Shown: piece by piece, positions 1-64,000 of the stretch | How the letters are laid out: each line of letters opens with the position of its first letter | How positions within the stretch are numbered: the first letter of the stretch is position 1 | Assembly (NCBI GenBank): GCA_028287975.1 | Contig: JAQBOP010000011.1 | Span: forward strand, 649 to 64,648 | DNA: 64,000 nucleotides | Reading direction: 5' to 3' | Source: Mucilaginibacter sp. | GTDB taxonomy: Bacteria > Bacteroidota > Bacteroidia > Sphingobacteriales > Sphingobacteriaceae | Notes under the pieces: model-generated | Database searches by the model: none | Seen by the model: only the letters and a program-made list of their open reading frames with translations | What the model was told of the DNA's origin: nothing | Made by a program: the position numbers and the translations under genes

Positions 1-848
1 GTTTCATTAAGGTGCCCAAAATCATAATAGTAATTTGCATTTCCGGTAAAGCCGGGTAAATTGTAATGACTTATAAAAGGGATGTTATTCTTTTTAGCAA
101 GGCTATCAGGGATATCCAGTATATGGTTTTTTTCGACCGCGTAAAAAGGCGAAAACAAGAAGATCAACTGAATGTGTTTTTCTTTACATTTATCAATAAA
201 CGCCTGTAGGTAATGCACTTTTGCCGTATCGATTGGGAATGGAAATCTTTCTGGTGTGATCTTGAAGGTGGTATCTAATTTGCCATATAAGGGCTTAAAA
301 CCTTTATCTGCAGCAAATGAGCGTGCGCTTATATTGCCGGCAACCAGGTTTGCAAATTGGCTGTTGTAGCGATATAGCTCAGAAAGCTCGCTTTTATAAT
401 ATAAACCTGCCACTTTTAACATTTCATCACAACCCGGGCTTACATTAATATAAGGTGTAAGGCTACCCACGGTAGCCGTTTGCGAGAAAGGAGTTGCCAG
501 GTAATCTACCGGGTGAACTTCCAGGCAAATAGTTTTAGGCGTATATCTTGCCAGGATATTGCACAAAAACCCGTACTGAAAATAAATATTGCGCATCCCC
601 CATAAACCAGCGTTATACACACCAGTTTTTAGCGTATCCTGAATTACAGATGGCACATAGTGGTGATGGCATCTCGAGCTTCCCATAAAAACTACGGGAT
701 CATTCATCCTGTATGTTACCGCGTTTAATTTATATTCGTCTGTAGTAGTGGTGGTTTTAAATAACGCTTTCACCACAACAGAAAAAGCACGGTCGGCAAC
801 CAGCGTGATAATGATAATGATTAGAACCCTCGTTAAAAACTTTTTCAT
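1..848 (-). CDS. SGNH-like membrane-anchored acyltransferase (DltD/AlgJ-like), runs off left edge
   Basis: Not in ORF track (no stop in window). ATG at 848 reads MKKFLTRVLIIIIITLVADRAFS (TM anchor), then VFMGSSR (block I Ser), YNAG, and YYYDFGHLN (DxxH). Starts 5 nt after the MBOAT stop. Confidence 0.8.
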   Translation of the reverse strand, partial: MKKFLTRVLIIIIITLVADRAFSVVVKALFKTTTTTDEYKLNAVTYRMNDPVVFMGSSRCHHHYVPSVIQDTLKTGVYNAGLWGMRNIYFQYGFLCNILARYTPKTICLEVHPVDYLATPFSQTATVGSLTPYINVSPGCDEMLKVAGLYYKSELSELYRYNSQFANLVAGNISARSFAADKGFKPLYGKLDTTFKITPERFPFPIDTAKVHYLQAFIDKCKEKHIQLIFLFSPFYAVEKNHILDIPDSLAKKNNIPFISHYNLPGFTGNANYYYDFGHLNE

Positions 849-853
849 CCCGG

Positions 854-2308
854 TTAAAATTTAAAATAGATGAACTGATTTCCGTCAAGCACGCCGAAAA
901 ATAGAATTAATACAATATATCCGGCCACCGTTAACTCAAAACGGTAACGGTTGATAATACCGGTGGAAAACGCATGCCTATCCGGCCAGTACTCGTCCCA
1001 GAAATCTTTACAAAACATAATGACCATACAAAGCAGGCCGTTTATTAATGTCTTATAATCAACAAATAAGCCGCCCCACTCGGTAGCTATTTTCTTCATC
1101 ACCATCCCGGCTTCGGCAAGGCTAGTTGATCTGAATAATATCAATCCAAATGAAACCAAAAGGAAGGTCCAGATCATTTTTAAAACGACATTAAATGGCG
1201 GTAAGCCGCTCTTGGTCTTTTTTACTTTGTTCTTCTTGAAAAACGCGCCCGACAACATCAGCGGAACGTATAATAAACCGTGATACAAACCAAATAAGGC
1301 AAAGGTCCATGCCGCGCCATGCCACATACCTATCAATATAAAGGTGATGATGATGGCAAATATCGAGCCCCATTTTTCCATGTTCCTGAAACTAACGTTC
1401 AGGGGCATAAACACGTAATCTGTTAACCAGCCTGTGAGCGAAATATGCCATTTGCGCCAATATTCTGCAATATTTTGCGAAAAAAACGGACGTTTAAAGT
1501 TTTCGGTGATTTTGATGCCAAGCAGGTAGCCAACGCCTATGGCCATTTCAGAATAGCCCGCAAAATCAGCATACATCTGGATAGGATAAAGCAATGTGGC
1601 AAAACCCAGGGAAACACCGTTGTGATGTATGGCATTGCCAAAAACAGCATCGCCGTAAATAGATAACCTGTCGGCAACACACATTTTCATAAACATGCCC
1701 CAAAAGATCCGCTTTAAGCCAATCGATGCCAGATCGTAATCGAACGTGCGACCTTTCGACAGCTGTCCAAGGAAAGGTTTAGGTCGGTCAATAGGCCCGG
1801 AAAGGATAGTCGGGAAGAACGCGATATAAGTAGCAAAATCTACAAAACTGCGGCATGGCTCCATGTTTTCACGGTGCACCTCAATTACGTAGCTTATCAG
1901 CTTAAATGTGAAGAAACTGATACCGATAGGCATCAAAATACTAAACAGGCTCCAATGGGTTTGCAGGCCTATCGCGTTAAAAAAGTCGCTGAATGACTGG
2001 ATAAAAAAGTTAAGGTATTTAAAATACAACAGCAGCCCTAAGCCGGCAACTACGCCCAACGTGGTAAACAGCGAAGCTTTTTTTTTATTGTTTTCGTTGT
2101 TGTTGCCTATGGCTATGCCTAAACCGTAAAAAACAACCGTGGCTGTAAGCAGCAACGGGATCATTTTCCACTCGGCAAAGCCGTAAAAGAAATAACTGGC
2201 TAAAAGCAGCCAAACATTTTGCGCTTTGGCTTCACCGCTTAAAAGGAAATAGTATACAACAAAAACTACTAAGAAAAATATTAAAAAGTTGATAGAGTTT
2301 ACGACCAT
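854..2308 (-). CDS. MBOAT family O-acyltransferase (AlgI/DltB-like)
   Basis: Multi-TM; PIGISFFTFKLISY, FFPTILSGPIDR, YADFAGYS, ENFKRPF, YWRKWHISL, catalytic GMWHG; C-terminal FIYFKF. Confidence 0.93.
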   Translation of the reverse strand: MVVNSINFLIFFLVVFVVYYFLLSGEAKAQNVWLLLASYFFYGFAEWKMIPLLLTATVVFYGLGIAIGNNNENNKKKASLFTTLGVVAGLGLLLYFKYLNFFIQSFSDFFNAIGLQTHWSLFSILMPIGISFFTFKLISYVIEVHRENMEPCRSFVDFATYIAFFPTILSGPIDRPKPFLGQLSKGRTFDYDLASIGLKRIFWGMFMKMCVADRLSIYGDAVFGNAIHHNGVSLGFATLLYPIQMYADFAGYSEMAIGVGYLLGIKITENFKRPFFSQNIAEYWRKWHISLTGWLTDYVFMPLNVSFRNMEKWGSIFAIIITFILIGMWHGAAWTFALFGLYHGLLYVPLMLSGAFFKKNKVKKTKSGLPPFNVVLKMIWTFLLVSFGLILFRSTSLAEAGMVMKKIATEWGGLFVDYKTLINGLLCMVIMFCKDFWDEYWPDRHAFSTGIINRYRFELTVAGYIVLILFFGVLDGNQFIYFKF

Positions 2309-2310
2309 TA

Positions 2311-2718
2311 TTAATCTTTGTTTACCAGTTCTATAAAACCGACTTCCTTTTTATAAAGATAACAAATCAGCTTGTTATCCAAAGCGATAGCTTCTACAGG
2401 ACGAAAAAGTGGGATATACCCTTGTACGTCAACCAGCTCATCAACTGTTGCGTTTATGTCGTCAACTTCGTAACATACGTGATAAGGCGCTACGCCGTTT
2501 TTCTTTAAGATTTTATTTACCGACGATTGCTCATCAATAGGCTCGATAAGCTCTACCCGCGGCATGCCGTCTTTTGTTAAAAAGCAGATCTTTACGCGCT
2601 GGATCTCGTCGTCAATTGTTGGGGTAGCCTGGTAACCTGCCTGCACATACGGGGCAGATGTATTGGCTATACTATCAGTTACATAGCCAATGTGATGAAA
2701 TCTGAAAGTACTGAGCAC
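2311..2718 (-). CDS. VOC family protein, methylmalonyl-CoA epimerase-like
   Basis: FHHIG...VELIEP...YHVCYEVDDI...IELV metal-ligand pattern; GTG start overlaps the ACP stop by 1 nt. Confidence 0.85.
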   Translation of the reverse strand: MLSTFRFHHIGYVTDSIANTSAPYVQAGYQATPTIDDEIQRVKICFLTKDGMPRVELIEPIDEQSSVNKILKKNGVAPYHVCYEVDDINATVDELVDVQGYIPLFRPVEAIALDNKLICYLYKKEVGFIELVNKD

Positions 2719-2957
2719 TATAATTTACTTGATATAGATCCGATCATTTCTGAAACATTGCTCCATGAAAGGATCTCCTTTGATGTAAACTTTATTTTGA
2801 ACGCTTTTTCAATAGCTACAATTAACTGGATATGTGACAGTGAATCCCAATCTTCTACATCATCAGCACTGGTTTGCGGGGTTAATACAATATCGTCGTT
2901 ATCCAATACGTCACGAAAAATATCCTGTACTTTAGCTAAAATTTCAGTTTGTTCCAT
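2718..2957 (-). CDS. Acyl carrier protein
   Basis: 79 aa, acidic, WDSLSHI phosphopantetheine-attachment motif. Confidence 0.92.
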   Translation of the reverse strand: MEQTEILAKVQDIFRDVLDNDDIVLTPQTSADDVEDWDSLSHIQLIVAIEKAFKIKFTSKEILSWSNVSEMIGSISSKL

Positions 2958-2971
2958 TATTAATTGTTTTT

Positions 2972-4696
2972 TTATTTGTTTTCGATATAAAATTCTCTGT
3001 CTTCATGGGCGCCTATTTCCAGCTCAAACCGCAACGGTTCTGAACCTTCAATAGTACTGAACCCAAGTTTAGGGAAGTGGTCGGCTACCATGTTGTTTTT
3101 TGCTGTCGGCAAGTATTCGCCTATAATGCGTTGAAAGCCATGCTCTTTCGCGTAGTTAACAATGGTGCTCAGCGTGAAATCTTCCATCCCGCGTTTTAAC
3201 ACCCTGCAGCTCATAAACCAGGTATCAACAAAAAGCGTTGACGCGTCAAGTTTCTTTAAAATGATCACGCAGATCAATCCATGGTCGCCAAATTTATCAG
3301 CAAGCGTAAACGAAAAGTTTACGTATTGCTCATCACTTTCTAATGCTTCAATTTCTGCTTCAGTGTAACGTACTGTACGCAGGTTAAATTGGTTACTACG
3401 CTGTGATAGCTGTGCCACACGCACGGTGTTGAAAGAATCAAAACCTTTTACTTCTGATACCATGTTCAATGATTTCAGGAAATCAGCTTCGTTGGTAAAG
3501 CTCTGCATTAAAGAAACGCGCTTGCTTTCTACCTGGTACTGTGCGGTACGTTCTGCATCAGCATTAGAGTATGAAGCGGTTTCAAAAAGATTTAATGAAT
3601 AAAGATATTCCAGGTATTCACCCGGATCTTCCGGCAACTCAGGCACGGTAACTTCGGGTACGTTTTCTCTTACTATGTTACGCTCGAAAGGGTTATCATC
3701 CAGGAACACCATCGAGTCGAACCCAATATTTAAGATGCTTTGTATAAAGCGGATATTATCGGCTTTGTTGTTCCAGTTGGCTACAAAAACGGCAATGTCT
3801 TCTATTTTCAAAACCATCTCGGGGTTCTTTTCAAACGGAGCCCTTGCTTTGTCTTCGTCGTTCTTGCTGCAAACAGCTATGATGATACCGCGATTCTTCA
3901 GGTTTTTAACCCATTGCTGGAACTCTGTAAAAGCTTTACCTATGCCCAGTCCGTGACCTACCTGGATATTCTCCCAACCATCATCGCCCACAATGCCGCC
4001 CCAAGTGGTATTGTCCAGATCAAGGATCAGGCATTTCTTGAATTTACCTTCAAGCGCGCAAATAATGTCCAGCGTGCGAGATGCCACATAAGGCAAAATG
4101 TCAAGGCTCAGCACCATTTCTGTACTGATATAAATATGGCTGTTGAATGTGATGTTACGGCCGAATTTATTTTGCAAACCGGCTATATCGCAGATAAAGA
4201 AGTTTGCATTTTCCTGCGCAACCTTCATCAATTCATAATTAAGCTTGCGCAACTGGAAAGTAAATGACGACTGAACCTTAGTAGCGTAACTCCCAAAAAC
4301 GGTATCTTCTATTTCAGGATAGTTATAATAAATAATACGTCCCTTAACGGTATTACACATCATCCGCACAAAATCCAGGCGCTCATCTGCCAAACCTATT
4401 TGGTCTAAGGGCGATGTGTGACTATACTTTTCTAACAGTTTGTGGGTTGATTGAAAAACGATGGTATAATCGGCACCAAATTCATGCAGATCTGATGTTG
4501 GGTCCATTACCTGGCGCTCAACCTGGTTAAACTCAGCCTCAAATAAGTCGATATTATATTTTCGCTCATAGCCCATCCCTTTAAGAGAAACTGCTAAAAA
4601 CTGGGTAGCCACATCGCCTAAAAGAGCTACCTTCCGGGTTGGAAGTGATGAATGCTCTTTTTTTAAATTTTGTTTAAGTTCTTTAAAAGATATCAT
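2972..4696 (-). CDS. fkbH: FkbH-like HAD-IIIC glyceryl transferase/phosphatase
   Basis: LILDLDNTTWGG (HAD motif I), CSKN, FLDDNPFER, RSNQFNLRT, MSCRVLKRGME. The ATG at 4696 (MISFKELK) is a more likely start than 4747. Confidence 0.9.
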   Translation of the reverse strand: MISFKELKQNLKKEHSSLPTRKVALLGDVATQFLAVSLKGMGYERKYNIDLFEAEFNQVERQVMDPTSDLHEFGADYTIVFQSTHKLLEKYSHTSPLDQIGLADERLDFVRMMCNTVKGRIIYYNYPEIEDTVFGSYATKVQSSFTFQLRKLNYELMKVAQENANFFICDIAGLQNKFGRNITFNSHIYISTEMVLSLDILPYVASRTLDIICALEGKFKKCLILDLDNTTWGGIVGDDGWENIQVGHGLGIGKAFTEFQQWVKNLKNRGIIIAVCSKNDEDKARAPFEKNPEMVLKIEDIAVFVANWNNKADNIRFIQSILNIGFDSMVFLDDNPFERNIVRENVPEVTVPELPEDPGEYLEYLYSLNLFETASYSNADAERTAQYQVESKRVSLMQSFTNEADFLKSLNMVSEVKGFDSFNTVRVAQLSQRSNQFNLRTVRYTEAEIEALESDEQYVNFSFTLADKFGDHGLICVIILKKLDASTLFVDTWFMSCRVLKRGMEDFTLSTIVNYAKEHGFQRIIGEYLPTAKNNMVADHFPKLGFSTIEGSEPLRFELEIGAHEDREFYIENK

Positions 4697-4833
4697 ATCA
4701 TTTGTTGATGCGGTACAAAAGTGTAGCATAAACAGCTTAACTTTCAAATTTACAGCACGTAAACGTAATAAATTTTTGCGAAAATAGCCATTTTTTCTCT
4801 ACAGAATAAGGAATATAATAGCCTAATAGTTAA

Positions 4834-5055
4834 TTAAGAATAAGTTAACCTTGCGCAAGCTCCGGAACGAATTATCAGGCCAAATGTATCACTGCATATA
4901 ACGCGGCTGATGAAAATAGCGATCCATAATATTATCCCCTGCAGTAAAGGTCTGAATCCGACAGCTGCCAGCACCGTCCTTGATAACCCGGCACCGATCA
5001 GGAAGAGGGTCAAGGTTAATCCGGCTTTAGCTATCGTTTGATCTTTATTGATCAT
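4834..5055 (-). pseudogene. C-terminal remnant of a YeiH-family (putative sulfate exporter) membrane protein
   Basis: AKAGLTLTLFLIGAGLS...VGFRPLLQGIILW matches the last TM helices of YeiH; the upstream bulk of the gene is absent. Confidence 0.6.
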
Positions 5056-5062
5056 TTAAAAT

Positions 5063-5105
5063 TAAAACAAAAGCGGCTTTCAATCTGAAAGCCGCTTTTG
5101 TTTTA
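5063..5105 (-). terminator. Intrinsic terminator
   Basis: AAAACAAAAGCGGCTTTC-aatct-GAAAGCCGCTTTTGTTTT perfect inverted repeat at the stop of the 5103-5918 gene. Confidence 0.8.
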
Positions 5106-5918
5106 AATCTCGGTTTTATGATTGATCTCTTTTACGATCTCATCTAACTTTTGCGTAGTGACAATGATGTTATTAACCACAATTATGTTCTCTTTATCTT
5201 TAGGGTTATCATGATTAAACAGCTGCCCCAAACCAAGCAGGGTAGCTACCTGCGCCCTAACCTTATGCGATTGGATCCAGGCAATATCCCTTAAACGGCC
5301 GTTTTGTACCTTAACTTTTTCGACCTGGTTATTGATCAGTAAAAACGAGAATAATGTAATTACCGACGCGGAAAGAATCAGCGTAATGATCCAATAGTGC
5401 AAACGCTCAAGCGACAATTGCGCGGTTTTTATGTCATCAATTGATTGCCCTTGTAAATTGACTATCTCAGTATCAAAAAAGCTTTGTATGGCTATAATGT
5501 TCTTGATATGCTTATCCCGGTCTGCATAGGTTTGTGTATTATTTGAATCCACTTTTAACAGCCAGTCTTCTTCCGCATTTATTTGCTTTGCAAGGATATC
5601 CAGCTTCATCCCTTCAGTATTACTTACCAACCTTTTAAGCCGGCGCATATCAAAACTGATCTCCCAAAGCCCTTTTCCATAGGTTTCAACATAGGCTTGA
5701 GAAGGGCTGTTTTTATAAGTAGAAATATAGATTACCGCGTTTTTAAAATCGTTTGAGACTTTTTGATGTTCGCTGATAAGTGTGGTGGTTTTAATAACAT
5801 CGTTATTAGATTTGATCAGCAGGGTATAGTTTTTTTGCGTAAGGTAGATAATTGCTACCAGCAAACCGATGATGACCGTGCCTAAAAACAGGTTAGTATT
5901 GCCTTTGTTTCTTTCCAT
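5103..5918 (-). CDS. Two-TM sensor-like protein with HisKA-like helix but no HATPase domain
   Basis: TM, helical periplasmic region, TM, then IAWIQSHKVRAQVATLLGL (H-box-like); ends about 55 aa after the His. Confidence 0.65.
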   Translation of the reverse strand: MERNKGNTNLFLGTVIIGLLVAIIYLTQKNYTLLIKSNNDVIKTTTLISEHQKVSNDFKNAVIYISTYKNSPSQAYVETYGKGLWEISFDMRRLKRLVSNTEGMKLDILAKQINAEEDWLLKVDSNNTQTYADRDKHIKNIIAIQSFFDTEIVNLQGQSIDDIKTAQLSLERLHYWIITLILSASVITLFSFLLINNQVEKVKVQNGRLRDIAWIQSHKVRAQVATLLGLGQLFNHDNPKDKENIIVVNNIIVTTQKLDEIVKEINHKTEI

Positions 5919-6232
5919 CTCAAATAATTAGGGGTCTAAACGTAGTTAAAAAATTGATCCTTGCTAAATATGTTCTTAGTGACTCCTACCGGATGACTTT
6001 ACAGAACAATAACAAAACCATTTTGGTTTTATAACGTCCTAATTTTAAATATCATATGACAAATAACAAATCATTACGCGATTTTAAGGCAACCTTGATA
6101 AATTTTTTACACAGACGTGTGAAAATATAACAGGGAGTTAATTACGATGTCGCATCAATTAAAAAACGACACCTGAAGGCCTTTGAAAAAAACCAGACAG
6201 TTTTTTCTTTAGAAATTCAAAAACGGGTTATG

Positions 6233-7003
6233 CTATTTAATTCCGTGGGGTAGAGTACTTACAGATGTCCATCCACCGTCAACCACCAGGCTTTGCCCGG
6301 TAATGTGTTTGGCTTTATCAGATACCAGGAATAAGGCGGTATCGGCAATGTCGCTTACGTAAGCTGGGCGGCCCATTGGTGTTATTTCAGACCATACGCG
6401 TTCGTAATTCTCTTCTTCGGTGGTACGCTCAGTCAGCGTAGCGCCGGGGGCAATGGTGTTTACATTTATTTTATAAGGAGATAGCTCGATAACCAGGTTT
6501 TTGGCCAGCATTTCAATAGCCGCTTTGGTCATGGCATAAGCGGCAAGGCTTTTAAGTGCCTGGTGCCCTACTACCGATGATGTAAACAGGATTGTGCCGC
6601 CGCCTTCCTGCAACTTCATTTTGTTTGATGCCGCCTGCGCCAGGAAAAAGGACCCGCCAAGGTTAACATGCAGTACTTTAAAAAATGCTTCAGGCGGGTA
6701 AGTGTCAAAATCGCCAAACAGGGTAATGCCGGCGTTGGCGATCACGATATCCAGATGGCCGTACAGGCCAACGGCCGTATCAACCATTTTATTGATAAAT
6801 GTAATTTCGCTGGCGTCACCCGGGAAAGCAATACACGATTCATTATCTTCAGTATTGATCTTAGCCACCGCTTCTTCGGCTAAATTACTGTCAACGTCAT
6901 TCAATAATACCGTGGCGCCATTAGCAACCAGCAATTTGCATATTTCAAAGCCAATACCCTGGCCTGCACCGGTAACGATAGCTACCTTGTTTTTAAAATC
7001 CAT
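6233..7003 (-). CDS. Short-chain dehydrogenase/reductase
   Basis: TGAGQGIG, IANAG, YAMTK, ITGQSLVVDGG. Confidence 0.92.
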   Translation of the reverse strand: MDFKNKVAIVTGAGQGIGFEICKLLVANGATVLLNDVDSNLAEEAVAKINTEDNESCIAFPGDASEITFINKMVDTAVGLYGHLDIVIANAGITLFGDFDTYPPEAFFKVLHVNLGGSFFLAQAASNKMKLQEGGGTILFTSSVVGHQALKSLAAYAMTKAAIEMLAKNLVIELSPYKINVNTIAPGATLTERTTEEENYERVWSEITPMGRPAYVSDIADTALFLVSDKAKHITGQSLVVDGGWTSVSTLPHGIK

Positions 7004-7047
7004 GCGCTAATTTGCATATTTGATACGCTGTTTGCAAGCGCTAATTT

Positions 7048-8382
7048 TTAGAACGATTCATTTAAATTAAGAAAGAACCCTTTGTTGCCAAATCTGCCGA
7101 AGGCATAATCTAAAGCAAGGTTTGTGCGGGTAGCTTTGTTAAATAATACCCGTAAGCCTGCGCCATAGCCGGGTTGAAATACCTGGAAAAGTTTGGTCCC
7201 ATGCTCGTCATTAGCGGTTTGTAAACTTCCAAAAGCAACACCGCTTAAAAATTTATTGGCAGTGATTGGGAAGCGAAACTCTGCTTCAGTATCATTAAAC
7301 TGTGTACCTTTAAAGTATTGCGATGTATAACCGCGCCCGCTCCTGAAAGAGCCATCCCTGGCAGTGCCCGGTAATTCAAGGTAAGGAATATCGCCGCTTA
7401 CTAAATAAGATCCCCAGTTCCAGAATGCCAATACCGTTTCAGGATTTATGTCAGACAAGCTCACATATTTCCTTAAATCGGTAGTAACCTGAACTGAATT
7501 TTTTGTACTGCCTACCCACGTCTGATTTACCCGGATGCCGGCATCGAAATAAACACCTTTATAGGCGCGGTTGGGGTTATCGCGGGTAGTGTAAGCTACA
7601 TTAAACAGAAAACCGTCTGCCGCGTAATGGTTTTGCGGGAACCCGTGCTCATTGTTATAAACGCTTGAAGGTGTAGCGTTATTGGTAGTGTCTTTAACAG
7701 AGATACTGTTACGTATTTCGAATGACATACCCGCGCCTACAAACAGGTTTTTCGCTACCTCTTTATAAACTTTTTCTCTAAAATTATAGTACAACGAATG
7801 GATGGCATAAACTTTACGCGCCGGGTCGGTCAGTACTTTATCCGCAGCGCTGCCACCGGTTATACTGCGGCCTATACCTAACCCATAATCGGGTGTTACG
7901 GTTTTTGCAGCTACGAGATTACCCTGGAAATTCCACCTATTACCGGGAGTAAATATATTGTGATTAAGATAAAAGTAAATGATCCCCTTGCTGGTAATAG
8001 ATGCCGATGTAGCAGCAACTGAAAGTAAAGTATTTGGGTCGTTACCCAGTTTTCTGCCGGCTACCGCTTTTATACCTAATTGCGCGCCTATTGTGGGGTT
8101 AGCGGCAATGTTAGGCACAATTGTAATGCCCGAGCTTTTATGCAAAGTATCTGCTTCTTTTTTTGGGTGCAAAATATTGCGGGTAAGGTCGCCAAAATCA
8201 TATTGCTTGTTGATGTTTTCTTTAACAGGCGAGCTTTGCTTTTTTTTGATGCGTAATGAATCCGCTTTTAAAGAGTCAGTCGGAACAGTCTGGCCGTATA
8301 CCAAACTTTGTATACCAATAAACAGGAATAGTAGCAGACATTTAATCAATGAGGGCTTTATATATGGGATGTTAAATTGCAT
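7048..8382 (-). CDS. BamA/TamA (Omp85) family outer-membrane beta-barrel without POTRA domains
   Basis: Signal peptide, DNPNRAYKG, SGRGY (loop-6 RGY-like), GYGAGLR, C-terminal FLNLNESF. Confidence 0.75.
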   Translation of the reverse strand: MQFNIPYIKPSLIKCLLLFLFIGIQSLVYGQTVPTDSLKADSLRIKKKQSSPVKENINKQYDFGDLTRNILHPKKEADTLHKSSGITIVPNIAANPTIGAQLGIKAVAGRKLGNDPNTLLSVAATSASITSKGIIYFYLNHNIFTPGNRWNFQGNLVAAKTVTPDYGLGIGRSITGGSAADKVLTDPARKVYAIHSLYYNFREKVYKEVAKNLFVGAGMSFEIRNSISVKDTTNNATPSSVYNNEHGFPQNHYAADGFLFNVAYTTRDNPNRAYKGVYFDAGIRVNQTWVGSTKNSVQVTTDLRKYVSLSDINPETVLAFWNWGSYLVSGDIPYLELPGTARDGSFRSGRGYTSQYFKGTQFNDTEAEFRFPITANKFLSGVAFGSLQTANDEHGTKLFQVFQPGYGAGLRVLFNKATRTNLALDYAFGRFGNKGFFLNLNESF

Positions 8383-8502
8383 TATTATTTATAACCTTAA
8401 ATTTTGTTACCGGGCCATATAGCCGGTACATCTTTAACCAAAAAATAAGTTAAATGTTTAAACTTAAGTTTAACCGTGGGTCTTTGCCAAGCTGTAATAA
8501 AG

Positions 8503-8540
8503 AAACAAAACCCCGAACTGCATTATCCGGGGTTTGTTTT
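8503..8540 (-). terminator. Intrinsic terminator
   Basis: AAACAAAACCCCG...CGGGGTTTGTTT just after the dehydrogenase stop. Confidence 0.65.
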
Positions 8541-8549
8541 AAAGAGACT

Positions 8550-9794
8550 TTATTTCTTGTAAACGATCTTAAAAATAGCACCCTTAACATCATCGGCTAT
8601 ATATAAAGCGCCATCCGGCCCCTGAGCCAAACCTATAGGGCGATATTTGATAGGGCCGCTTGGGTGTTCAAGATCTGTACCCGCAAAGTTATCTGCAAAA
8701 ACTTCCCATTCGCCGGCTACCTTACCATTTACAAATGGTATAAATGCCACGAAATATCCTTTTTTTGGCGAAGCCGATTGGCCATGCAGCACAACAAATG
8801 CCCCGTTCTTATAACGCTTAGGGAACATGTTGCCGGTGTAAAATAACAAGTCGTTAGGTGCCAGGTGGGCCGGGAAAGCTACTGCCGGATCGGCATACTT
8901 ATCAGTGGTTGTTTTACCATCGCCGCCATATTCGGGCGCCAGCATTTTCTTTTTCTGGATCTGATCGTAGTAAGCAAATGGCCATCCCGCGTCTGTTCCT
9001 TCGTGCAGCTCATATACTGTCTCTGCAGGCAGCTCAGCGCTTTGTTTTGGCGTATAATATTGCGGGAATTTATCGTCGAAACTGCCGCGGCCATGATGGG
9101 TAGCAAATACCGTTTTGGTTACAGGATTTATGTCAATGCCTACCGCGTTTTTTATGCCTTTGGCGTAGTGGATCCCGTCACTTAAGGTTTGGTTAAGTTT
9201 GTTTGCTTTAAATTTCCAGATCCCGGCGGCCGAATCCAATATCGGACAGCCCGGAATGCCCTGGCCCGATCCCGCCTGGCGGCAAGCGTCAGACCATGAG
9301 CCGATGGTTACAAACAAATTGCCCTGATCATCCAGCACCATCGATTTTGAATTATCATGCACCTTGTCTGCCAAACCCTGCACAATTACTTCGGGGCTAT
9401 CCGCGTCAATTATATCATCCTTACTATTTAATTTATACCTGAAGATCCCGGTGTTTGACGCAGAATATAAATAATGATCCTTTATTTTGATACCAGTGCC
9501 GGGATAATTGGCAAATGCCAGTTTTTTATCCAGCCGGCCATCGTGGTTGGTGTCACTCAAAAAGTAGATCCCTTTGCCTTTTCTTAAAGCATTTAGCTTT
9601 ATATATACATCGCCGTTACCGGTAACAGCAAGGTGCCTAACCGGGCCAAGCGAGTCGGCAACTATGGTTGCAGAAAATCCTGTCGGAAGCTTTAGATCGG
9701 CCTTGCGATCTGTAAAACGTTTGTTAGCGATAAAACCGGCAAGGCTTAACACTGCTGCAACAAAGCCGGTTGTCAAAAGAACTTTTTTATTCAT
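8550..9794 (-). CDS. PQQ-dependent glucose/sorbosone dehydrogenase family beta-propeller
   Basis: GIKNAVG, DAGWPFAYYD, FPAHLAP, FYTGNMFPKRYKNGAFV, RPIGLAQGPDGALYIADD. Confidence 0.85.
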   Translation of the reverse strand: MNKKVLLTTGFVAAVLSLAGFIANKRFTDRKADLKLPTGFSATIVADSLGPVRHLAVTGNGDVYIKLNALRKGKGIYFLSDTNHDGRLDKKLAFANYPGTGIKIKDHYLYSASNTGIFRYKLNSKDDIIDADSPEVIVQGLADKVHDNSKSMVLDDQGNLFVTIGSWSDACRQAGSGQGIPGCPILDSAAGIWKFKANKLNQTLSDGIHYAKGIKNAVGIDINPVTKTVFATHHGRGSFDDKFPQYYTPKQSAELPAETVYELHEGTDAGWPFAYYDQIQKKKMLAPEYGGDGKTTTDKYADPAVAFPAHLAPNDLLFYTGNMFPKRYKNGAFVVLHGQSASPKKGYFVAFIPFVNGKVAGEWEVFADNFAGTDLEHPSGPIKYRPIGLAQGPDGALYIADDVKGAIFKIVYKK

Positions 9795-9906
9795 CTGATT
9801 CAGAGATAATTGTGATTTAATTTATGTGTAAATTGGTGTAGACAAGATACACATAAACTATAATCGCCCAATTATCTATCTGAATCGTTACCTTCTGTTC
9901 AATCGC

Positions 9907-12357
9907 CTATTTCTTAAATCTTAAAATGGTGTATGAATTAGCCGGAAAACTGTATTCAAAAGTTTTGCCGGTAAGTGGCATCGTAGTTTCTTTCGTGGCA
10001 ATGCGCTCCGGGCTTTGCGGCATGTTTTCGGCTTTCGGATCACCGGACAAAGTAGCGATCTTTACAGGAGAATTACTTGTAAATCCTCCCAGATCAACCG
10101 ATGTTTTAGTTGCTGTTGATTTTGTATTTACGATGTGTAGTACCAACTCATCCCCATTTTCGCTGCGGGTGGCGGTTACATCAAGGTCGCCTTCTACGCT
10201 GTCAAATATGCGCAACGGTTCGTGGTTCTTAGCAGCCATTTGGGTGGCGTAAAACGGCGGCATACCCCATACCTGCGATGGGGTATAAAAGATCTGCCCC
10301 TGGTCCCAGTCGTTATCATTCTGGCCCAAAGCCTGCAAGCCATTCGCCGCGCACGAGGTCAGCACGAAATCGCCATGACGGCGAACGGCATTCATGGTAG
10401 TGGCATGACCCAAAGCGCGCTGCATGTTATGCAGGCCGCCGTTCTCTTCAAAAATGGTGATCTTAAGTTTGGTATTTGGGTCCCATTTTAAAAACATATC
10501 ACGCATGTACTGCAAGTTTTTGTCGACTATTTTACCGGCGTTGGCTTCATCATCATCGATATGCAGGTCCCAGTAATCGGCTTTGCCATTAACTGCCCTG
10601 AATACCATTTCCATATTTTCTACAGATTTTGGTCGCCACCATGCCGCGCAGATCACTTTTATATCCGGATTTTTAGCATGTATCGCATCATATAACATGT
10701 TAAAACGCTCGGCATATTGTTTGTAATCATTTGTCAGGTCATCCCAGATCACCTCTTCATTACCTAACTCAATATAATGTAATTTATAAGGTGCGGGGTG
10801 TCCGTTTGTTGCACGCTTTTTACCCCAGGTAGTGGTGGCACTGCCGGTAAGGTATTCAACCATATTGCTAACATCTTCAGGCGTTTCTTCAACGTTTATG
10901 GCAAATGCCGGCTCAAAGCCCGCGGCGTTGCAATAAGCAACAAACTCTTCAATGCCGAACCCATTGCTGGTGTACGGGTGCCAATGTCCTTCGTACGGTG
11001 GCCGTTTGTCGGCACTGCCGATCATGTTTTTCCATTTGTAGTCGGGCGCGTTCACCATGGTGCCGCCATAACGTACAAAGTTTAATCCTTCCTGCTGCAT
11101 TTTGGTAGCAATATCCGCACGGATAGGCAGGCCTTTAAACTGATCTTTCCCGGTGCTCATCAGTACGGCCTGGTCCATTTCTAATTTGCCCTTTTTCTCA
11201 ATATAAATAGCAAAACGTGCTTTAGTATCCGTCGCATTTGCGGTAAGTGTGAAAGAAAATTTGGTCCACTTTTCAGGTATGCCGTTAGACCTAATGAAGG
11301 CATAAGTTTTGCTGCCATCTGCACTTTGTAATGCCACAGTAACCGGCAGATCGATCTGGCTTGTCTTCAGAAATACATAACCCTGTAGTTTTTGCCCCTT
11401 CCTTAAGGAGATGCCCCAGCGGCCAAGTCCGCTGTTAGCTACACCCAATTTGCCCGTGCCGCTTGTATATTCTAATACCTGCGACTGTTTACCGTTGTAA
11501 GCACCAGCATCATTTAGCAGAAATTTACCCTTAACAGAGGTAGCTTTAATTGCATCCCACATACCGCTTACAGCCGGCATTTCTTTGCCTATAAATTCGT
11601 TTTTGATGACTGTATTGTTTTGTTTGATCACCACATCCTTAAACTTCACATCCGCATGAAAAGTGCGCAGACCTATCTTTCCGGCTAATAAGGGCTTGCT
11701 CTCGTCCGTATAATCAATTGTGGGTGTAGTGCTGTTATCGAGGTAGATCAAGATTTGAGCACCTTTAACCTCAACCTTTAAATGCAGCCAGGCATCTTTA
11801 TCAAAAGTTGCTTTAGCTTCTTTCAGCAGTTTAAAATTATGGACATGTTTGCCTAAAACCAATGTTTGCCGACCGGGGGCTATACTTATTTCGTAGCCAT
11901 CAAAATCATCCATTCCTTCCTGCTCGTTATTTACGCGGACAATAAATCCGGCGTTTTGAGCATCCTTGCTAAATTTCAAGTCGGCTTCTATGCTGCCATC
12001 TTTTACTGCCGGATTTTCCCGGATTAATTTATAGCCCGGACCCGGGTTTACAGATACGGCCCCATCGGCAACTTTCCAATTGCCTTGCAGGGTTTTCCAG
12101 CCTATTACCTTGTCAGCCGGTGCCGGCTCTTCAAAGCTCTCGCCATATAAACGCTGGTCATACAGTCCGCCATAGATCTCGTGGTTCACATCCTCAATAC
12201 ATGAGCCGTACATTTTTGCAGGGATCTTATTTATCACCCGCGATGCATCAACAACGATATGCGCGTTTTGAGCTAATGCGGTTAACGAAAAAAAAGTAAT
12301 TGAACAGGCAATGGCCCATCTTTTTGCGGCCTGGTTTGAGTTATTGAATCCGATCAT
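9907..12357 (-). CDS. GH51-like alpha-L-arabinofuranosidase with inserted DUF1080/LamG-like beta-sandwich
   Basis: Signal peptide, EDVNHEIYGGLY, RYGG, FGIEEF, ELGNEE (acid/base), IFEEN, C-terminal FPANSYTILR. Confidence 0.8.
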   Translation of the reverse strand: MIGFNNSNQAAKRWAIACSITFFSLTALAQNAHIVVDASRVINKIPAKMYGSCIEDVNHEIYGGLYDQRLYGESFEEPAPADKVIGWKTLQGNWKVADGAVSVNPGPGYKLIRENPAVKDGSIEADLKFSKDAQNAGFIVRVNNEQEGMDDFDGYEISIAPGRQTLVLGKHVHNFKLLKEAKATFDKDAWLHLKVEVKGAQILIYLDNSTTPTIDYTDESKPLLAGKIGLRTFHADVKFKDVVIKQNNTVIKNEFIGKEMPAVSGMWDAIKATSVKGKFLLNDAGAYNGKQSQVLEYTSGTGKLGVANSGLGRWGISLRKGQKLQGYVFLKTSQIDLPVTVALQSADGSKTYAFIRSNGIPEKWTKFSFTLTANATDTKARFAIYIEKKGKLEMDQAVLMSTGKDQFKGLPIRADIATKMQQEGLNFVRYGGTMVNAPDYKWKNMIGSADKRPPYEGHWHPYTSNGFGIEEFVAYCNAAGFEPAFAINVEETPEDVSNMVEYLTGSATTTWGKKRATNGHPAPYKLHYIELGNEEVIWDDLTNDYKQYAERFNMLYDAIHAKNPDIKVICAAWWRPKSVENMEMVFRAVNGKADYWDLHIDDDEANAGKIVDKNLQYMRDMFLKWDPNTKLKITIFEENGGLHNMQRALGHATTMNAVRRHGDFVLTSCAANGLQALGQNDNDWDQGQIFYTPSQVWGMPPFYATQMAAKNHEPLRIFDSVEGDLDVTATRSENGDELVLHIVNTKSTATKTSVDLGGFTSNSPVKIATLSGDPKAENMPQSPERIATKETTMPLTGKTFEYSFPANSYTILRFKK

Positions 12358-12627
12358 AAATTGGTTACCCGTAAGGGGGTTAGTTTAATTTTTGCAAAAA
12401 TCAGGTATTCCAACAGGTACTGGTTGAACGCAATTGATATTTTTTAATTCAAATTTGACTAATGTAGCATTATTTGCCTTCCTAAGTTATCAAACCCGTG
12501 CAAGAAACGGCCAAAATTGTTCAAAAAGCAGTTATATTTAAATTGGATATTGCACGTTGATAAATTGGGTACAAATCACCTGTATCCGGGTATCAGTATA
12601 TTAAATTTTAACTAACCAGTTATACAA

Positions 12628-14682
12628 ATGATATTTTTTAAAAGGCAATACATCGCCGTTTTATGTCCATTAGTTCTTTTTGTTTTTCAAGCCTCGGCCC
12701 AATCTGTCGCGCCGCCACATCCCATTCATCCGCTTGAATTGCAGGATGTGCGGGTTAACGATTCTTTTTGGAGCCCTAAGCTAAAAGTATGGAACACCGT
12801 TACCATATACGATGTATTTGACAAACTGGAAGGAAAGTATGTGCCAGATCGCCCGGATATCATTGCCGAAAAGGAGAAGTTGGGCAAGACACGTAACGCG
12901 TTTTTAAACTTCGACCTGGTGGCACAAGGCAAAAAGAATATCAACACACATGACGGGCCGCCCTGGTACGACGGGTTAGTTTATGAAACTATAAGAGGCG
13001 CGGCCGATCTGCTTGCCGAATACCCCGACCCAAAACTTGAGAAAAAGATCGACGCTTATATTGACCGGATAGCAGCCGCGCAGGCTGTCGACCCTGATGG
13101 TTATATTAATACCTACACTACACTGACCAGGCCCAAAAACCAACGCTGGGGCATGAATGGAGGCGATGATAAATGGCAGCATGATGTTTACAATGCCGGC
13201 ATGTTGATAGACGCTGCTGTTCATTATTACAAGGCGACGGGTAAAACCAAGCTATTGGCAGTAGCTGTAAAATTCAGCAATTACATTTATACCGTTATGG
13301 GGCCAACGCCTAAGAGCAATGTTATACCCGGCCACGGCGGCCCCGAGGAAGCCATGTTGCGCATGTACCAGCTGTTTAAAGAGCACCCTGAACTTAAAAC
13401 TAAAATAGATGTGCCTGTGCATAACGACGAATATTTTGCCATGACAAAATACTGGATAGAGCAAAGAGGTAATTACGGAGAGAAAGATGGCAGTCATGCC
13501 CGCAAGAGCGATGATTCTTATAACCAGGACCACATGCCGGTATTACAGCAAAAAACTATTGAAGGCCACGCCGTAAGGGCAACCTTGCTGGCAACAGGTG
13601 TTACGGCAACCGCTTTAGAGACAAACGATCAGCAATACATTCAAACCGCGAACAACTATTGGAATAACATGGTTGGCAAACGCATGTTCATTACCGGCGG
13701 CGAAGGCGCTATAGCTGATGGTGAGCGTTTTGGCGCGGATTACTTTTTACCTGAATCAGCTTATTTGGAAACCTGCGCTTCTATAGGCTCGGCATTCTTT
13801 AGCGAGCAGATGAACGAGCTGGAAGCCGATGGTAAATACATAGACGAGTTTGAAAGGGTGGTTTATAATAATTTACTGTCGGGCGTATCGCTTAGCGGCG
13901 ATCATTATTTTTATGAGAACCCGCTTATTGCTACAGATCATAAACGCTGGGCCTGGCATGATTGCCCTTGCTGCCCGCCAATGATCTTGAAAATGGTGGC
14001 CGCTCTGCCGCAATATATTTATGGTTATGATGATAAATCATTGTACGTAAACCTTTTTATAGGCAGCGAAGCGGATCTGAAATTGAATGGATCAGGTATT
14101 ATGCTGAAACAAACCACAGGTTATCCATGGAAGGGTGATACGAGGATCGAGGTAAATCCTAAGAAACCGCAAACATTTGCCGTTAACATCCGGATACCGG
14201 GTTGGGCTGAAGGTAAGGAGAACCCGTTTGATCTTTATCGCTCAAAAACAAGCGGAGCTGTAATATTAAAAGTGAACGGCAAAGTCGTTCCTGTTGAAAC
14301 CGTTAAAGGATACGTGTCTGTTAAGCGTCAATGGAAAAAAGGCGATGTGATTGAACTTACCTTACCTATCGAGCCAAGATTGGTAGCCGTTAACGACGCA
14401 GTGCAAACCATTAAAGGTAAGCTGGCCATTGCATCAGGGCCGATAGTTTATGGGTTTGAAGCCATTGACAATCCGGATCTTAAAAACTACAGCATTAAAG
14501 ATAATGATGCCATGACGCTTGAATACCAATCTAACCTGTTAAACGGCGTAAATGTAATTACTGGCCAGGCAACCAATAGCTCGGGCGCAAGCGTGAAATT
14601 TACTGCTATACCATTTTATGCGTTGGGTAACCGGGTATCAGGCGCGCCTTACCAGGTTTGGATGCCCGAAAAAGCCAACTGA
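12628..14682 (+). CDS. GH127 beta-L-arabinofuranosidase
   Basis: EGHAVRA, GERFG, YLETCAS, YFYENPL, CPCCPP (Zn/Cys nucleophile), RIPGW, IPFYA. Confidence 0.9.
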   Translation: MIFFKRQYIAVLCPLVLFVFQASAQSVAPPHPIHPLELQDVRVNDSFWSPKLKVWNTVTIYDVFDKLEGKYVPDRPDIIAEKEKLGKTRNAFLNFDLVAQGKKNINTHDGPPWYDGLVYETIRGAADLLAEYPDPKLEKKIDAYIDRIAAAQAVDPDGYINTYTTLTRPKNQRWGMNGGDDKWQHDVYNAGMLIDAAVHYYKATGKTKLLAVAVKFSNYIYTVMGPTPKSNVIPGHGGPEEAMLRMYQLFKEHPELKTKIDVPVHNDEYFAMTKYWIEQRGNYGEKDGSHARKSDDSYNQDHMPVLQQKTIEGHAVRATLLATGVTATALETNDQQYIQTANNYWNNMVGKRMFITGGEGAIADGERFGADYFLPESAYLETCASIGSAFFSEQMNELEADGKYIDEFERVVYNNLLSGVSLSGDHYFYENPLIATDHKRWAWHDCPCCPPMILKMVAALPQYIYGYDDKSLYVNLFIGSEADLKLNGSGIMLKQTTGYPWKGDTRIEVNPKKPQTFAVNIRIPGWAEGKENPFDLYRSKTSGAVILKVNGKVVPVETVKGYVSVKRQWKKGDVIELTLPIEPRLVAVNDAVQTIKGKLAIASGPIVYGFEAIDNPDLKNYSIKDNDAMTLEYQSNLLNGVNVITGQATNSSGASVKFTAIPFYALGNRVSGAPYQVWMPEKAN

Positions 14683-14755
14683 TATAAATAGCTCGAACTT
14701 TCAAATTAATTAGTAGTTTTAATTCTCACAAACACGAGCTGTTAAGCACTGCGTT

Positions 14756-15619
14756 ATGAGGATTTTTCGTGAGAATATTGTAAGCCCTGAAAACCTTTTT
14801 GTTGTAAAGGAAGAACGTTTTAAATATAACGACTTCCCGTTTCATGCCCATGCCGAGTACGAGATCATTTTGATTTTGGAAGGCACGGGCCAGCGGATAG
14901 TAGGCGACAGTATTACCGAATTTTCGACTGTGGACCTTTGCATGTTCGGCGCTAACCTGCCCCATACATTTTACACCCGGGGGCTCAGCAAAAACGAAGC
15001 GATAAAACAGGTAGTTATCCAGTTTAATGAGAGTTTTTTAGGTGTTGGTTTTTTTGACAGGAAACCGTTTAAAGCCATTAAAGACTTGCTGCAGCGCTCA
15101 TCGCAAGGCATTGTATTCAACGAAGAAACCAAAGCTGCTTTAACACAAAAAATAACCGCGCTGGTAAATAAAAACGCCACAGAAACGGTTATAGAGCTGC
15201 TTAATATTTTGCACCTGCTATCGCAATCTACTGATTACTCGTTATTGTCAAGCCCCGGATTTTTGCATGACCTGAACTTTGAAGAATCCTCAAGGATGAG
15301 CAAGGTTTATGACTATATCCTTGAAAACTTTAAAAGGGACCTTTCGCTTGATGAGGTAGCGTCGGTGGCTTATTTATCGCCGTCGGCATTTTGCCGGTAC
15401 TTTAAAAAGTTTACCCGCAAAACCCTGTCAGAATTTTTGATAGACCTGCGGATAGGTTATGCCTGCAAGCTGTTGCAAAATAACAATATGGGCATCTCGC
15501 AGATCAGCCTGGACTCTGGCTTTAATAATGTATCCTATTTTAACCGGAAATTCAAAGCCGTAAAAGGTGAAACCCCGATGGAGTACCAAAAACACTTCAT
15601 GATAAAAAGGGCTAATTAA
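14756..15619 (+). CDS. AraC family regulator (cupin + HTH)
   Basis: FHAHAEYE, GANLPH, FCRYFKK, SGFNNVSYFNRKFK. Confidence 0.92.
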   Translation: MRIFRENIVSPENLFVVKEERFKYNDFPFHAHAEYEIILILEGTGQRIVGDSITEFSTVDLCMFGANLPHTFYTRGLSKNEAIKQVVIQFNESFLGVGFFDRKPFKAIKDLLQRSSQGIVFNEETKAALTQKITALVNKNATETVIELLNILHLLSQSTDYSLLSSPGFLHDLNFEESSRMSKVYDYILENFKRDLSLDEVASVAYLSPSAFCRYFKKFTRKTLSEFLIDLRIGYACKLLQNNNMGISQISLDSGFNNVSYFNRKFKAVKGETPMEYQKHFMIKRAN

Positions 15620-15623
15620 CCTG

Positions 15624-16355
15624 CTATTTATCTTCCAGCCTTTTTATGATGTATGGAGCAATGATCTGCTTTGAACCCTCAACGCCGGGATGGATACCGT
15701 CAGGCACAGCTTTCATATAAGCGTCCTTGCCTTTGTCAAGCAATTCTTTCCAGTGCGGGTAATGGTCGATCAATAAAAGTTTTCGGGCTCTGGCAACCTC
15801 ACGGTACATCTGGTAATAGGCTAAAATATTGGGGCGCGTTTGCCCATGTTCATTTAAAGGGATATTCATGGTCTGCAATATCACTTCGCAATCAGGATTA
15901 TAAAGTTTGATCCGGTCGATCATGTAATTTAAGTTGAGCCTGGCTACGTCGACATTGGTTTTGTAATCTGAAAACGCGTCATTCATGGCAAACTCAATCA
16001 ACACAGCATCGGGTGCTTTTTTGATCACGCTATCCTCCAGATGCTGCACACCCCAGGTAGACCACATCCCGCTTTTGGCAGCGTTTAATGTGGTTAGCAG
16101 CCCATTATATTTCCTATTTAAGGCCTTGTTAACAGAATCAACCCAGGCACGGCCACCTTCGGCTGCGGTGAGGCTTGTACCATAAGTTACCAATGTTTGA
16201 TGCTTACCTGTGGCCAGGTTTTTAATCAATTTTGATTGCGCAAAAGATGCATTAAAGGCTAAGAAGGCACAAGCAAAAAGCGCGGTTTTAAAAAGATAGT
16301 TTCTCACAAGCGTATAATTAATGGTTATTACAAATATGAAAAACCTTTTGATCAA
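15624..16355 (-). CDS. SGNH/GDSL hydrolase (esterase)
   Basis: YGTSLT, KSG, EFAMND, DGIHP; start position uncertain. Confidence 0.85.
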   Translation of the reverse strand: MIKRFFIFVITINYTLVRNYLFKTALFACAFLAFNASFAQSKLIKNLATGKHQTLVTYGTSLTAAEGGRAWVDSVNKALNRKYNGLLTTLNAAKSGMWSTWGVQHLEDSVIKKAPDAVLIEFAMNDAFSDYKTNVDVARLNLNYMIDRIKLYNPDCEVILQTMNIPLNEHGQTRPNILAYYQMYREVARARKLLLIDHYPHWKELLDKGKDAYMKAVPDGIHPGVEGSKQIIAPYIIKRLEDK

Positions 16356-16356
16356 T

Positions 16357-17685
16357 TTAAGCTACAACAGGTACATAAACAGTGTATCCGCGCGGCGGCG
16401 CCCAAAAATCGGCCCAGCCGTAAACATTGGTTTGCTTGCTTTCGGGCATGGCGGTATCTGTGTTGCTCCACCATGCAACAGGCGAAAGTTTTTGGTTTTT
16501 CCATTGCGTTTTAACCCAGGTACCATTCCAACTGGTACCGTTATTTAAAACGTAGATAAGCCCCGGCTGTTCGCCCCATCCGCCACGCTGAATGATGTAC
16601 AAATTATCGTCAGCATGCAAAATAGTAGTATTGCCGGCTGCATACTTTTCATGGGCCTTTATCAGCGCGGTTATCCCGTTAGGTGTTCCTTCAAGCGCCA
16701 GGTTCCAGTTAAAATAATCCTGCCAGAAAACACAGGGATAACCCTCATGTGTCAGGATATAAGAATACGCCAGCATTTTATCATTGATTATCGCGTCGCC
16801 CCGCACAACATCGTGGTTCTCGACAAAAGTAACCGCCGTGCCTGCAAAGCCGTCAGTTAATAACGTGCCGCGTTCTGTCAAAGTTTTTAAGCTGAAGTTA
16901 GGGTCCATGCATAGATCTTTTAACCTGTAACGCAGCGGGAAATCAAATGCGTTGATAGGGTTATCGTTCCAGGTATTTACTTCGGCAAGCCAGTCGTAAA
17001 TATTTCGGTCGCTATCCCAGCATTCACCCACACCAAACGGATTAAATTCGGTATCGCCCCTTAAACTCCTCATCTCTTGTATAGCCCGTACCATCCATGC
17101 ACCATAACCTTTTACAAAGTCGTATCTAAATCCATCCACGCCAACGTCTTCCAACAGCCAGCGGGCATATTCTAAAAAAGCGGTATAAACATCCGGGTTG
17201 CGGTGGCAAAGGTCGGGCATGTCACTAAACGCGCTTTCGTCCATGGTTTCATACCGGCACGGATGAAAGCATTCCCAGTTTCTTGGAAACTTACCGCTTG
17301 CCGGGTTAAACTTGGTTTTGCGCAAAACATTATCCATCTGGTTCATTTCAAGCTCGCCGCCATCATTATGGTTTAGCACCACGTCAACGTATACATCAAT
17401 TTTATTTTGATGCGCATTTGCTATCAAAGCCTTTAACTCAACCTCGTTTCCGAACCATGTTTTTACACCGCCGTTCTGGTCAAAATCGCCCAGGTCGTAA
17501 TAATCAAAAGGGTTGTATCCCATAGATGTTTGCTGGGCAGCCTTGCCGATAGGGGGCAGCCATAAAGCCGTAAATCCGGCATCGCTTAAGGAGGAGGTTT
17601 TATCCTTCAGGAAATTCCACCACTCAAATTCCCGGTTTTCAGCTTTAGGACAATCCCAATAAAACGCCTGCAAAATAACACCCAT
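16357..17685 (-). CDS. Cytoplasmic alpha-amylase, GH13 (GH13_7-like)
   Basis: GVILQAFYWD, DVVLNH, DGFRYDFVKG, VGECW, FVENHD; no signal peptide. Confidence 0.88.
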   Translation of the reverse strand: MGVILQAFYWDCPKAENREFEWWNFLKDKTSSLSDAGFTALWLPPIGKAAQQTSMGYNPFDYYDLGDFDQNGGVKTWFGNEVELKALIANAHQNKIDVYVDVVLNHNDGGELEMNQMDNVLRKTKFNPASGKFPRNWECFHPCRYETMDESAFSDMPDLCHRNPDVYTAFLEYARWLLEDVGVDGFRYDFVKGYGAWMVRAIQEMRSLRGDTEFNPFGVGECWDSDRNIYDWLAEVNTWNDNPINAFDFPLRYRLKDLCMDPNFSLKTLTERGTLLTDGFAGTAVTFVENHDVVRGDAIINDKMLAYSYILTHEGYPCVFWQDYFNWNLALEGTPNGITALIKAHEKYAAGNTTILHADDNLYIIQRGGWGEQPGLIYVLNNGTSWNGTWVKTQWKNQKLSPVAWWSNTDTAMPESKQTNVYGWADFWAPPRGYTVYVPVVA

Positions 17686-17758
17686 AGGTAAAATATTTAT
17701 GTGATAATTATAGATAAAATAAACTTGTATTTACCGGTGCTAACCTATAAATTTCGTA

Positions 17759-19111
17759 ATGAATAATAACAGATTAACGGCATTAATTTACATCTGGTAT
17801 TTGATCTTCTTTTGCTCTTCAAGTTATGCGCAAGTACATGCACCAATAGCCGCTGATCTAACCATCAGAAAGAACCTATCTGACGACCAACTGCTCGACC
17901 TGGTGCAGAAACAAACCTTCAGGTATTTTTGGGATTTTGCCCACCCCACAAGCGGCATGGCGCGAGAGCGTAATACTACAACCAAAAACTTTGGCGGCAA
18001 TATAGTAACAACCAGTGGCACAGGCTTTGGTATCATGGCCACCATCGTGGCCGCCAACCGTAAGTTTATACCACGAAAAGAGGCGGCGATGCATATGCTG
18101 AAGATCATTGATTTTCTGTTAAAGGCCGATCGGTTTCACGGCGCTTATCCGCATTGGTTAAATGGCGAAACTGGTAAGGTGATCCCTTTCAGCAAGAAAG
18201 ATGACGGTGCCGATATTGTAGAAACGTCTTATTTATTCCAAGGCCTGTTAACCGCGCAGCAATATTATACTGCGAATAATCCTGTCGAAAAAGACATCCG
18301 CTCAAAAATCAAACAACTATGGGGTGGCGTGGAATGGGATTGGTTCACCCAAAACAAAAATGTGTTGTACTGGCATTGGAGCCCTGATTATAACTGGGAC
18401 ATGAATATGCCCATAAAAGGATGGAACGAATGCCTCATTACTTATATAATGGCCGCGTCTTCGCCGACTCATGCCATCAACAAAGCGGTTTATACGGAAG
18501 GATGGACGAGCGGGAATACCTTCGTCAACGGTAAAACTTATTATGGTAAATATACTTTGCCATTGGGCCCGGATTATGGCGGCCCGTTGTTCTGGAGCCA
18601 GTATTCGTTTTTAGGATTAAATCCGCACGGGTTGAAAGATCAATATGCCGATTATTGGCAGCAGGCCATCAATCATACTTTAATTAACCGTGAGTATTGC
18701 ATTGAGAACCCGCTAAAGTATAAAGGCTACGGCGCCAATTGCTGGGGCTTAACCGCAAGTGATAGCTGGCAAGGTTATTCGGGATACTCGCCCTCCAATG
18801 ATCTTGGGGTGATTGCACCTACGGCCGCCTTATCTGCATTTCCTTACGCGCCGCAATATGCCATGCAGGTTTTACGGCATTTTTATGAGGATCTGGGCGA
18901 TAAGATCTGGGGCGAGTACGGCTTTACAGACGCGTTTAGCGAGCAACATGACTGGTATGCGAAAACCTACCTCGCCATAGACCAGGGACCGATAATTGTA
19001 ATGATAGAAAATTACCGGACCGGTTTGCTTTGGAAGCTTTTTATGAGTAATCCCGACGTAAAAAACGGGCTAAATAAGCTGGGGTTTAGCGCACCGGGAT
19101 TACATCCTTAA
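17759..19111 (+). CDS. GH144 (glucoamylase-family/DUF3131) probable endo-beta-1,2-glucanase
   Basis: QTFRYFWDFAHPTSGMARER, DGADIVET, GWNECLITY, WGLTASD, YLAIDQGPI. Confidence 0.85.
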   Translation: MNNNRLTALIYIWYLIFFCSSSYAQVHAPIAADLTIRKNLSDDQLLDLVQKQTFRYFWDFAHPTSGMARERNTTTKNFGGNIVTTSGTGFGIMATIVAANRKFIPRKEAAMHMLKIIDFLLKADRFHGAYPHWLNGETGKVIPFSKKDDGADIVETSYLFQGLLTAQQYYTANNPVEKDIRSKIKQLWGGVEWDWFTQNKNVLYWHWSPDYNWDMNMPIKGWNECLITYIMAASSPTHAINKAVYTEGWTSGNTFVNGKTYYGKYTLPLGPDYGGPLFWSQYSFLGLNPHGLKDQYADYWQQAINHTLINREYCIENPLKYKGYGANCWGLTASDSWQGYSGYSPSNDLGVIAPTAALSAFPYAPQYAMQVLRHFYEDLGDKIWGEYGFTDAFSEQHDWYAKTYLAIDQGPIIVMIENYRTGLLWKLFMSNPDVKNGLNKLGFSAPGLHP

Positions 19112-19269
19112 TGCGCTCTGTAAAAAACCTGTCGCAAATAATCAGCAGCTAAAAAAGTTGTTAACTTGCCTGCTGATAATAACACTATAAACCACCTGAT
19201 TACTATATTTAGATTACCATTTACTGCGCTGATAAGGCCTTGTAAACAGCTATCACCAATTAAAACTAT

Positions 19270-21447
19270 ATGAAGAAAACCATTCTCCTTTTAAGTTTCG
19301 CGGCCACATCGCTTGCGGCATGGGCACAAGTAAAACCGGCAGAACTTCCGCAAAAAACAGCTTTCCAAACAGGCAGCCCCTGGATCCCGCAAATTGATGT
19401 ACGGTCGGACATGGCTATTGTTTACGGCACCAATGACCGCCCGGATATGACCTTCGAACAACGAGTGCAATCATGGCGCGACCATGGTTACCAAACCGCT
19501 TTTATGACCGGCATAGCCTGGGGCAGCTATGATGATTTCTTTTTAGGTAAATGGGATGGCACAAACCACCTGGACCTGGCGCAGGTAGAAAAGAACGGCA
19601 AGCCCATCATGCACGGCCGTAATATCCCGTATGTGGTACCTACCGATGTGTTTATTAAGTACATGCAAACCGCGGTAATGAAACGCGTTATAGACGTAGG
19701 CATTAAAGAGATCTTTTTAGAAGAACCGGAATTTTGGGCGCGCGGCGGCTACAGCGAACCATTTAAAGCCGAATGGCAAAAGTTTTACGGCTTCCCATGG
19801 AAACCGCAGGATGAAAGCCCGGAGAATACTTATCTTTCAAGTAAGCTGAAATATCACCTGTATTTTAATGCTATAAAGCAGGTGTCTGATTATGCTAAGG
19901 CTTATGCCAAAAGCAAAGGCATCAGCATAAAAATATACATCGCTACGCACTCGCTGGTAAATTATTCGTCATGGCAGATTGTAAGCCCTGAAGCCAGCCT
20001 GGCATCATTGCCCGGTATTGATGGTTATATAGCCCAGGTTTGGACAGGCACTTCGCGCGAGGCGACTTATTTTAATGGTAACCGCAAGGAGCGGGTTTTT
20101 GAGAATGCTTTCCTTGAATACGGATCAATGGTATCTATGACCGCACCCACCAAGCGTAAACTTTTCTTTTTAACAGACCCGATAGAAGACGCGCACCGCG
20201 ACTGGGCCGATTATAAACGCAACTACCAGGCAACATTTTCTGCTAAATTGTTATATCCCGTGATTGCCAATTATGAGGTTATGCCGTGGCCCGAACGCAT
20301 CTATACCGGCAAATACCGGTTAGCCAACAGCGACTCGAGCGTGTACATCCCTAAATATTATTCTACCCAAATGCAGATCATGGTGAACTCGTTAAACAGT
20401 ATACCTGTATCTGCCAACAAAGTAACCGGCGTAAATGGCATTGGGGTGTTAATGAGCAATTCATTAATGTTCCAGCGGTTCCCTACCCATAACGGGTTTG
20501 AAGATCCGCAATTTTCTATCTTCTACGGACAAACCATGCCGTTGGTAAAACATGGCATCCCGGTACAAACTGTACATATGGAAAACTTAGCATACCCTGC
20601 TACTTTAAAAGATATCAAGGTTTTGGTGATGAGCTACTCGAATATGAAGCCCATCAGCCCCGCTATACATGAGCAACTGGCGGCATGGGTTAAAAAAGGC
20701 GGCGTATTGATCTATGTAGGCAAAGACGACGATCCTTACCAATCTGTAATGGAATGGTGGAACACCAAGGGCAATAGCTTTACCGCGCCGTCACAACATT
20801 TGTTTAAACTATTGGGTATTAACGCGGCAAGCGGCAAACAAAAATTTAAGATGGGCCTGGGTACCGTGTACGTGATACGGGAAAACCCTAAAGATTTTGT
20901 TATGCAGGCTAATAATGATGCCAACTACCTGAACACGGTTAAACAAGCATATGAAACCGACAGCAAAGCCGGCAAACTGGAATTTAAAAACAACCTGTAT
21001 TTAGAGCGCGGCCCATATGATATTGTAGCTGTATTAAATGAGAACGAGGACACCAAACCTTACACGGTTAAAGGCCCGGTGATAGACCTGTTCGACCCGC
21101 AATTGCCGGTACTTGCAGAGAAAGTGGTTAACCCCGGCGAGCAGGCTTATTTATATGACGTAAAACGGGTAGTCAACAAGGCTAAGCCGCAGGTGCTGGC
21201 ATCGGCGTCAAGGGTGTACGACGAAAAAGTGCAGGCCCATGAATATAGTTTTGTAGCTAAAAGCCCTATAAATACACTAAACAGCATGCGTGTGCTTTTA
21301 CCTGCAAAGGCTAAACAAATTACACTTACGGATAGTAAAGGACAAGCCATTACCACTCTTCAAAGCTCGTGGGATGAATCATCAAATACCCTATACCTGG
21401 GTTATGATAACAGCCCTGACGGCATCCATGTAAGTTTAAGCTGGTAA
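19270..21447 (+). CDS. Secreted uncharacterised glycoside-hydrolase-like protein
   Basis: Signal peptide; aromatic-rich catalytic-type region (FLEEPEFW); GH42-trimerisation/GATase-like segment (LAAWVKKGGVLIYVG). Confidence 0.6.
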   Translation: MKKTILLLSFAATSLAAWAQVKPAELPQKTAFQTGSPWIPQIDVRSDMAIVYGTNDRPDMTFEQRVQSWRDHGYQTAFMTGIAWGSYDDFFLGKWDGTNHLDLAQVEKNGKPIMHGRNIPYVVPTDVFIKYMQTAVMKRVIDVGIKEIFLEEPEFWARGGYSEPFKAEWQKFYGFPWKPQDESPENTYLSSKLKYHLYFNAIKQVSDYAKAYAKSKGISIKIYIATHSLVNYSSWQIVSPEASLASLPGIDGYIAQVWTGTSREATYFNGNRKERVFENAFLEYGSMVSMTAPTKRKLFFLTDPIEDAHRDWADYKRNYQATFSAKLLYPVIANYEVMPWPERIYTGKYRLANSDSSVYIPKYYSTQMQIMVNSLNSIPVSANKVTGVNGIGVLMSNSLMFQRFPTHNGFEDPQFSIFYGQTMPLVKHGIPVQTVHMENLAYPATLKDIKVLVMSYSNMKPISPAIHEQLAAWVKKGGVLIYVGKDDDPYQSVMEWWNTKGNSFTAPSQHLFKLLGINAASGKQKFKMGLGTVYVIRENPKDFVMQANNDANYLNTVKQAYETDSKAGKLEFKNNLYLERGPYDIVAVLNENEDTKPYTVKGPVIDLFDPQLPVLAEKVVNPGEQAYLYDVKRVVNKAKPQVLASASRVYDEKVQAHEYSFVAKSPINTLNSMRVLLPAKAKQITLTDSKGQAITTLQSSWDESSNTLYLGYDNSPDGIHVSLSW

Positions 21448-21499
21448 CTAAAAGCTTATATATTGATAGAGATTAAAATTTCAATTTAGATATAAAAAG

Positions 21500-21586
21500 C
21501 TCTGTGCTTCTCTGCCTTTTCTTCGTGAACTCTGCGGTTTCTTTTTAACCACAAAGCCCGCAAAGAAGGCACAGAGAAGCACAGCG
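21500..21586. repeat. Long imperfect palindrome (REP-like / bidirectional terminator)
   Basis: CTGTGCTTCTCTG (21502-14) pairs with CAGAGAAGCACAG (21572-84); inner arms pair with transition-type mismatches; lies between convergent genes. Confidence 0.7.
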
Positions 21587-21589
21587 TTT

Positions 21590-22273
21590 TTATTTTGCCA
21601 GGACATAAAAATTTACCTCGCCGAATATTTCAAAGCCCAGGTCTTTATAAACCTTAATGGCGCGGGTGTTATCATCCCGTACATGCAGGAATGGAATTTC
21701 TCCGGCCGCCTTGATCCGATTAACATGAAATTTCATCAACTGCCGGGCATAGCCTTTGCCGGTATATTCGGGGTGGGTGCAAACTGCGCTTATCTCGGCA
21801 TAAGGTACCGGGTTTAGCCGCTGGCCGGCCATGGCAACCAGCTTTTCGCCGTCGAAAATGCCGTAATAATGCCCGAAATCTATCGTGTGCAACTCAAAAG
21901 GCCCGGGATTAGTGAGCTTGGTAAGCTCAAGCATTTGCGGCACATGGGCGTCAGTTAGCGCAATTAAATTTGATGTATCCACATCAAACGCATCGCCGTT
22001 ATATACCATCTGCCAGCCCGGTACATTTTGCACAACATTCCATTTGCTTTGTATGACTGTCCTATTTCGCGAAATAAATACCAGCGGGTTTTCGCGCGAG
22101 ATCATATGATACACCGCATCGAAATTTTCCTGCGAGTTTTCGCTGAACCCCACAAACGGGGCAACGTCCTTATCAAAATATTTTATACGATCATTGCCTT
22201 TAGCGAGGTTTTGATTACCCGTAGCCAAAGCGTTAAAAGCGGGATTGTCCAGTGCATGTTTCATCACCGGCAA
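21590..22273 (-). CDS. GNAT acetyltransferase (FR47-like)
   Basis: LDNP, PGPF, AMAGQR, EISAVCTHP, GKGYA, FLHV, AIKVYKDLGF. Confidence 0.88.
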   Translation of the reverse strand: MPVMKHALDNPAFNALATGNQNLAKGNDRIKYFDKDVAPFVGFSENSQENFDAVYHMISRENPLVFISRNRTVIQSKWNVVQNVPGWQMVYNGDAFDVDTSNLIALTDAHVPQMLELTKLTNPGPFELHTIDFGHYYGIFDGEKLVAMAGQRLNPVPYAEISAVCTHPEYTGKGYARQLMKFHVNRIKAAGEIPFLHVRDDNTRAIKVYKDLGFEIFGEVNFYVLAK

Positions 22274-22353
22274 ACCTATAAAAAAAGAATTTGAATACCC
22301 GACGCTGTAAAGCTGATGTCAAACTTTTACGCTTTAATTACTGTTGTCCTATT

Positions 22354-22848
22354 ATGAAATATCTGACATTAGGTTGCGCAATAGCTTTACTGATAACATC
22401 GTGTTCATCGCCAAAAAGCAAAACGGCAAGAGCAGATAGTTTAACTAATAATGATACATCGGCAAAAGCAAAAGACACATTAGTAAACAACAGCAAAGCC
22501 GCCATATCTTCATTATGTTTCTTAAATACACAAGGCAAAGACAGCACCAGTGTTGAAATGGTTGTACATGGCAATAAAGTAACCGGGCAAATGAACTGGC
22601 TGCCTTACCAAAAAGATAGCCGCAAGGGCACGTTAGACGGTGCCTTGAAAAACGATACCATACATGCCGTTTGGAGTTTTATGCAGGAAGGTATGATGGA
22701 CACGTTGAAGCTGAATTTTCAGATAAAAAACGGAGAATTATCACAAAAGCCGCTTAAGCTAAATACTAAAACCGGCCGTGAGCAAACGGATGAGTCTTCA
22801 GATTATAGCATCACATATAATTCAAGTACCAAACTGCATAGCCATTAA
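22354..22848 (+). CDS. Hypothetical lipoprotein
   Basis: MKYLTLGCAIALLITSC lipobox from the ATG at 22354. Confidence 0.75.
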   Translation: MKYLTLGCAIALLITSCSSPKSKTARADSLTNNDTSAKAKDTLVNNSKAAISSLCFLNTQGKDSTSVEMVVHGNKVTGQMNWLPYQKDSRKGTLDGALKNDTIHAVWSFMQEGMMDTLKLNFQIKNGELSQKPLKLNTKTGREQTDESSDYSITYNSSTKLHSH

Positions 22849-23006
22849 AACCGGTTGGTTTTGTGTTCGTAAATTTCTCTTAGCGCCAGGCCCAGTAGTA
22901 CGCCAAATGCTGCACCCAGGCCAAGATGATGTAATATTATCCCTGAAATCATTCCGATAATAAAACCAACTATAAACGCGGCATTTTTTCTCCTTTTGCT
23001 TTGCAC
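22845..23006 (-). CDS. Small membrane protein (53 aa), below ORF-track cutoff
   Basis: GTG start; MQSKRRKNAAFIVGFIIGMISGIILHHLGLGAAFGVLLGLALREIYEHKTNRF has a basic N-terminus and two Gly-rich hydrophobic helices; its stop overlaps the lipoprotein stop (TTAA). Confidence 0.6.
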   Translation of the reverse strand: MQSKRRKNAAFIVGFIIGMISGIILHHLGLGAAFGVLLGLALREIYEHKTNRF

Positions 23007-23053
23007 CCGGTAAAAATAATAAAGATTAAACTACTATCCGGTAAGGAAGATAG

Positions 23054-25903
23054 TTACCTGACAATAGTTACGCTGCCGCTGATCAGCTTACGCCCGCTCC
23101 TGGTGTTAATAATATAATAGTACACGCCAAAAGGCAGATCGGCGCCATGAGACTTGCCGTCCCATGGTTTAGGGTATCCTATGGACGAAAACACTTTAGC
23201 ACCGTAGCGGTTAAATACATCAACAGTAGCACCCGGATAAGTGTTTAAATATTGGATCTCCCAGGTATCGTTTATGCCGTCATTATTAGGTGTGAAAGTG
23301 TTAGGCACAACAATATTTTTTAAAACCGATATGGTAACCTGCGCCGTTGCCGAACAACCTGAACCCGATGTTACCGTAAGGGTATAAGTTGTATTGACCG
23401 CCGGCATAAAAATGGGACTTGCTACAGTTGCATCACTGATACCGGTCGTTGGCAACCATGCATAGGTTAAGTTATTACCGGTTATTACCGGGTTTAATTT
23501 TAACTGGCCGCCCTCAAACACGCCCGTAGTTGCCGCCAAGGTAATAGTTGGCATAGCGGTAACCGAAACTTTAAAACTCGTGATGTAATTGCACCCTGTA
23601 TTATCAACAAATGCGTAATTAACAGTATAAGACCCTGCCCCCGAAACTTTGGGATCAAACACCCCTGCTGACGTTATACCTGTACCTGAAAATGTAGATG
23701 TCCCGCCGGTACTGGGGGTAGCTATAATATTTATGGGCGCATCGTTTTGGCAGAGTATAATGGAGTCGGCAATTGCGCTGCCGTTATAGGTAAGTGTTGC
23801 TGTTGGGATTGGATTTACAGTAACCTCTCGCGGAAGAGCATCGCTGGAACATAATTGCCCGGTATAAGCCCGTAGAACTACATGGTAAGTTTGGGGCGAT
23901 GTTGTGGTGTTTAAAGGATACATGAAGTGATAGGTTTTATCGCTTCGCAAAGCTTCTTTAGCAATTGGTATTACAACTGACGGATGATTATCGTTATCAA
24001 GGATCCATTCCAGCCGGGTTACATTACCAATGACGGGCTGTGACTTATCCCGTAAAGAGACACTGTCGCCACTGCAAACTTCAAGGGTCAATACATTAAA
24101 AACCGTCCCTGGGTTTGCGCTGTTAACAGTAAATTGTTTTTCAGCATGACCCTGCTGGCAGGCACTTGACGAATTAACAATGAGGGTAACAGGATAACTG
24201 CCGGCTTTAGTATAATGATGTACCGGGTTTTGTTGGGTTGATGTATTTGGGTTTGACGGCGTAGAATTATTCGGATCGCCAAAATTCCATTGGTAGGTTA
24301 GTCCCGTGGTTGTACCATCGGGCATGGTTGACATATTGGTAAACTGTGCGCCATCCAGCTCGCAGGCATCGGGTAAGGTAAAATCAGCAGTAGGCCCGGT
24401 AAGTACGGTAATGCTTTTCGTAAAAACATCGCTCACACAATTTTCTGCTGAAGTTACCTGCAAAGATACTTTATGAATGCCCGGGGTAGTGAAGACATGT
24501 GTAAACGGAGCATTTGTATATAAATTCGCTGCAGATGTATTATCATCAAAGGTCCATTGCCATTCGTATATGGTGCCGTTGGTAATTATAGATTTATCCG
24601 TAAGCGTAACGGGTACGTTAGGGCAAGTTACGTCAACGGCATCGAAGTTTACAAGTAGCTTGGGCACCACCTTTACGTTATACGTCTTGCTTGATGGACA
24701 CCCAACACTATTAGTAACAGTTAATTTTACCGGGTAAGTTCCGCCTGTAAAAGTGTGCAACGGGTTTTGTTCTGTCGATGTGCTGCCATCTGTAAAATCC
24801 CACAACCAGGATGTTATATTTGAGCCGGTAGATGTATCGGTGAATTGAATATCATTCGATAAGCAACTGGTATTAGTTCCTGCAAATGTAAAATTGGCTA
24901 CCGGCGCATCCGGCACTGTTAATGTTAACAGGTTTGATGCCACCTGGCATGCCGCGCTGCCGGTATTGCCGGCTTCAGATGCCAGCATGCGGTATTGGTA
25001 AACCCCTATAACGGCAGATTGAACAGTAACAGTGGCAGTCGTTGCTATTGCACCTGCAATATTTAGCCAGCCTGAGCCATTGTTTACCTGCCATTGGTAA
25101 ACGGGGTTTGTAAAACCGCCGGCAACAACACTTGCCTGAAGTGTATAAGTGTTACTCTGCCCTGCACAGGTTTGCGCTGTAGGCGACAAGTTATTATTAA
25201 TAATAAAGTTTGAACTGATAACAGGGCCACAGGGCCGGAAAGTAATATCATCCAAAGCAAGGTCATTAGCCGGAGCACCGCCATTACTGTTGTTGGTCAT
25301 TTGAATAATTACAGATGATACGCCAACAGGTGTTTTAAAGTAAGTCCCGTATTGTTTCCAGACAAGGCCCGACGGTGTTAAAGGGATTGTCCCTGTGTTA
25401 TAAGTAGCTAAGGGCGTCCCGTCTGTTGCAGATGTTATTTTAAAAGTAATATTGGGCGGACTAATATCACTTGATCTTAACAAGTTGGCTATCCAGGCAG
25501 CAAACTCAAATGTGGTGCCGGGGCATAAGCCGGTTACCGTGGTTTTATAAAAATAATCTGTTTTTGCTTCACTGGCATTTACCACCATCATGTAACCGCC
25601 GGTATCGCCGGTATGGTCTTTGGTGTTCCACCAAATATTGCCGGTAGTGGCATTTTCAATCGTATATGTTCCGTCTTTTGGAAAGTCATCGTCATTGTGA
25701 GCGTAATTGGTTGTACCCGCGGGCAGCTGAGGGCCATGCATGGCTGTGCCCGCACCGAAATCAATTTTAACAACCGGATCGCCTAAGCTGCCGGTGCATA
25801 ATTGTGCATAGCTTGTGTAATTAATGCCCGTAAGGAGACCAATAAGCAGGATAAAAAATGATTTATTTTGCTTTATAAGAGCTACACTCCCTTTTATGCA
25901 CAT
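23054..25903 (-). CDS. PKD-repeat surface protein with T9SS type-B (gliding-motility-associated) C-terminal domain
   Basis: WDFTDG/WTFDD/WNFGD PKD repeats; PNTFTPNNDGINDTW...FNRYG...WDG...GVYYYII. Confidence 0.9.
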   Translation of the reverse strand: MCIKGSVALIKQNKSFFILLIGLLTGINYTSYAQLCTGSLGDPVVKIDFGAGTAMHGPQLPAGTTNYAHNDDDFPKDGTYTIENATTGNIWWNTKDHTGDTGGYMMVVNASEAKTDYFYKTTVTGLCPGTTFEFAAWIANLLRSSDISPPNITFKITSATDGTPLATYNTGTIPLTPSGLVWKQYGTYFKTPVGVSSVIIQMTNNSNGGAPANDLALDDITFRPCGPVISSNFIINNNLSPTAQTCAGQSNTYTLQASVVAGGFTNPVYQWQVNNGSGWLNIAGAIATTATVTVQSAVIGVYQYRMLASEAGNTGSAACQVASNLLTLTVPDAPVANFTFAGTNTSCLSNDIQFTDTSTGSNITSWLWDFTDGSTSTEQNPLHTFTGGTYPVKLTVTNSVGCPSSKTYNVKVVPKLLVNFDAVDVTCPNVPVTLTDKSIITNGTIYEWQWTFDDNTSAANLYTNAPFTHVFTTPGIHKVSLQVTSAENCVSDVFTKSITVLTGPTADFTLPDACELDGAQFTNMSTMPDGTTTGLTYQWNFGDPNNSTPSNPNTSTQQNPVHHYTKAGSYPVTLIVNSSSACQQGHAEKQFTVNSANPGTVFNVLTLEVCSGDSVSLRDKSQPVIGNVTRLEWILDNDNHPSVVIPIAKEALRSDKTYHFMYPLNTTTSPQTYHVVLRAYTGQLCSSDALPREVTVNPIPTATLTYNGSAIADSIILCQNDAPINIIATPSTGGTSTFSGTGITSAGVFDPKVSGAGSYTVNYAFVDNTGCNYITSFKVSVTAMPTITLAATTGVFEGGQLKLNPVITGNNLTYAWLPTTGISDATVASPIFMPAVNTTYTLTVTSGSGCSATAQVTISVLKNIVVPNTFTPNNDGINDTWEIQYLNTYPGATVDVFNRYGAKVFSSIGYPKPWDGKSHGADLPFGVYYYIINTRSGRKLISGSVTIVR

Positions 25904-26161
25904 ATATAGTCGAAAATAGTATAACCCGCTTTTAAATAAATGCCCTTAATAAATGGCAGCTATTTAATTGACAAGGTAGCCAAATCATTAGCAAGGTATT
26001 TGCTGCTGATGCCTCCTATCATATCAAAGTTAGTTAACGTTAAGCGCAGTACAAAAGTGTATAGATGAATAGGGTATTTGTATAGACCAATAAATTAATA
26101 TGGCGGACGGTTTTGTATAGTCGAAATATGGAACAAACAGTAAACAAACCTAGACTGCCTG

Positions 26162-26494
26162 TCATTTAAGATCCCGGATCCCACAGTCCTGTAAAACATT
26201 TATCACTGGCATTAATGACTGGCCGTAAGTTGTCACCTTGTATTCAACACGCGGGGGCATTTCGGCGTAAATAATACGGTCTATAAGTTTGTCTTCTTCC
26301 AGTTCCCTTAATTGATTTACCAGCATTTGTTTGCTTATAGCAGGCATGGCTTTTTGCAGTTTGCTAAACCTGTTGCAATTTTTGCTGATGGCATATATGA
26401 TCATGATCTTCCATTTACCGCCTATCAGGTTAAGGCAATGCGTAACCGGGCAGTTGTTGGGGTTAAAATCCTTATTCTTTCTGATGTTTGCCAT
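26162..26494 (-). CDS. HxlR family winged-helix regulator
   Basis: CPV, IGGKWK, RFSKL, ISKQMLVNQLRELE, PPRVEY. Confidence 0.92.
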   Translation of the reverse strand: MANIRKNKDFNPNNCPVTHCLNLIGGKWKIMIIYAISKNCNRFSKLQKAMPAISKQMLVNQLRELEEDKLIDRIIYAEMPPRVEYKVTTYGQSLMPVINVLQDCGIRDLK

Positions 26495-26586
26495 TGGTCT
26501 AAAAAAATGTACTATGATGTATTGTGCAGACTACTTGTATTTGATAGACGAAGATAGCAACTTTGTTAAAACTACTTGAAAATAAC

Positions 26587-27153
26587 ATGACTGAGCAAGA
26601 AATAAAACAATATATCCAGGGTGGCGAATGGGTGAGCATCACGCCCGAAGTAAGACCGAGCATAGCGCCCGGTGCAACAATTAAACCATTTTATTTAACC
26701 AGGGTATTTAAATATTCGGCCGGTGATAAATTTGAATGCACAGTTATTAATTATGCCGATCCAAACGCTAAGGTGCCGTTAGTGAAAATTGTTATTAAAG
26801 GACACCATATCTGGCAGGGGCCTCACCCCATTGCCGATGATGCTTATAAAGTTGATTATGTGGCCGACGAAGCTTATGAAGTAACGCCCTTACACCAGGG
26901 TTTTGTTGACGCGATTAACCAGGCACCAACGACCGGTTTAAACAAGTGGGAAGTAAACGTAACACAGGATGTAAAGGGTAAAGGTTTCATTCCTTTCGGA
27001 CTTACCGAAGGCGAGATTTATATCGACTATGATTTAATTTATATTTATAACGACCTGTTTTTTAACGGCAGTAAAAATGTAGACGGCCGCGCATTTGACA
27101 AACCCGAAAACCGTCCTACTAATTTGCAGGTGCCATTAATACGAAAAGGTTAA
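26587..27153 (+). CDS. APCDD1-domain-like protein
   Basis: GEWVS..EVRP, YLTR.F, YADP, VTP, WEVNVTQDV, FNG...DG...DKPENRPTNLQVPL follow the motif order I recall for the animal APCDD1 domain; ATG at 26587. Confidence 0.65.
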   Translation: MTEQEIKQYIQGGEWVSITPEVRPSIAPGATIKPFYLTRVFKYSAGDKFECTVINYADPNAKVPLVKIVIKGHHIWQGPHPIADDAYKVDYVADEAYEVTPLHQGFVDAINQAPTTGLNKWEVNVTQDVKGKGFIPFGLTEGEIYIDYDLIYIYNDLFFNGSKNVDGRAFDKPENRPTNLQVPLIRKG

Positions 27154-27162
27154 TGCTATAAT

Positions 27163-28308
27163 TTATCTCATCACCCGGCCTACACCAAATTGGTCGCCGG
27201 CTTTAACGGGTTTGCCGTCTTTAAAATCAACCTCTAACAGTTTTTCGCTTTCAACAGTGTTATAGTTTTCGTCTTTTAAAATGGTTAGCACCTTGCGGGT
27301 TTTCACATCTATCACCTCGCCGCTTGATGGATAGGCGTATTTGCCATCCAAAGTAAAAGTAACCCAACCCGGCATATCCTGTAAAGGGATGCTTGTTAAT
27401 TGTTGGTACGGTTCGATCGCGCTGAAGATATGCATCCGCATATTGGCGCCGTCGCTTAGCCAGATCTCCTTTTCATCGGGCGTAAGGCCAATCCCGTGGC
27501 TGGGGCAGCCGTGTCGTCTAACCGAACCTTTGTCCCATCCTTCAACAACAACCTGTTTTATCTTTTTGCCGGTGGTCAGATCGCCAACCTCAAAGCCCAG
27601 CAGGTCATTACAGTTAACAAAAATGCGGGTTTCTTTGCCGTTGATGGTAAAGGGGCGCACAAAATTGATAAAAGGGCCAACTTCTCCTGTTACAGTATTG
27701 GTTTTAGGGTCGGCAATTTTTACGACGGTATTTTTTAGATCGGCCAGGTAAACATGTTTGCCGGACAAAGCGTAAATGGTATTATGCGATGCGTTAAAGC
27801 CATCTAACCGTTTAATGATGTTCCCGGTTTCGCAATCTATAACAGTCCAGTAATGGCTCTCAAGCGATGGCAGGTACATGGTCTTTCCGTCGGGCGCTAC
27901 AGATAACCTGTCGCATCCATTCGGAATTTGTTTTTCCCAAATCAGTTTGCCGGTTACCAGGTCTATTCGCTGTAAACTTTCTAAAGTAGTAACATACACG
28001 CTATGCAACGGGATGCTTACACCAATACCTTTGATGTTAGACGGCTGGCCATTTGGATGAAAGCCCCTGAACGGGATCCGCTTAACCAATTTATGCCCAT
28101 GGTCTATATCAAATACCAGCAAGCCGTGGCCGCCATAACCTAAGTAATCGCGTACGCCGGGTACAGCAGCAAATAGATAGCGTCCGTTTAATGGCATTGC
28201 TGCAACTCTCATGGCGCGATCTGTTTTAGAAACCAGCTTCCATGATATCGTAAATGAAATAGCAATTACTGATAACAGCACTATAAAAATTCGGATCCCG
28301 TTTTTCAT
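27163..28308 (-). CDS. YncE/YVTN-type beta-propeller protein
   Basis: N-terminal signal/TM; repeats APDGKTMY, LTPDEKEIW, TLDGKYAY. Confidence 0.75.
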   Translation of the reverse strand: MKNGIRIFIVLLSVIAISFTISWKLVSKTDRAMRVAAMPLNGRYLFAAVPGVRDYLGYGGHGLLVFDIDHGHKLVKRIPFRGFHPNGQPSNIKGIGVSIPLHSVYVTTLESLQRIDLVTGKLIWEKQIPNGCDRLSVAPDGKTMYLPSLESHYWTVIDCETGNIIKRLDGFNASHNTIYALSGKHVYLADLKNTVVKIADPKTNTVTGEVGPFINFVRPFTINGKETRIFVNCNDLLGFEVGDLTTGKKIKQVVVEGWDKGSVRRHGCPSHGIGLTPDEKEIWLSDGANMRMHIFSAIEPYQQLTSIPLQDMPGWVTFTLDGKYAYPSSGEVIDVKTRKVLTILKDENYNTVESEKLLEVDFKDGKPVKAGDQFGVGRVMR

Positions 28309-28431
28309 AACTTATTTATTTTGAGGTAAATATTGGTGCGGTTAAGATAGCGGGCAATTTTAATAACTGCAAATAGTGATATGGTATTTTTACACAATAG
28401 TAGATTTATACCAATGTCAATAAAATCAGAA

Positions 28432-28797
28432 CTATCTGTGATATTCAAGCAGTTCCATCCGGTTGCCAAACGGATCAAGAAAGGTAAAGCGGTCGCGGCC
28501 CTCAATAACGGGTTCTTCGTCTATCTTAATGCCATTTGCCTCCAGGTGTTTACGTGCAATAGCCAGGTCAGTAACCTCAAAAGCGGTGTGCCTGAATGTA
28601 AAGCCGACTGGCGGTTCAACGCCTATATGTAATTGTATCCCGGCTATGTTAAACCAATAGCCAGGTGTGTCAAAAATATGGTCGGGCCGTGGTATGGCTT
28701 CAAGGCCGAACACATTTGCATAAAATTGCCGCGCGGCTTCCAGTTGTTCGGGTGCTACACAAATATTGATATGGTCGGTACGTTTAAAGTTGATCAT
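28432..28797 (-). CDS. VOC/glyoxalase family protein
   Basis: DHINI, FYANVFGL, QLHIG, HTAFEV, DPFGNRMEL; likely ATG at 28797. Confidence 0.85.
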   Translation of the reverse strand: MINFKRTDHINICVAPEQLEAARQFYANVFGLEAIPRPDHIFDTPGYWFNIAGIQLHIGVEPPVGFTFRHTAFEVTDLAIARKHLEANGIKIDEEPVIEGRDRFTFLDPFGNRMELLEYHR

Positions 28798-28807
28798 TAT
28801 AGTACTA

Positions 28808-29185
28808 TTACTCGTGCTCGGCAAAGGTAAGCACATAGCCGTTATTGTCTTTTATCGAAAATTCGGTAGCGCCGTAAAAAGTAGTTTCCAGTCCTTTTAA
28901 AACGGTTACTTTATCTTTAACCTGTTCAAAAAATCCGCGGATATCTTTTAAGTTGATGTATAACAAAAGCGATCCGCCGTCCTGCCTTGAGATCTCCGGC
29001 AGATCATCCGCCAGGCTTTCATAGGTTTGAAACATCATGGTTACGCTGCCGTTTACCATCATGGCCCAAACCAGTTCATCACCCGTCTCGGGTACCGACA
29101 TACTGATCTTAAAACCAAGCGATTGATAAAAAGCGACGGTCGCTTTCATATCGGCAGTAAAAATATTGGGCGATAAGGTTTCCAT
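28808..29185 (-). CDS. VOC/bleomycin-resistance family protein
   Basis: AFYQSLGF, TFYGATEFSIKDNNGYVLTF. Confidence 0.85.
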   Translation of the reverse strand: METLSPNIFTADMKATVAFYQSLGFKISMSVPETGDELVWAMMVNGSVTMMFQTYESLADDLPEISRQDGGSLLLYINLKDIRGFFEQVKDKVTVLKGLETTFYGATEFSIKDNNGYVLTFAEHE

Positions 29186-29311
29186 TTTTGTAAAGGTTTG
29201 TTACGTGTAAATGACCCGATAAAGGTAACGGATTTCATAACTTTATACTATCATAAAATTAAACAATTCACGAAATCAACAATCAATCACTCATTCAATA
29301 ATTATATAGCT

Positions 29312-29566
29312 ATGGGGAAACTAATAGAAGATTTTGAGGCCTATCGCACCAAAATGAATGACAGGATAATGGAATCGTCCAATACAAATATTAAACGTTT
29401 TTTTGCTTTGGATACCACCACCTATGCAGAGGGTGCGTTGGATGTAAAAACCAAGGAAATGCTGGGCCTGGTAGCATTAATGGTTTTGCGTTGCGACGAT
29501 TGCATTAAGTATCATCCCTTTTTTAGAATGAGCATATATGGTATTATATCTCATAAACATAATTGA
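29312..29566 (+). pseudogene. Carboxymuconolactone decarboxylase/AhpD-like gene truncated after CxxC
   Basis: GALDVKTKEMLGL...LRCDDCIKYH followed by 16 unrelated residues; the C-terminal helices are missing. Confidence 0.75.
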
Positions 29567-29778
29567 CAGGGACTATATATAAGTAACGCCATCGGCATGA
29601 CAGCCTATGCGCCCAACCGGAAGACTCATTCACAGGTCTTCAATTTGTAATCCGTCTAATTCTCCTAACATGGTGTCAAATCTCTTAAATATACATTAGC
29701 GCGGCAATGACGATAAACACTCCGAATAGTGACTACCATCATTCTTTAAACACTAAAGCAAAAGCAACTTTGTATATC

Positions 29779-30042
29779 ATGAAAAAACTATTGATCGTTA
29801 CAGATTTTTCGGCCAATGCAAAGCATGCTGCTGAATATGGTTACCTGCTTGCCAAGCAATTAAAAGCCGGGATTTTCCTTTGTAATACGATTATTATCCC
29901 AACCGAAATGGCTATGGCAGGTATGTCTGTTTGGCCGCAGGGAGATAATGGCGTTTTACTGGATGATTCTATAGAAGAATTAAAGCGTTTAAAAGCGCAT
30001 TTAGAACATAATGACCATACCGAAGCCATCAGGCCGCCGTAG
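29779..30042 (+). pseudogene. Universal stress protein, N-terminal fragment
   Basis: MKKLLIVTDFSANAKHAAEYG; ends after about 87 aa, abutting the integrase break. Confidence 0.75.
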
Positions 30043-30043
30043 A

Positions 30044-30559
30044 TTAGTATTCAAAATCTACAATGAAAGCATGGTTTAAACTTTGGATCTCAATGTCCGT
30101 TTTGCCAAAGTTTGTTTTTAAAAATGCAGTTAGGTGTTTAACTGATGTTTTATACCCCTTCAAGGTGTTCTCTTCAAAACCGTTCCCGATCAGCGATTTG
30201 AGGCGCATATTATGTTCTTCGAACAATTGCATAAGATACCGGCCTTTTTCTGCCTTGCCTGATAAATGTTTTTTTTAACTTTCGGAGGTGATCGGCTCAC
30301 CGCTTTCCAGTAACATCTGGTGAGCTATTCTGATTTTGGTCTGAATAGTGTCGAGATAGGTGTTTAACATCCGTGATTCTTCTTTGGTGCCGATACATCT
30401 TCCGGCATCGCCGTTCCAGCGGCTGATTTCACAGCTTCTTCCGACATAAAGCTCTGATCTTCTGCCATTTATAATAATGCGGATGTAGATAGGAACAGGA
30501 CCCTTGTTCCAGGTCTTTTGCTTCTTTAAATAAAAAAGCAGGACGAAATTTGTCTTCAT
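30044..30559 (-). pseudogene. Tyrosine integrase relic (Arm-DNA-binding + SAM-like domains; frameshifted, catalytic domain lost)
   Basis: LFYLKK...PIYIRIIINGRR...RWN...LNTYLD, then a frameshift near 30275 to FEEHN...TLKGYKTSVKHL...FIVDFEY*. Confidence 0.85.
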
Positions 30560-30752
30560 AAACAAGCTTTAAGGGTAAAACAAAGTTAAGCTTGCATCTT
30601 TCAGAAATCAAGATATTTAATGACTAAACAAGTTGATTATCAATTATTTATCATGGTTTCGGTGAGTAATTAACCTGCCTGTTTTTGCTCACCTTAATTT
30701 TCTCTTTTTTAATGAGGATTGGTATATAAAATGGCATTTTGGCGCAAACAAG

Positions 30753-30783
30753 AATGGCTGCAAATCAAATATTTGCAGCCATT
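30753..30783. repeat. 13-bp inverted repeat upstream of the integrase (att-flanking hairpin)
   Basis: AATGGCTGCAAAT-caaat-ATTTGCAGCCATT. Confidence 0.7.
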
Positions 30784-30807
30784 TAGTGTTTTTTGATACT
30801 GTTTTTT

Positions 30808-31057
30808 GTAGCGGTAATGATAGTTATTTTAAACAATTATCAATGCTCTTAGAGGTTTTGGCTGAGATTTCTGAAAACAATGAAAAGAATAATAGTAACA
30901 GTAAATCCGATGGCGCTGAAGATCAAATAATTAGCGATAAGAGCATTTTGTTTTCTCCTGATAATGAGAGCAAAACGTAATAAATTACAAGACGGCGCTA
31001 TCGGGTAAAAACCTTTTTGACTACTGTAACCTTGACATTGTGGTATGGCTATGAAAG
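30808..31057 (+). repeat. 250-bp direct repeat, copy 1
   Basis: Ungapped manual alignment with 57434-57683 gives 37 mismatches in 250 (~85%). Confidence 0.92.
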
Positions 31058-31084
31058 TTATACTGTTATTAGCAATTTATGTTT

Positions 31085-31380
31085 ATTCGAAATCATAGGT
31101 TAGTGTCAAGTCGAGGAATTGTTCGTCTTTGACCAGCTTGTCATGTTTCTTTTTAAGCTCCTTATATTCAGCATCTTCTGTGGTAATATTACCTCGTTGG
31201 ATCGTGTAATGTCGCAAGAGTGCCTGATACGGGCATTATCGGTTTTATCTTCTAACAGGCTAAAGTCATTGATCTCGATAATACGTTTAGCTTCTTCACG
31301 TTCAGTTTCATCTAATATAGGCTCAATTAGCCAAACAGGAAAATCTTTATTTGAATTTCCGGAAGCTATAGAGCCATTTT
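31085..31380 (-). pseudogene. Frameshifted fragment of an unidentified gene
   Basis: Minus strand reads KDFPVWLIEPILDETEREEAKRIIEINDFSLLEDK, then shifts to YQALLRHY...EDAEYKELKKKHDKLVKDEQF. Confidence 0.4.
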
Positions 31381-31510
31381 AAAGACATTAGAGAAGAACT
31401 ATAACGACTTGATCAATTTGGCGAAGCTCATTATCTGCCGTTTTAATTGAAGCCAAAAAAATAGTTGTGGATTTGAATTCAGTTTTGGGAAGAGTTACCA
31501 TACCCTGAAA

Positions 31511-31585
31511 TGTCTATGTCACCGTGAATTTTGCCTGGTTCACAAATAAAACACTCGGAGTTGCTGGCAGTAACGATCAATTTTG
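31511..31585 (+). promoter_or_regulatory. LytTR-type direct-repeat promoter (doxX)
   Basis: TGTCTATGTCA (31511) and TGCCTGGTTCA (31532), 21-bp period; -7-like CAATTTTG at 31578. Confidence 0.6.
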
Positions 31586-31616
31586 GCGTAAGAAAACACT
31601 TAAAACAATTAAGATC

Positions 31617-31997
31617 ATGACACTTACAAATGCAAAAAGAATTTATTGGACCGGCGTAGCATTAACCTCATTATGGTTCGGTGCCAGCGGCTTTTTTGAA
31701 CTGACCAAAAATCCCGTCGTTTGGGATATTACGCTGAAATTAGGTTATCCGGCTTACTTTATCTATGTACTTGGTGTGGCCAAACTATCAGGTATTGCCG
31801 TTCTTTTAATTCCGGGCAAATTGCTGCGATTGAAAGAATGGGTATTTGCAGGTATTTTTTTCGACATCATCTTTGCTTTTGCCTCCAAGCTAAACGTTGT
31901 TGGCCCTGTTGGTACCATCGATGCCCTAATTGCTTTCACAATGGTTAGCATCACTTACCTGATGTTCCGGAAAATTTATCCTGCTTCCCAATTTTAA
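31617..31997 (+). CDS. DoxX-like family membrane protein
   Basis: IYW, LGYPAYF, LGVAK, RLKEWVFAG; ATG at 31617. Confidence 0.85.
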   Translation: MTLTNAKRIYWTGVALTSLWFGASGFFELTKNPVVWDITLKLGYPAYFIYVLGVAKLSGIAVLLIPGKLLRLKEWVFAGIFFDIIFAFASKLNVVGPVGTIDALIAFTMVSITYLMFRKIYPASQF

Positions 31998-32043
31998 CTC
32001 ATCTGTTTCTATCAAAGGCTAAACACTTGTTATCCATCAAGCC

Positions 32044-32075
32044 GACAAAGGCGACCAGCGATGGTCGCCTTTGTC
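32044..32075 (+). terminator. Hairpin/terminator after doxX
   Basis: GACAAAGGCGACCA-gcga-TGGTCGCCTTTGTC. Confidence 0.7.
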
Positions 32076-32114
32076 ATTTGGGGGGAGAGCTTCACCGGCA
32101 TGGCAAATTCATCA

Positions 32115-32210
32115 TGCCTGCCTGAAAAGCAAATTTGTCTAACTCCGCCAGATATATGCCTGCCTTACCCGGTTTTAGCTACCCATCTGCCTTATTTTGA
32201 AATAGTTTTG
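32115..32210 (+). promoter_or_regulatory. LytTR-type direct-repeat promoter (DUF1223 gene)
   Basis: TGCCTGCCTGA (32115), TGTCTAACTCC (32136), TGCCTGCCTTA (32157); TAGTTTTG at 32203. Confidence 0.6.
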
Positions 32211-32232
32211 AGCAAACAAATCAAAAGAAATT

Positions 32233-33039
32233 ATGAAAATCATGAATAGCACGGGTTTAATTGCGAGCTTACTTATTACAACTTTATCGTTTACTGCCTG
32301 TGGTCAGGTAACCAAATCAACCGAAAACACGACAAGAACAAGCGCAGGAAAAGGATTCGCAGTACTGGAGTTATTTACATCTGAAGGGTGCTCAAGCTGC
32401 CCGCCCGCCGATGAATTGCTGGCCCAAATACAGAGGGAATCAAATGGCAAGCCGGTATATATTCTGGCCTACCATGTAGATTACTGGAACAGGTTGGGGT
32501 GGAAGGATGTATTCAGCAAGGCCGAATTTTCAAAAAGGCAACAACAATACAGCAATTGGCTAAACGCGCAAATTTATACGCCGCAATTAGTTATTAATGG
32601 CACAAATGAACTGGTAGGATCAGATAAGTCGGCCATATATAATGCAATTGCAGGCGAGTTAACCGGTGCAACCATTGATCAACTGGTACTTGATGTACAT
32701 AAGGAAGGCGAGCACCTAAAAGTGCATTTTAAAATACAAAATACCCCTAAAGACAGCCGGCTGTTAATTGCCCTGATACAAAGAGATGCACAAACCAAAG
32801 TAGCCCGCGGCGAAAACGCCGGGCATACCTTATCGCATGTTCAGATCGTCCACCAACTACAAACTGTGCCTTTAGATACTGTCGGAGAAGGAAACATCAT
32901 AATTGCTTTGCAAGCGGGATTTGATGCTCAAAATTGGGAAGTATTAGCAATGATACAAGATCAAAACAACGGAGCTATAACAGCCGCGGCAAAAGCAGAA
33001 CTGAGCAATGTCGTTATCGCTAAAAGAATAAAGCATTAA
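32233..33039 (+). CDS. DUF1223 thioredoxin-fold lipoprotein
   Basis: Lipobox FTAC; ELFTSEGCSSCPPAD, HVDYWN.LGWKD, YTPQ, GENAG.TLSH. Confidence 0.88.
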   Translation: MKIMNSTGLIASLLITTLSFTACGQVTKSTENTTRTSAGKGFAVLELFTSEGCSSCPPADELLAQIQRESNGKPVYILAYHVDYWNRLGWKDVFSKAEFSKRQQQYSNWLNAQIYTPQLVINGTNELVGSDKSAIYNAIAGELTGATIDQLVLDVHKEGEHLKVHFKIQNTPKDSRLLIALIQRDAQTKVARGENAGHTLSHVQIVHQLQTVPLDTVGEGNIIIALQAGFDAQNWEVLAMIQDQNNGAITAAAKAELSNVVIAKRIKH

Positions 33040-33218
33040 TATCAAACGCTATGAACAAGCTTTCTGAATATGGCCGGGACAGACTAATCGCAGGGTTAAT
33101 ATCACTGCTATCCATGTCATTCCTTACGAGCGCCTTTTGAAAAGAACCCGCAGGACTGTGAGATGATCAGTGTAATTGGCAGAAAGAAAAAGCAATAGCT
33201 AGAAGGAAATTGATTAGT

Positions 33219-33314
33219 CTAGTGATTCACGTTTAAAACTGACCAGTTCAGGACAAACGTTGTCCACTTCAACTCTTTAGTGATTGATTGCAGCCCGGTC
33301 CAGGGGTACTTTTG
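33219..33314 (+). promoter_or_regulatory. LytTR-type direct-repeat promoter (ohr)
   Basis: CTAGTGATTCA (33219), TGACCAGTTCA (33240), TGTCCACTTCA (33261); TACTTTTG at 33307. Confidence 0.7.
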
Positions 33315-33359
33315 ACTTAACAAAACAAACAAATTATAAAAAACATAAAAAATAAAATC

Positions 33360-33797
33360 ATGGAAACTAACAGTACAATCGTAACAGAAAAAGTATTATA
33401 CACCGGTAAAACCCACACCGCAGGCGGCGGTCGTGACGGCGGTTCGTCACAAAGTTCTGACGGCCGGTTGGATATCGGCCTTTCGCTTCCGGGCGCTCCG
33501 GGAACCGGCACTAACCCCGAGCAATTATTTGCAGCAGGTTGGTCGGCCTGTTTTATTGGCGCGATGGGAATTGCCGCAGCAAAAATGAAGATCAAGTTAC
33601 CGGCCGATCATGCCGTTGATGCAGAGGTAGACCTATGTAATACCGATGGCGAATACTTTTTACAAGCCCGTCTTAACGTAAGCCTACCTGGTTTGGATCG
33701 TGAAGTAGCCGAGGCGCTCGCCGCCGCAGCTCACCAAACCTGCCCATATTCTAAAGCCACCCGTGGTAATATCGACGTAGTAATCACTGTTATCTAA
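33360..33797 (+). CDS. ohr: Organic hydroperoxide resistance protein (Ohr/OsmC family)
   Basis: GGRDG, NPEQLFAAGWSACF, AHQTCPYSKATRGN. Confidence 0.92.
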   Translation: METNSTIVTEKVLYTGKTHTAGGGRDGGSSQSSDGRLDIGLSLPGAPGTGTNPEQLFAAGWSACFIGAMGIAAAKMKIKLPADHAVDAEVDLCNTDGEYFLQARLNVSLPGLDREVAEALAAAAHQTCPYSKATRGNIDVVITVI

Positions 33798-33806
33798 ACA
33801 AATAAT

Positions 33807-33831
33807 AAGCCCTGCTAAACGGCAGGGCTTT
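33807..33831 (+). terminator. Hairpin between ohr and the hydrolase
   Basis: AAGCCCTGC-taaacg-GCAGGGCTTT. Confidence 0.6.
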
Positions 33832-33851
33832 CACCTTTAAAACATAATATC

Positions 33852-34853
33852 ATGTCACCAAATATAAATTACCGCAGCCGCCTGTTTTCAGGTATCGCAG
33901 CTCTTTTACTTATCCTTACCGGTCCGGCAAATGCACAAGTTGCTTTGTCTACAAGTCCGTTCGATAACATCAGGCAAATAAACGCCGGCGTTTTAAATGT
34001 AGGCTATGTTGATGCTGGCCCGGCTAATGGCCCGGTTGTATTGCTACTGCACGGCTGGCCTTATGATATTCATAGCTATGTTGATGTTGTTCCTTTGTTA
34101 ACTGCCAAAGGATACCGCGTTATCCTTCCGTATCTGCGCGGTTTCGGTACCACCCGGTTTCTTTCTGCTCAAACACCCCGAAACGGCCAGCAATCGGTTA
34201 TCGCTACGGATATGATCGCTTTATTGGATGCGCTTAAAATAGATAAAGCAACCATCGCCGGGTTCGATTGGGGCGCACGCACCGCGGATATTATGGCGGC
34301 TTTATGGCCCGAACGTGTAAAAGCCCTTGTATCGGTAAGCGGCTATCTGATTGTTAACCGCACCGCCAACTTAAAACCATTGCCGCCGAAGGCAGAGCTG
34401 GGCTGGTGGTACCAGTATTATTTCGCTACCGAACGTGGACAGGCCGGTTATGATGCCAATCGTCATGACTTCAACAAACTGATCTGGCAGATCGCATCAC
34501 CAAAATGGAATTTTGATGATGCCACCTTTGATCGCTCGGCCGCATCATTCGACAATCCCGACCATGTGGCCATTGTGATCCATAACTATCGCTGGCGGTT
34601 AAGTTTAGCCAAAGGTGATCCGCAATATGATGCCATTGAAGAAAAGTTGGCTGCCGGCCCGGTCATCACCGTACCTGCCATTACCATCAGCAGTGATTTT
34701 GATGGCGCCAATGCCGACGGCAAGACGTATGAGAAAAAATTCTCAGGCAAATATGCGCACCGCATATTAAACGGTATCGGTCATAACGTGCCACAGGAAG
34801 CGCCAAAAGCTTTTGCTGACGCGGTAATAGCAGCCGACAGCTATTCCAAATAA
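33852..34853 (+). CDS. Secreted alpha/beta hydrolase (epoxide-hydrolase-like)
   Basis: LLHGWP, GFDWG (Asp nucleophile), GHNVPQE; signal peptide. Confidence 0.88.
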   Translation: MSPNINYRSRLFSGIAALLLILTGPANAQVALSTSPFDNIRQINAGVLNVGYVDAGPANGPVVLLLHGWPYDIHSYVDVVPLLTAKGYRVILPYLRGFGTTRFLSAQTPRNGQQSVIATDMIALLDALKIDKATIAGFDWGARTADIMAALWPERVKALVSVSGYLIVNRTANLKPLPPKAELGWWYQYYFATERGQAGYDANRHDFNKLIWQIASPKWNFDDATFDRSAASFDNPDHVAIVIHNYRWRLSLAKGDPQYDAIEEKLAAGPVITVPAITISSDFDGANADGKTYEKKFSGKYAHRILNGIGHNVPQEAPKAFADAVIAADSYSK

Positions 34854-34954
34854 ATACATATCCTACAATAAAATTGCAACGGTCCCGGCACAATGCCGGA
34901 TCGTTTTTTTAGCCTTTTTTATGGTTTTACCATACTAAATTCCAGACTGATAAA

Positions 34955-35030
34955 TGACCAGTTCAAGGTGCATTTTTGCCTGTTTGGGCTACTTATTGAT
35001 TGCCCGCAGTTCGATGTAAGGGTACTTTCG
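34955..35030 (+). promoter_or_regulatory. LytTR-type direct-repeat promoter (epoxide hydrolase)
   Basis: TGACCAGTTCA (34955), TTGCCTGTTTG (34976); TACTTTCG at 35023. Confidence 0.65.
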
Positions 35031-35060
35031 AACAACAAATAAAAACTTAAAACTAAAACA

Positions 35061-36324
35061 ATGAAAACTTACAAAAACACACTTGGCAAAATGATCACCG
35101 GCGCGCTATTATTGTTCGCCGCATCAGGCTTCGCGCAAACCACACCGGCTGCTGACGCTATCCGCCCCTTCCATATCAGCATTCCGGAAAAAAACTGGTT
35201 GACCTGAAACGCCGCATTTTAGCAACGGAGTGGCCGGAGCAGGAAACGGTAAAAGATCAGACTCAGGGCGTTCAATTGGCCTCCATTCAAAAGCTTGCCG
35301 CCTATTGGGCAAAAGATTACGATTGGCGCAAGATCGAAGCAAAGCTGAATGCCCTGCCACAATTCGTTACCAATATTGACGGGCTCGATATTCACTTTAT
35401 TCACGTCCGTTCCAAAAATAAGAATGCATTACCGCTGATCATCACACACGGCTGGCCTGGTTCCATTATCTAACAGATGAAAATTATTGGCCCCCTGACT
35501 GATCCGGCTTCTTATGGTGGAAAAGCAGAAGACGCTTTTGATGTGGTTATTCCGTCACTTCCAGGTTATGGTTTTTCAGGCAAGCCTACTGCTACCGGTT
35601 GGGATCCTCAACATATAGCACGGGCATGGACGATATTAATGAAACGTTTGGGCTATCAGAAGTTTGCAGCACAGGGCGGCGACTGGGGTAATGCGGTTAC
35701 GGAACAAATGGCATTACAGGCACCTCCAGAATTAGTTGGCATCATACCAATATGCCCGCTTCGGTTCCTGCCGACGTTGCAAAAGCACTTCAGTTTAACG
35801 AACCTGCGCCAGCCAGCCTGTCAGCCGATGAAAAACATGCGTATGATCAGCTTGACTTTTTCTACAAACATGGTTTAGGTTACGCTAACAAAATGGCTAA
35901 CAGGCCGCAGACATTATACGGCATTCAGGATTCACCAATAGGCCTGGCTGCCTGGATGCTTGACCATGATGGAACCAGCCTGGCACTCATTACCCGCGTT
36001 TTCAACGGCGAGTCTGAAGGTTTAACCCGCGACGATATCCTTGACAACGTTACCCTTTATTGGTTAACGGGTACCGCTACCTCTTCTGCACGCCTTTACT
36101 GGGAAAGCAAACTAGCCTTCTTTGCTCCGAAGGGTATTACCATCCCGGTAGCAATAAGCGCCTTCCCGGATGAGCTTTACCAGGCTCCGCAAAGCTGGGT
36201 TGAAAAAGCTTATCCAAACCTCATTCACTACAATAAACTGAATAAGGGAGGACATTTTGCGGCATGGGAACAACCGCAGGTTTTTGCCGAAGAACTCCGT
36301 GCGTCGTTTAAAACACTACGGTAA
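35061..36324 (+). pseudogene. Microsomal-type (EHN) epoxide hydrolase pseudogene
   Basis: IRPFHI, YDWRKIE, THGWPGS, PSLPGYGFS, QGGDWG, GGHFAAWEQP spread over three frames; frameshifts near 35190 and 35740, in-frame TAA at 35471. Confidence 0.9.
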
Positions 36325-36389
36325 TAAATTATGGAAAGAGATTTTCATAATCGCACACGGTAAATAAGTGAGACAGATAGCCTTGTCCA

Positions 36390-36422
36390 AACAGCACCGT
36401 ACATTTTTATGGCGGTGCTGTT
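36390..36422 (+). terminator. Hairpin after the epoxide hydrolase
   Basis: AACAGCACCG...CGGTGCTGTT. Confidence 0.55.
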
Positions 36423-36474
36423 GCTGTAACAAATAAGAAGAAGCCATTATAGATGCTATATTTGAACAAATAAC

Positions 36475-37494
36475 ATGCAGAAGAAAACATTTAAGATCTC
36501 GAATAAGATCATTTGGTTAAGTTCCCTTTTCCTCGGTGTATTGGTAGCTGTCCCCAAAATTGCCGAGCATCATTTTAATTTTTATGAAGCTCTTGTCGAT
36601 TCGACCGTAACCTTTTTATTCGCCCTTTTTATCTGGTATTACAACATCAAAATGCTGCCCGCTTATTCATCAAAGGATGTGGCTAATGGGTTTTCCAGTA
36701 TGCGTTTGGTCAAAGGTTTATTATTAGGTATCGTCGTGATGTTTGGCTTAGCCTGCATTCAGCAGTTTCTGCTTACGCACCTCAATTTTGGACCGGTAAT
36801 GCTGATGTTCGAGGTAAGGGGTATCCTGGTGAGTGTGATGTTTTATATGTTTATACACCTGTTATACCAGAGCGCACAGAATCAGCAGGCGGGGATCGAA
36901 CTGGAACGTACTAAAGCAGATAACCTGAGTGCACAGTATGAATTGCTGAAGCAACAGGTCAACCCTCACTTTCTGTTTAATAGCTTAAATACTTTAAAAT
37001 ACATGGTGGAAAGCGGCGACGTGCATAGTGTGGATTTCATTTTGAAACTATCCGATTTTTACCGCTTTACGCTGGAAAGCCGGAAACTTAATGTGATTAC
37101 ACTGGCAGAGGAACTGGAGATCATCAATTCTTATATGTTCCTGTTAAAAGCGCGCTTTGAGGACGGCCTGGACTTGTCCATTGAAATTGATCCCGAATAT
37201 TACCAATCATTTATACCGCCCTTTACCCTGCAACTCCTAATCGAAAACTGCATCAAGCACAACGTGGTGTCATTAGATAAACCATTGAAGATCCGGCTCT
37301 ATTCAGCGCATGATTGCCTGGTGATTGAAAACCGGCTCCAGTTAAAAAGAATGCCCGAAGCTTCCACTGGCATAGGCTTAGAAAATATCAACGAGCGTTA
37401 CCTGCACCTGGTACATAAAAAGATCGAAATAAAAGCCAGCGAAACCTTGTTTACCATTAAACTTCCTATCATCCATGAAAATAGTCATTATTGA
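36475..37494 (+). CDS. LytS/YehU-type sensor histidine kinase
   Basis: Four TM helices; LKQQVNPHFLFNSLN, LQLLIENCIKHN, TGIGLENI. Confidence 0.93.
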   Translation: MQKKTFKISNKIIWLSSLFLGVLVAVPKIAEHHFNFYEALVDSTVTFLFALFIWYYNIKMLPAYSSKDVANGFSSMRLVKGLLLGIVVMFGLACIQQFLLTHLNFGPVMLMFEVRGILVSVMFYMFIHLLYQSAQNQQAGIELERTKADNLSAQYELLKQQVNPHFLFNSLNTLKYMVESGDVHSVDFILKLSDFYRFTLESRKLNVITLAEELEIINSYMFLLKARFEDGLDLSIEIDPEYYQSFIPPFTLQLLIENCIKHNVVSLDKPLKIRLYSAHDCLVIENRLQLKRMPEASTGIGLENINERYLHLVHKKIEIKASETLFTIKLPIIHENSHY

Positions 37495-38236
37495 AGACGA
37501 GCTTAAAGCGGCTAAGTCGCTAGAAAACCTGATCATCAAACTAAGGCCAGTGGCACAAATTGTTGCCAAATTACAGAGTATTGAAGGCGCGGTTGATTAT
37601 TTAGCGGAAAATGAACCACCGGATCTGATCTTTATGGATATACAAATTTCTGATGGTTTATCATTCGAGATTTTTAAATCGGTAGAGATACATTGCCCGG
37701 TGATATTTTGTACCGCCTATGGCGAATATGCTATGGACGCGATAAAGGCCAACGGTATTGATTATTTATTAAAACCCTTTTCGCAGGATGACCTGCAGGC
37801 AGCTTTTGAAAAAGTAGAGAGTTTTAAAAACTTCTTCCAGCAAAACACGCAACCCGACCTGGATGGCTTATTAAAGCGGATAGGCCTGGACGAAGGCAAA
37901 AAAAGCTTCCTGGTTTTTAAGCATAATAAATACACTACCGTTCAAACCGAACAGATCGCGTTCATCTATATCAGAAATGATTCTGCTTCCATTATGACCT
38001 TTCAACAGCAGGAGTATGCTATTGATCAATCAATGGACCAAATTCAGAACTTGTTATCCGCTAAACAGTTTTTCAGGCTGAACAGGCAATACCTGGTCAA
38101 CTTTAGTGCGATCAAAGAAGTTGAGCATTATTTCGGCCGGAAATTGTTTGTCAAGCTGACCATCCCCATCCCCGATAAATTACTTATCGGTAAGGAAAAG
38201 ACAAGCACGTTTTTAAATTGGTTAGAGAACCGGTAG
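37475..38236 (+). CDS. LytTR family response regulator
   Basis: IIEDE, FMDIQ, FCTAY, YLLKP; FFRLNRQYLVN LytTR domain; overlaps the kinase gene. Confidence 0.95.
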   Translation: MKIVIIEDELKAAKSLENLIIKLRPVAQIVAKLQSIEGAVDYLAENEPPDLIFMDIQISDGLSFEIFKSVEIHCPVIFCTAYGEYAMDAIKANGIDYLLKPFSQDDLQAAFEKVESFKNFFQQNTQPDLDGLLKRIGLDEGKKSFLVFKHNKYTTVQTEQIAFIYIRNDSASIMTFQQQEYAIDQSMDQIQNLLSAKQFFRLNRQYLVNFSAIKEVEHYFGRKLFVKLTIPIPDKLLIGKEKTSTFLNWLENR

Positions 38237-38362
38237 CTTATAGTTTTAGCATTAATTTCATGATAATAAGAACAGGGCTGTTCATCGTATTGATGGGACG
38301 GCCCCGCTTTTGGAAGAGTTGTGTTGAACTTCCGGTTCGTTATTATTTTCAAGGTATTATAA

Positions 38363-38437
38363 TGACTGCTGCAGCTTGAATTATGTCCGCCCGGGCTTGT
38401 ATTAGCTGCCTTTCAGAGACTTTTAGCGATAGTTTTG
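38363..38437 (+). promoter_or_regulatory. LytTR-type direct-repeat promoter (hydrolase remnant)
   Basis: TGACTGCTGCA (38363), TGTCCGCCCGG (38384); TAGTTTTG at 38430. Confidence 0.5.
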
Positions 38438-38449
38438 ATCAACAATAAC

Positions 38450-38665
38450 ATGAAACGTATCATTCTATTCGCAACAGTCATTTTTAGTATTGCCTCCGCA
38501 TCTGTTTACGGAAAAGCAAAACCGAAGGCCATTGATTACCACCAGACCGCCCGAACCAAATTTATCAAGGTTGAAGGTACCACTTACGGTTACCCGCAAA
38601 AGCGTATTACCGTCAGCGGTTCCGAAATTGACCGATCAGCATTAATGAATCCCACGCAGGTTTAA
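38450..38665 (+). pseudogene. N-terminal remnant of a secreted alpha/beta hydrolase
   Basis: Signal peptide, then HQTARTKFIKVEGTTYGY, then unrelated sequence. Confidence 0.5.
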
Positions 38666-38771
38666 ACGGATCGGCATACGGCGCTTTTAACAATCGGCCC
38701 GCATAACTCTTTGAAAGATACAATGAAGACAGCCCGGCCACCATTCCTTTTATCAAAGCCCTTCTTTCCAT
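38590..38771 (-). pseudogene. Remnant of a Tat-exported glycosidase (GH29 fucosidase-like N-terminus)
   Basis: ATG 3 nt after the Gfo/Idh/MocA stop: MERRALIKGMVAGLSSLYLSKSYA...PFKPAWDSL, then homology is lost. Confidence 0.55.
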
Positions 38772-38774
38772 AAT

Positions 38775-39890
38775 CTATTTTGTTAAAGTAAAATCAGGAA
38801 GATCTGTTTTTTTGCCTCCGTCCATAGCCGACTCATGCGCTAAAATACCTACGCAAGTGATATTTGCAGATTGCCTTGCATTTGGAAATGGCTGACGATT
38901 ATCCACCAAAGCAGAAACAAACTCGTTCACCAAATGCGGGTGTGAGCCGCCATGGCCTGACCCTTGTATAAATGAAAGGTGTTGATTGCTGTTGGCATCA
39001 TAAACGCCGTCTGTTGTAAAGGCCCGGATCTCTTTTGGTAACAAATGCGCGTAATCAGGTATCGTTACTTTTTCAGGTGTTTCGCCGGTGTGGATAACAG
39101 ATTGCTCATGTTCAACTAATGTCCATTCGAAGGTTTTCTTTGAACCGTATACATCAAAGCTTTCACGATATTGCCTTGCTGTGTTGAATAACGAGCGGGT
39201 TACTTCCGCCGCAAGGTCTGAATCTTTAAATTTGATATGGCAGCTTTCTATCGCAAAAGGCGATCCGTATTTACTGATCAGGTTTTCGTCAATGCGACCG
39301 GAGCCAAAACAAGAAACATATTCGGCATCGGCGTTTGCCAATGCTAAAACAGGGCCTACGCAATGGGTAGCGTAGTGCATCGGTGGCAGCCCTTCCCAGT
39401 AGCCGGGCCAACCGGCCATTTCTTGCTGGTGCGAGGCACGTAAAAATTGCAGGCGCCCTAACTCACCATTTTGATATAGCTCTTTAACAAACAAAAACTC
39501 CCTGCTGTAGATGACAGTTTCCATCATCATATAAGTAAGCCCTGTTTCCTTAACTGCTTCTACAATCCGGCGGCATTCTTCAACAGTAGTAGCCATGGGC
39601 ACTGTGCAAGCCACGTGTTTACCCGCGCGTAATGCTTTTATAGATTGCTCTGCATGGCTTTGAATAGGGGTATTGATATGCACGGCATCAACACCCGGGT
39701 CGCGCAGTAATTCGTCGTAATCGGTATAACGTTTTTCAATCCCGAAGGCATCGCCCACCTGGTGTAGTTTGGTATAATCGCGCTGGCAAATGGCATACAT
39801 ATTTGCATTGGGATGATGCTGATAAATAGGGATAAACTCGGCCCCGAACCCTAAGCCAACAATGGCTACATTAATTTTTTTATTTTCCAT
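38775..39890 (-). CDS. Gfo/Idh/MocA family oxidoreductase
   Basis: VAIVGLGFG, DAVHINTP, AGKHVACTVPMA, GHGGSH. Confidence 0.9.
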   Translation of the reverse strand: MENKKINVAIVGLGFGAEFIPIYQHHPNANMYAICQRDYTKLHQVGDAFGIEKRYTDYDELLRDPGVDAVHINTPIQSHAEQSIKALRAGKHVACTVPMATTVEECRRIVEAVKETGLTYMMMETVIYSREFLFVKELYQNGELGRLQFLRASHQQEMAGWPGYWEGLPPMHYATHCVGPVLALANADAEYVSCFGSGRIDENLISKYGSPFAIESCHIKFKDSDLAAEVTRSLFNTARQYRESFDVYGSKKTFEWTLVEHEQSVIHTGETPEKVTIPDYAHLLPKEIRAFTTDGVYDANSNQHLSFIQGSGHGGSHPHLVNEFVSALVDNRQPFPNARQSANITCVGILAHESAMDGGKKTDLPDFTLTK

Positions 39891-39923
39891 ATCTGTAATA
39901 AATTCTGTGAGATATTTTGAAGG

Positions 39924-40784
39924 TTATTGCGCCCATTGTTTTAAAAAGGCCAATCCCTCTGATGCAAATTTATCCTGGCTCAAAGCCAGCGGGCGCCAGA
40001 TGCAAACCGCCTGCGCCAGTTCTTTGTTGTCGGGTGTAAAGCTCTCTATTGACACCGTTCCTTTATAGTTTATCGTTTCCAGCCCGCGGCGATAGGCTGC
40101 CCAATTGGTTTGCCCGGTGCCCGGCGTGCCCCTGTAATTTTCTGCAACCTGCAAGTGGATTAACTTATCGCCGGCCAATTTTATCGCTTCCTCGATATCT
40201 GGTTCCTCAATGTTCATGTGGAAGCCATCCAAAATTATTTTTGCTGCCGGATGATTAATCTCATCCACTAATCGCACCACATCCCACGCGGTATTCACTA
40301 AGTCTGATTCAAAGCGGTTCAAGGGTTCGAGCGCTATTTCTAACCCACGCTCTTGTGCCATATCGCAAACTTTGCGCAAGTTTTTAACGGCAAGACTCCA
40401 TTCGGCTTTGCGTTGCTCCGGTGGTAACATGCGCGCCTTTCCAACGGCCGAATACATGGGTCCGGCAAAAAAACCGGTATCCCATAAGGCGCATAGATCA
40501 AGGCAATCTGCTATGTATTTGAAGCAGATATCGTGCAGGGCAGGATCATCGCTGGTAAGGTCGCGGGTAGGGCCAAACGCGCCGCATACAATAGCTTTAA
40601 GTTTGTATTTGTCTAATGCCGCTTTTACGGCATTTCCATCTATCAGGGCCGGGTCTTCTATCGCAATTTCCACAGCGTCAAACCCCATGGCCGCAATTTT
40701 TGGAAATAGTTCATCTATTGACGATGTTTGAAATGGCGACGTAAATAGCCAGGTGCTCACACCGAATTTTATTTGTAATGACAT
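39924..40784 (-). CDS. Sugar isomerase/epimerase TIM barrel (D-psicose/D-tagatose 3-epimerase-like)
   Basis: EPLNRFE, LDGFHMNIEE, ENYRGTPGTG, IESF, IWR. Confidence 0.88.
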   Translation of the reverse strand: MSLQIKFGVSTWLFTSPFQTSSIDELFPKIAAMGFDAVEIAIEDPALIDGNAVKAALDKYKLKAIVCGAFGPTRDLTSDDPALHDICFKYIADCLDLCALWDTGFFAGPMYSAVGKARMLPPEQRKAEWSLAVKNLRKVCDMAQERGLEIALEPLNRFESDLVNTAWDVVRLVDEINHPAAKIILDGFHMNIEEPDIEEAIKLAGDKLIHLQVAENYRGTPGTGQTNWAAYRRGLETINYKGTVSIESFTPDNKELAQAVCIWRPLALSQDKFASEGLAFLKQWAQ

Positions 40785-40794
40785 ATTATTCTAA

Positions 40795-42336
40795 TTAATA
40801 GGATGTAGCCTCGGGTTCATCGGCCTGGTTTAATGTTACTGCTTTATAACCCCCTTTTGATCTGAAGTAGAGGATAAGTAACAGGAAGCTAATTAACATG
40901 ATGAGCGGGAAGAAGACGATATAGCGCAACGCTTCTTTTTTTGCCGTGTCGCGAATGCTGGTGACCGTTAGTTGTTCATTGGCATTTGCGGCAGATAGTT
41001 TGTTTTGATCAAGCGCTTTATAGTCGCCAAAAAAGCTGGTTTTTTGCTCGGTAACATACGTGCTGTGCATGGCTGTTTGGTGGGTACGATCATACGCGGT
41101 AATTTTTTGATCAATGGATTTATCCTGAATAAAGCCCAATATTCCTGCGCCTATCACACCGGCAGCTATCATGCCCAACCCCCCTGTAATATTTAATGTC
41201 AAAGCCCCGCCTTTTGGAAAACGTTCAGATACCATACCAAGCATCGTCGGCCAAAAAAAGGATTTGCCCAGCCCATAAATTGTTGCCGCAACCAGGATCA
41301 TGGTACCGGCAGAGAAGGACATTACGTATAACCCTACCCCCGCAATTGTAGAGCAGATGGCTAATAATCCGGGCGAAGAAAACTTATGCGATATTGGCCC
41401 GGCAAAAAAGCGCAGTACAAACATAATGGCTGAGGTATACACCAACACCCAACCCGCCTGGAAACCAATTTTGTTCATTTCCGGCGTCATCAGATCTGTT
41501 ATCCAGCTATCGGTGCCTAACTCGGTAGTTGCCAGCGGGATCATGATCAACAACAACACAATGAACAATGGCTGCCCGAAACTACGGGTGTAATAACCAA
41601 AGCCCGCTGTTATCAATAAAGTGATGATGATATTGGCAGCAGTGGTCCAGCCAAACACTGCGCCTAATTGGAATATGATTAGTGCCACTATTATCAATGC
41701 ACCGCCCGCACCAACTTCTTGTAACATTTCTTTGTACGACACGCCTGCCTGCACACGCTCATTTACGGGGAATTTTCTGGAGATGGTCATCAACGCGTAG
41801 ATAACTGTTGGAATCAATATCAAGGCGATCTTATACTCCCATTGGATTTTAACACCGAGTAGCAGCGCCATTATACCTCCTAAAACCAAACCTCCGGCCC
41901 AACCTGCGTGAAGCCTGCTCAACCATTTGATTTTTTCGTTAGGAAACATGGTAGCGACCACCGGATTTGCTACGGCTTCAACAGTACCGTTGCCTATGGC
42001 GCAGATAAACGAGCCAATGTACAGCATCCAATAACCGCTGGCAAATATGGTTAACAATGCCGATGCTATGTGACAAAATACTGCTACAAACATGGCGGTT
42101 TTATAGCCGATACGATCAATTACTAAACTAAACAATACAATACTTATGGCAAAGGGCCAAAGGCCCACACCGGCAATTTCACCTAACTGAGTTTGGGTCA
42201 GATTGAAATCGTGTCCCCACTGGGGCAATACAAGAGCACGTAAAATAAATCCGAATGCGGTGGTAACAATTGAAATGAAGCAGGTATAAAAAAGCTTCAT
42301 ATCAGGTGTTGAAGTTCCGTTTGTTGCAGCTGTCAT
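40795..42336 (-). CDS. MFS sugar transporter
   Basis: About 14 TM helices; DRIGYK, GNGTVEAVANP, FWPTMLG...ERFPKGG. Confidence 0.88.
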   Translation of the reverse strand: MTAATNGTSTPDMKLFYTCFISIVTTAFGFILRALVLPQWGHDFNLTQTQLGEIAGVGLWPFAISIVLFSLVIDRIGYKTAMFVAVFCHIASALLTIFASGYWMLYIGSFICAIGNGTVEAVANPVVATMFPNEKIKWLSRLHAGWAGGLVLGGIMALLLGVKIQWEYKIALILIPTVIYALMTISRKFPVNERVQAGVSYKEMLQEVGAGGALIIVALIIFQLGAVFGWTTAANIIITLLITAGFGYYTRSFGQPLFIVLLLIMIPLATTELGTDSWITDLMTPEMNKIGFQAGWVLVYTSAIMFVLRFFAGPISHKFSSPGLLAICSTIAGVGLYVMSFSAGTMILVAATIYGLGKSFFWPTMLGMVSERFPKGGALTLNITGGLGMIAAGVIGAGILGFIQDKSIDQKITAYDRTHQTAMHSTYVTEQKTSFFGDYKALDQNKLSAANANEQLTVTSIRDTAKKEALRYIVFFPLIMLISFLLLILYFRSKGGYKAVTLNQADEPEATSY

Positions 42337-42342
42337 GATTCC

Positions 42343-45282
42343 TTATTTAATAACTTTCATAATGCCGTTCATAATGCGCCAGTGGCCCGGAAACGAACAG
42401 ATAAATGGATAATCTCCTGCATCGGCAGGTGCCCGGAATTTTAGCTTAAAACTCTTTTGCGGCTCTACAAGCGTTGTTGAAAACAATACTTCCGGAATTT
42501 TCGGGATGTAGTTTTGCTCTATTCCTTTCGGGTCCTGCGCCAATTTGTCGGCAGTAGCGCCTACTTTCTCTAAGCTCCCTTTTTGAAGGATCAGGAAGTT
42601 ATGCTGCATAAAATCCGGGTTTGAAAAGTCAACCTCTACCATACTGCCCGCTTTCACAGTAAATGTTTTGGTGTCGTACTTCATCGCATTTTGTACCACC
42701 GCTACTTTTACGGTTTGATCGATTTTAGCAGTTGAAATATTGACCCGGTCTATTGCTGCCAGGTTTGCATTTTTCGTTTCTTCTCCAAAACCTTTTACAT
42801 GGGTAGCCATGGCGATAGGTATTGCCCTGCTTAACCAGTAATCATTTGCATTTTGAGAGACCTTTTGCGCCGCTGATAAAAATTTGCCCATCTCGTCATT
42901 GGCAGGCATGTCTGCTATTGTTAAAAATGCTGCAAGACGCGTGTTTAAATTAACATCATTGAGTAGCCCCACTTTTTGAATGGCAGCCATGGATCTTGAT
43001 GTTAACGGTAATACCTGTAAAGCAGCTTTACGCACGCCGGCCGATGGATGGCTCAATGCACCTTCGGCAACAGTTAGCGCATCTTCATTAGAACCATTTA
43101 ACAAACCCAATCCGTTCAAAGTCCATAAGGCATGAATAGCCGGCGCGTTGATACCTATAGCATCTACAGAAGTGTTCCGGATCAAATCAAACAACTGCGG
43201 CGCCAGTTGTTTGTAGCCACCCTCTACAATTAGCCTTTGCGCGGTGATACGCCAAAACATGTTATCGCTTTTTAAGCCCGCCAATAATTCGTCCGGTTTG
43301 TTTTTGTCAAGCCTGGTAATGGTTGATGGCTTGGCACCGTCGTAAACAATACGGTAAATACGTCCGTGGGTACGGTCCCGCAACGGATTGATATAGGCAT
43401 TGCCTTTCCCGTTTTCAAAGCCTTTTGGCGTAGGGTTATGCTGGATAATGAAATTATACCAGTCGCACACCCAAAGCGCGCCATCCGGCCCAACTTCGGC
43501 CTGTACAGGCCCCATCCACTCGTCTGCGCTGGCCAAAAAATTCCAGCCATCTTTTTCTTTAAAACCCGAGCCATCCGGTTCTAATAACGCGCGATGGATA
43601 ACACGGCCGGTTGGTTCGTTTACAAAAGCAACCTTGTTCCAGTATTCTTCAGGGAAACTCCTTGCCGTATATAAATTATGACCGGCCGCGGCGGTAAATC
43701 CGTCATGTACATCAACCTGTCGTAAGTTTTTGGTCACCACATGCATTCCATAATGGCCGTCGATCTTTTTAACCGACTCCATACCAGGCATGGCCAGTCG
43801 TTGTAAATAAGGCAGTGGGATACCTAAATAGTCGCTATGTGAATTGTTTGCTGTCGAAATAAATATGTCAAAGTTTTCTGAAAAGCCAAGCCCCCAGGTA
43901 TTATTACTGGTTGAACCTAAGTGTTCAAGATTTTTGCCATCCGGGGTAAACCGATAAACAGCTTGGTTAAAATCAAACTTTTTGTCGCCTATTGTACCCT
44001 TAAAGCCCGAATAGCCAACGGTGCCCCAGATCTTGTTATCTAAGCCATATTTTAGATTTGATGGTCCTGCATGCGTATCAAAAGTACCCCAACCGGTGAT
44101 GATCTTCTCCCGGATATCGGCTTTATCGTCGCCATCGGTATCCTTTAAAAATAAAAAGTCCGGTGCTTGTGAAATAATTACCCCGCCACGGGCGAATACG
44201 ATACTGGTGGGAATATTTAAATGGTCGGCAAAAATGGTGAACTTGTCTGCTTTGCCATCGCCATCAGTATCTTCACAGATCTTTATACGGTCCTGGCCTT
44301 CATTTTTATTTTCTCTTACTGTGTTCGGGTAATCAATAGTTTCTAAAACCCAAAGCCTGCCGCGTTCATCCCAGGCCATGGCAATTGGTTTCTCAATATC
44401 GGGCTCGGCAGCAAACAACTGCATCTTAAATCCTACTGGAATTTGAGTCAGTAACTGCGATTCGGCAGGCGAGAGCGGCGCTTGTAACTTAGGCGCCGGA
44501 TTACGGTTTTCATAGTTTGGAATGTCTGCAACCGTATAAGTGGGGGTTGGTTTCGGTAGTTTATCAAGGGTCTTTTCCGCTTTTTTACCTACTGCCCATA
44601 CTACACCGTTCTCCAGCATTTTTAAGAAATCCGGGTTTTTCCAGGTATGCTCGTCATGGCCATAGGCGGTGTAAAATACGCGCCCCTTGCCGTAGTTGTT
44701 GGTCCAGGTATAAGGCTCGTGGTGGCTGCCTTCTACGCGCTCTGTTATCACATGAATATCCTTGTTGATCTTTGTATGTACGTAGGTTTCGTCCCAGGTA
44801 GTAAATGCGTTTACGCCTTTCATTACAGGGTGCTTCTTATCAACAACAACCATGGTAAAGGTATCGGTTTTATGCGTGCTGAACTGACCGCCAATCATTT
44901 TGACAACTTCGTCTGAATTGCGGAAGCAATAAGATGCGCAATGCACAGGGATAAAACCTTTGCCGCTTTTTACAAATTGTAAAAGTGCTTTTTCCTGCGA
45001 TTTTGAAATGGTATCGTAATTAGCATACACCATTAACCCATCATATTTTGACAGCGTGGTTTCGTTCAGATCGTCGGGGTTAGTTGTATAAGTGATGTTG
45101 ATGCCATCCTTAAAAAAAGATTGCTGCACAATCTCGGCAAACTTGTCAGACAAGTGATGGGTAGCGGTATGACCCAGGAATAAAATCTCCAACCGGCGTG
45201 GAGGATCGCTTTTGATCAATGTACCTTTAAAATTAATTGCAGCCGCTAAACAAATTACAGCCAGTACCAGGTATTTTTTCAT
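42343..45282 (-). CDS. ThuA + PVC-type dehydrogenase propeller + HEAT + cupredoxin fusion protein
   Basis: ThuA (DETY, GRVFYTAYGHD); FAAEP, WDERGRLW, DTDGDGKAD, GPDGALWVCDWYN, GRIYRI; type-1 Cu site HN...CSFPGHWRIM. Confidence 0.85.
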   Translation of the reverse strand: MKKYLVLAVICLAAAINFKGTLIKSDPPRRLEILFLGHTATHHLSDKFAEIVQQSFFKDGINITYTTNPDDLNETTLSKYDGLMVYANYDTISKSQEKALLQFVKSGKGFIPVHCASYCFRNSDEVVKMIGGQFSTHKTDTFTMVVVDKKHPVMKGVNAFTTWDETYVHTKINKDIHVITERVEGSHHEPYTWTNNYGKGRVFYTAYGHDEHTWKNPDFLKMLENGVVWAVGKKAEKTLDKLPKPTPTYTVADIPNYENRNPAPKLQAPLSPAESQLLTQIPVGFKMQLFAAEPDIEKPIAMAWDERGRLWVLETIDYPNTVRENKNEGQDRIKICEDTDGDGKADKFTIFADHLNIPTSIVFARGGVIISQAPDFLFLKDTDGDDKADIREKIITGWGTFDTHAGPSNLKYGLDNKIWGTVGYSGFKGTIGDKKFDFNQAVYRFTPDGKNLEHLGSTSNNTWGLGFSENFDIFISTANNSHSDYLGIPLPYLQRLAMPGMESVKKIDGHYGMHVVTKNLRQVDVHDGFTAAAGHNLYTARSFPEEYWNKVAFVNEPTGRVIHRALLEPDGSGFKEKDGWNFLASADEWMGPVQAEVGPDGALWVCDWYNFIIQHNPTPKGFENGKGNAYINPLRDRTHGRIYRIVYDGAKPSTITRLDKNKPDELLAGLKSDNMFWRITAQRLIVEGGYKQLAPQLFDLIRNTSVDAIGINAPAIHALWTLNGLGLLNGSNEDALTVAEGALSHPSAGVRKAALQVLPLTSRSMAAIQKVGLLNDVNLNTRLAAFLTIADMPANDEMGKFLSAAQKVSQNANDYWLSRAIPIAMATHVKGFGEETKNANLAAIDRVNISTAKIDQTVKVAVVQNAMKYDTKTFTVKAGSMVEVDFSNPDFMQHNFLILQKGSLEKVGATADKLAQDPKGIEQNYIPKIPEVLFSTTLVEPQKSFKLKFRAPADAGDYPFICSFPGHWRIMNGIMKVIK

Positions 45283-45428
45283 GAAATGAGCTAAATAGAT
45301 TTCTACTTAATTGGCTAATTGGGTATAAAGCAAATATGGTTATGAAACCTTTTCCTTTTTTATCCAATTATGACTGTTTTTTGTCATCAAATATTTAGTT
45401 TTATATTTTTTTAAGCTAATAATAACTT

Positions 45429-46298
45429 ATGAAAGCAGCGGTACATAAGTCTTCTATTCCTGAATCGCAGACCTTTATGATCAAGTACCTGGAGGATCAA
45501 TATTTTGATCCGATTTGGCACTCGCATTCAGAATATCAGTTATTTGTGCCTTTAGAAGGAAGCGGGACACGATTTATTGGCGACAGTATCAAATCATTCG
45601 GGCCGAACGAACTGATACTCACCGGTTCTAACCTGCCGCATTTATGGCGCAGTGATGAAGCTTATTTTGAAAAGAATAACCTGTTAAAGATCAGCGGTAT
45701 AGTAATTTATTTACAAGAAAGTTTGCTTGGTGAACACCTGATGAGAAAAGAAGAAATGCTGCAATTAAACAAATTGTTTAAGCGATCTTCCCGCGGATTG
45801 GAATTTTATGGAGATGTAAAGCAAAAGGTTATTGTCATGATGAAGGAACTCTTACAATTGAAAGGATTAGAAGCCTTTATTCACCTGCTTAAAATTTTAA
45901 ACTTACTGTCCGCGACAAAAGAATATCATTACATATCTCATAACGAATATGTCGAACCATTTAAGGAGAACGAAACGGACCGAATGAGCCGGGTTTATGA
46001 ATACATATTAAAACACTATCGCAAAAAGATACATCAGAATGAACTGGCCGATCTGCTATGTATGACGTCGACATCCTTTAGCAGATACTTTACAACTGTG
46101 AATAATAAAAACTTCGCGAGATTTATTAGTGAACTCAGGATCAAGCATGCCTGCAAGCTATTGACGGAAACTGATTTGAGCATTGCAATAGTGGCGGAAA
46201 GATCAGGATTTAAAACATTGTCAAACTTTAACAGGCAGTTTAAAGACGAAATGAAAAAAAAACCGTCGGATTATAAAAAGGAGTTTTTGAATATATAG
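45429..46298 (+). CDS. AraC family regulator, divergent from the sugar operon
   Basis: WHSHSEYQ, GSNLPH, FSRYF, SGFKTLSNFNRQFK. Confidence 0.92.
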   Translation: MKAAVHKSSIPESQTFMIKYLEDQYFDPIWHSHSEYQLFVPLEGSGTRFIGDSIKSFGPNELILTGSNLPHLWRSDEAYFEKNNLLKISGIVIYLQESLLGEHLMRKEEMLQLNKLFKRSSRGLEFYGDVKQKVIVMMKELLQLKGLEAFIHLLKILNLLSATKEYHYISHNEYVEPFKENETDRMSRVYEYILKHYRKKIHQNELADLLCMTSTSFSRYFTTVNNKNFARFISELRIKHACKLLTETDLSIAIVAERSGFKTLSNFNRQFKDEMKKKPSDYKKEFLNI

Positions 46299-46682
46299 TA
46301 AACATAAGTTAAAAACCACTAATAAAAACTATCGCTTATCCGTTGAGCCGATTTTGCAAAAAGATACTGGGATTTCGGACCATTCAGAACTTCCCTTAAA
46401 GTTCGCCCCCCAAATGTTAAATGGCTAATAAACAACTTCTATCCTTTTGTTTTTATACAGAGTGCAAATTAGATGCATTATTCAATATGCCCTCATTTTA
46501 GATATAGCTTAAGTTTGGAACAATCATTAATCACATTTATTAAAATTTCCAATCTAACTTAGCTAACTTGTATATACACTGTGCATCTTAATGTATTTAT
46601 TATTTCGATTGCGTAAGAGTTCGAACTTTTTAACTGTTATAAAGGTTATCATTGTAAAAATATTTACATATTACACGTTACC

Positions 46683-48272
46683 TCATAGTCCAATTTTAAT
46701 ATTCATAACCGCATCGTCAAAAGCAGCACCTTGTACCAGGGCTTTGTTTTTTATTCGATTCTTATAGGTATAGACTGTACTTTCTGAATATTCCAAAATT
46801 TGAGCTACTATTTTGTTATTAACTATACCTAATCGCATAAGGGCAAATATCCTCAAATGCGCGCTTAAAAGCTCACCGTCTTTTGGATGAAGCTGATCCT
46901 CCTCGTGAAGAAGCGAGTTGAAAGCCGAAACGAAATTTGGGAATAATCGAAGGAAAGTTTGATCAAAAGTTTCAAAAAGGGACTCACGTTCTTTTTTTAT
47001 ATCAATATTGTAAGTTATTGCCAGAGCATCCTCATATTTTCCTGTTTTAATTCTTCTTTCTAACCCTATTTTTAATTTCTCCATTTTTAGGATATAACTG
47101 GAAAAAACGTTAAAAAAGTAACCTATATATTCTTCTTTAATACGTGAATCACTATAAAGGCGTTCGTTGGTGCGTTCCAAAATGGTGTTTTTTTCGTTGA
47201 TGATCACTTCTTTTAATTTCAATCGTTTCAATTGAAAAAATATGATAAAGGCAATCAGGAAGATAATGACAGAGACGCCAACAATTGCGATTAAATAGAT
47301 AATAAAATTTGCTTTGTCACTTTCAACCTGGTTGATCCGTTTTTCGGAAATCATAGATAATTCGCCGGAAAACTCAACTTTTCTCAGCCTCGCGTTATAA
47401 AATTCCGCGTCGTTAGTAGCAGCCTGTACAAATTCATATGCATCATCCAGCCTGCCCATCTCAGCAAGTTCCCTTCCAAGTAAGAAGATAGCTTCAGTCT
47501 CCTTTACAGAAGCCCTTATGTCATTGATTGCACCGGTAACAAGTAGTTTTATTTTGTCCTGTCCACTATAGCTAAAACTTAGTCCTGTAGCAACGATTGC
47601 GCGTTGATGAGTTGTCAAAGGAAAATTCTTATACAGGTACCAATAATGTGTAACGCCGGGCGGCCGACCTGGGGTATCGCGTTTTTCGGCTAGATGGATA
47701 TGTTGTTCAAAACTGTTCGGAGCAGCATACCGAATTGCCGAATCGAGGTATCGGTCAGCATTACGACTATGAATATCTTCATACAATGTTCCTCTGTTAT
47801 ATTTTGTGAGATCATTCTCGCAATGAAAAAGCAATTCGTAATAAGGCAGCTTTAAGGGCGCTTCCAGTGTTGATGAATTGATCTTTGCTATTGATTCGTA
47901 GGTTTCAATAAACAATCCTGTTGATTCCAGGACCATAGCCATATTTAATTGGCTTTCTACTTTTTTATAAGGACTGTTTAACCGTTGGGCAAGGTTAACA
48001 AGCTTTTGAGCATAAACGAAGGCTGAATCAAATTTGTACACTTTATATTCCTTAAAAAGCGACCGGCAAAGTAAATATCGTCGCTCATAATTCGTGGGCC
48101 CGCACTTGTACAAATCAATTTTGTAATTATCAATCACTGTTTCTTTTTTTCGATCGAAGTAGGCTTTTTGAAGTAATACTGCTTTCAAAGGAGCTATAAT
48201 ATTGGATATTGTATCCGCCCTGCTTGTTAAGGTAATTACTAATAAGATGATCAGTATTAAATATTTTCTCAT
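46683..48272 (-). CDS. DUF6377 / SusR-like membrane-spanning transcriptional regulator
   Basis: Periplasmic helical region, TM, KEEYIGYFF, FDQTFLRLFPNFV, RIFALMRLG, YSESTVYTYKNRIK. Confidence 0.88.
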   Translation of the reverse strand: MRKYLILIILLVITLTSRADTISNIIAPLKAVLLQKAYFDRKKETVIDNYKIDLYKCGPTNYERRYLLCRSLFKEYKVYKFDSAFVYAQKLVNLAQRLNSPYKKVESQLNMAMVLESTGLFIETYESIAKINSSTLEAPLKLPYYELLFHCENDLTKYNRGTLYEDIHSRNADRYLDSAIRYAAPNSFEQHIHLAEKRDTPGRPPGVTHYWYLYKNFPLTTHQRAIVATGLSFSYSGQDKIKLLVTGAINDIRASVKETEAIFLLGRELAEMGRLDDAYEFVQAATNDAEFYNARLRKVEFSGELSMISEKRINQVESDKANFIIYLIAIVGVSVIIFLIAFIIFFQLKRLKLKEVIINEKNTILERTNERLYSDSRIKEEYIGYFFNVFSSYILKMEKLKIGLERRIKTGKYEDALAITYNIDIKKERESLFETFDQTFLRLFPNFVSAFNSLLHEEDQLHPKDGELLSAHLRIFALMRLGIVNNKIVAQILEYSESTVYTYKNRIKNKALVQGAAFDDAVMNIKIGL

Positions 48273-48871
48273 GTAGGATTATTGGAATTTCTAATTTACC
48301 ATTTCTAAATATCTTCAAAATAATATGATTTTAAAGGCAGATCAGTGTATTTGCAAATTGCTGATTATCAGTGCTTTCAAATACGAATAGAATGGATTTT
48401 GATTAGAAAAATATGAGATTTTTATATGTATTTAAATATGTAAGTATTTGACCTTCAATAATATGTAAAAAAACTAATCGATATTTTTTTGAGTAAAATA
48501 AAAGACAGTATAAATACACTCATCAATATGCGCATTATTGTATATCAGCAGCTGTTCTGCTCATCGAATCTAAATTTTCAAATTAAGTTTTAAGATTTAA
48601 AAATTACGTCTTGAATCCATTGTGTACATCAATATTTAGTGGCAATAAGGAAGTGCGACATATAAGTAATATAATAATTTTTAACCCTAATAATTCAATA
48701 TGAAATAAAGAGACACATAACCATCATAACAAAAAAAGACCGGGGATAGTTCAGTATCGCCGGTCATAATTTTAGCGCCCTAAAATGCTTGTAACCATTT
48801 CACAGCCTTTAAGAAAGGTTGATGAGGGGGCTTTTGTCGAGTTTTTTTAATTATTAACCCTAACCAAAGTT

Positions 48872-51800
48872 ATGAAAAATAAACCTTTACTATTAAAAAT
48901 GAGAAGGATAACATTTTTCCTGTTATTCACTAGTTTCAGTATGATTGGAACAGCCCACGCAGATAAGGGGAAAGATCATTCAAAATCTTTTCAACAATCA
49001 AGCCATTCAACAAGTCATAATGCCGTTATAGCCCCGGTGGTTATAAAAGGTAAAGTGATTGATGATAAAGGACAAGTTATGCCGGGCGTAACCGTGAAAT
49101 ATAAAGAAACGGATATTGGGACAGTAACAAATGCTAACGGAGAATATTCACTCAGCCTACCTAGTCAAACAGGCACATTAGTATTCTCATTTGTGGGCTA
49201 CAAAACCATAGAAATAGCTGTGGGCGAAGAAAAAATCATCAATGTTACACTTACCGCACTATCCGGCATGTTAAACGATGTTGTCGTAGTTGGGTACGGA
49301 ACGCAAAGTAAAGCAAAAGTATCAGGAGCTATCACCACAGTAACAGCAAAAGATGTCGCGTTAAGCCCTTCACCAAACTTAGGAGCCGGTCTGGCCGGGC
49401 GTGTCCCGGGTGTTGTGATCAATGATCGCGGTGGTGAGCCCGGCAATGATGGAGTATCGATATTTATAAGAGGGGTTAGTACGAACGGGAATGCTTCGCC
49501 ATTGTATGTAATTGATGGGATTGTTCGTGATTATGGCGATCTAAATTTTATCCCCCCCGCTGACGTAGAATCAATTACAGTTTTAAAAGATGCTTCGGCC
49601 GCAATATATGGTTCAAGAGCAGCAAACGGCGTTATTTTGGTTACTACCAAACGTGGCAAATTGGGAAAGGCGACAATTAACGCTACTTACAATCAGGCTT
49701 GGGAGCAGCCACAACGAATTCCGGAGTCGGCTGATGCTTATACATTTGCCACAATGGCTAATTTGGAACAGGAGCTTAGGGGATTACCTCTCCCATATTC
49801 TTCAAGTGATCTGGAATTGTATAAAAACGGCAAAGATCCTTTAGGTCATCCAAACACTAATTGGCAAGATCTTACTATAGCTAAGTGGCAACACCAGGAA
49901 CGTGCAGACGTAAATATCACGGGCGGCACTGAGGGTGTCAAATATTACGTTGGTGCCGGGTACCTTCATGATGGCACTCCATTTGTCGATGGTTTTACTT
50001 ACGACAAGCAGTATCATTTTATATCAAACATTGATGCACAGATCAATAAAGATCTAAAAGTGTCACTTAATCTCTCCGGTAGAGTAAGAAACAATGTTTC
50101 CAGCCTTATGGATTGGGCGCATATTTTTCTCGGTTTACCTAACCAGGTCGGAATTTATCCTAATGGCTTATTTGGTTCCGGCAGATCCGGATATAGTGCG
50201 CTATTGATGGCGAGAGATCCAGATTACGGATATTATCAACAGAATGCCGGAAACTTTACCAGTACGGCCTCTGCAGAATATAAAATACCCGGTGCTGATG
50301 GGTTAACCTTGTCAGGAAATTTCGCCTATGATTATGACAACAATTATAACAAAACCTGGAAAGGCGTATCTTATTATTATGTATTAGATCCAAAAACTGG
50401 TATTTATAACAAGATGCAGAGTTCTAATACTGCATCGCCAAACTTAGGTGTTAACTTCCCCGCCGGCAATTCTGTTACTTCCAATATCAAGCTTGCATAT
50501 AATCATGTATTTTCTGATGTACATGCCATCGACGCGTTTGTGGGCTTTGAACAAAATACGACTTCATCCTACAATATAAGTGCTGGCCGTTCTAATTACG
50601 CCAGCGGATCGATAGCAGAACTTTTTGCCGGTGATTCCAATACTGCTAACCAGTCGAATAACGGGTCATCATCAAGGACAGGTCGTGAAAATTTGTTTGG
50701 TCGGGCGTTATATACTTATGACAACAAATACAATGTCCAGTTTCAGTTCAGGTACGATGGCTCTGACAATTTCGCGCCGGGCAAACGTTACGGTTTTTTC
50801 CCGGGTATCTCAGGTAACTGGATCCTTTCGAAAGAGGATTTTCTAAAAGATGTTAAATGGGTAAATAACTTAAAGATCCGGGGTTCATGGGGAGAATTAG
50901 GTAACGATAATGTCGGCGCTTACCAATATTTGACGTCCTATAAATATGGAAACAATTATCCTTTTAACAGTACGACCAATCAAGGTTTGGTACAAGCCAA
51001 CGCTCCAAACCCGAATATAACCTGGGAGGTTGCTAAGACCACAGATATCGGCCTTGACGGCAGCTTTTTAAATGGGGGGTTAACAGCAACTATTGATGTT
51101 TTCAGAACTATCCGCAGCAACATACTTGCACCAAGAAATGCATCAGTACCCGCATATACAGGCTTAAGTCTGCCCGATGAAAACATTGGCCGGATAAAAA
51201 ACCAGGGAATTGAGCTTGAGCTGTCAACCAGCGGCCATATTGGTGAATTTAAATATACCGTTGAAGGTAACTTTACCTATGCCAAAAATACAGTGCTTTT
51301 CGTAGATGAAACTCCCGGAACACCCGCTTATCAACGAGCAACAGGAGCATCGTTAGGTACCGATGTATTGTACGAGACCAATGGTATTTTTAAGAGCCAG
51401 GCTCAAATCGACGCGACTCCGCATCTCGGCGGGGTAGTGCCGGGCGATTTGATCTACGTGGATTATAACCACGACGGTGTGATCAATAATTTGGACCAGA
51501 TTCGTCAAAAGTATGGCCCGACACCTCAAATCGTTTATGGCACAAATTTCAATTTTGGCTATAAAAACTTTAACCTGATTTTGGGATTCCAGGGCCAGGG
51601 CCAGGCATTTGGAGAAAAATATACCTCTTATCCATTTGATCCTATCGGCTGGGGGGATTTTGCAACCGCCGAATCGAAAAATGTATGGTCACCTGCAAAC
51701 CCAAATGGAACAAATCCTTCCCCGGGGCAGAATTTTGACAACGGCACAACAAATACCAACTTCCGATACGCGAGCATGTCATTTTTAAAACTTAAAACTG

Positions 51801-52000
51801 CTGAAATCGGCTACACATTTGGCAGTCAGCTCCTTAATAAGGCCGGTGTGAAAAGCGCCAGGGTTTTTATTAATGGTACAAACCTTTTCTTTATTCATGA
51901 CAACTTCAAAGACATTAATCTGGACCCTGAACAAACCAATTGGGGATGGGGACTGGATCAGTTAAGAGTAATTAATTTAGGTATAAACATCACTTTATAA
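48872..52000 (+). CDS. SusC/RagA TonB-dependent transporter
   Basis: VVVVGYGTQ, PLYVIDG, LKDASAAIYGSRAANGVILVTTKRG, RYDGS, ITWE, C-terminal GINITL. Confidence 0.96.
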   Translation: MKNKPLLLKMRRITFFLLFTSFSMIGTAHADKGKDHSKSFQQSSHSTSHNAVIAPVVIKGKVIDDKGQVMPGVTVKYKETDIGTVTNANGEYSLSLPSQTGTLVFSFVGYKTIEIAVGEEKIINVTLTALSGMLNDVVVVGYGTQSKAKVSGAITTVTAKDVALSPSPNLGAGLAGRVPGVVINDRGGEPGNDGVSIFIRGVSTNGNASPLYVIDGIVRDYGDLNFIPPADVESITVLKDASAAIYGSRAANGVILVTTKRGKLGKATINATYNQAWEQPQRIPESADAYTFATMANLEQELRGLPLPYSSSDLELYKNGKDPLGHPNTNWQDLTIAKWQHQERADVNITGGTEGVKYYVGAGYLHDGTPFVDGFTYDKQYHFISNIDAQINKDLKVSLNLSGRVRNNVSSLMDWAHIFLGLPNQVGIYPNGLFGSGRSGYSALLMARDPDYGYYQQNAGNFTSTASAEYKIPGADGLTLSGNFAYDYDNNYNKTWKGVSYYYVLDPKTGIYNKMQSSNTASPNLGVNFPAGNSVTSNIKLAYNHVFSDVHAIDAFVGFEQNTTSSYNISAGRSNYASGSIAELFAGDSNTANQSNNGSSSRTGRENLFGRALYTYDNKYNVQFQFRYDGSDNFAPGKRYGFFPGISGNWILSKEDFLKDVKWVNNLKIRGSWGELGNDNVGAYQYLTSYKYGNNYPFNSTTNQGLVQANAPNPNITWEVAKTTDIGLDGSFLNGGLTATIDVFRTIRSNILAPRNASVPAYTGLSLPDENIGRIKNQGIELELSTSGHIGEFKYTVEGNFTYAKNTVLFVDETPGTPAYQRATGASLGTDVLYETNGIFKSQAQIDATPHLGGVVPGDLIYVDYNHDGVINNLDQIRQKYGPTPQIVYGTNFNFGYKNFNLILGFQGQGQAFGEKYTSYPFDPIGWGDFATAESKNVWSPANPNGTNPSPGQNFDNGTTNTNFRYASMSFLKLKTAEIGYTFGSQLLNKAGVKSARVFINGTNLFFIHDNFKDINLDPEQTNWGWGLDQLRVINLGINITL

Positions 52001-52009
52001 TCTTAGACA

Positions 52010-53620
52010 ATGAAACTTAAATATATCGCATTGATGTCCGGACTTTTGCTGCTGGGCTCGTGCAAAAAAAATGTTTTAGATATTACCCCTACGGATAGAA
52101 TATCAGAATCAAGTGTATGGACAGATCCAACACTTCCTCAATTGTTTATCAATGCACAGTATAATGCATTGCAGGATGGCTTTACCCAGGATGTTCAATA
52201 TTTCGGGGATGAGTGTTATACGGTTTACGATTTAGGCCATTATTTGAACACCATTGGCAAAGATGCCGTTACACCGGATAATATCAACGGTTTGCCTCAC
52301 ATGTTTTATTATTGGAATGATGGCTATACTGCTATCAGAAATTTCAATTTATTTTTTGACAATATCGATAAAGCACCTGTAAGCGCAGATATAAAGGCGC
52401 AGATGATCGCAGAAGTTAAATTCTTACGTGCATTTGTTTATGCCAGGCTGATCTGGAACTACGGTGGGATACCAATCATAGAAAAAGCTTACACATTAAA
52501 CGAAACCCTTACAGGGGTGAAGAGAAATACTTATGATGAGTGTGTTACATATATTTTAAATGATTTAAATGCCGCAATTGCTACGCTGCCAGCCCAGCAA
52601 ACAGGAGCCAACCTTGGCAGAGCCTCGGCTGATGCTGCCAGAGCGCTAAAGGCACGTGTATTGCTTTATTACGCAAGTCCCTTAAATAACCCGTCTAATG
52701 ATCAGCAAAGATGGAAGGACGCCTCCGATGCAGCCTTGGATCTAATTAATACAAACCACTATTCTTTAGCTACAGATTACCATAGCTTGTTTATCGGCGG
52801 AGCCAATAACGAGATCATCTTTGGCAGATATTATTCAACTGCTAATGCAACTAACATTGGGTTTTATAGCGGGCCGCAAGGAAACGGAGGATATAACCAA
52901 AGGCAACCAACTCAGAATTTGGTAGATGCCTACGAAATGACAAATGGTGTTATCCCGGTTATAAATGGTGCGGTGAATCCAGATCCTAACAACCACTATG
53001 ATCCTAACAACCCATATGTTAACCGCGACCCAAGATTCTACGCGTCCATACTTTATAATGGCGCAACATTTAAAGGGAGGCAATTTCAACCATATAAAGG
53101 CGGTACAGATTTTAACGGAAATGATGCTACAGCAACAGGCTATGGCATGTACAAATTTATTGATCAAAACCAGCCTGTAGCCTTCACCAACCCTTATACC
53201 TATCCATGGGTATTCTTTCGCTTAGGTGAAGTTTACCTGAATTACGCAGAAGCTCAATACAACCTGGGTAATGAAGATAACGCCAGGCTTTATATCAATA
53301 AGGTCCGGGCGCGTGTGAACATGCCGCCTATTACAGAATCTGGAACTGCGTTATTTAATAGACTTGTTCACGAACGTCAAGTTGAACTGGCATTTGAAGT
53401 TCATAGGTATTACGATACCAGGAGGTGGAAGATCGCACCGCAAACAGAGGTGCAACCATTACAGGGATTTATTATTACTGACAACGGAAACAATAATTTT
53501 AATTACAATCGTGTCAACCTGGCCACCCGTTCCTGGGGTGATAAATTATATTATTTGCCGATTACCACCCAGGAAGTACGTTCGAGTGGCGGTAGCCTGG
53601 CACAAACTACAGGATATTAA
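52010..53620 (+). CDS. SusD/RagB glycan-binding lipoprotein
   Basis: Lipobox LGSC; EVKFLRA, RDPRF, FRLGEVYLNYAEA, ERQVELAFE.HRYYD.RRW. Confidence 0.95.
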   Translation: MKLKYIALMSGLLLLGSCKKNVLDITPTDRISESSVWTDPTLPQLFINAQYNALQDGFTQDVQYFGDECYTVYDLGHYLNTIGKDAVTPDNINGLPHMFYYWNDGYTAIRNFNLFFDNIDKAPVSADIKAQMIAEVKFLRAFVYARLIWNYGGIPIIEKAYTLNETLTGVKRNTYDECVTYILNDLNAAIATLPAQQTGANLGRASADAARALKARVLLYYASPLNNPSNDQQRWKDASDAALDLINTNHYSLATDYHSLFIGGANNEIIFGRYYSTANATNIGFYSGPQGNGGYNQRQPTQNLVDAYEMTNGVIPVINGAVNPDPNNHYDPNNPYVNRDPRFYASILYNGATFKGRQFQPYKGGTDFNGNDATATGYGMYKFIDQNQPVAFTNPYTYPWVFFRLGEVYLNYAEAQYNLGNEDNARLYINKVRARVNMPPITESGTALFNRLVHERQVELAFEVHRYYDTRRWKIAPQTEVQPLQGFIITDNGNNNFNYNRVNLATRSWGDKLYYLPITTQEVRSSGGSLAQTTGY

Positions 53621-53624
53621 AATT

Positions 53625-53659
53625 AAAGGGTAGCCAGGCATAATGCCCGCTACCCTTTT
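53625..53659 (+). terminator. Hairpin/terminator after the SusD-like gene
   Basis: AAAGGGTAGC...GCTACCCTTTT. Confidence 0.7.
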
Positions 53660-53809
53660 GCCATATTTTTATATTAATCTTAATGTGATTTATATTGAGT
53701 CCAAATCCTTGCGCTGCACAATCCCCAAAAAAGGAAAAAGGAAACCATTATCAGTGAACTGCAAACAGGCTTTTTGAAACATTAAATCGCCAGGATACCC
53801 AAAAAATTT

Positions 53810-56800
53810 ATGATAAAATTTAATTTTAACAAACTTTACAAAGTATTATTCTTAACGTCATTTTATTGTTTGCATTTGCGGCCTTGTATGGCACAAATTA
53901 TATCTGCTAAAGCACCTTTCATGCCTTCGCAGTCGGAACTCAATCGGCCTTTCGCAAGGTACGATGAACTGTCGTTTCAGTCGCCGCCAAAAGTTGACTT
54001 TCCCGAAACCTATATGTATTTTATTGGTGGAAATGTTTCAAAAGAAGGAATTACAGCCGATTTGGAAGCGATTGCTAAAGCCGGTTTTTCAGGCATCCAA
54101 TTATTTCACGGGCAATTTGGCGGCGCATGGCCCGGAGTTCAGCCTCAAATAACTATTCTAAGTCCCAATTGGGATGACGCAATAAAACACACGGCGAAAG
54201 AATGTAAACGCCTTGGTTTAAAATTCCTGATGAACAACACCCCGGGATGGGCTACATCTGGTGGCCCCTGGATTAAACCGGCCAATGCGATGCGCAGCTT
54301 GATTTGGGGCCGTACAGATATATCCGGGGGCAAGCTTATTACTCAGATAATACCTATTCCGCAGCCCAGTTCAGAAACCTGGCGTGATTATAAAGACGTA
54401 ACATTACTTGCCTTTCCTACACCTGAGGGCGACTCGGGCGAACCGCTTATTCCGGAATCAGTAACAAGCAACACAAGTTTTGATTGGTTGCCACATTTTA
54501 CAGGGCAAAGTAAAGGTGCTGTCCATTTAACGCCTTCCACTCCTGAACAGCCTCATACGTTAGAAATTACTTTTTCTAAAGATGTTGCACTCCGAAGTAT
54601 TGTGTTTCCAAGTGTTTTTAGTTTTAATGGTGATTGGTGTTATGTTCCCGGAGTAAAAGTCGTGTTACAGGCTATTTTGCCGGATGAAAGTACAAAAGAG
54701 GTTGCAAACGTTGATATGCCGCAATCAAACTGGCAGGATACAACGCCAATTACTTTGGCTTGTTCTGAAATTCCGGGAGTTAGACGATATCGTATATCTA
54801 TTTCGAACAAACACGATATGACAATCAGATCACTTCGTTTATTTACCACTGCAAGGAAAAACAACTGGGAATCCGAAGCCGCATGGACATTAAGGAGCCT
54901 TTTACGTACCGGCGAAAATCCTCAACAATCCCCGGCCGCATTCATCAACCCTGATAGTATTTTGGATATTTCAGATAAGATAGATAAAGATGGGAAGCTT
55001 ACCTGGAACGCACCAAAAGGCAACTGGACCATCCTCCGTTTTGGGCATGTAAATATGGGAAAGAAAAACTCACCAGCGCCGGCCGAAGCCACAGGTTGGG
55101 AAGCAAATAAGTTTGCGAAATCAGGAGCGGATGCACATTTTGCAGGCTATATAGGACGTCTTTCCGGAAAAAACGGGCCGCTGACGGGAGGACTACTTGA
55201 CGGGATGCTGATCGATAGCTGGGAATGTAGTACTCAAAGCTGGACTGATGATATGGAAAATGAGTTTAAGCGCGTATCTGATTATTCCCTTCGGGCCTGG
55301 CTGCCTGCTTTACTTGGTTATGTGGTAAAAGATCATGAAACAACCACGCGGTTTTTAACTGATTGGCGCAGAACATTAAATGATCTGTTTACGAATAACT
55401 TCTATGGCCGGATGGCTAAATTGACGCATAACAATGGGTTGAATTTTACTTTCGAGACCGCAGCCGGGGATGTCATGCCAGGCGACATACTCGAATATTA
55501 TAAATATGCCGATGTCCCAATGTGCGAGTTTTGGCAACCTATAACTGACAATTTTGTGGGTTCTTTAAACTTCAAACCAATTAAACCTACCGTTTCTGCA
55601 GCAAGGATGTATGGAAAACCACGTGTCGCGGCCGAATCATTTACGTCATTTGCGCTTACATGGGATGAACATTTCGAAATGCTGCGGGAAGTTGCTAATG
55701 TGAATGCGGAAGAAGGCATAAGTCATTTTGTATTACACACGTATACACTGAATCCTGAAAAGCCCTTCCTTCCTCCCGGTACATCATTTGGTACAGGAAT
55801 TGGCACCCCATTCTTACGCGGGCAAACCTGGTGGCCATATATGTTGGATTTTAATAAATACCTCGCCAGATGTACTTATATGCTTGAACGAGGGAAGCCT
55901 GTATCTGATGTTTTGTGGTATCTCGGAGACGAAGTTGATCACAAACCGGATCAAAATGCCAGTTTTCCCACAGGCTTTAAATATGATTACTGTAATCCTG
56001 ATGTATTGATTAACCGTCTAAGTGTAAAGCACGGAATGTTGACAACGCCCGAAGGGATTCAATACCGGATTTTATGGTTGCCGAATACACAGCGAATGTT
56101 ATCCGCAACATTGGAAAAATTATATTCATTAATACAAAATGGTGCAACCATAGTCGGTGAAGCACCAACAGGCCTAGCCACACTTGCAGGGGGAAACACA
56201 GAAAGGCAACAATTTGATGAGTTAGTAAAAAAAATCTGGGGTGTATATCATGAAAACATTAGAAACATTGGCAAGGGTTCTGTTCTTTCAGGCATGTCGC
56301 TGGAGAAAGCATTGAATACAGCAAAAATAAAACCTGATGTAATCGGCGGCGACGCACTATGGTCACACAGGCGAACCCAAGGTGCCGACTGGTATTTCAT
56401 CAGTGCACCTAAGGGTAAAGGGTTTATGGATGAATTAAGTTTCAGAGCAAATGGAAATACCGAGCTTTGGGACCCAGTTACCGGAACTTCAGAACCTCTT
56501 GAAAGTCATCGGAGTGGCAATCGTACAAACATTAAACTCAATCTGGCCAAATCGACTTCATGTTTTGTGGTTTTTAAACATACTAACCCTATAAAATCGA
56601 ATGCTAATACACCTAAACAATTGTCTTCATTCCCGGTTTTAGGTACTTGGACAATTTCATTTCCTGTGGGCTGGGGTGCCCCTGCGCATTTAAAGCTTAA
56701 AGATCTGCAACCTTGGAAAGATCTTAACCTTTCGCCTGAAGGAAAAGCCTTTTCAGGCACAGCCACTTATACAACAACCTTCATTGTCAACAAAAAAGAC

Positions 56801-57109
56801 CCTTTAAAAAGATATATTATTGATTTAGGTGATGTAAATATGGTGGCATCAGTAACTGTTAACGGCAAAACGGTCGGTAATTTATTAGCCCCTCCTTATT
56901 GTATTGATTTGAAAGATGTTATTAAGTCGGGCCATAATTCACTGGAAATTAAAGTGACAAGTACATGGTTCAATCGTCTCGTCTATGACGCAGCCCAACC
57001 TGAAGAAAATCGAAAGACTTGGGTAATAAGCGGCCCAAACCGTGATGCAATTTTACGACCATCTGGATTAATGGGGCCGGTAGTAGTAAAGGAATTTTCT
57101 CTTAAATAA
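53810..57109 (+). CDS. GH106 alpha-L-rhamnosidase-like glycoside hydrolase
   Basis: GNVSKEGITADLE, GWATSGGPW, IDSWE, DVPMCEFW, AAESFT, PSGLMGPV. Confidence 0.88.
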   Translation: MIKFNFNKLYKVLFLTSFYCLHLRPCMAQIISAKAPFMPSQSELNRPFARYDELSFQSPPKVDFPETYMYFIGGNVSKEGITADLEAIAKAGFSGIQLFHGQFGGAWPGVQPQITILSPNWDDAIKHTAKECKRLGLKFLMNNTPGWATSGGPWIKPANAMRSLIWGRTDISGGKLITQIIPIPQPSSETWRDYKDVTLLAFPTPEGDSGEPLIPESVTSNTSFDWLPHFTGQSKGAVHLTPSTPEQPHTLEITFSKDVALRSIVFPSVFSFNGDWCYVPGVKVVLQAILPDESTKEVANVDMPQSNWQDTTPITLACSEIPGVRRYRISISNKHDMTIRSLRLFTTARKNNWESEAAWTLRSLLRTGENPQQSPAAFINPDSILDISDKIDKDGKLTWNAPKGNWTILRFGHVNMGKKNSPAPAEATGWEANKFAKSGADAHFAGYIGRLSGKNGPLTGGLLDGMLIDSWECSTQSWTDDMENEFKRVSDYSLRAWLPALLGYVVKDHETTTRFLTDWRRTLNDLFTNNFYGRMAKLTHNNGLNFTFETAAGDVMPGDILEYYKYADVPMCEFWQPITDNFVGSLNFKPIKPTVSAARMYGKPRVAAESFTSFALTWDEHFEMLREVANVNAEEGISHFVLHTYTLNPEKPFLPPGTSFGTGIGTPFLRGQTWWPYMLDFNKYLARCTYMLERGKPVSDVLWYLGDEVDHKPDQNASFPTGFKYDYCNPDVLINRLSVKHGMLTTPEGIQYRILWLPNTQRMLSATLEKLYSLIQNGATIVGEAPTGLATLAGGNTERQQFDELVKKIWGVYHENIRNIGKGSVLSGMSLEKALNTAKIKPDVIGGDALWSHRRTQGADWYFISAPKGKGFMDELSFRANGNTELWDPVTGTSEPLESHRSGNRTNIKLNLAKSTSCFVVFKHTNPIKSNANTPKQLSSFPVLGTWTISFPVGWGAPAHLKLKDLQPWKDLNLSPEGKAFSGTATYTTTFIVNKKDPLKRYIIDLGDVNMVASVTVNGKTVGNLLAPPYCIDLKDVIKSGHNSLEIKVTSTWFNRLVYDAAQPEENRKTWVISGPNRDAILRPSGLMGPVVVKEFSLK

Positions 57110-57433
57110 TTATAACAATCCTAACGCAAAACTAGTGCATGAGGTTGCACCCAAATGCTGAAAGAAGGAATTTGCATTGCTGTAGCGTAGTATCGAAACA
57201 CAAAGCAAGCCGAGGCAACGAGAAAATCAAATTCCAATTCAAATGGAAAAGCCGTTATCTGATTAAAGGTTTGCACTAAATAGAGAGACCTTTGCCTAAA
57301 ATGGCAAGGGCTCCTTATTAGAACGTTTCAAAAGTTAAGAAATGCTATGTATTATGGAGATGTTACCTCCGCTTGTGTCGAAATGTAGCAGCCACGTTCA
57401 ATAGAATCGCCGCTCAATGCTTTAGTAAAATTA

Positions 57434-57683
57434 GTAGCGGTAACGATAAGTATTTGAAACAGTTATCAAAGCTTTTAGAGATTTTGGCTGAGATTTCTGA
57501 AAACAATGAAAAGAATAATAGTAACTGCAAATTCGAGGGCGCTGAAAATCAAATAATTAGCGATAAGGGTATTTTGCTTCCTTCTGATAATGAGAATAAT
57601 ACGTAATAAATAGCAGGATGGCACTATCGGGTAAAAGTCTTTTTGGCTGCCGTAATATCGACCTTGTATTATGGCTATGAAAG
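57434..57683 (+). repeat. 250-bp direct repeat, copy 2
   Basis: ~85% identical to 30808-31057, same orientation, same GTAGCGG left boundary. Confidence 0.92.
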
Positions 57684-57969
57684 AGGGCTACAGCTTTATT
57701 TTTTGCTTGATATAGATATTTGGTTCCTGTACTTAACGCGGCGGGCAAAAAACAGTCCCTATTTCGCATTTTAAGGCGATATTGCGGGGTGAATGGGAAT
57801 CTATTAGAACACTTGGAGGGAATTTTAGAAGTTATTAAAGAGGTCTTCAAGACAAAGTTTCAAGCTGAGATATGTCGTTGGGCACAGCAAATGGGGGCTT
57901 CTCGAACCATTTTTTGATGATTTAAGAAAATCATCCCCATTATCAACATGATAAATAAAGGCACAATAA

Positions 57970-58011
57970 AAGAACCTATAAATGATTTGAAAAATTCATT
58001 TATGGGTTCTT
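57970..58011. terminator. 16-bp inverted repeat
   Basis: AAGAACCTATAAATGA...TCATTTATGGGTTCTT downstream of the NmrA/SDR unit. Confidence 0.55.
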
Positions 58012-58049
58012 CAATAATGATGCTGACATAGCCTTAACTTATCAAGAGA

Positions 58050-58352
58050 CTCTAATATTACTTATTTACCATTTTGAACGCATCGTTATAGGTTGTGGTC
58101 CGGGACATTTGGTATATGCCAGCGGTATTACTTGTGTGCACCTCGTAGGTATCGTGGCCGAGTCTTCAGGATTATTGATATCACCGACCACATAGCTAAC
58201 CTCAACTAATTTTCTGCCGCTTGTTTTAGTTTGCTTTCTGTCCGACCCAAAATTACAACACGGTTGTTTTTTTCAATCAGTTGTTTGGCAATTGCGAAGC
58301 CGATACCAGAGCCTCCGCCGGTAATTAAAACAACTTTATTAGTAATTTCCAT
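58050..58352 (-). pseudogene. SDR oxidoreductase pseudogene
   Basis: MEITNKVVLITGGGSGIGFAIAKQL, frameshift to VVILGRTESKLKQAA, then stops; 3' limit approximate. Confidence 0.8.
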
Positions 58353-58363
58353 TTGTTTTCCTT

Positions 58364-59242
58364 TTAAGCGGTAAAAGCAGCGCGGTTTTTATCGATAAAT
58401 TCAGCGAAAGAAATCGGCTTTTTACCGGTAATCTCTTCAATTTTGTGGTTAAAGTTTGGCAGTCCAAAAATATTGTCACCTCCTGTTTTGCCGATGTGAT
58501 CTTTAAAATAATCGTAGCCTCCAATGCCAATCAAATCAGCCATCTCTTGTACACTTACCTGTTCGTACACAATGTCTTTCCCTAAAGTTTGACCAATTAT
58601 TTCACCCAGCTGAGTATAGCTCAACACTTCGGGTCCGAAGAGTTGATAAACCTGTCCGGTGTGCTGTTCGGGATCGGCTAGTATGGCAGCTACCGTGTGG
58701 CCGAGGTCTTCACCGGCTACGGGTGCGTGCACTGCATCAGGAGGAAAGCTCATTTTCAACTGGCCGGATTTGATTTGGCCGGAGACATATAAGAACCATT
58801 CAGAAAAAAATGTAGGTCGTACGTGGGTTACCGGAATACCCGTCCAGTTAAAAACTTCTTCCGAAAGGAAATGGCGGATAGTCGCTGGGCTTTTTGAAGT
58901 TGATGTTACCTGTTTCTGGGACATGTTCACAATGAGTTCAGCACCTGCCTCTTTTGCGGCCTGCGCAAATATCACCGTGGCATCCAGCAAGGCCGGACTC
59001 AGGGGATAAACAAAGTAGCCTCTTTTAGCACCTTCCCAGGCTGGCCTGACATCGTCCAGGTTTTGGAGATCTCCAACAAAGATCTCGGCGCCAAGCGCTT
59101 TTAGCTTTGCCGACCTGTCATCTTCTTTATGCACAAATGCGCGCACATCAAATCCTTTTTGCAGAAGAGCTTCTACTGTAGGGGTGCCTGTTGCACCGGT
59201 AGCACCGGTAATTAAGATTTTAGTTTTTCCCATTGTCGTCAT
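58364..59242 (-). CDS. NmrA-like NAD(P)H-binding protein
   Basis: ILITGATGATG, VRAFVHKED, GDL, VRPTFF, GPEVLS. Confidence 0.88.
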   Translation of the reverse strand: MTTMGKTKILITGATGATGTPTVEALLQKGFDVRAFVHKEDDRSAKLKALGAEIFVGDLQNLDDVRPAWEGAKRGYFVYPLSPALLDATVIFAQAAKEAGAELIVNMSQKQVTSTSKSPATIRHFLSEEVFNWTGIPVTHVRPTFFSEWFLYVSGQIKSGQLKMSFPPDAVHAPVAGEDLGHTVAAILADPEQHTGQVYQLFGPEVLSYTQLGEIIGQTLGKDIVYEQVSVQEMADLIGIGGYDYFKDHIGKTGGDNIFGLPNFNHKIEEITGKKPISFAEFIDKNRAAFTA

Positions 59243-59324
59243 TTGATTTAACGGTGTAAAATTATATCCTATAAATCTTAATTAAATACCAATTGGTACA
59301 AAATGACAAAACTATGTTTTTTAT

Positions 59325-59528
59325 TAGAACAGTGTTCTATAATATTGTATCGTCAAACTTGCGGATATTAAATGGCAGACTGGATGAGGTTCATATTATC
59401 ACTATATGGGTACGAAGGCAGGCTTTAGTTGCCGTATCAAAGTAATGAAAGGCGCAGATTACATATAATAAAAGGAAAAACTAAAATTGTAAATCTATTT
59501 TTTTGTTAATTTATTGAACACTGTTTAA
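59325..59528. promoter_or_regulatory. Pair of palindromic operator-like sites
   Basis: TAGAACA-g-TGTTCTA (59325-39) and TTGAACA-c-TGTTTAA (59514-28). Confidence 0.5.
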
Positions 59529-59547
59529 ATATAATACAATAATCAAT

Positions 59548-60906
59548 ATGAATTCAAAACTAAAATTCTTTGCTTTTGTCGTCGTCCTTGGTTTGGCCGG
59601 AAGGAGCGATATTTCCTGCGCTCAAACTACGCTGGATAACTACGTAAAAGAAGGGCTTGAAAATAACGAAAGTATCAGGCAGCAAAATTTCTTATTGGAG
59701 AAAAGCATCTACATGCTGAAAGAAGCGAAATCTCTTTTTGGGCCGACAGTTGACCTATCATCGTCCTATACCAGGGCCGATGGCGGGCGCTCCATCGAGT
59801 TTCCAGCAGCTGACTTGCTTAACCAGGCTTATTCAACACTTAATAAATTAACGAATTCCAGTTCGTTTAAACCGCTCCAAAATCAAAATATAGAGTTATT
59901 TGCCAATAATTTTTACGATGCTCATTTTCATACCAGTTTGCCCCTATTGGATGCCGAGCTGATTTACAATAAAAGAATTCGCGGGCAGCAAACTAACCTG
60001 CAAAAAGCGGAAGTGCTTTTATATAAGCGTGAACTGGTCCAGCATATCAAGACCGCCTATTACCAATACGCCCAGGCTGTAAATGCCGAAAAAATATATG
60101 AAACTTCGCTAAAGCTAGTTAACGAAAACAAACGCATTAACCAGGCATTATTCGACAACCAGCAGGCTAACCGGACAGCCGTTATCCGCAGCGAGAACGA
60201 AGTGTCAAAATACCAGGCAAATCTTGTATCGGCTGAGCAAACCAGGCTTACCGCAAAAGCCTATTTTAACTTTTTGATCAATAAGGCAGCGACCGATACT
60301 GTCGTTGTTGATTCCATTTATCAGTTACCTGCCAATGAGGTACTTTCGGATACTACGGTAAGCCGCCGGGAAGAGCTGGCAAAACTGAAGCTCAGCCAGG
60401 AGATCAACGATAATAACATTGGACTTGCCAAAGCATATTTGGTTCCAAAGATCAAAACTTTTATTGATCTCGGAGCGCAGGATTATGCCTTTCACTGGAC
60501 AGATAATACCAAATATTATTATTTCGGGATTTCGCTCGACTGGAACCTGTTTGCATCGGGTAAAAACACCTATCGTAAAAAGGAAGTACTCGCGGAGCGC
60601 CAAAGCATAGCTGCGCAAACGGATTATGCAGTTTTACAATTAAAGACCCAATTGATCAGCGCCAGAAATGCTTTTTTAAGCGCCGCCGCACAATATAAGG
60701 CAGCACAATCGCAGCTTCACGCATCGGATACCTATTTCAGGGACGAATTGCGCTTATATAAAGAAGGCAAGGTTATTTACATCGAGTTGCTGGATGCGCA
60801 AAATCAACTGATCAATGCGCGCCTGGAAAGCAGCAACACCTTGTTTGATACCCGGATCAAATATGCCGATATCGAACGCGCTAATGCAAGTTTTAATCTC
60901 CAATAA
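59548..60906 (+). CDS. TolC family outer-membrane efflux protein
   Basis: Helical OEP repeats, ISLDWNLF, YKEG...IELLDAQNQL. Confidence 0.9.
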   Translation: MNSKLKFFAFVVVLGLAGRSDISCAQTTLDNYVKEGLENNESIRQQNFLLEKSIYMLKEAKSLFGPTVDLSSSYTRADGGRSIEFPAADLLNQAYSTLNKLTNSSSFKPLQNQNIELFANNFYDAHFHTSLPLLDAELIYNKRIRGQQTNLQKAEVLLYKRELVQHIKTAYYQYAQAVNAEKIYETSLKLVNENKRINQALFDNQQANRTAVIRSENEVSKYQANLVSAEQTRLTAKAYFNFLINKAATDTVVVDSIYQLPANEVLSDTTVSRREELAKLKLSQEINDNNIGLAKAYLVPKIKTFIDLGAQDYAFHWTDNTKYYYFGISLDWNLFASGKNTYRKKEVLAERQSIAAQTDYAVLQLKTQLISARNAFLSAAAQYKAAQSQLHASDTYFRDELRLYKEGKVIYIELLDAQNQLINARLESSNTLFDTRIKYADIERANASFNLQ

Positions 60907-60926
60907 TCATCAATAAAATTAAAGAC

Positions 60927-61979
60927 ATGAAATCATCGATACTTATTTCAACCGCAGCACTCACTGTGGCTGTGCTGCTAATTTCCTGCGGAAAAAAACA
61001 CACTGAAAAAACCGCTTTACCGGAAACAGACGAAATTCCGGTAAAAGTTGCTTCTGTATCGTCCCTGCAAACGCCTGATAAAATTGAGGCGACCGGGCTG
61101 GTAACCACTGAAAACGAAGGCAAATATGCATTCAAGATTGGCGGCGTAATCAGTAAAATCTTAGTACACGAAGGCCAGTTTTTTAAAAAAGGGCAACTTT
61201 TGGCAGCTTTAAACACCACTGAGATCAATTCGGGACTTGAACAGGCAAAGTTAAATGTAGAAAAGGCAAACCGTGATTATACCAGGGCTATGAACCTTTA
61301 TAAAGACAGCGTCAGCACGTTGGAACAGGTTCAAAATGCTAAAACGGCACTTGACGTTGCAAAAAGGGCTGAAGATGCGGTTGCTTTTAATAATCAATAT
61401 TCGGCCATATACGCGGCAAGTGACGGATTCGTAACCGAAAAGATAGGGAATGAAGGCGAAGTAGTTGCTGCCGGTGCTCCCGTACTGGCAATCAGCGAGT
61501 CGAAAGGGAATAGCGATTTTGAATTAAAGGTCGGTGTCACCGACCGCGAATGGGCAGCAATAAGTATCGGTCACAAAGCATCGGTAACACTGGATGGTTA
61601 TCCGGGCCAGGCGATCCCGGCTTACGTCTTCCGCAAATCCCAGGCTTCGGATAATGCCGGCGGATCATTCCAGGTTGAACTCAAACTACAGCTGGGCACA
61701 TTGCATCCTGCGGCAGGGATGTTCGGAAAAGCGGATATTTTCACTGGTGCTACCAGCCATAATACCGTAATCCCCTATGACGCGCTGATTGAGGCGGATG
61801 GCAACAAGGCCTTCATTTTTGAGGTCGATAACAATAAAGTCAAACGCGTACCAGTTGTGATCTCCGGCTTTGATAACAAACAAGTATATATCAAGAGCGG
61901 TCTTGAAAATGTCTCCAATATTGTAGTATCCAACAGCGCTTTTCTCAACGAACAATCCACTATCAAGATCATTAAATAA
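60927..61979 (+). CDS. RND efflux periplasmic adaptor (MFP) lipoprotein
   Basis: Lipobox LISC; FKIGG.I.KILVHEG, IYAASDG, GEVV.AG.P, IPYDAL. Confidence 0.92.
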   Translation: MKSSILISTAALTVAVLLISCGKKHTEKTALPETDEIPVKVASVSSLQTPDKIEATGLVTTENEGKYAFKIGGVISKILVHEGQFFKKGQLLAALNTTEINSGLEQAKLNVEKANRDYTRAMNLYKDSVSTLEQVQNAKTALDVAKRAEDAVAFNNQYSAIYAASDGFVTEKIGNEGEVVAAGAPVLAISESKGNSDFELKVGVTDREWAAISIGHKASVTLDGYPGQAIPAYVFRKSQASDNAGGSFQVELKLQLGTLHPAAGMFGKADIFTGATSHNTVIPYDALIEADGNKAFIFEVDNNKVKRVPVVISGFDNKQVYIKSGLENVSNIVVSNSAFLNEQSTIKIIK

Positions 61980-61987
61980 TTAAGACC

Positions 61988-64000
61988 ATGAAAATCACAA
62001 ATTTTGCGGTAAAAAATTACCAGTTTACCATGGTGGTCTTTATCATGATCGCCGTCGTCGGATTGATCACTATGCTGACCATGCCGAGGGCTGAAGACCC
62101 GACTAACCATCCGCCAACTTATCTTATCACTGTTTTGTATCCGGGCACGAGCCCTAAGGAAATGGAAGAACAGGTAGTTAAACCAATAGAGAAAAAGATC
62201 TACCAACTGGAAAACATCGATAAGCTGGTTACTACGATCAAGGACGGGTTAGTTTCTATGCAGGTAGATTTTAAATTCGGTGTCGATGTTGACAATAAAT
62301 ACCAGGAAATATCCACCGAGGTAAACGCTTTAAAAAACAGTGAGCTGCCAAAGGATATTCCTTTTATCGAGGTACAGAAGATCAGCGCGACAGATGTAAA
62401 TATATTACAGGTTGCACTGGTATCGCAAAGCGCTTCCGCTAAGGACCTGCGCGATTATGCAGATAATCTTAAATCTCAACTGGAGAAGATCACCGATCTC
62501 AAAAAGGTAGATTATACAGGCCTGCCGGAGCAGGAAATACGCGTTGATATTCAAATAGATAAACTGGCCCGCCTCAAAATTCCACTAACCACGGTTGTCA
62601 ACAGCCTGCAAAGCGAGGGCGCAGACATTAATGGCGGAAATGTATATGTTGGCACTAAGTCCTTCAATATTAAAACCAGCGGAAAATATAAAGATGCCGG
62701 GGACGTAAGCAGCACCGTTATCTACAATAAAAATGGAAAGATCGTTTACCTGAGGGATGTGGCCGACGTCAGCTTCAAAAATGAAACGCAAACCTATTAC
62801 ACCCGATTGAATGGCTACCGTTGTGCGCTGGTCTCCGCGGGTATGAAAGAGAACATCAGCATTTCTGCAACGCAGGCTAAATTCCTTCCTATACTTGCGG
62901 CTTTCGATAAAACGCTTCCACCGAATATTAAAATGGTCAAAACATTTGACCAGGCGCAATCAGTAGACCGCAGGCTTGGCGGATTGGGTGAAGATTTTGC
63001 CATAGCCATATTCCTGGTTTTGCTCACCTTGCTGCCCTTGGGAACGCGTGCTTCTATTATTGTGATGATTACCATTCCGGTAAGCATCGGGCTTGGCCTG
63101 ATCATACTGAAACTTTTCGGCTATACGTTAAACCAATTAACGATCATTGGATTGGTGCTTGCCCTCGGTTTACTGGTAGATGACAGCATTGTTGTTGTTG
63201 AAAATATTGAGCGCTGGTTGAGGGAAGGCCATTCAAGGATGGAAGCTGTCATCAAAGGCACCGCGCAAATCGGGATGGCGGTTTTAGGATGCACCGCAAC
63301 ATTGATCATAGCTTTCTTGCCGCTTTGTTTTTTGCCAGGTACAGCAGGCGAATTTGTGCGGGGTTTACCTATGGCGGTAATCTCCTGCGTGTTTGCCTCC
63401 TTCATCGTTTCTTTAACCCTGGTTCCTTTTTTGGCCAGCAGAATACTTAAAAAACCAAAAAACGAACACGGCAATTATTTTCTGCGGGCCTTACAGAAAT
63501 TCATCAACTTATACGGCGTGGTTATGGTGGCCGCTCTGAAACGTCCATGGATAACTGTAATCATCGCCGTAGTGGTAGTCTTTTTCGCCATGTCACTTAA
63601 TCTCGGTTTCAAACTTTTTCCGGCATCGGAGAAACCCATGTTTATCATTAACATCGGCATGCCGCTGCAATCTAACCTGCTGGAAACCGATAGCGTAACC
63701 AAACTGTTGGAAAAGGAATTACAAGGCTATTCGCAGATCAAATACTACACCTCAAACATAGGCAAGGGTAATCCGCAGATCTATTATAATCTGCACCAAC
63801 AGGATGAGCAATCGGATTTTGCTCAGATATTTGTTCAGTTGCAGGACGATACGAAACCAACGGATAAAACTGTTCTGATTCAGCAGCTTCGTACAAAACT
63901 GGCCAATTTCCCTTATGCCAAAGTTGTGGTAAAAGACTTTGAACAGGGGCCACCTATTGAAGCCCCTATTGTGGTACGCCTGTTCGGAGATAACCTGGAT
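61988..64000 (+). CDS. RND efflux permease (AcrB/AcrD/AcrF family), runs off right edge
   Basis: ATG at 61988: MKITNFAVKNYQFT...MPRAEDP...YPGTSP; LGLLVDDSIVVVENI; open to the window end. Confidence 0.92.
   Translation, partial: MKITNFAVKNYQFTMVVFIMIAVVGLITMLTMPRAEDPTNHPPTYLITVLYPGTSPKEMEEQVVKPIEKKIYQLENIDKLVTTIKDGLVSMQVDFKFGVDVDNKYQEISTEVNALKNSELPKDIPFIEVQKISATDVNILQVALVSQSASAKDLRDYADNLKSQLEKITDLKKVDYTGLPEQEIRVDIQIDKLARLKIPLTTVVNSLQSEGADINGGNVYVGTKSFNIKTSGKYKDAGDVSSTVIYNKNGKIVYLRDVADVSFKNETQTYYTRLNGYRCALVSAGMKENISISATQAKFLPILAAFDKTLPPNIKMVKTFDQAQSVDRRLGGLGEDFAIAIFLVLLTLLPLGTRASIIVMITIPVSIGLGLIILKLFGYTLNQLTIIGLVLALGLLVDDSIVVVENIERWLREGHSRMEAVIKGTAQIGMAVLGCTATLIIAFLPLCFLPGTAGEFVRGLPMAVISCVFASFIVSLTLVPFLASRILKKPKNEHGNYFLRALQKFINLYGVVMVAALKRPWITVIIAVVVVFFAMSLNLGFKLFPASEKPMFIINIGMPLQSNLLETDSVTKLLEKELQGYSQIKYYTSNIGKGNPQIYYNLHQQDEQSDFAQIFVQLQDDTKPTDKTVLIQQLRTKLANFPYAKVVVKDFEQGPPIEAPIVVRLFGDNLD

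Follow-up and report, generated by a model that had tools for sequence, protein, structure and literature searches.

Organization of the Operon

The window analyzed here is a 64,000-nt stretch of Mucilaginibacter sp. DNA (assembly GCA_028287975.1, contig JAQBOP010000011.1, positions 649 to 64,648 of the forward strand). At its left end lie five co-oriented minus-strand genes with intact catalytic motifs, separated according to ORF coordinates by 14, -1, 2, and 5 nt, as the first-pass annotation had stated. The features are as follows.

4696-2972, minus strand: fkbH, 574 aa from the ATG (TIGR01686 and PF21211)
2957-2718, minus strand: acyl carrier protein (ACP), 79 aa (PF00550)
2718-2311, minus strand: VOC protein, 135 aa, GTG start (PF13669)
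2308-854, minus strand: MBOAT, 484 aa (PF03062)
848-1, running off the window, minus strand: SGNH protein (gene 5), full ORF C197:1496-588, 302 aa
Outside the left edge of the window (C197:588-1, then C88:1-654), minus strand: gene 6, SASA-family lipoprotein (PF03629)
4745..4752, minus strand: TAnnTTTG box, a possible promoter element read from the sequence

The operon comprises six genes, not five: in the full contig ORF the gene 5 stop lies 60 nt past the window edge, and gene 6 (421 aa, split between contigs C197 and C88) overlaps gene 5 by 1 nt. The TAnnTTTG box, which we take to be a possible Bacteroidota -7 promoter element, lies before the fkbH start codon, at a distance of approximately 50 nt; a match within 160 nt upstream was found in five of nine related loci, a weak signal at varying distances. 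The reported absence of PKS and NRPS genes from the window held on scanning 19 ORFs against Pfam and judging the other ORFs by eye; the window likewise showed no glycosyltransferase, wzx, or wzy gene. Similar gene sets were found in several bacterial phyla, and the five-gene arrangement is not due to chance, because many genomes show the genes in this same order. No published description of such gene sets was found in the literature.

Predicted Loader and Carrier

FkbH-family enzymes load D-glycerate from 1,3-bisphosphoglycerate onto an ACP, and the glyceryl-S-ACP of FkbH/OzmB systems serves methoxymalonyl-ACP, tetronate, and NRPS starter units. The operon FkbH, encoded by a single-copy gene in this genome, scores 283 bits on TIGR01686 (cut-off 146.65), also matches PF21211, and carries the motifs DLDNT (residue 226) and SCR (residue 496), whose Asp and Cys presumably have the catalytic roles described in FkbH/OzmB work. 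By analogy with the family, it is predicted to be a long-form HAD-IIIC/FkbH loader that makes glyceryl-S-ACP from 1,3-bisphosphoglycerate. Its partner, a different protein from the ACP that this genome encodes on C131, is on sequence grounds a dedicated acyl carrier protein, with its phosphopantetheine site at Ser39 and W37-D38-S39-L40 invariant in 46 aligned carriers. The operon shares with FkbH/OzmB systems an FkbH domain scoring over cut-off with its Asp and Cys motifs, plus a neighboring carrier, but it has no PKS, NRPS, FabH, or FkbI/FkbK oxidases, and MBOAT-SGNH is its sole transferase. Suomilide and cystomanamide, in the portions of their literature that were available, are comparison cases for FkbH starter units.

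Membrane Acyltransferase and SGNH Proteins

The MBOAT scores over the PF03062 cut-off, and DltB is its sole PDB match (E 4.5e-32). His330, invariant in 46 sequences, aligns with DltB His336, and the C-terminus reads FIYFKF (Tyr481), an FxYxxF acyl-shuttle motif that recurs in 31/31 MBOATs listed from FkbH loci. Gene 5 has no Pfam or NCBIfam match; DltD is the best PDB match of its family profile (E 3.6e-5) and the best Foldseek match of its AlphaFold model (pLDDT 96.3; E 9.9e-6, TM 0.45). Its N-terminus forms a long helix, and it carries Ser58, Asp276, and His279; among 98 related sequences G56, S58, and H279 are invariant and D276 is at least 90% conserved. From sequence and model together, we judge gene 5 to be a DltD-like SGNH protein. 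The operon accordingly has the features of an MBOAT-SGNH acylation system: the MBOAT His, FxYxxF, and an adjacent SGNH protein with Ser and DxxH. The gene 6 copy in a related genome (G056) scores 34 bits on PF03629 (cut-off 24.8), and a lipoprotein of this type follows the SGNH gene both there and in 10 of 80 metagenome loci; it is a candidate second transferase or de-acylase.

The closest parallel in layout is the Dlt system of teichoic acid D-alanylation (DltA, DltC, DltB, DltX, DltD), with which the operon shares a carrier, the MBOAT His, the FxYxxF Tyr, and a membrane-anchored DltD-like SGNH protein. It differs in that the loader is an FkbH HAD enzyme rather than an adenylation enzyme (no DltA-type AMP-binding protein is among the six genes), the MBOAT itself carries the shuttle motif and DltX is absent, the host is Gram-negative, the predicted acyl group is a hydroxyacyl group, and a tailoring slot is optional. 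DltB and DltC orthologues were rejected, the MBOAT reaching 193 of the 375 bits set by TIGR04091 and the carrier 20 of the 68 bits set by NF003464.

AlgI/AlgJ/AlgX are MBOAT-SGNH O-acetyltransferases of the same layout as PatA/PatB. As described in the available part of PMC12148441, PatA/PatB have in common with the operon an MBOAT with a fused FxYxxF, a separate SGNH transferase, and a second SGNH-type gene after it. In that text the FxYxxF Tyr is the acyl shuttle, the acyl group passing from the MBOAT His to this Tyr, then to the SGNH Ser and the polymer. Non-Dlt pathways are described there as lacking a carrier protein. PatA/PatB, like systems of the AlgI/AlgJ/AlgX type, use acyl-CoA and have no such carrier, whereas the operon has an ACP and a loader.

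The VOC Protein

Six residues of the VOC protein (H9, E56, H80, E130, D37, and Q40) are invariant in 35 sequences; H9, E56, H80, and E130, which we take to be the four metal ligands, match the H/E/H/E set of human methylmalonyl-CoA epimerase (MCE) by alignment. The model has the single-subunit VOC topology of MCEs (TM 0.77-0.83). A canonical glyoxalase I fold was rejected (TM only 0.35-0.39 to the maize and Listeria enzymes), as was identity with the housekeeping MCE: the score on TIGR03081 is 47 bits against a cut-off of 115, and an MCE profile gives 213 for a separate MCE-like gene, on C145, versus 54 for the operon protein. In a quick tree the latter, approximately 25% identical to MCE and linked to FkbH and ACP, groups apart from the housekeeping MCEs. 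With TIGR03081 under cut-off, "VOC epimerase" is an interpretation rather than a family assignment.

The closest solved homologue is a Clostridium acetobutylicum protein (3hdp/2qh0; 37% identity, TM 0.89-0.90) that belongs to the same subfamily by profile and fold, scoring 131 bits on the subfamily profile versus at most 59.5 for MCEs. It was deposited as a Ni(II) glyoxalase I and has Arg in place of the subfamily-invariant Gln40. We regard the operon protein as a VOC-fold metalloprotein of an FkbH-linked subfamily and a candidate C2 epimerase of glyceryl-S-ACP.

Distribution and the Proposed Tailoring Slot

We surveyed 98 FkbH-anchored loci from three genome draws, counting an MBOAT when it lay within 6 kb. 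An MBOAT is present in 43, and 42 of these also have an ACP; the FkbH-ACP-MBOAT core with an SGNH-type partner is thus conserved in 42/98 loci. FkbH, ACP, and MBOAT genes lie together, in varying order, in Bacteroidota, Alphaproteobacteria, Acidobacteriota, and a Fibrobacterota MAG. Of the 42 core loci, 10 have the VOC gene and 32 lack it. It is therefore not conserved with fkbH and MBOAT, an outcome that the first-pass annotation had itself named as counting against its proposal; the frequency refutes an obligate five-gene pathway, not an optional tailoring step.

Seen from the VOC side, linkage is tight, with FkbH nearby in 42 of 46 long VOC loci (27/28 metagenome, 15/18 GTDB). Subfamily members without a nearby FkbH occur at L110, L171, L223, L225, L226, and a Rahnella plasmid cluster (L070); L110 is an asparagine-synthase/NadE glycan locus. 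Fusions include FkbH-VOC-ACP (P0241), VOC-FkbH-PCP-C (P0243), C-VOC-FkbH-PCP (P0244), and GNAT-VOC (P0242), as well as MBOAT-VOC (P0246), a single sequence on one contig with the MBOAT cut at its N-terminus. VOC (20 loci) and MaoC (21 loci) share none of the 98 FkbH loci (Fisher p 0.006, with kin not independent), and MaoC is found in 0/112 VOC-anchored loci. The two are exchanged between sister FkbH sequences (L126/L108, L038/L035), with at least 16 and 9 changes on the tree.

Genomic Context and Possible Acceptor

The first-pass annotation proposed EPS, CPS, or LPS as acceptor, which is unsupported for this genome because no wzx/wzy locus lies near this copy of the operon; the genome's Wzz matches are on other contigs. 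Elsewhere, five-gene sets lie among glycosyltransferase and nucleotide-sugar genes (L145, L159, L163, L169, L208, L210) and, on S. meliloti pSymB, close to genes for capsule export. The cassette could not be linked to any organism whose glyceryl glycan has an assigned chirality, and a GTDB scan with narrow patterns (32 loci) included no Sphingomonas.

Two published cases bear on the chemistry. In C. jejuni 11168, the "epimerase" gene cj1301 is numbered beside the FkbH gene cj1302 in the available part of PMC7099621, and flagellin carries 2,3-di-O-methylglyceric acid, with both oxygens kept, in that of PMC5378307. The likeness of cj1301 is by annotation, the glyceroyl-type substituent is attached by N-acylation of a nonulosonic acid and not by a membrane relay, and the accessible portions of both papers do not link the genes to it. 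Vioprolides contain L-glyceric acid (PMC7383572).

Proposed Relay and Alternatives

From gene order, protein families, motifs, fold, co-occurrence, and fusions, together with established family chemistry, we present the operon as a hypothesis of envelope acylation. The dedicated ACP would first receive D-glycerate, which FkbH takes from 1,3-bisphosphoglycerate; the VOC protein would invert C2, via a metal-bound enediolate with Glu56 and Glu130 as acid and base, to give L-glyceryl-S-ACP; and the MBOAT, taking the ACP-bound group rather than acyl-CoA, would with the DltD-like SGNH protein carry the glyceryl group through the inner membrane to a polymer of the cell envelope. The acceptor would be encoded elsewhere in the genome, relatives' cassettes often lying inside capsule/EPS/LPS-type clusters, and gene 6 may act either as a further transferase or as an esterase removing the group. 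The VOC protein would fill an interchangeable slot that, if empty, leaves D-glyceryl, with MaoC and SDR yields lactyl, and with a methyltransferase yields O-methylated forms. A carrier-fed, Dlt-like glyceryl O-acylation relay is probable, the earlier suggestion being strengthened by His330, the FxYxxF tail, the DltD-like SGNH protein, and the ACP in 42/43 FkbH loci with an MBOAT. Given the relay, we lean toward the VOC protein as the C2 epimerase giving L-glyceryl: the D-to-L idea gains indirectly from the MCE-type fold, the FkbH/ACP fusions, and the MaoC+SDR exclusion, and is weakened by the VOC being optional. The complete reading, a six-gene relay with VOC epimerase and envelope polymer acceptor, stands at about an even chance.

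The VOC protein might instead be a glyoxalase-type or editing enzyme that removes methylglyoxal adducts or mis-loaded acyl groups, the polymer receiving D-glyceryl. The deposition of 3hdp/2qh0 and the 32 VOC-less cores fit this account, but one would hardly expect an enzyme of housekeeping detoxification to exclude MaoC+SDR (0/98; 0/112), to occur in fusions with FkbH on one side and ACP on the other, or to lie within NRPS modules, and the topology is MCE-like rather than that of canonical glyoxalase I; we consider it unlikely. In glyoxalase I chemistry, an enolate at C2 is able to expel a leaving group from C3, and a VOC dehydratase replacing MaoC could remove the 3-OH to leave enolpyruvyl- or pyruvyl-S-ACP and yield a pyruvyl ester, or a lactyl ester via a reductase elsewhere. 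Mutual exclusion with MaoC fits such a replacement, as does an SDR near VOC in 21/80 metagenome loci. The SDR, however, accompanies MaoC in 20/21 loci but VOC+MBOAT in only 2/10 FkbH-anchored and 1/37 VOC-anchored loci; in the VOC+SDR loci examined its companions are a FabH-like gene and an additional ACP, and the C. jejuni product, in the available text of PMC5378307, retains both oxygens. A dehydratase is distinctly unlikely.

Two further alternatives concern the relay itself. MBOAT-SGNH acylation plus a de-acylase is the arrangement of PatA/PatB/Ape, and the relay could act as proposed on an acceptor in the periplasm or membrane, be it peptidoglycan, a periplasmic glucan, a glycolipid, or a glycoprotein, from which gene 6 would remove the acyl group. 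The unit is not bordered by a glycan cluster either here or in G056, where AraC-type and unrelated genes follow it, and the six-gene form with the lipoprotein esterase (10/80 metagenome loci) is mostly without glycan genes; against this, capsule/EPS-type clusters house close five-gene relatives (L145, L163, L159) as well as congeneric relatives that lack the VOC gene (L046, L058-L061), and we hold such an acceptor to be quite unlikely. The operon might also house two modules, an acetyl-CoA-fed MBOAT-SGNH O-acetyltransferase and an FkbH-ACP-VOC set feeding a soluble transferase elsewhere. In 55/98 FkbH loci there is no MBOAT, and FkbH-ACP(-VOC) often lies there beside AAC(3)-type, GNAT, or hexapeptide transferases; acyl-CoA is the donor for those characterized MBOATs whose FxYxxF tail is fused, in the available part of PMC12148441. 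The operon nevertheless has no other transferase, the FkbH, ACP, and MBOAT genes remain linked despite reordering in the four phylum- or class-level groups named above, and the genome's second MBOAT-SGNH pair, on C341, has no FkbH-type loader or ACP match there. We judge two modules improbable, the least favored of these alternatives.

Implications

A bolder reading, less likely than not, would make the VOC subfamily an undescribed 2-hydroxyacyl-carrier-protein epimerase and FkbH-ACP-VOC the general bacterial source of L-glyceroyl groups. If so, this module would feed not only MBOAT-SGNH relays making O-esters, such as gellan's glycerate, but also soluble N-acyltransferases (glyceroyl-pseudaminic acid) and NRPS starter modules (L-glycerate depsipeptides), and the Clostridium protein deposited as glyoxalase I would be a mis-assigned member of the subfamily. 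The branch with the MBOAT would follow Dlt as the second route of carrier-fed polymer acylation, in which a swappable slot selects D-glyceryl, L-glyceryl, lactyl, or O-methyl forms.

Organization of the Operon and Its Surroundings

The window begins within a minus-strand operon of contig C197 of the Mucilaginibacter sp. genome (G000); the names of homologues likewise indicate a Bacteroidota host close to Mucilaginibacter/Pedobacter. The operon genes are placed as follows.

Operon genes, with window coordinates, strand, and source of the call
4696 to 2972, minus strand: fkbH (Pfam and NCBIfam)
2957 to 2718, minus strand: acyl carrier protein (ACP) gene (Pfam and NCBIfam)
2718 to 2311, minus strand: VOC-fold protein gene (Pfam and NCBIfam)
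2308 to 854, minus strand: MBOAT gene (Pfam and NCBIfam)
From 848 off the window edge, minus strand: gene 5, an SGNH protein of 302 amino acids (ORF listing)

The intergenic gaps taken from the ORF listing are 14, −1, 2, and 5 nt, the same values that the first-pass annotation gave for five co-oriented genes. A TTG at position 4747 was rejected as the fkbH start, as it overlaps a TAnnTTTG box and the FkbH proteins of relatives are 572–577 amino acids long. A sixth gene overlaps gene 5 by 1 nt and is interrupted by the end of the contig; its pieces lie at G000:C197:588-1 and C88:1-654, with an assembly break between them. The copy in G056, the genome of a relative carrying the whole unit, is intact and encodes a 421-amino-acid SASA-family lipoprotein. 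Because the genes past gene 6 on C88 match those past it in G056, the two contigs are probably adjacent.

No PKS or NRPS was found in the window (19 ORFs scanned with Pfam, the remaining listed ORFs judged by eye), in agreement with the absence noted in that annotation, and a PKS/NRPS role for the operon's FkbH was rejected. The remaining window genes serve mostly sugar degradation, transport, and regulation, and the three Wzz matches of the genome sit on contigs other than C197. Polysaccharide-degradation genes (arabinofuranosidase-like, GH127, alpha-amylase, glucoamylase-like, and GH106) occupy positions 9907–21447 and 53810–57109, and a SusC/SusD pair was recognized by eye at 48872–53620. 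Beside the operon, at about 4880–5030 on the minus strand, a gene for a YeiH-type membrane protein survives only as a remnant of about 50 C-terminal codons, split into two pieces. At the corresponding place, G056 has the whole gene of 325 amino acids together with LysR, GntR, and MFS genes, so that G000 lacks a block of several kilobases.

Predicted Transfer Proteins

FkbH carries the motifs DLDNT at residue 226 and SCR at residue 496; we take the Asp of the former to be the phosphatase residue and the Cys of the latter to be the acyl-carrying residue. Ser39 of the ACP is invariant across 46 carriers. The sole PDB match of the MBOAT is DltB, His330 aligning with DltB His336, and its C terminus reads FIYFKF. 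The pattern FxYxxF terminates 31 of 31 MBOATs among the matches listed from FkbH loci; the count rests on these listed proteins, the invariance in one MBOAT alignment being there by construction (its rows were motif-filtered). The Tyr of this motif is reported to become acylated and to hand the group to the SGNH partner (PMC12148441, in part).

Gene 5 has no Pfam match, and its sequence alone retrieved nothing in a PDB sequence search. Across 98 sequences of its family, G56, S58, and H279 are invariant and D276 is at least 90% conserved. The top match of the family profile is DltD (E 3.6e-5), and DltD is also first among the 45 matches at E ≤0.001, mainly SGNH proteins, of the structural model (pLDDT 96.3). 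A PDB sequence search with gene 6 gave nothing at E up to 1. A second MBOAT, ending in FIYFQF, and an SGNH-like partner were found at G000:C341:5187-7514, near what by eye are fatty-acid or aryl-polyene-type biosynthesis genes; that contig is without a match to an FkbH-type loader or ACP, and the pair forms a natural control.

By every feature testable computationally, the cassette is predicted to be an MBOAT-SGNH system, one that would work like Dlt but is not Dlt; membership in the Dlt pathway proper was rejected. Dlt and, in the proposed reading, the cassette are both carrier-fed, whereas the current view is that other MBOAT-SGNH systems use acyl-CoA, the non-Dlt pathways being described as having no carrier protein and acyl-CoA as donor (PMC12148441).

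A Conserved Core with an Optional VOC Gene

The cassette is real and widespread. Of 151 related genomes, 35 have an FkbH match (27 of the 90 within the genus), as do 30 of 401 genomes of the phylum and 39 of 401 from the class of a Devosia genome. From these three draws, 35 of 37, 23 of 30, and 40 of 42 matches were fetched as loci, 98 in total; the source genome (twice), one match at E 1e-3, the six weakest phylum matches, the centre genome, and one partial match were left out. Six-frame scans within 6 kb of FkbH, with profiles built from these same loci, detected ACP at 69, MBOAT at 43, and all of FkbH, ACP, and MBOAT at 42. In the relatives' set, the MBOAT is adjoined by an ORF of 290–360 amino acids at 24 of 24 loci, with one cluster of five being putative SGNH proteins; 17 such partners aligned to gene 5 share the G-x-S motif and the His.

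The first-pass annotation had made its reading depend on conservation of the VOC gene with fkbH and MBOAT, and the VOC gene is present at 10 of the 42 FkbH-ACP-MBOAT loci, so that an obligate place for it in the relay was rejected. VOC occurs at 20 of the 98 loci, MaoC at 21, and both together at none (Fisher p 0.006, with kin not independent, 16 loci short, and some MaoC loci PKS-like). An SDR gene accompanies MaoC at 20 of 21 loci and VOC plus MBOAT at 2 of 10; six of the 98 combine VOC with a methyltransferase. An FkbH tree built from 88 of 89 chosen loci shows at least 16 changes in the presence of VOC and at least nine in that of MaoC, and sister FkbH sequences swap VOC for MaoC (L126/L108, support 1.00; L038/L035, 0.90). 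FkbH, ACP, MBOAT, and SGNH protein therefore form the core, into which VOC is optionally inserted.

Anchored on VOC, in sets where a locus of the FkbH-anchored set may recur, the VOC gene is tied to FkbH. FkbH is near VOC in 69 of the best 80 of 292 metagenome relatives; where these loci had 4.5 kb on both sides, FkbH was present at 27 of 28, ACP at 27, and MBOAT at 15, and MaoC was found at none of the loci from this best 80. A GTDB scan gave 32 VOC loci, 22 with FkbH (15 of the 18 long loci, six of which have MBOAT) and two with a VOC scoring higher as a methylmalonyl-CoA epimerase (MCE). FkbH, ACP, VOC, and MBOAT are found as a set in Devosia, Ensifer, several Acidobacteriota, a Fibrobacterota MAG, Sinorhizobium meliloti pSymB (near capsule-export genes), and a Rhodobacteraceae plasmid. 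Sphingomonas appeared neither among the 32 GTDB loci, for which narrow patterns were used, nor among the plasmid genera listed, which should not be read as absence.

With the SASA gene the cassette takes a six-gene form, kept in G056 and at 10 metagenome loci and mostly standing alone; five-gene forms lie among glycosyltransferase and nucleotide-sugar genes (L145, L159, L163, L169, L208, and L210). FkbH-VOC(-ACP) units without MBOAT adjoin AAC(3)-type, GNAT, or hexapeptide transferases and sugar aminotransferases. As exceptions, L070, L110, L171, L223, L225, and L226 have VOC with FkbH absent from the vicinity. At L110 (G496:C1, about 146000–152000), VOC shares a glycan locus with genes resembling asparagine synthase and NadE; this genome has no FkbH match and possibly a different loader.

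The pSymB loci (L069:7849-13737 and L073) have the order VOC-MBOAT-third ORF-ACP-FkbH, and the third ORF, annotated as a TonB-dependent receptor, shows by eye SGNH-like G-x-S and DxxH motifs. FkbH is matched by 40 Sinorhizobium plasmid records, the strain 1021 match being in two pieces. An ACP-SDR-FabH-like-VOC-FkbH-ACP block, which may build a second or extended acyl group, recurs in metagenomic glycan loci such as L170, L178, and L191. In Clostridium perfringens, one type of 56-kb plasmid (13 records; L072:1558-5769) carries nucleotidyltransferase-VOC-ACP-FkbH, with MBOAT and glycan genes absent from the stretch seen. On a Paroceanicella plasmid (L217:6973-16538), ACP-FkbH-methyltransferase-VOC adjoins mprF and acvB, a setting that may point to a lipid acceptor.

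A search of longer proteins for VOC fusions gave 37 matches among 7999 scored candidates, with the arrangements FkbH-VOC-ACP, VOC-FkbH-PCP-C, C-VOC-FkbH-PCP, MBOAT-VOC, and GNAT-VOC; four of the fusions are single-member clusters and might each have arisen from faulty assembly. P0243 and P0244 are NRPS-type proteins, each a single polypeptide with VOC, FkbH, PCP, and condensation domains, and are candidate L-glycerate-incorporating modules.

Identity of the VOC Protein

The VOC protein is MCE-like yet not an MCE. H9, D37, Q40, E56, H80, and E130 are invariant in 35 sequences, and the model (pLDDT 95) superposes at TM 0.89–0.90 on the Clostridium acetobutylicum protein 3hdp/2qh0, at 0.77–0.83 on MCEs, and at 0.35–0.39 on canonical glyoxalase I. 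In sequence it is 79% identical to a VOC protein of Pedobacter aquatilis. A role as the genome's own MCE was rejected: a separate MCE-like gene lies on contig C145, and the VOC protein scores 47 bits on TIGR03081 against a cut-off of 115. Housekeeping MCEs group apart from it in a quickly built tree whose deep nodes are weakly supported and which serves solely to show this separate grouping. On the VOC subfamily profile the Clostridium protein reaches 131 bits and MCEs at most 59.5, which makes it the only solved subfamily member, and one bearing the name glyoxalase I; this name is the main result against reading the VOC protein as an epimerase.

Proposed Mechanism

We consider it quite likely that the cassette is a carrier-fed glyceryl relay. 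Its linkage and fusions suggest that the VOC protein would act on the carrier-bound glyceryl unit, and, given the relay, that it is an epimerase seems moderately probable. Epimerization would need no cofactor partner, suits the MCE fold, and would account for loci with VOC, with MaoC and SDR, or with neither, but never with both, because dehydration destroys the C2 centre. Mutual exclusion with MaoC would equally be expected of a VOC protein that dehydrates glyceryl-S-ACP, a less likely rival; such an enzyme should, however, be accompanied by a reductase, which is nearly always missing from the VOC-MBOAT loci. A glyoxalase-type activity, likewise less likely, agrees with the PDB name of the Clostridium protein but does not fit the exclusion of MaoC or the NRPS fusions.

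Outside support for the epimerase reading is circumstantial. Gellan glycerate is the L form, and the vioprolide starter module presumably includes FkbH. L-Glyceric acid is present in vioprolides (PMC7383572, in part), and gellan carries glycerate at C2 of glucose, with chirality not given in the text available (PMC7009714). In Campylobacter jejuni 11168, cj1301 (“epimerase”) and cj1302 (FkbH domain) lie in the flagellin glycan region (PMC7099621, in part), and 2,3-di-O-methylglyceric acid occurs as a substituent in this strain (PMC5378307, in part).

Significance for Glycan Acylation

No description of the cassette was found in the literature searched, in which subscription papers were thinly covered; such loci could already appear in a 2023 paper on the Dlt acyl shuttle and its supplements, in the supplements of PMC12148441, or in gellan patents. 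FkbH and MBOAT are mentioned together for aeruginosin-type peptides; in one such case FkbH loads an NRPS and the MBOAT separately acylates a sugar (PMC13122637, in part).

Bacterial glycans are known to carry glyceroyl groups, and the responsible genes are not known. In Tannerella forsythia the candidate glyceroyl gene “remains elusive” (PMC6120980, in part), and none of six unassigned Tanf ORFs searched for is named in one supplement of that paper. For gellan, which is used in food and has about one glycerate per repeat (PMC7009714, in part), an acetyltransferase alone is named in the available text of PMC4443731. As FkbH, ACP, and VOC are small and soluble, the question of glyceroyl origin is testable by one in vitro assay. 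If true, a carrier-fed MBOAT outside Dlt would revise the view of acyl-CoA use by other MBOAT-SGNH systems (PMC12148441, in part), and a tailoring slot that operates in the suggested way would allow a polymer's acyl group to be predicted from the genes, and changed.
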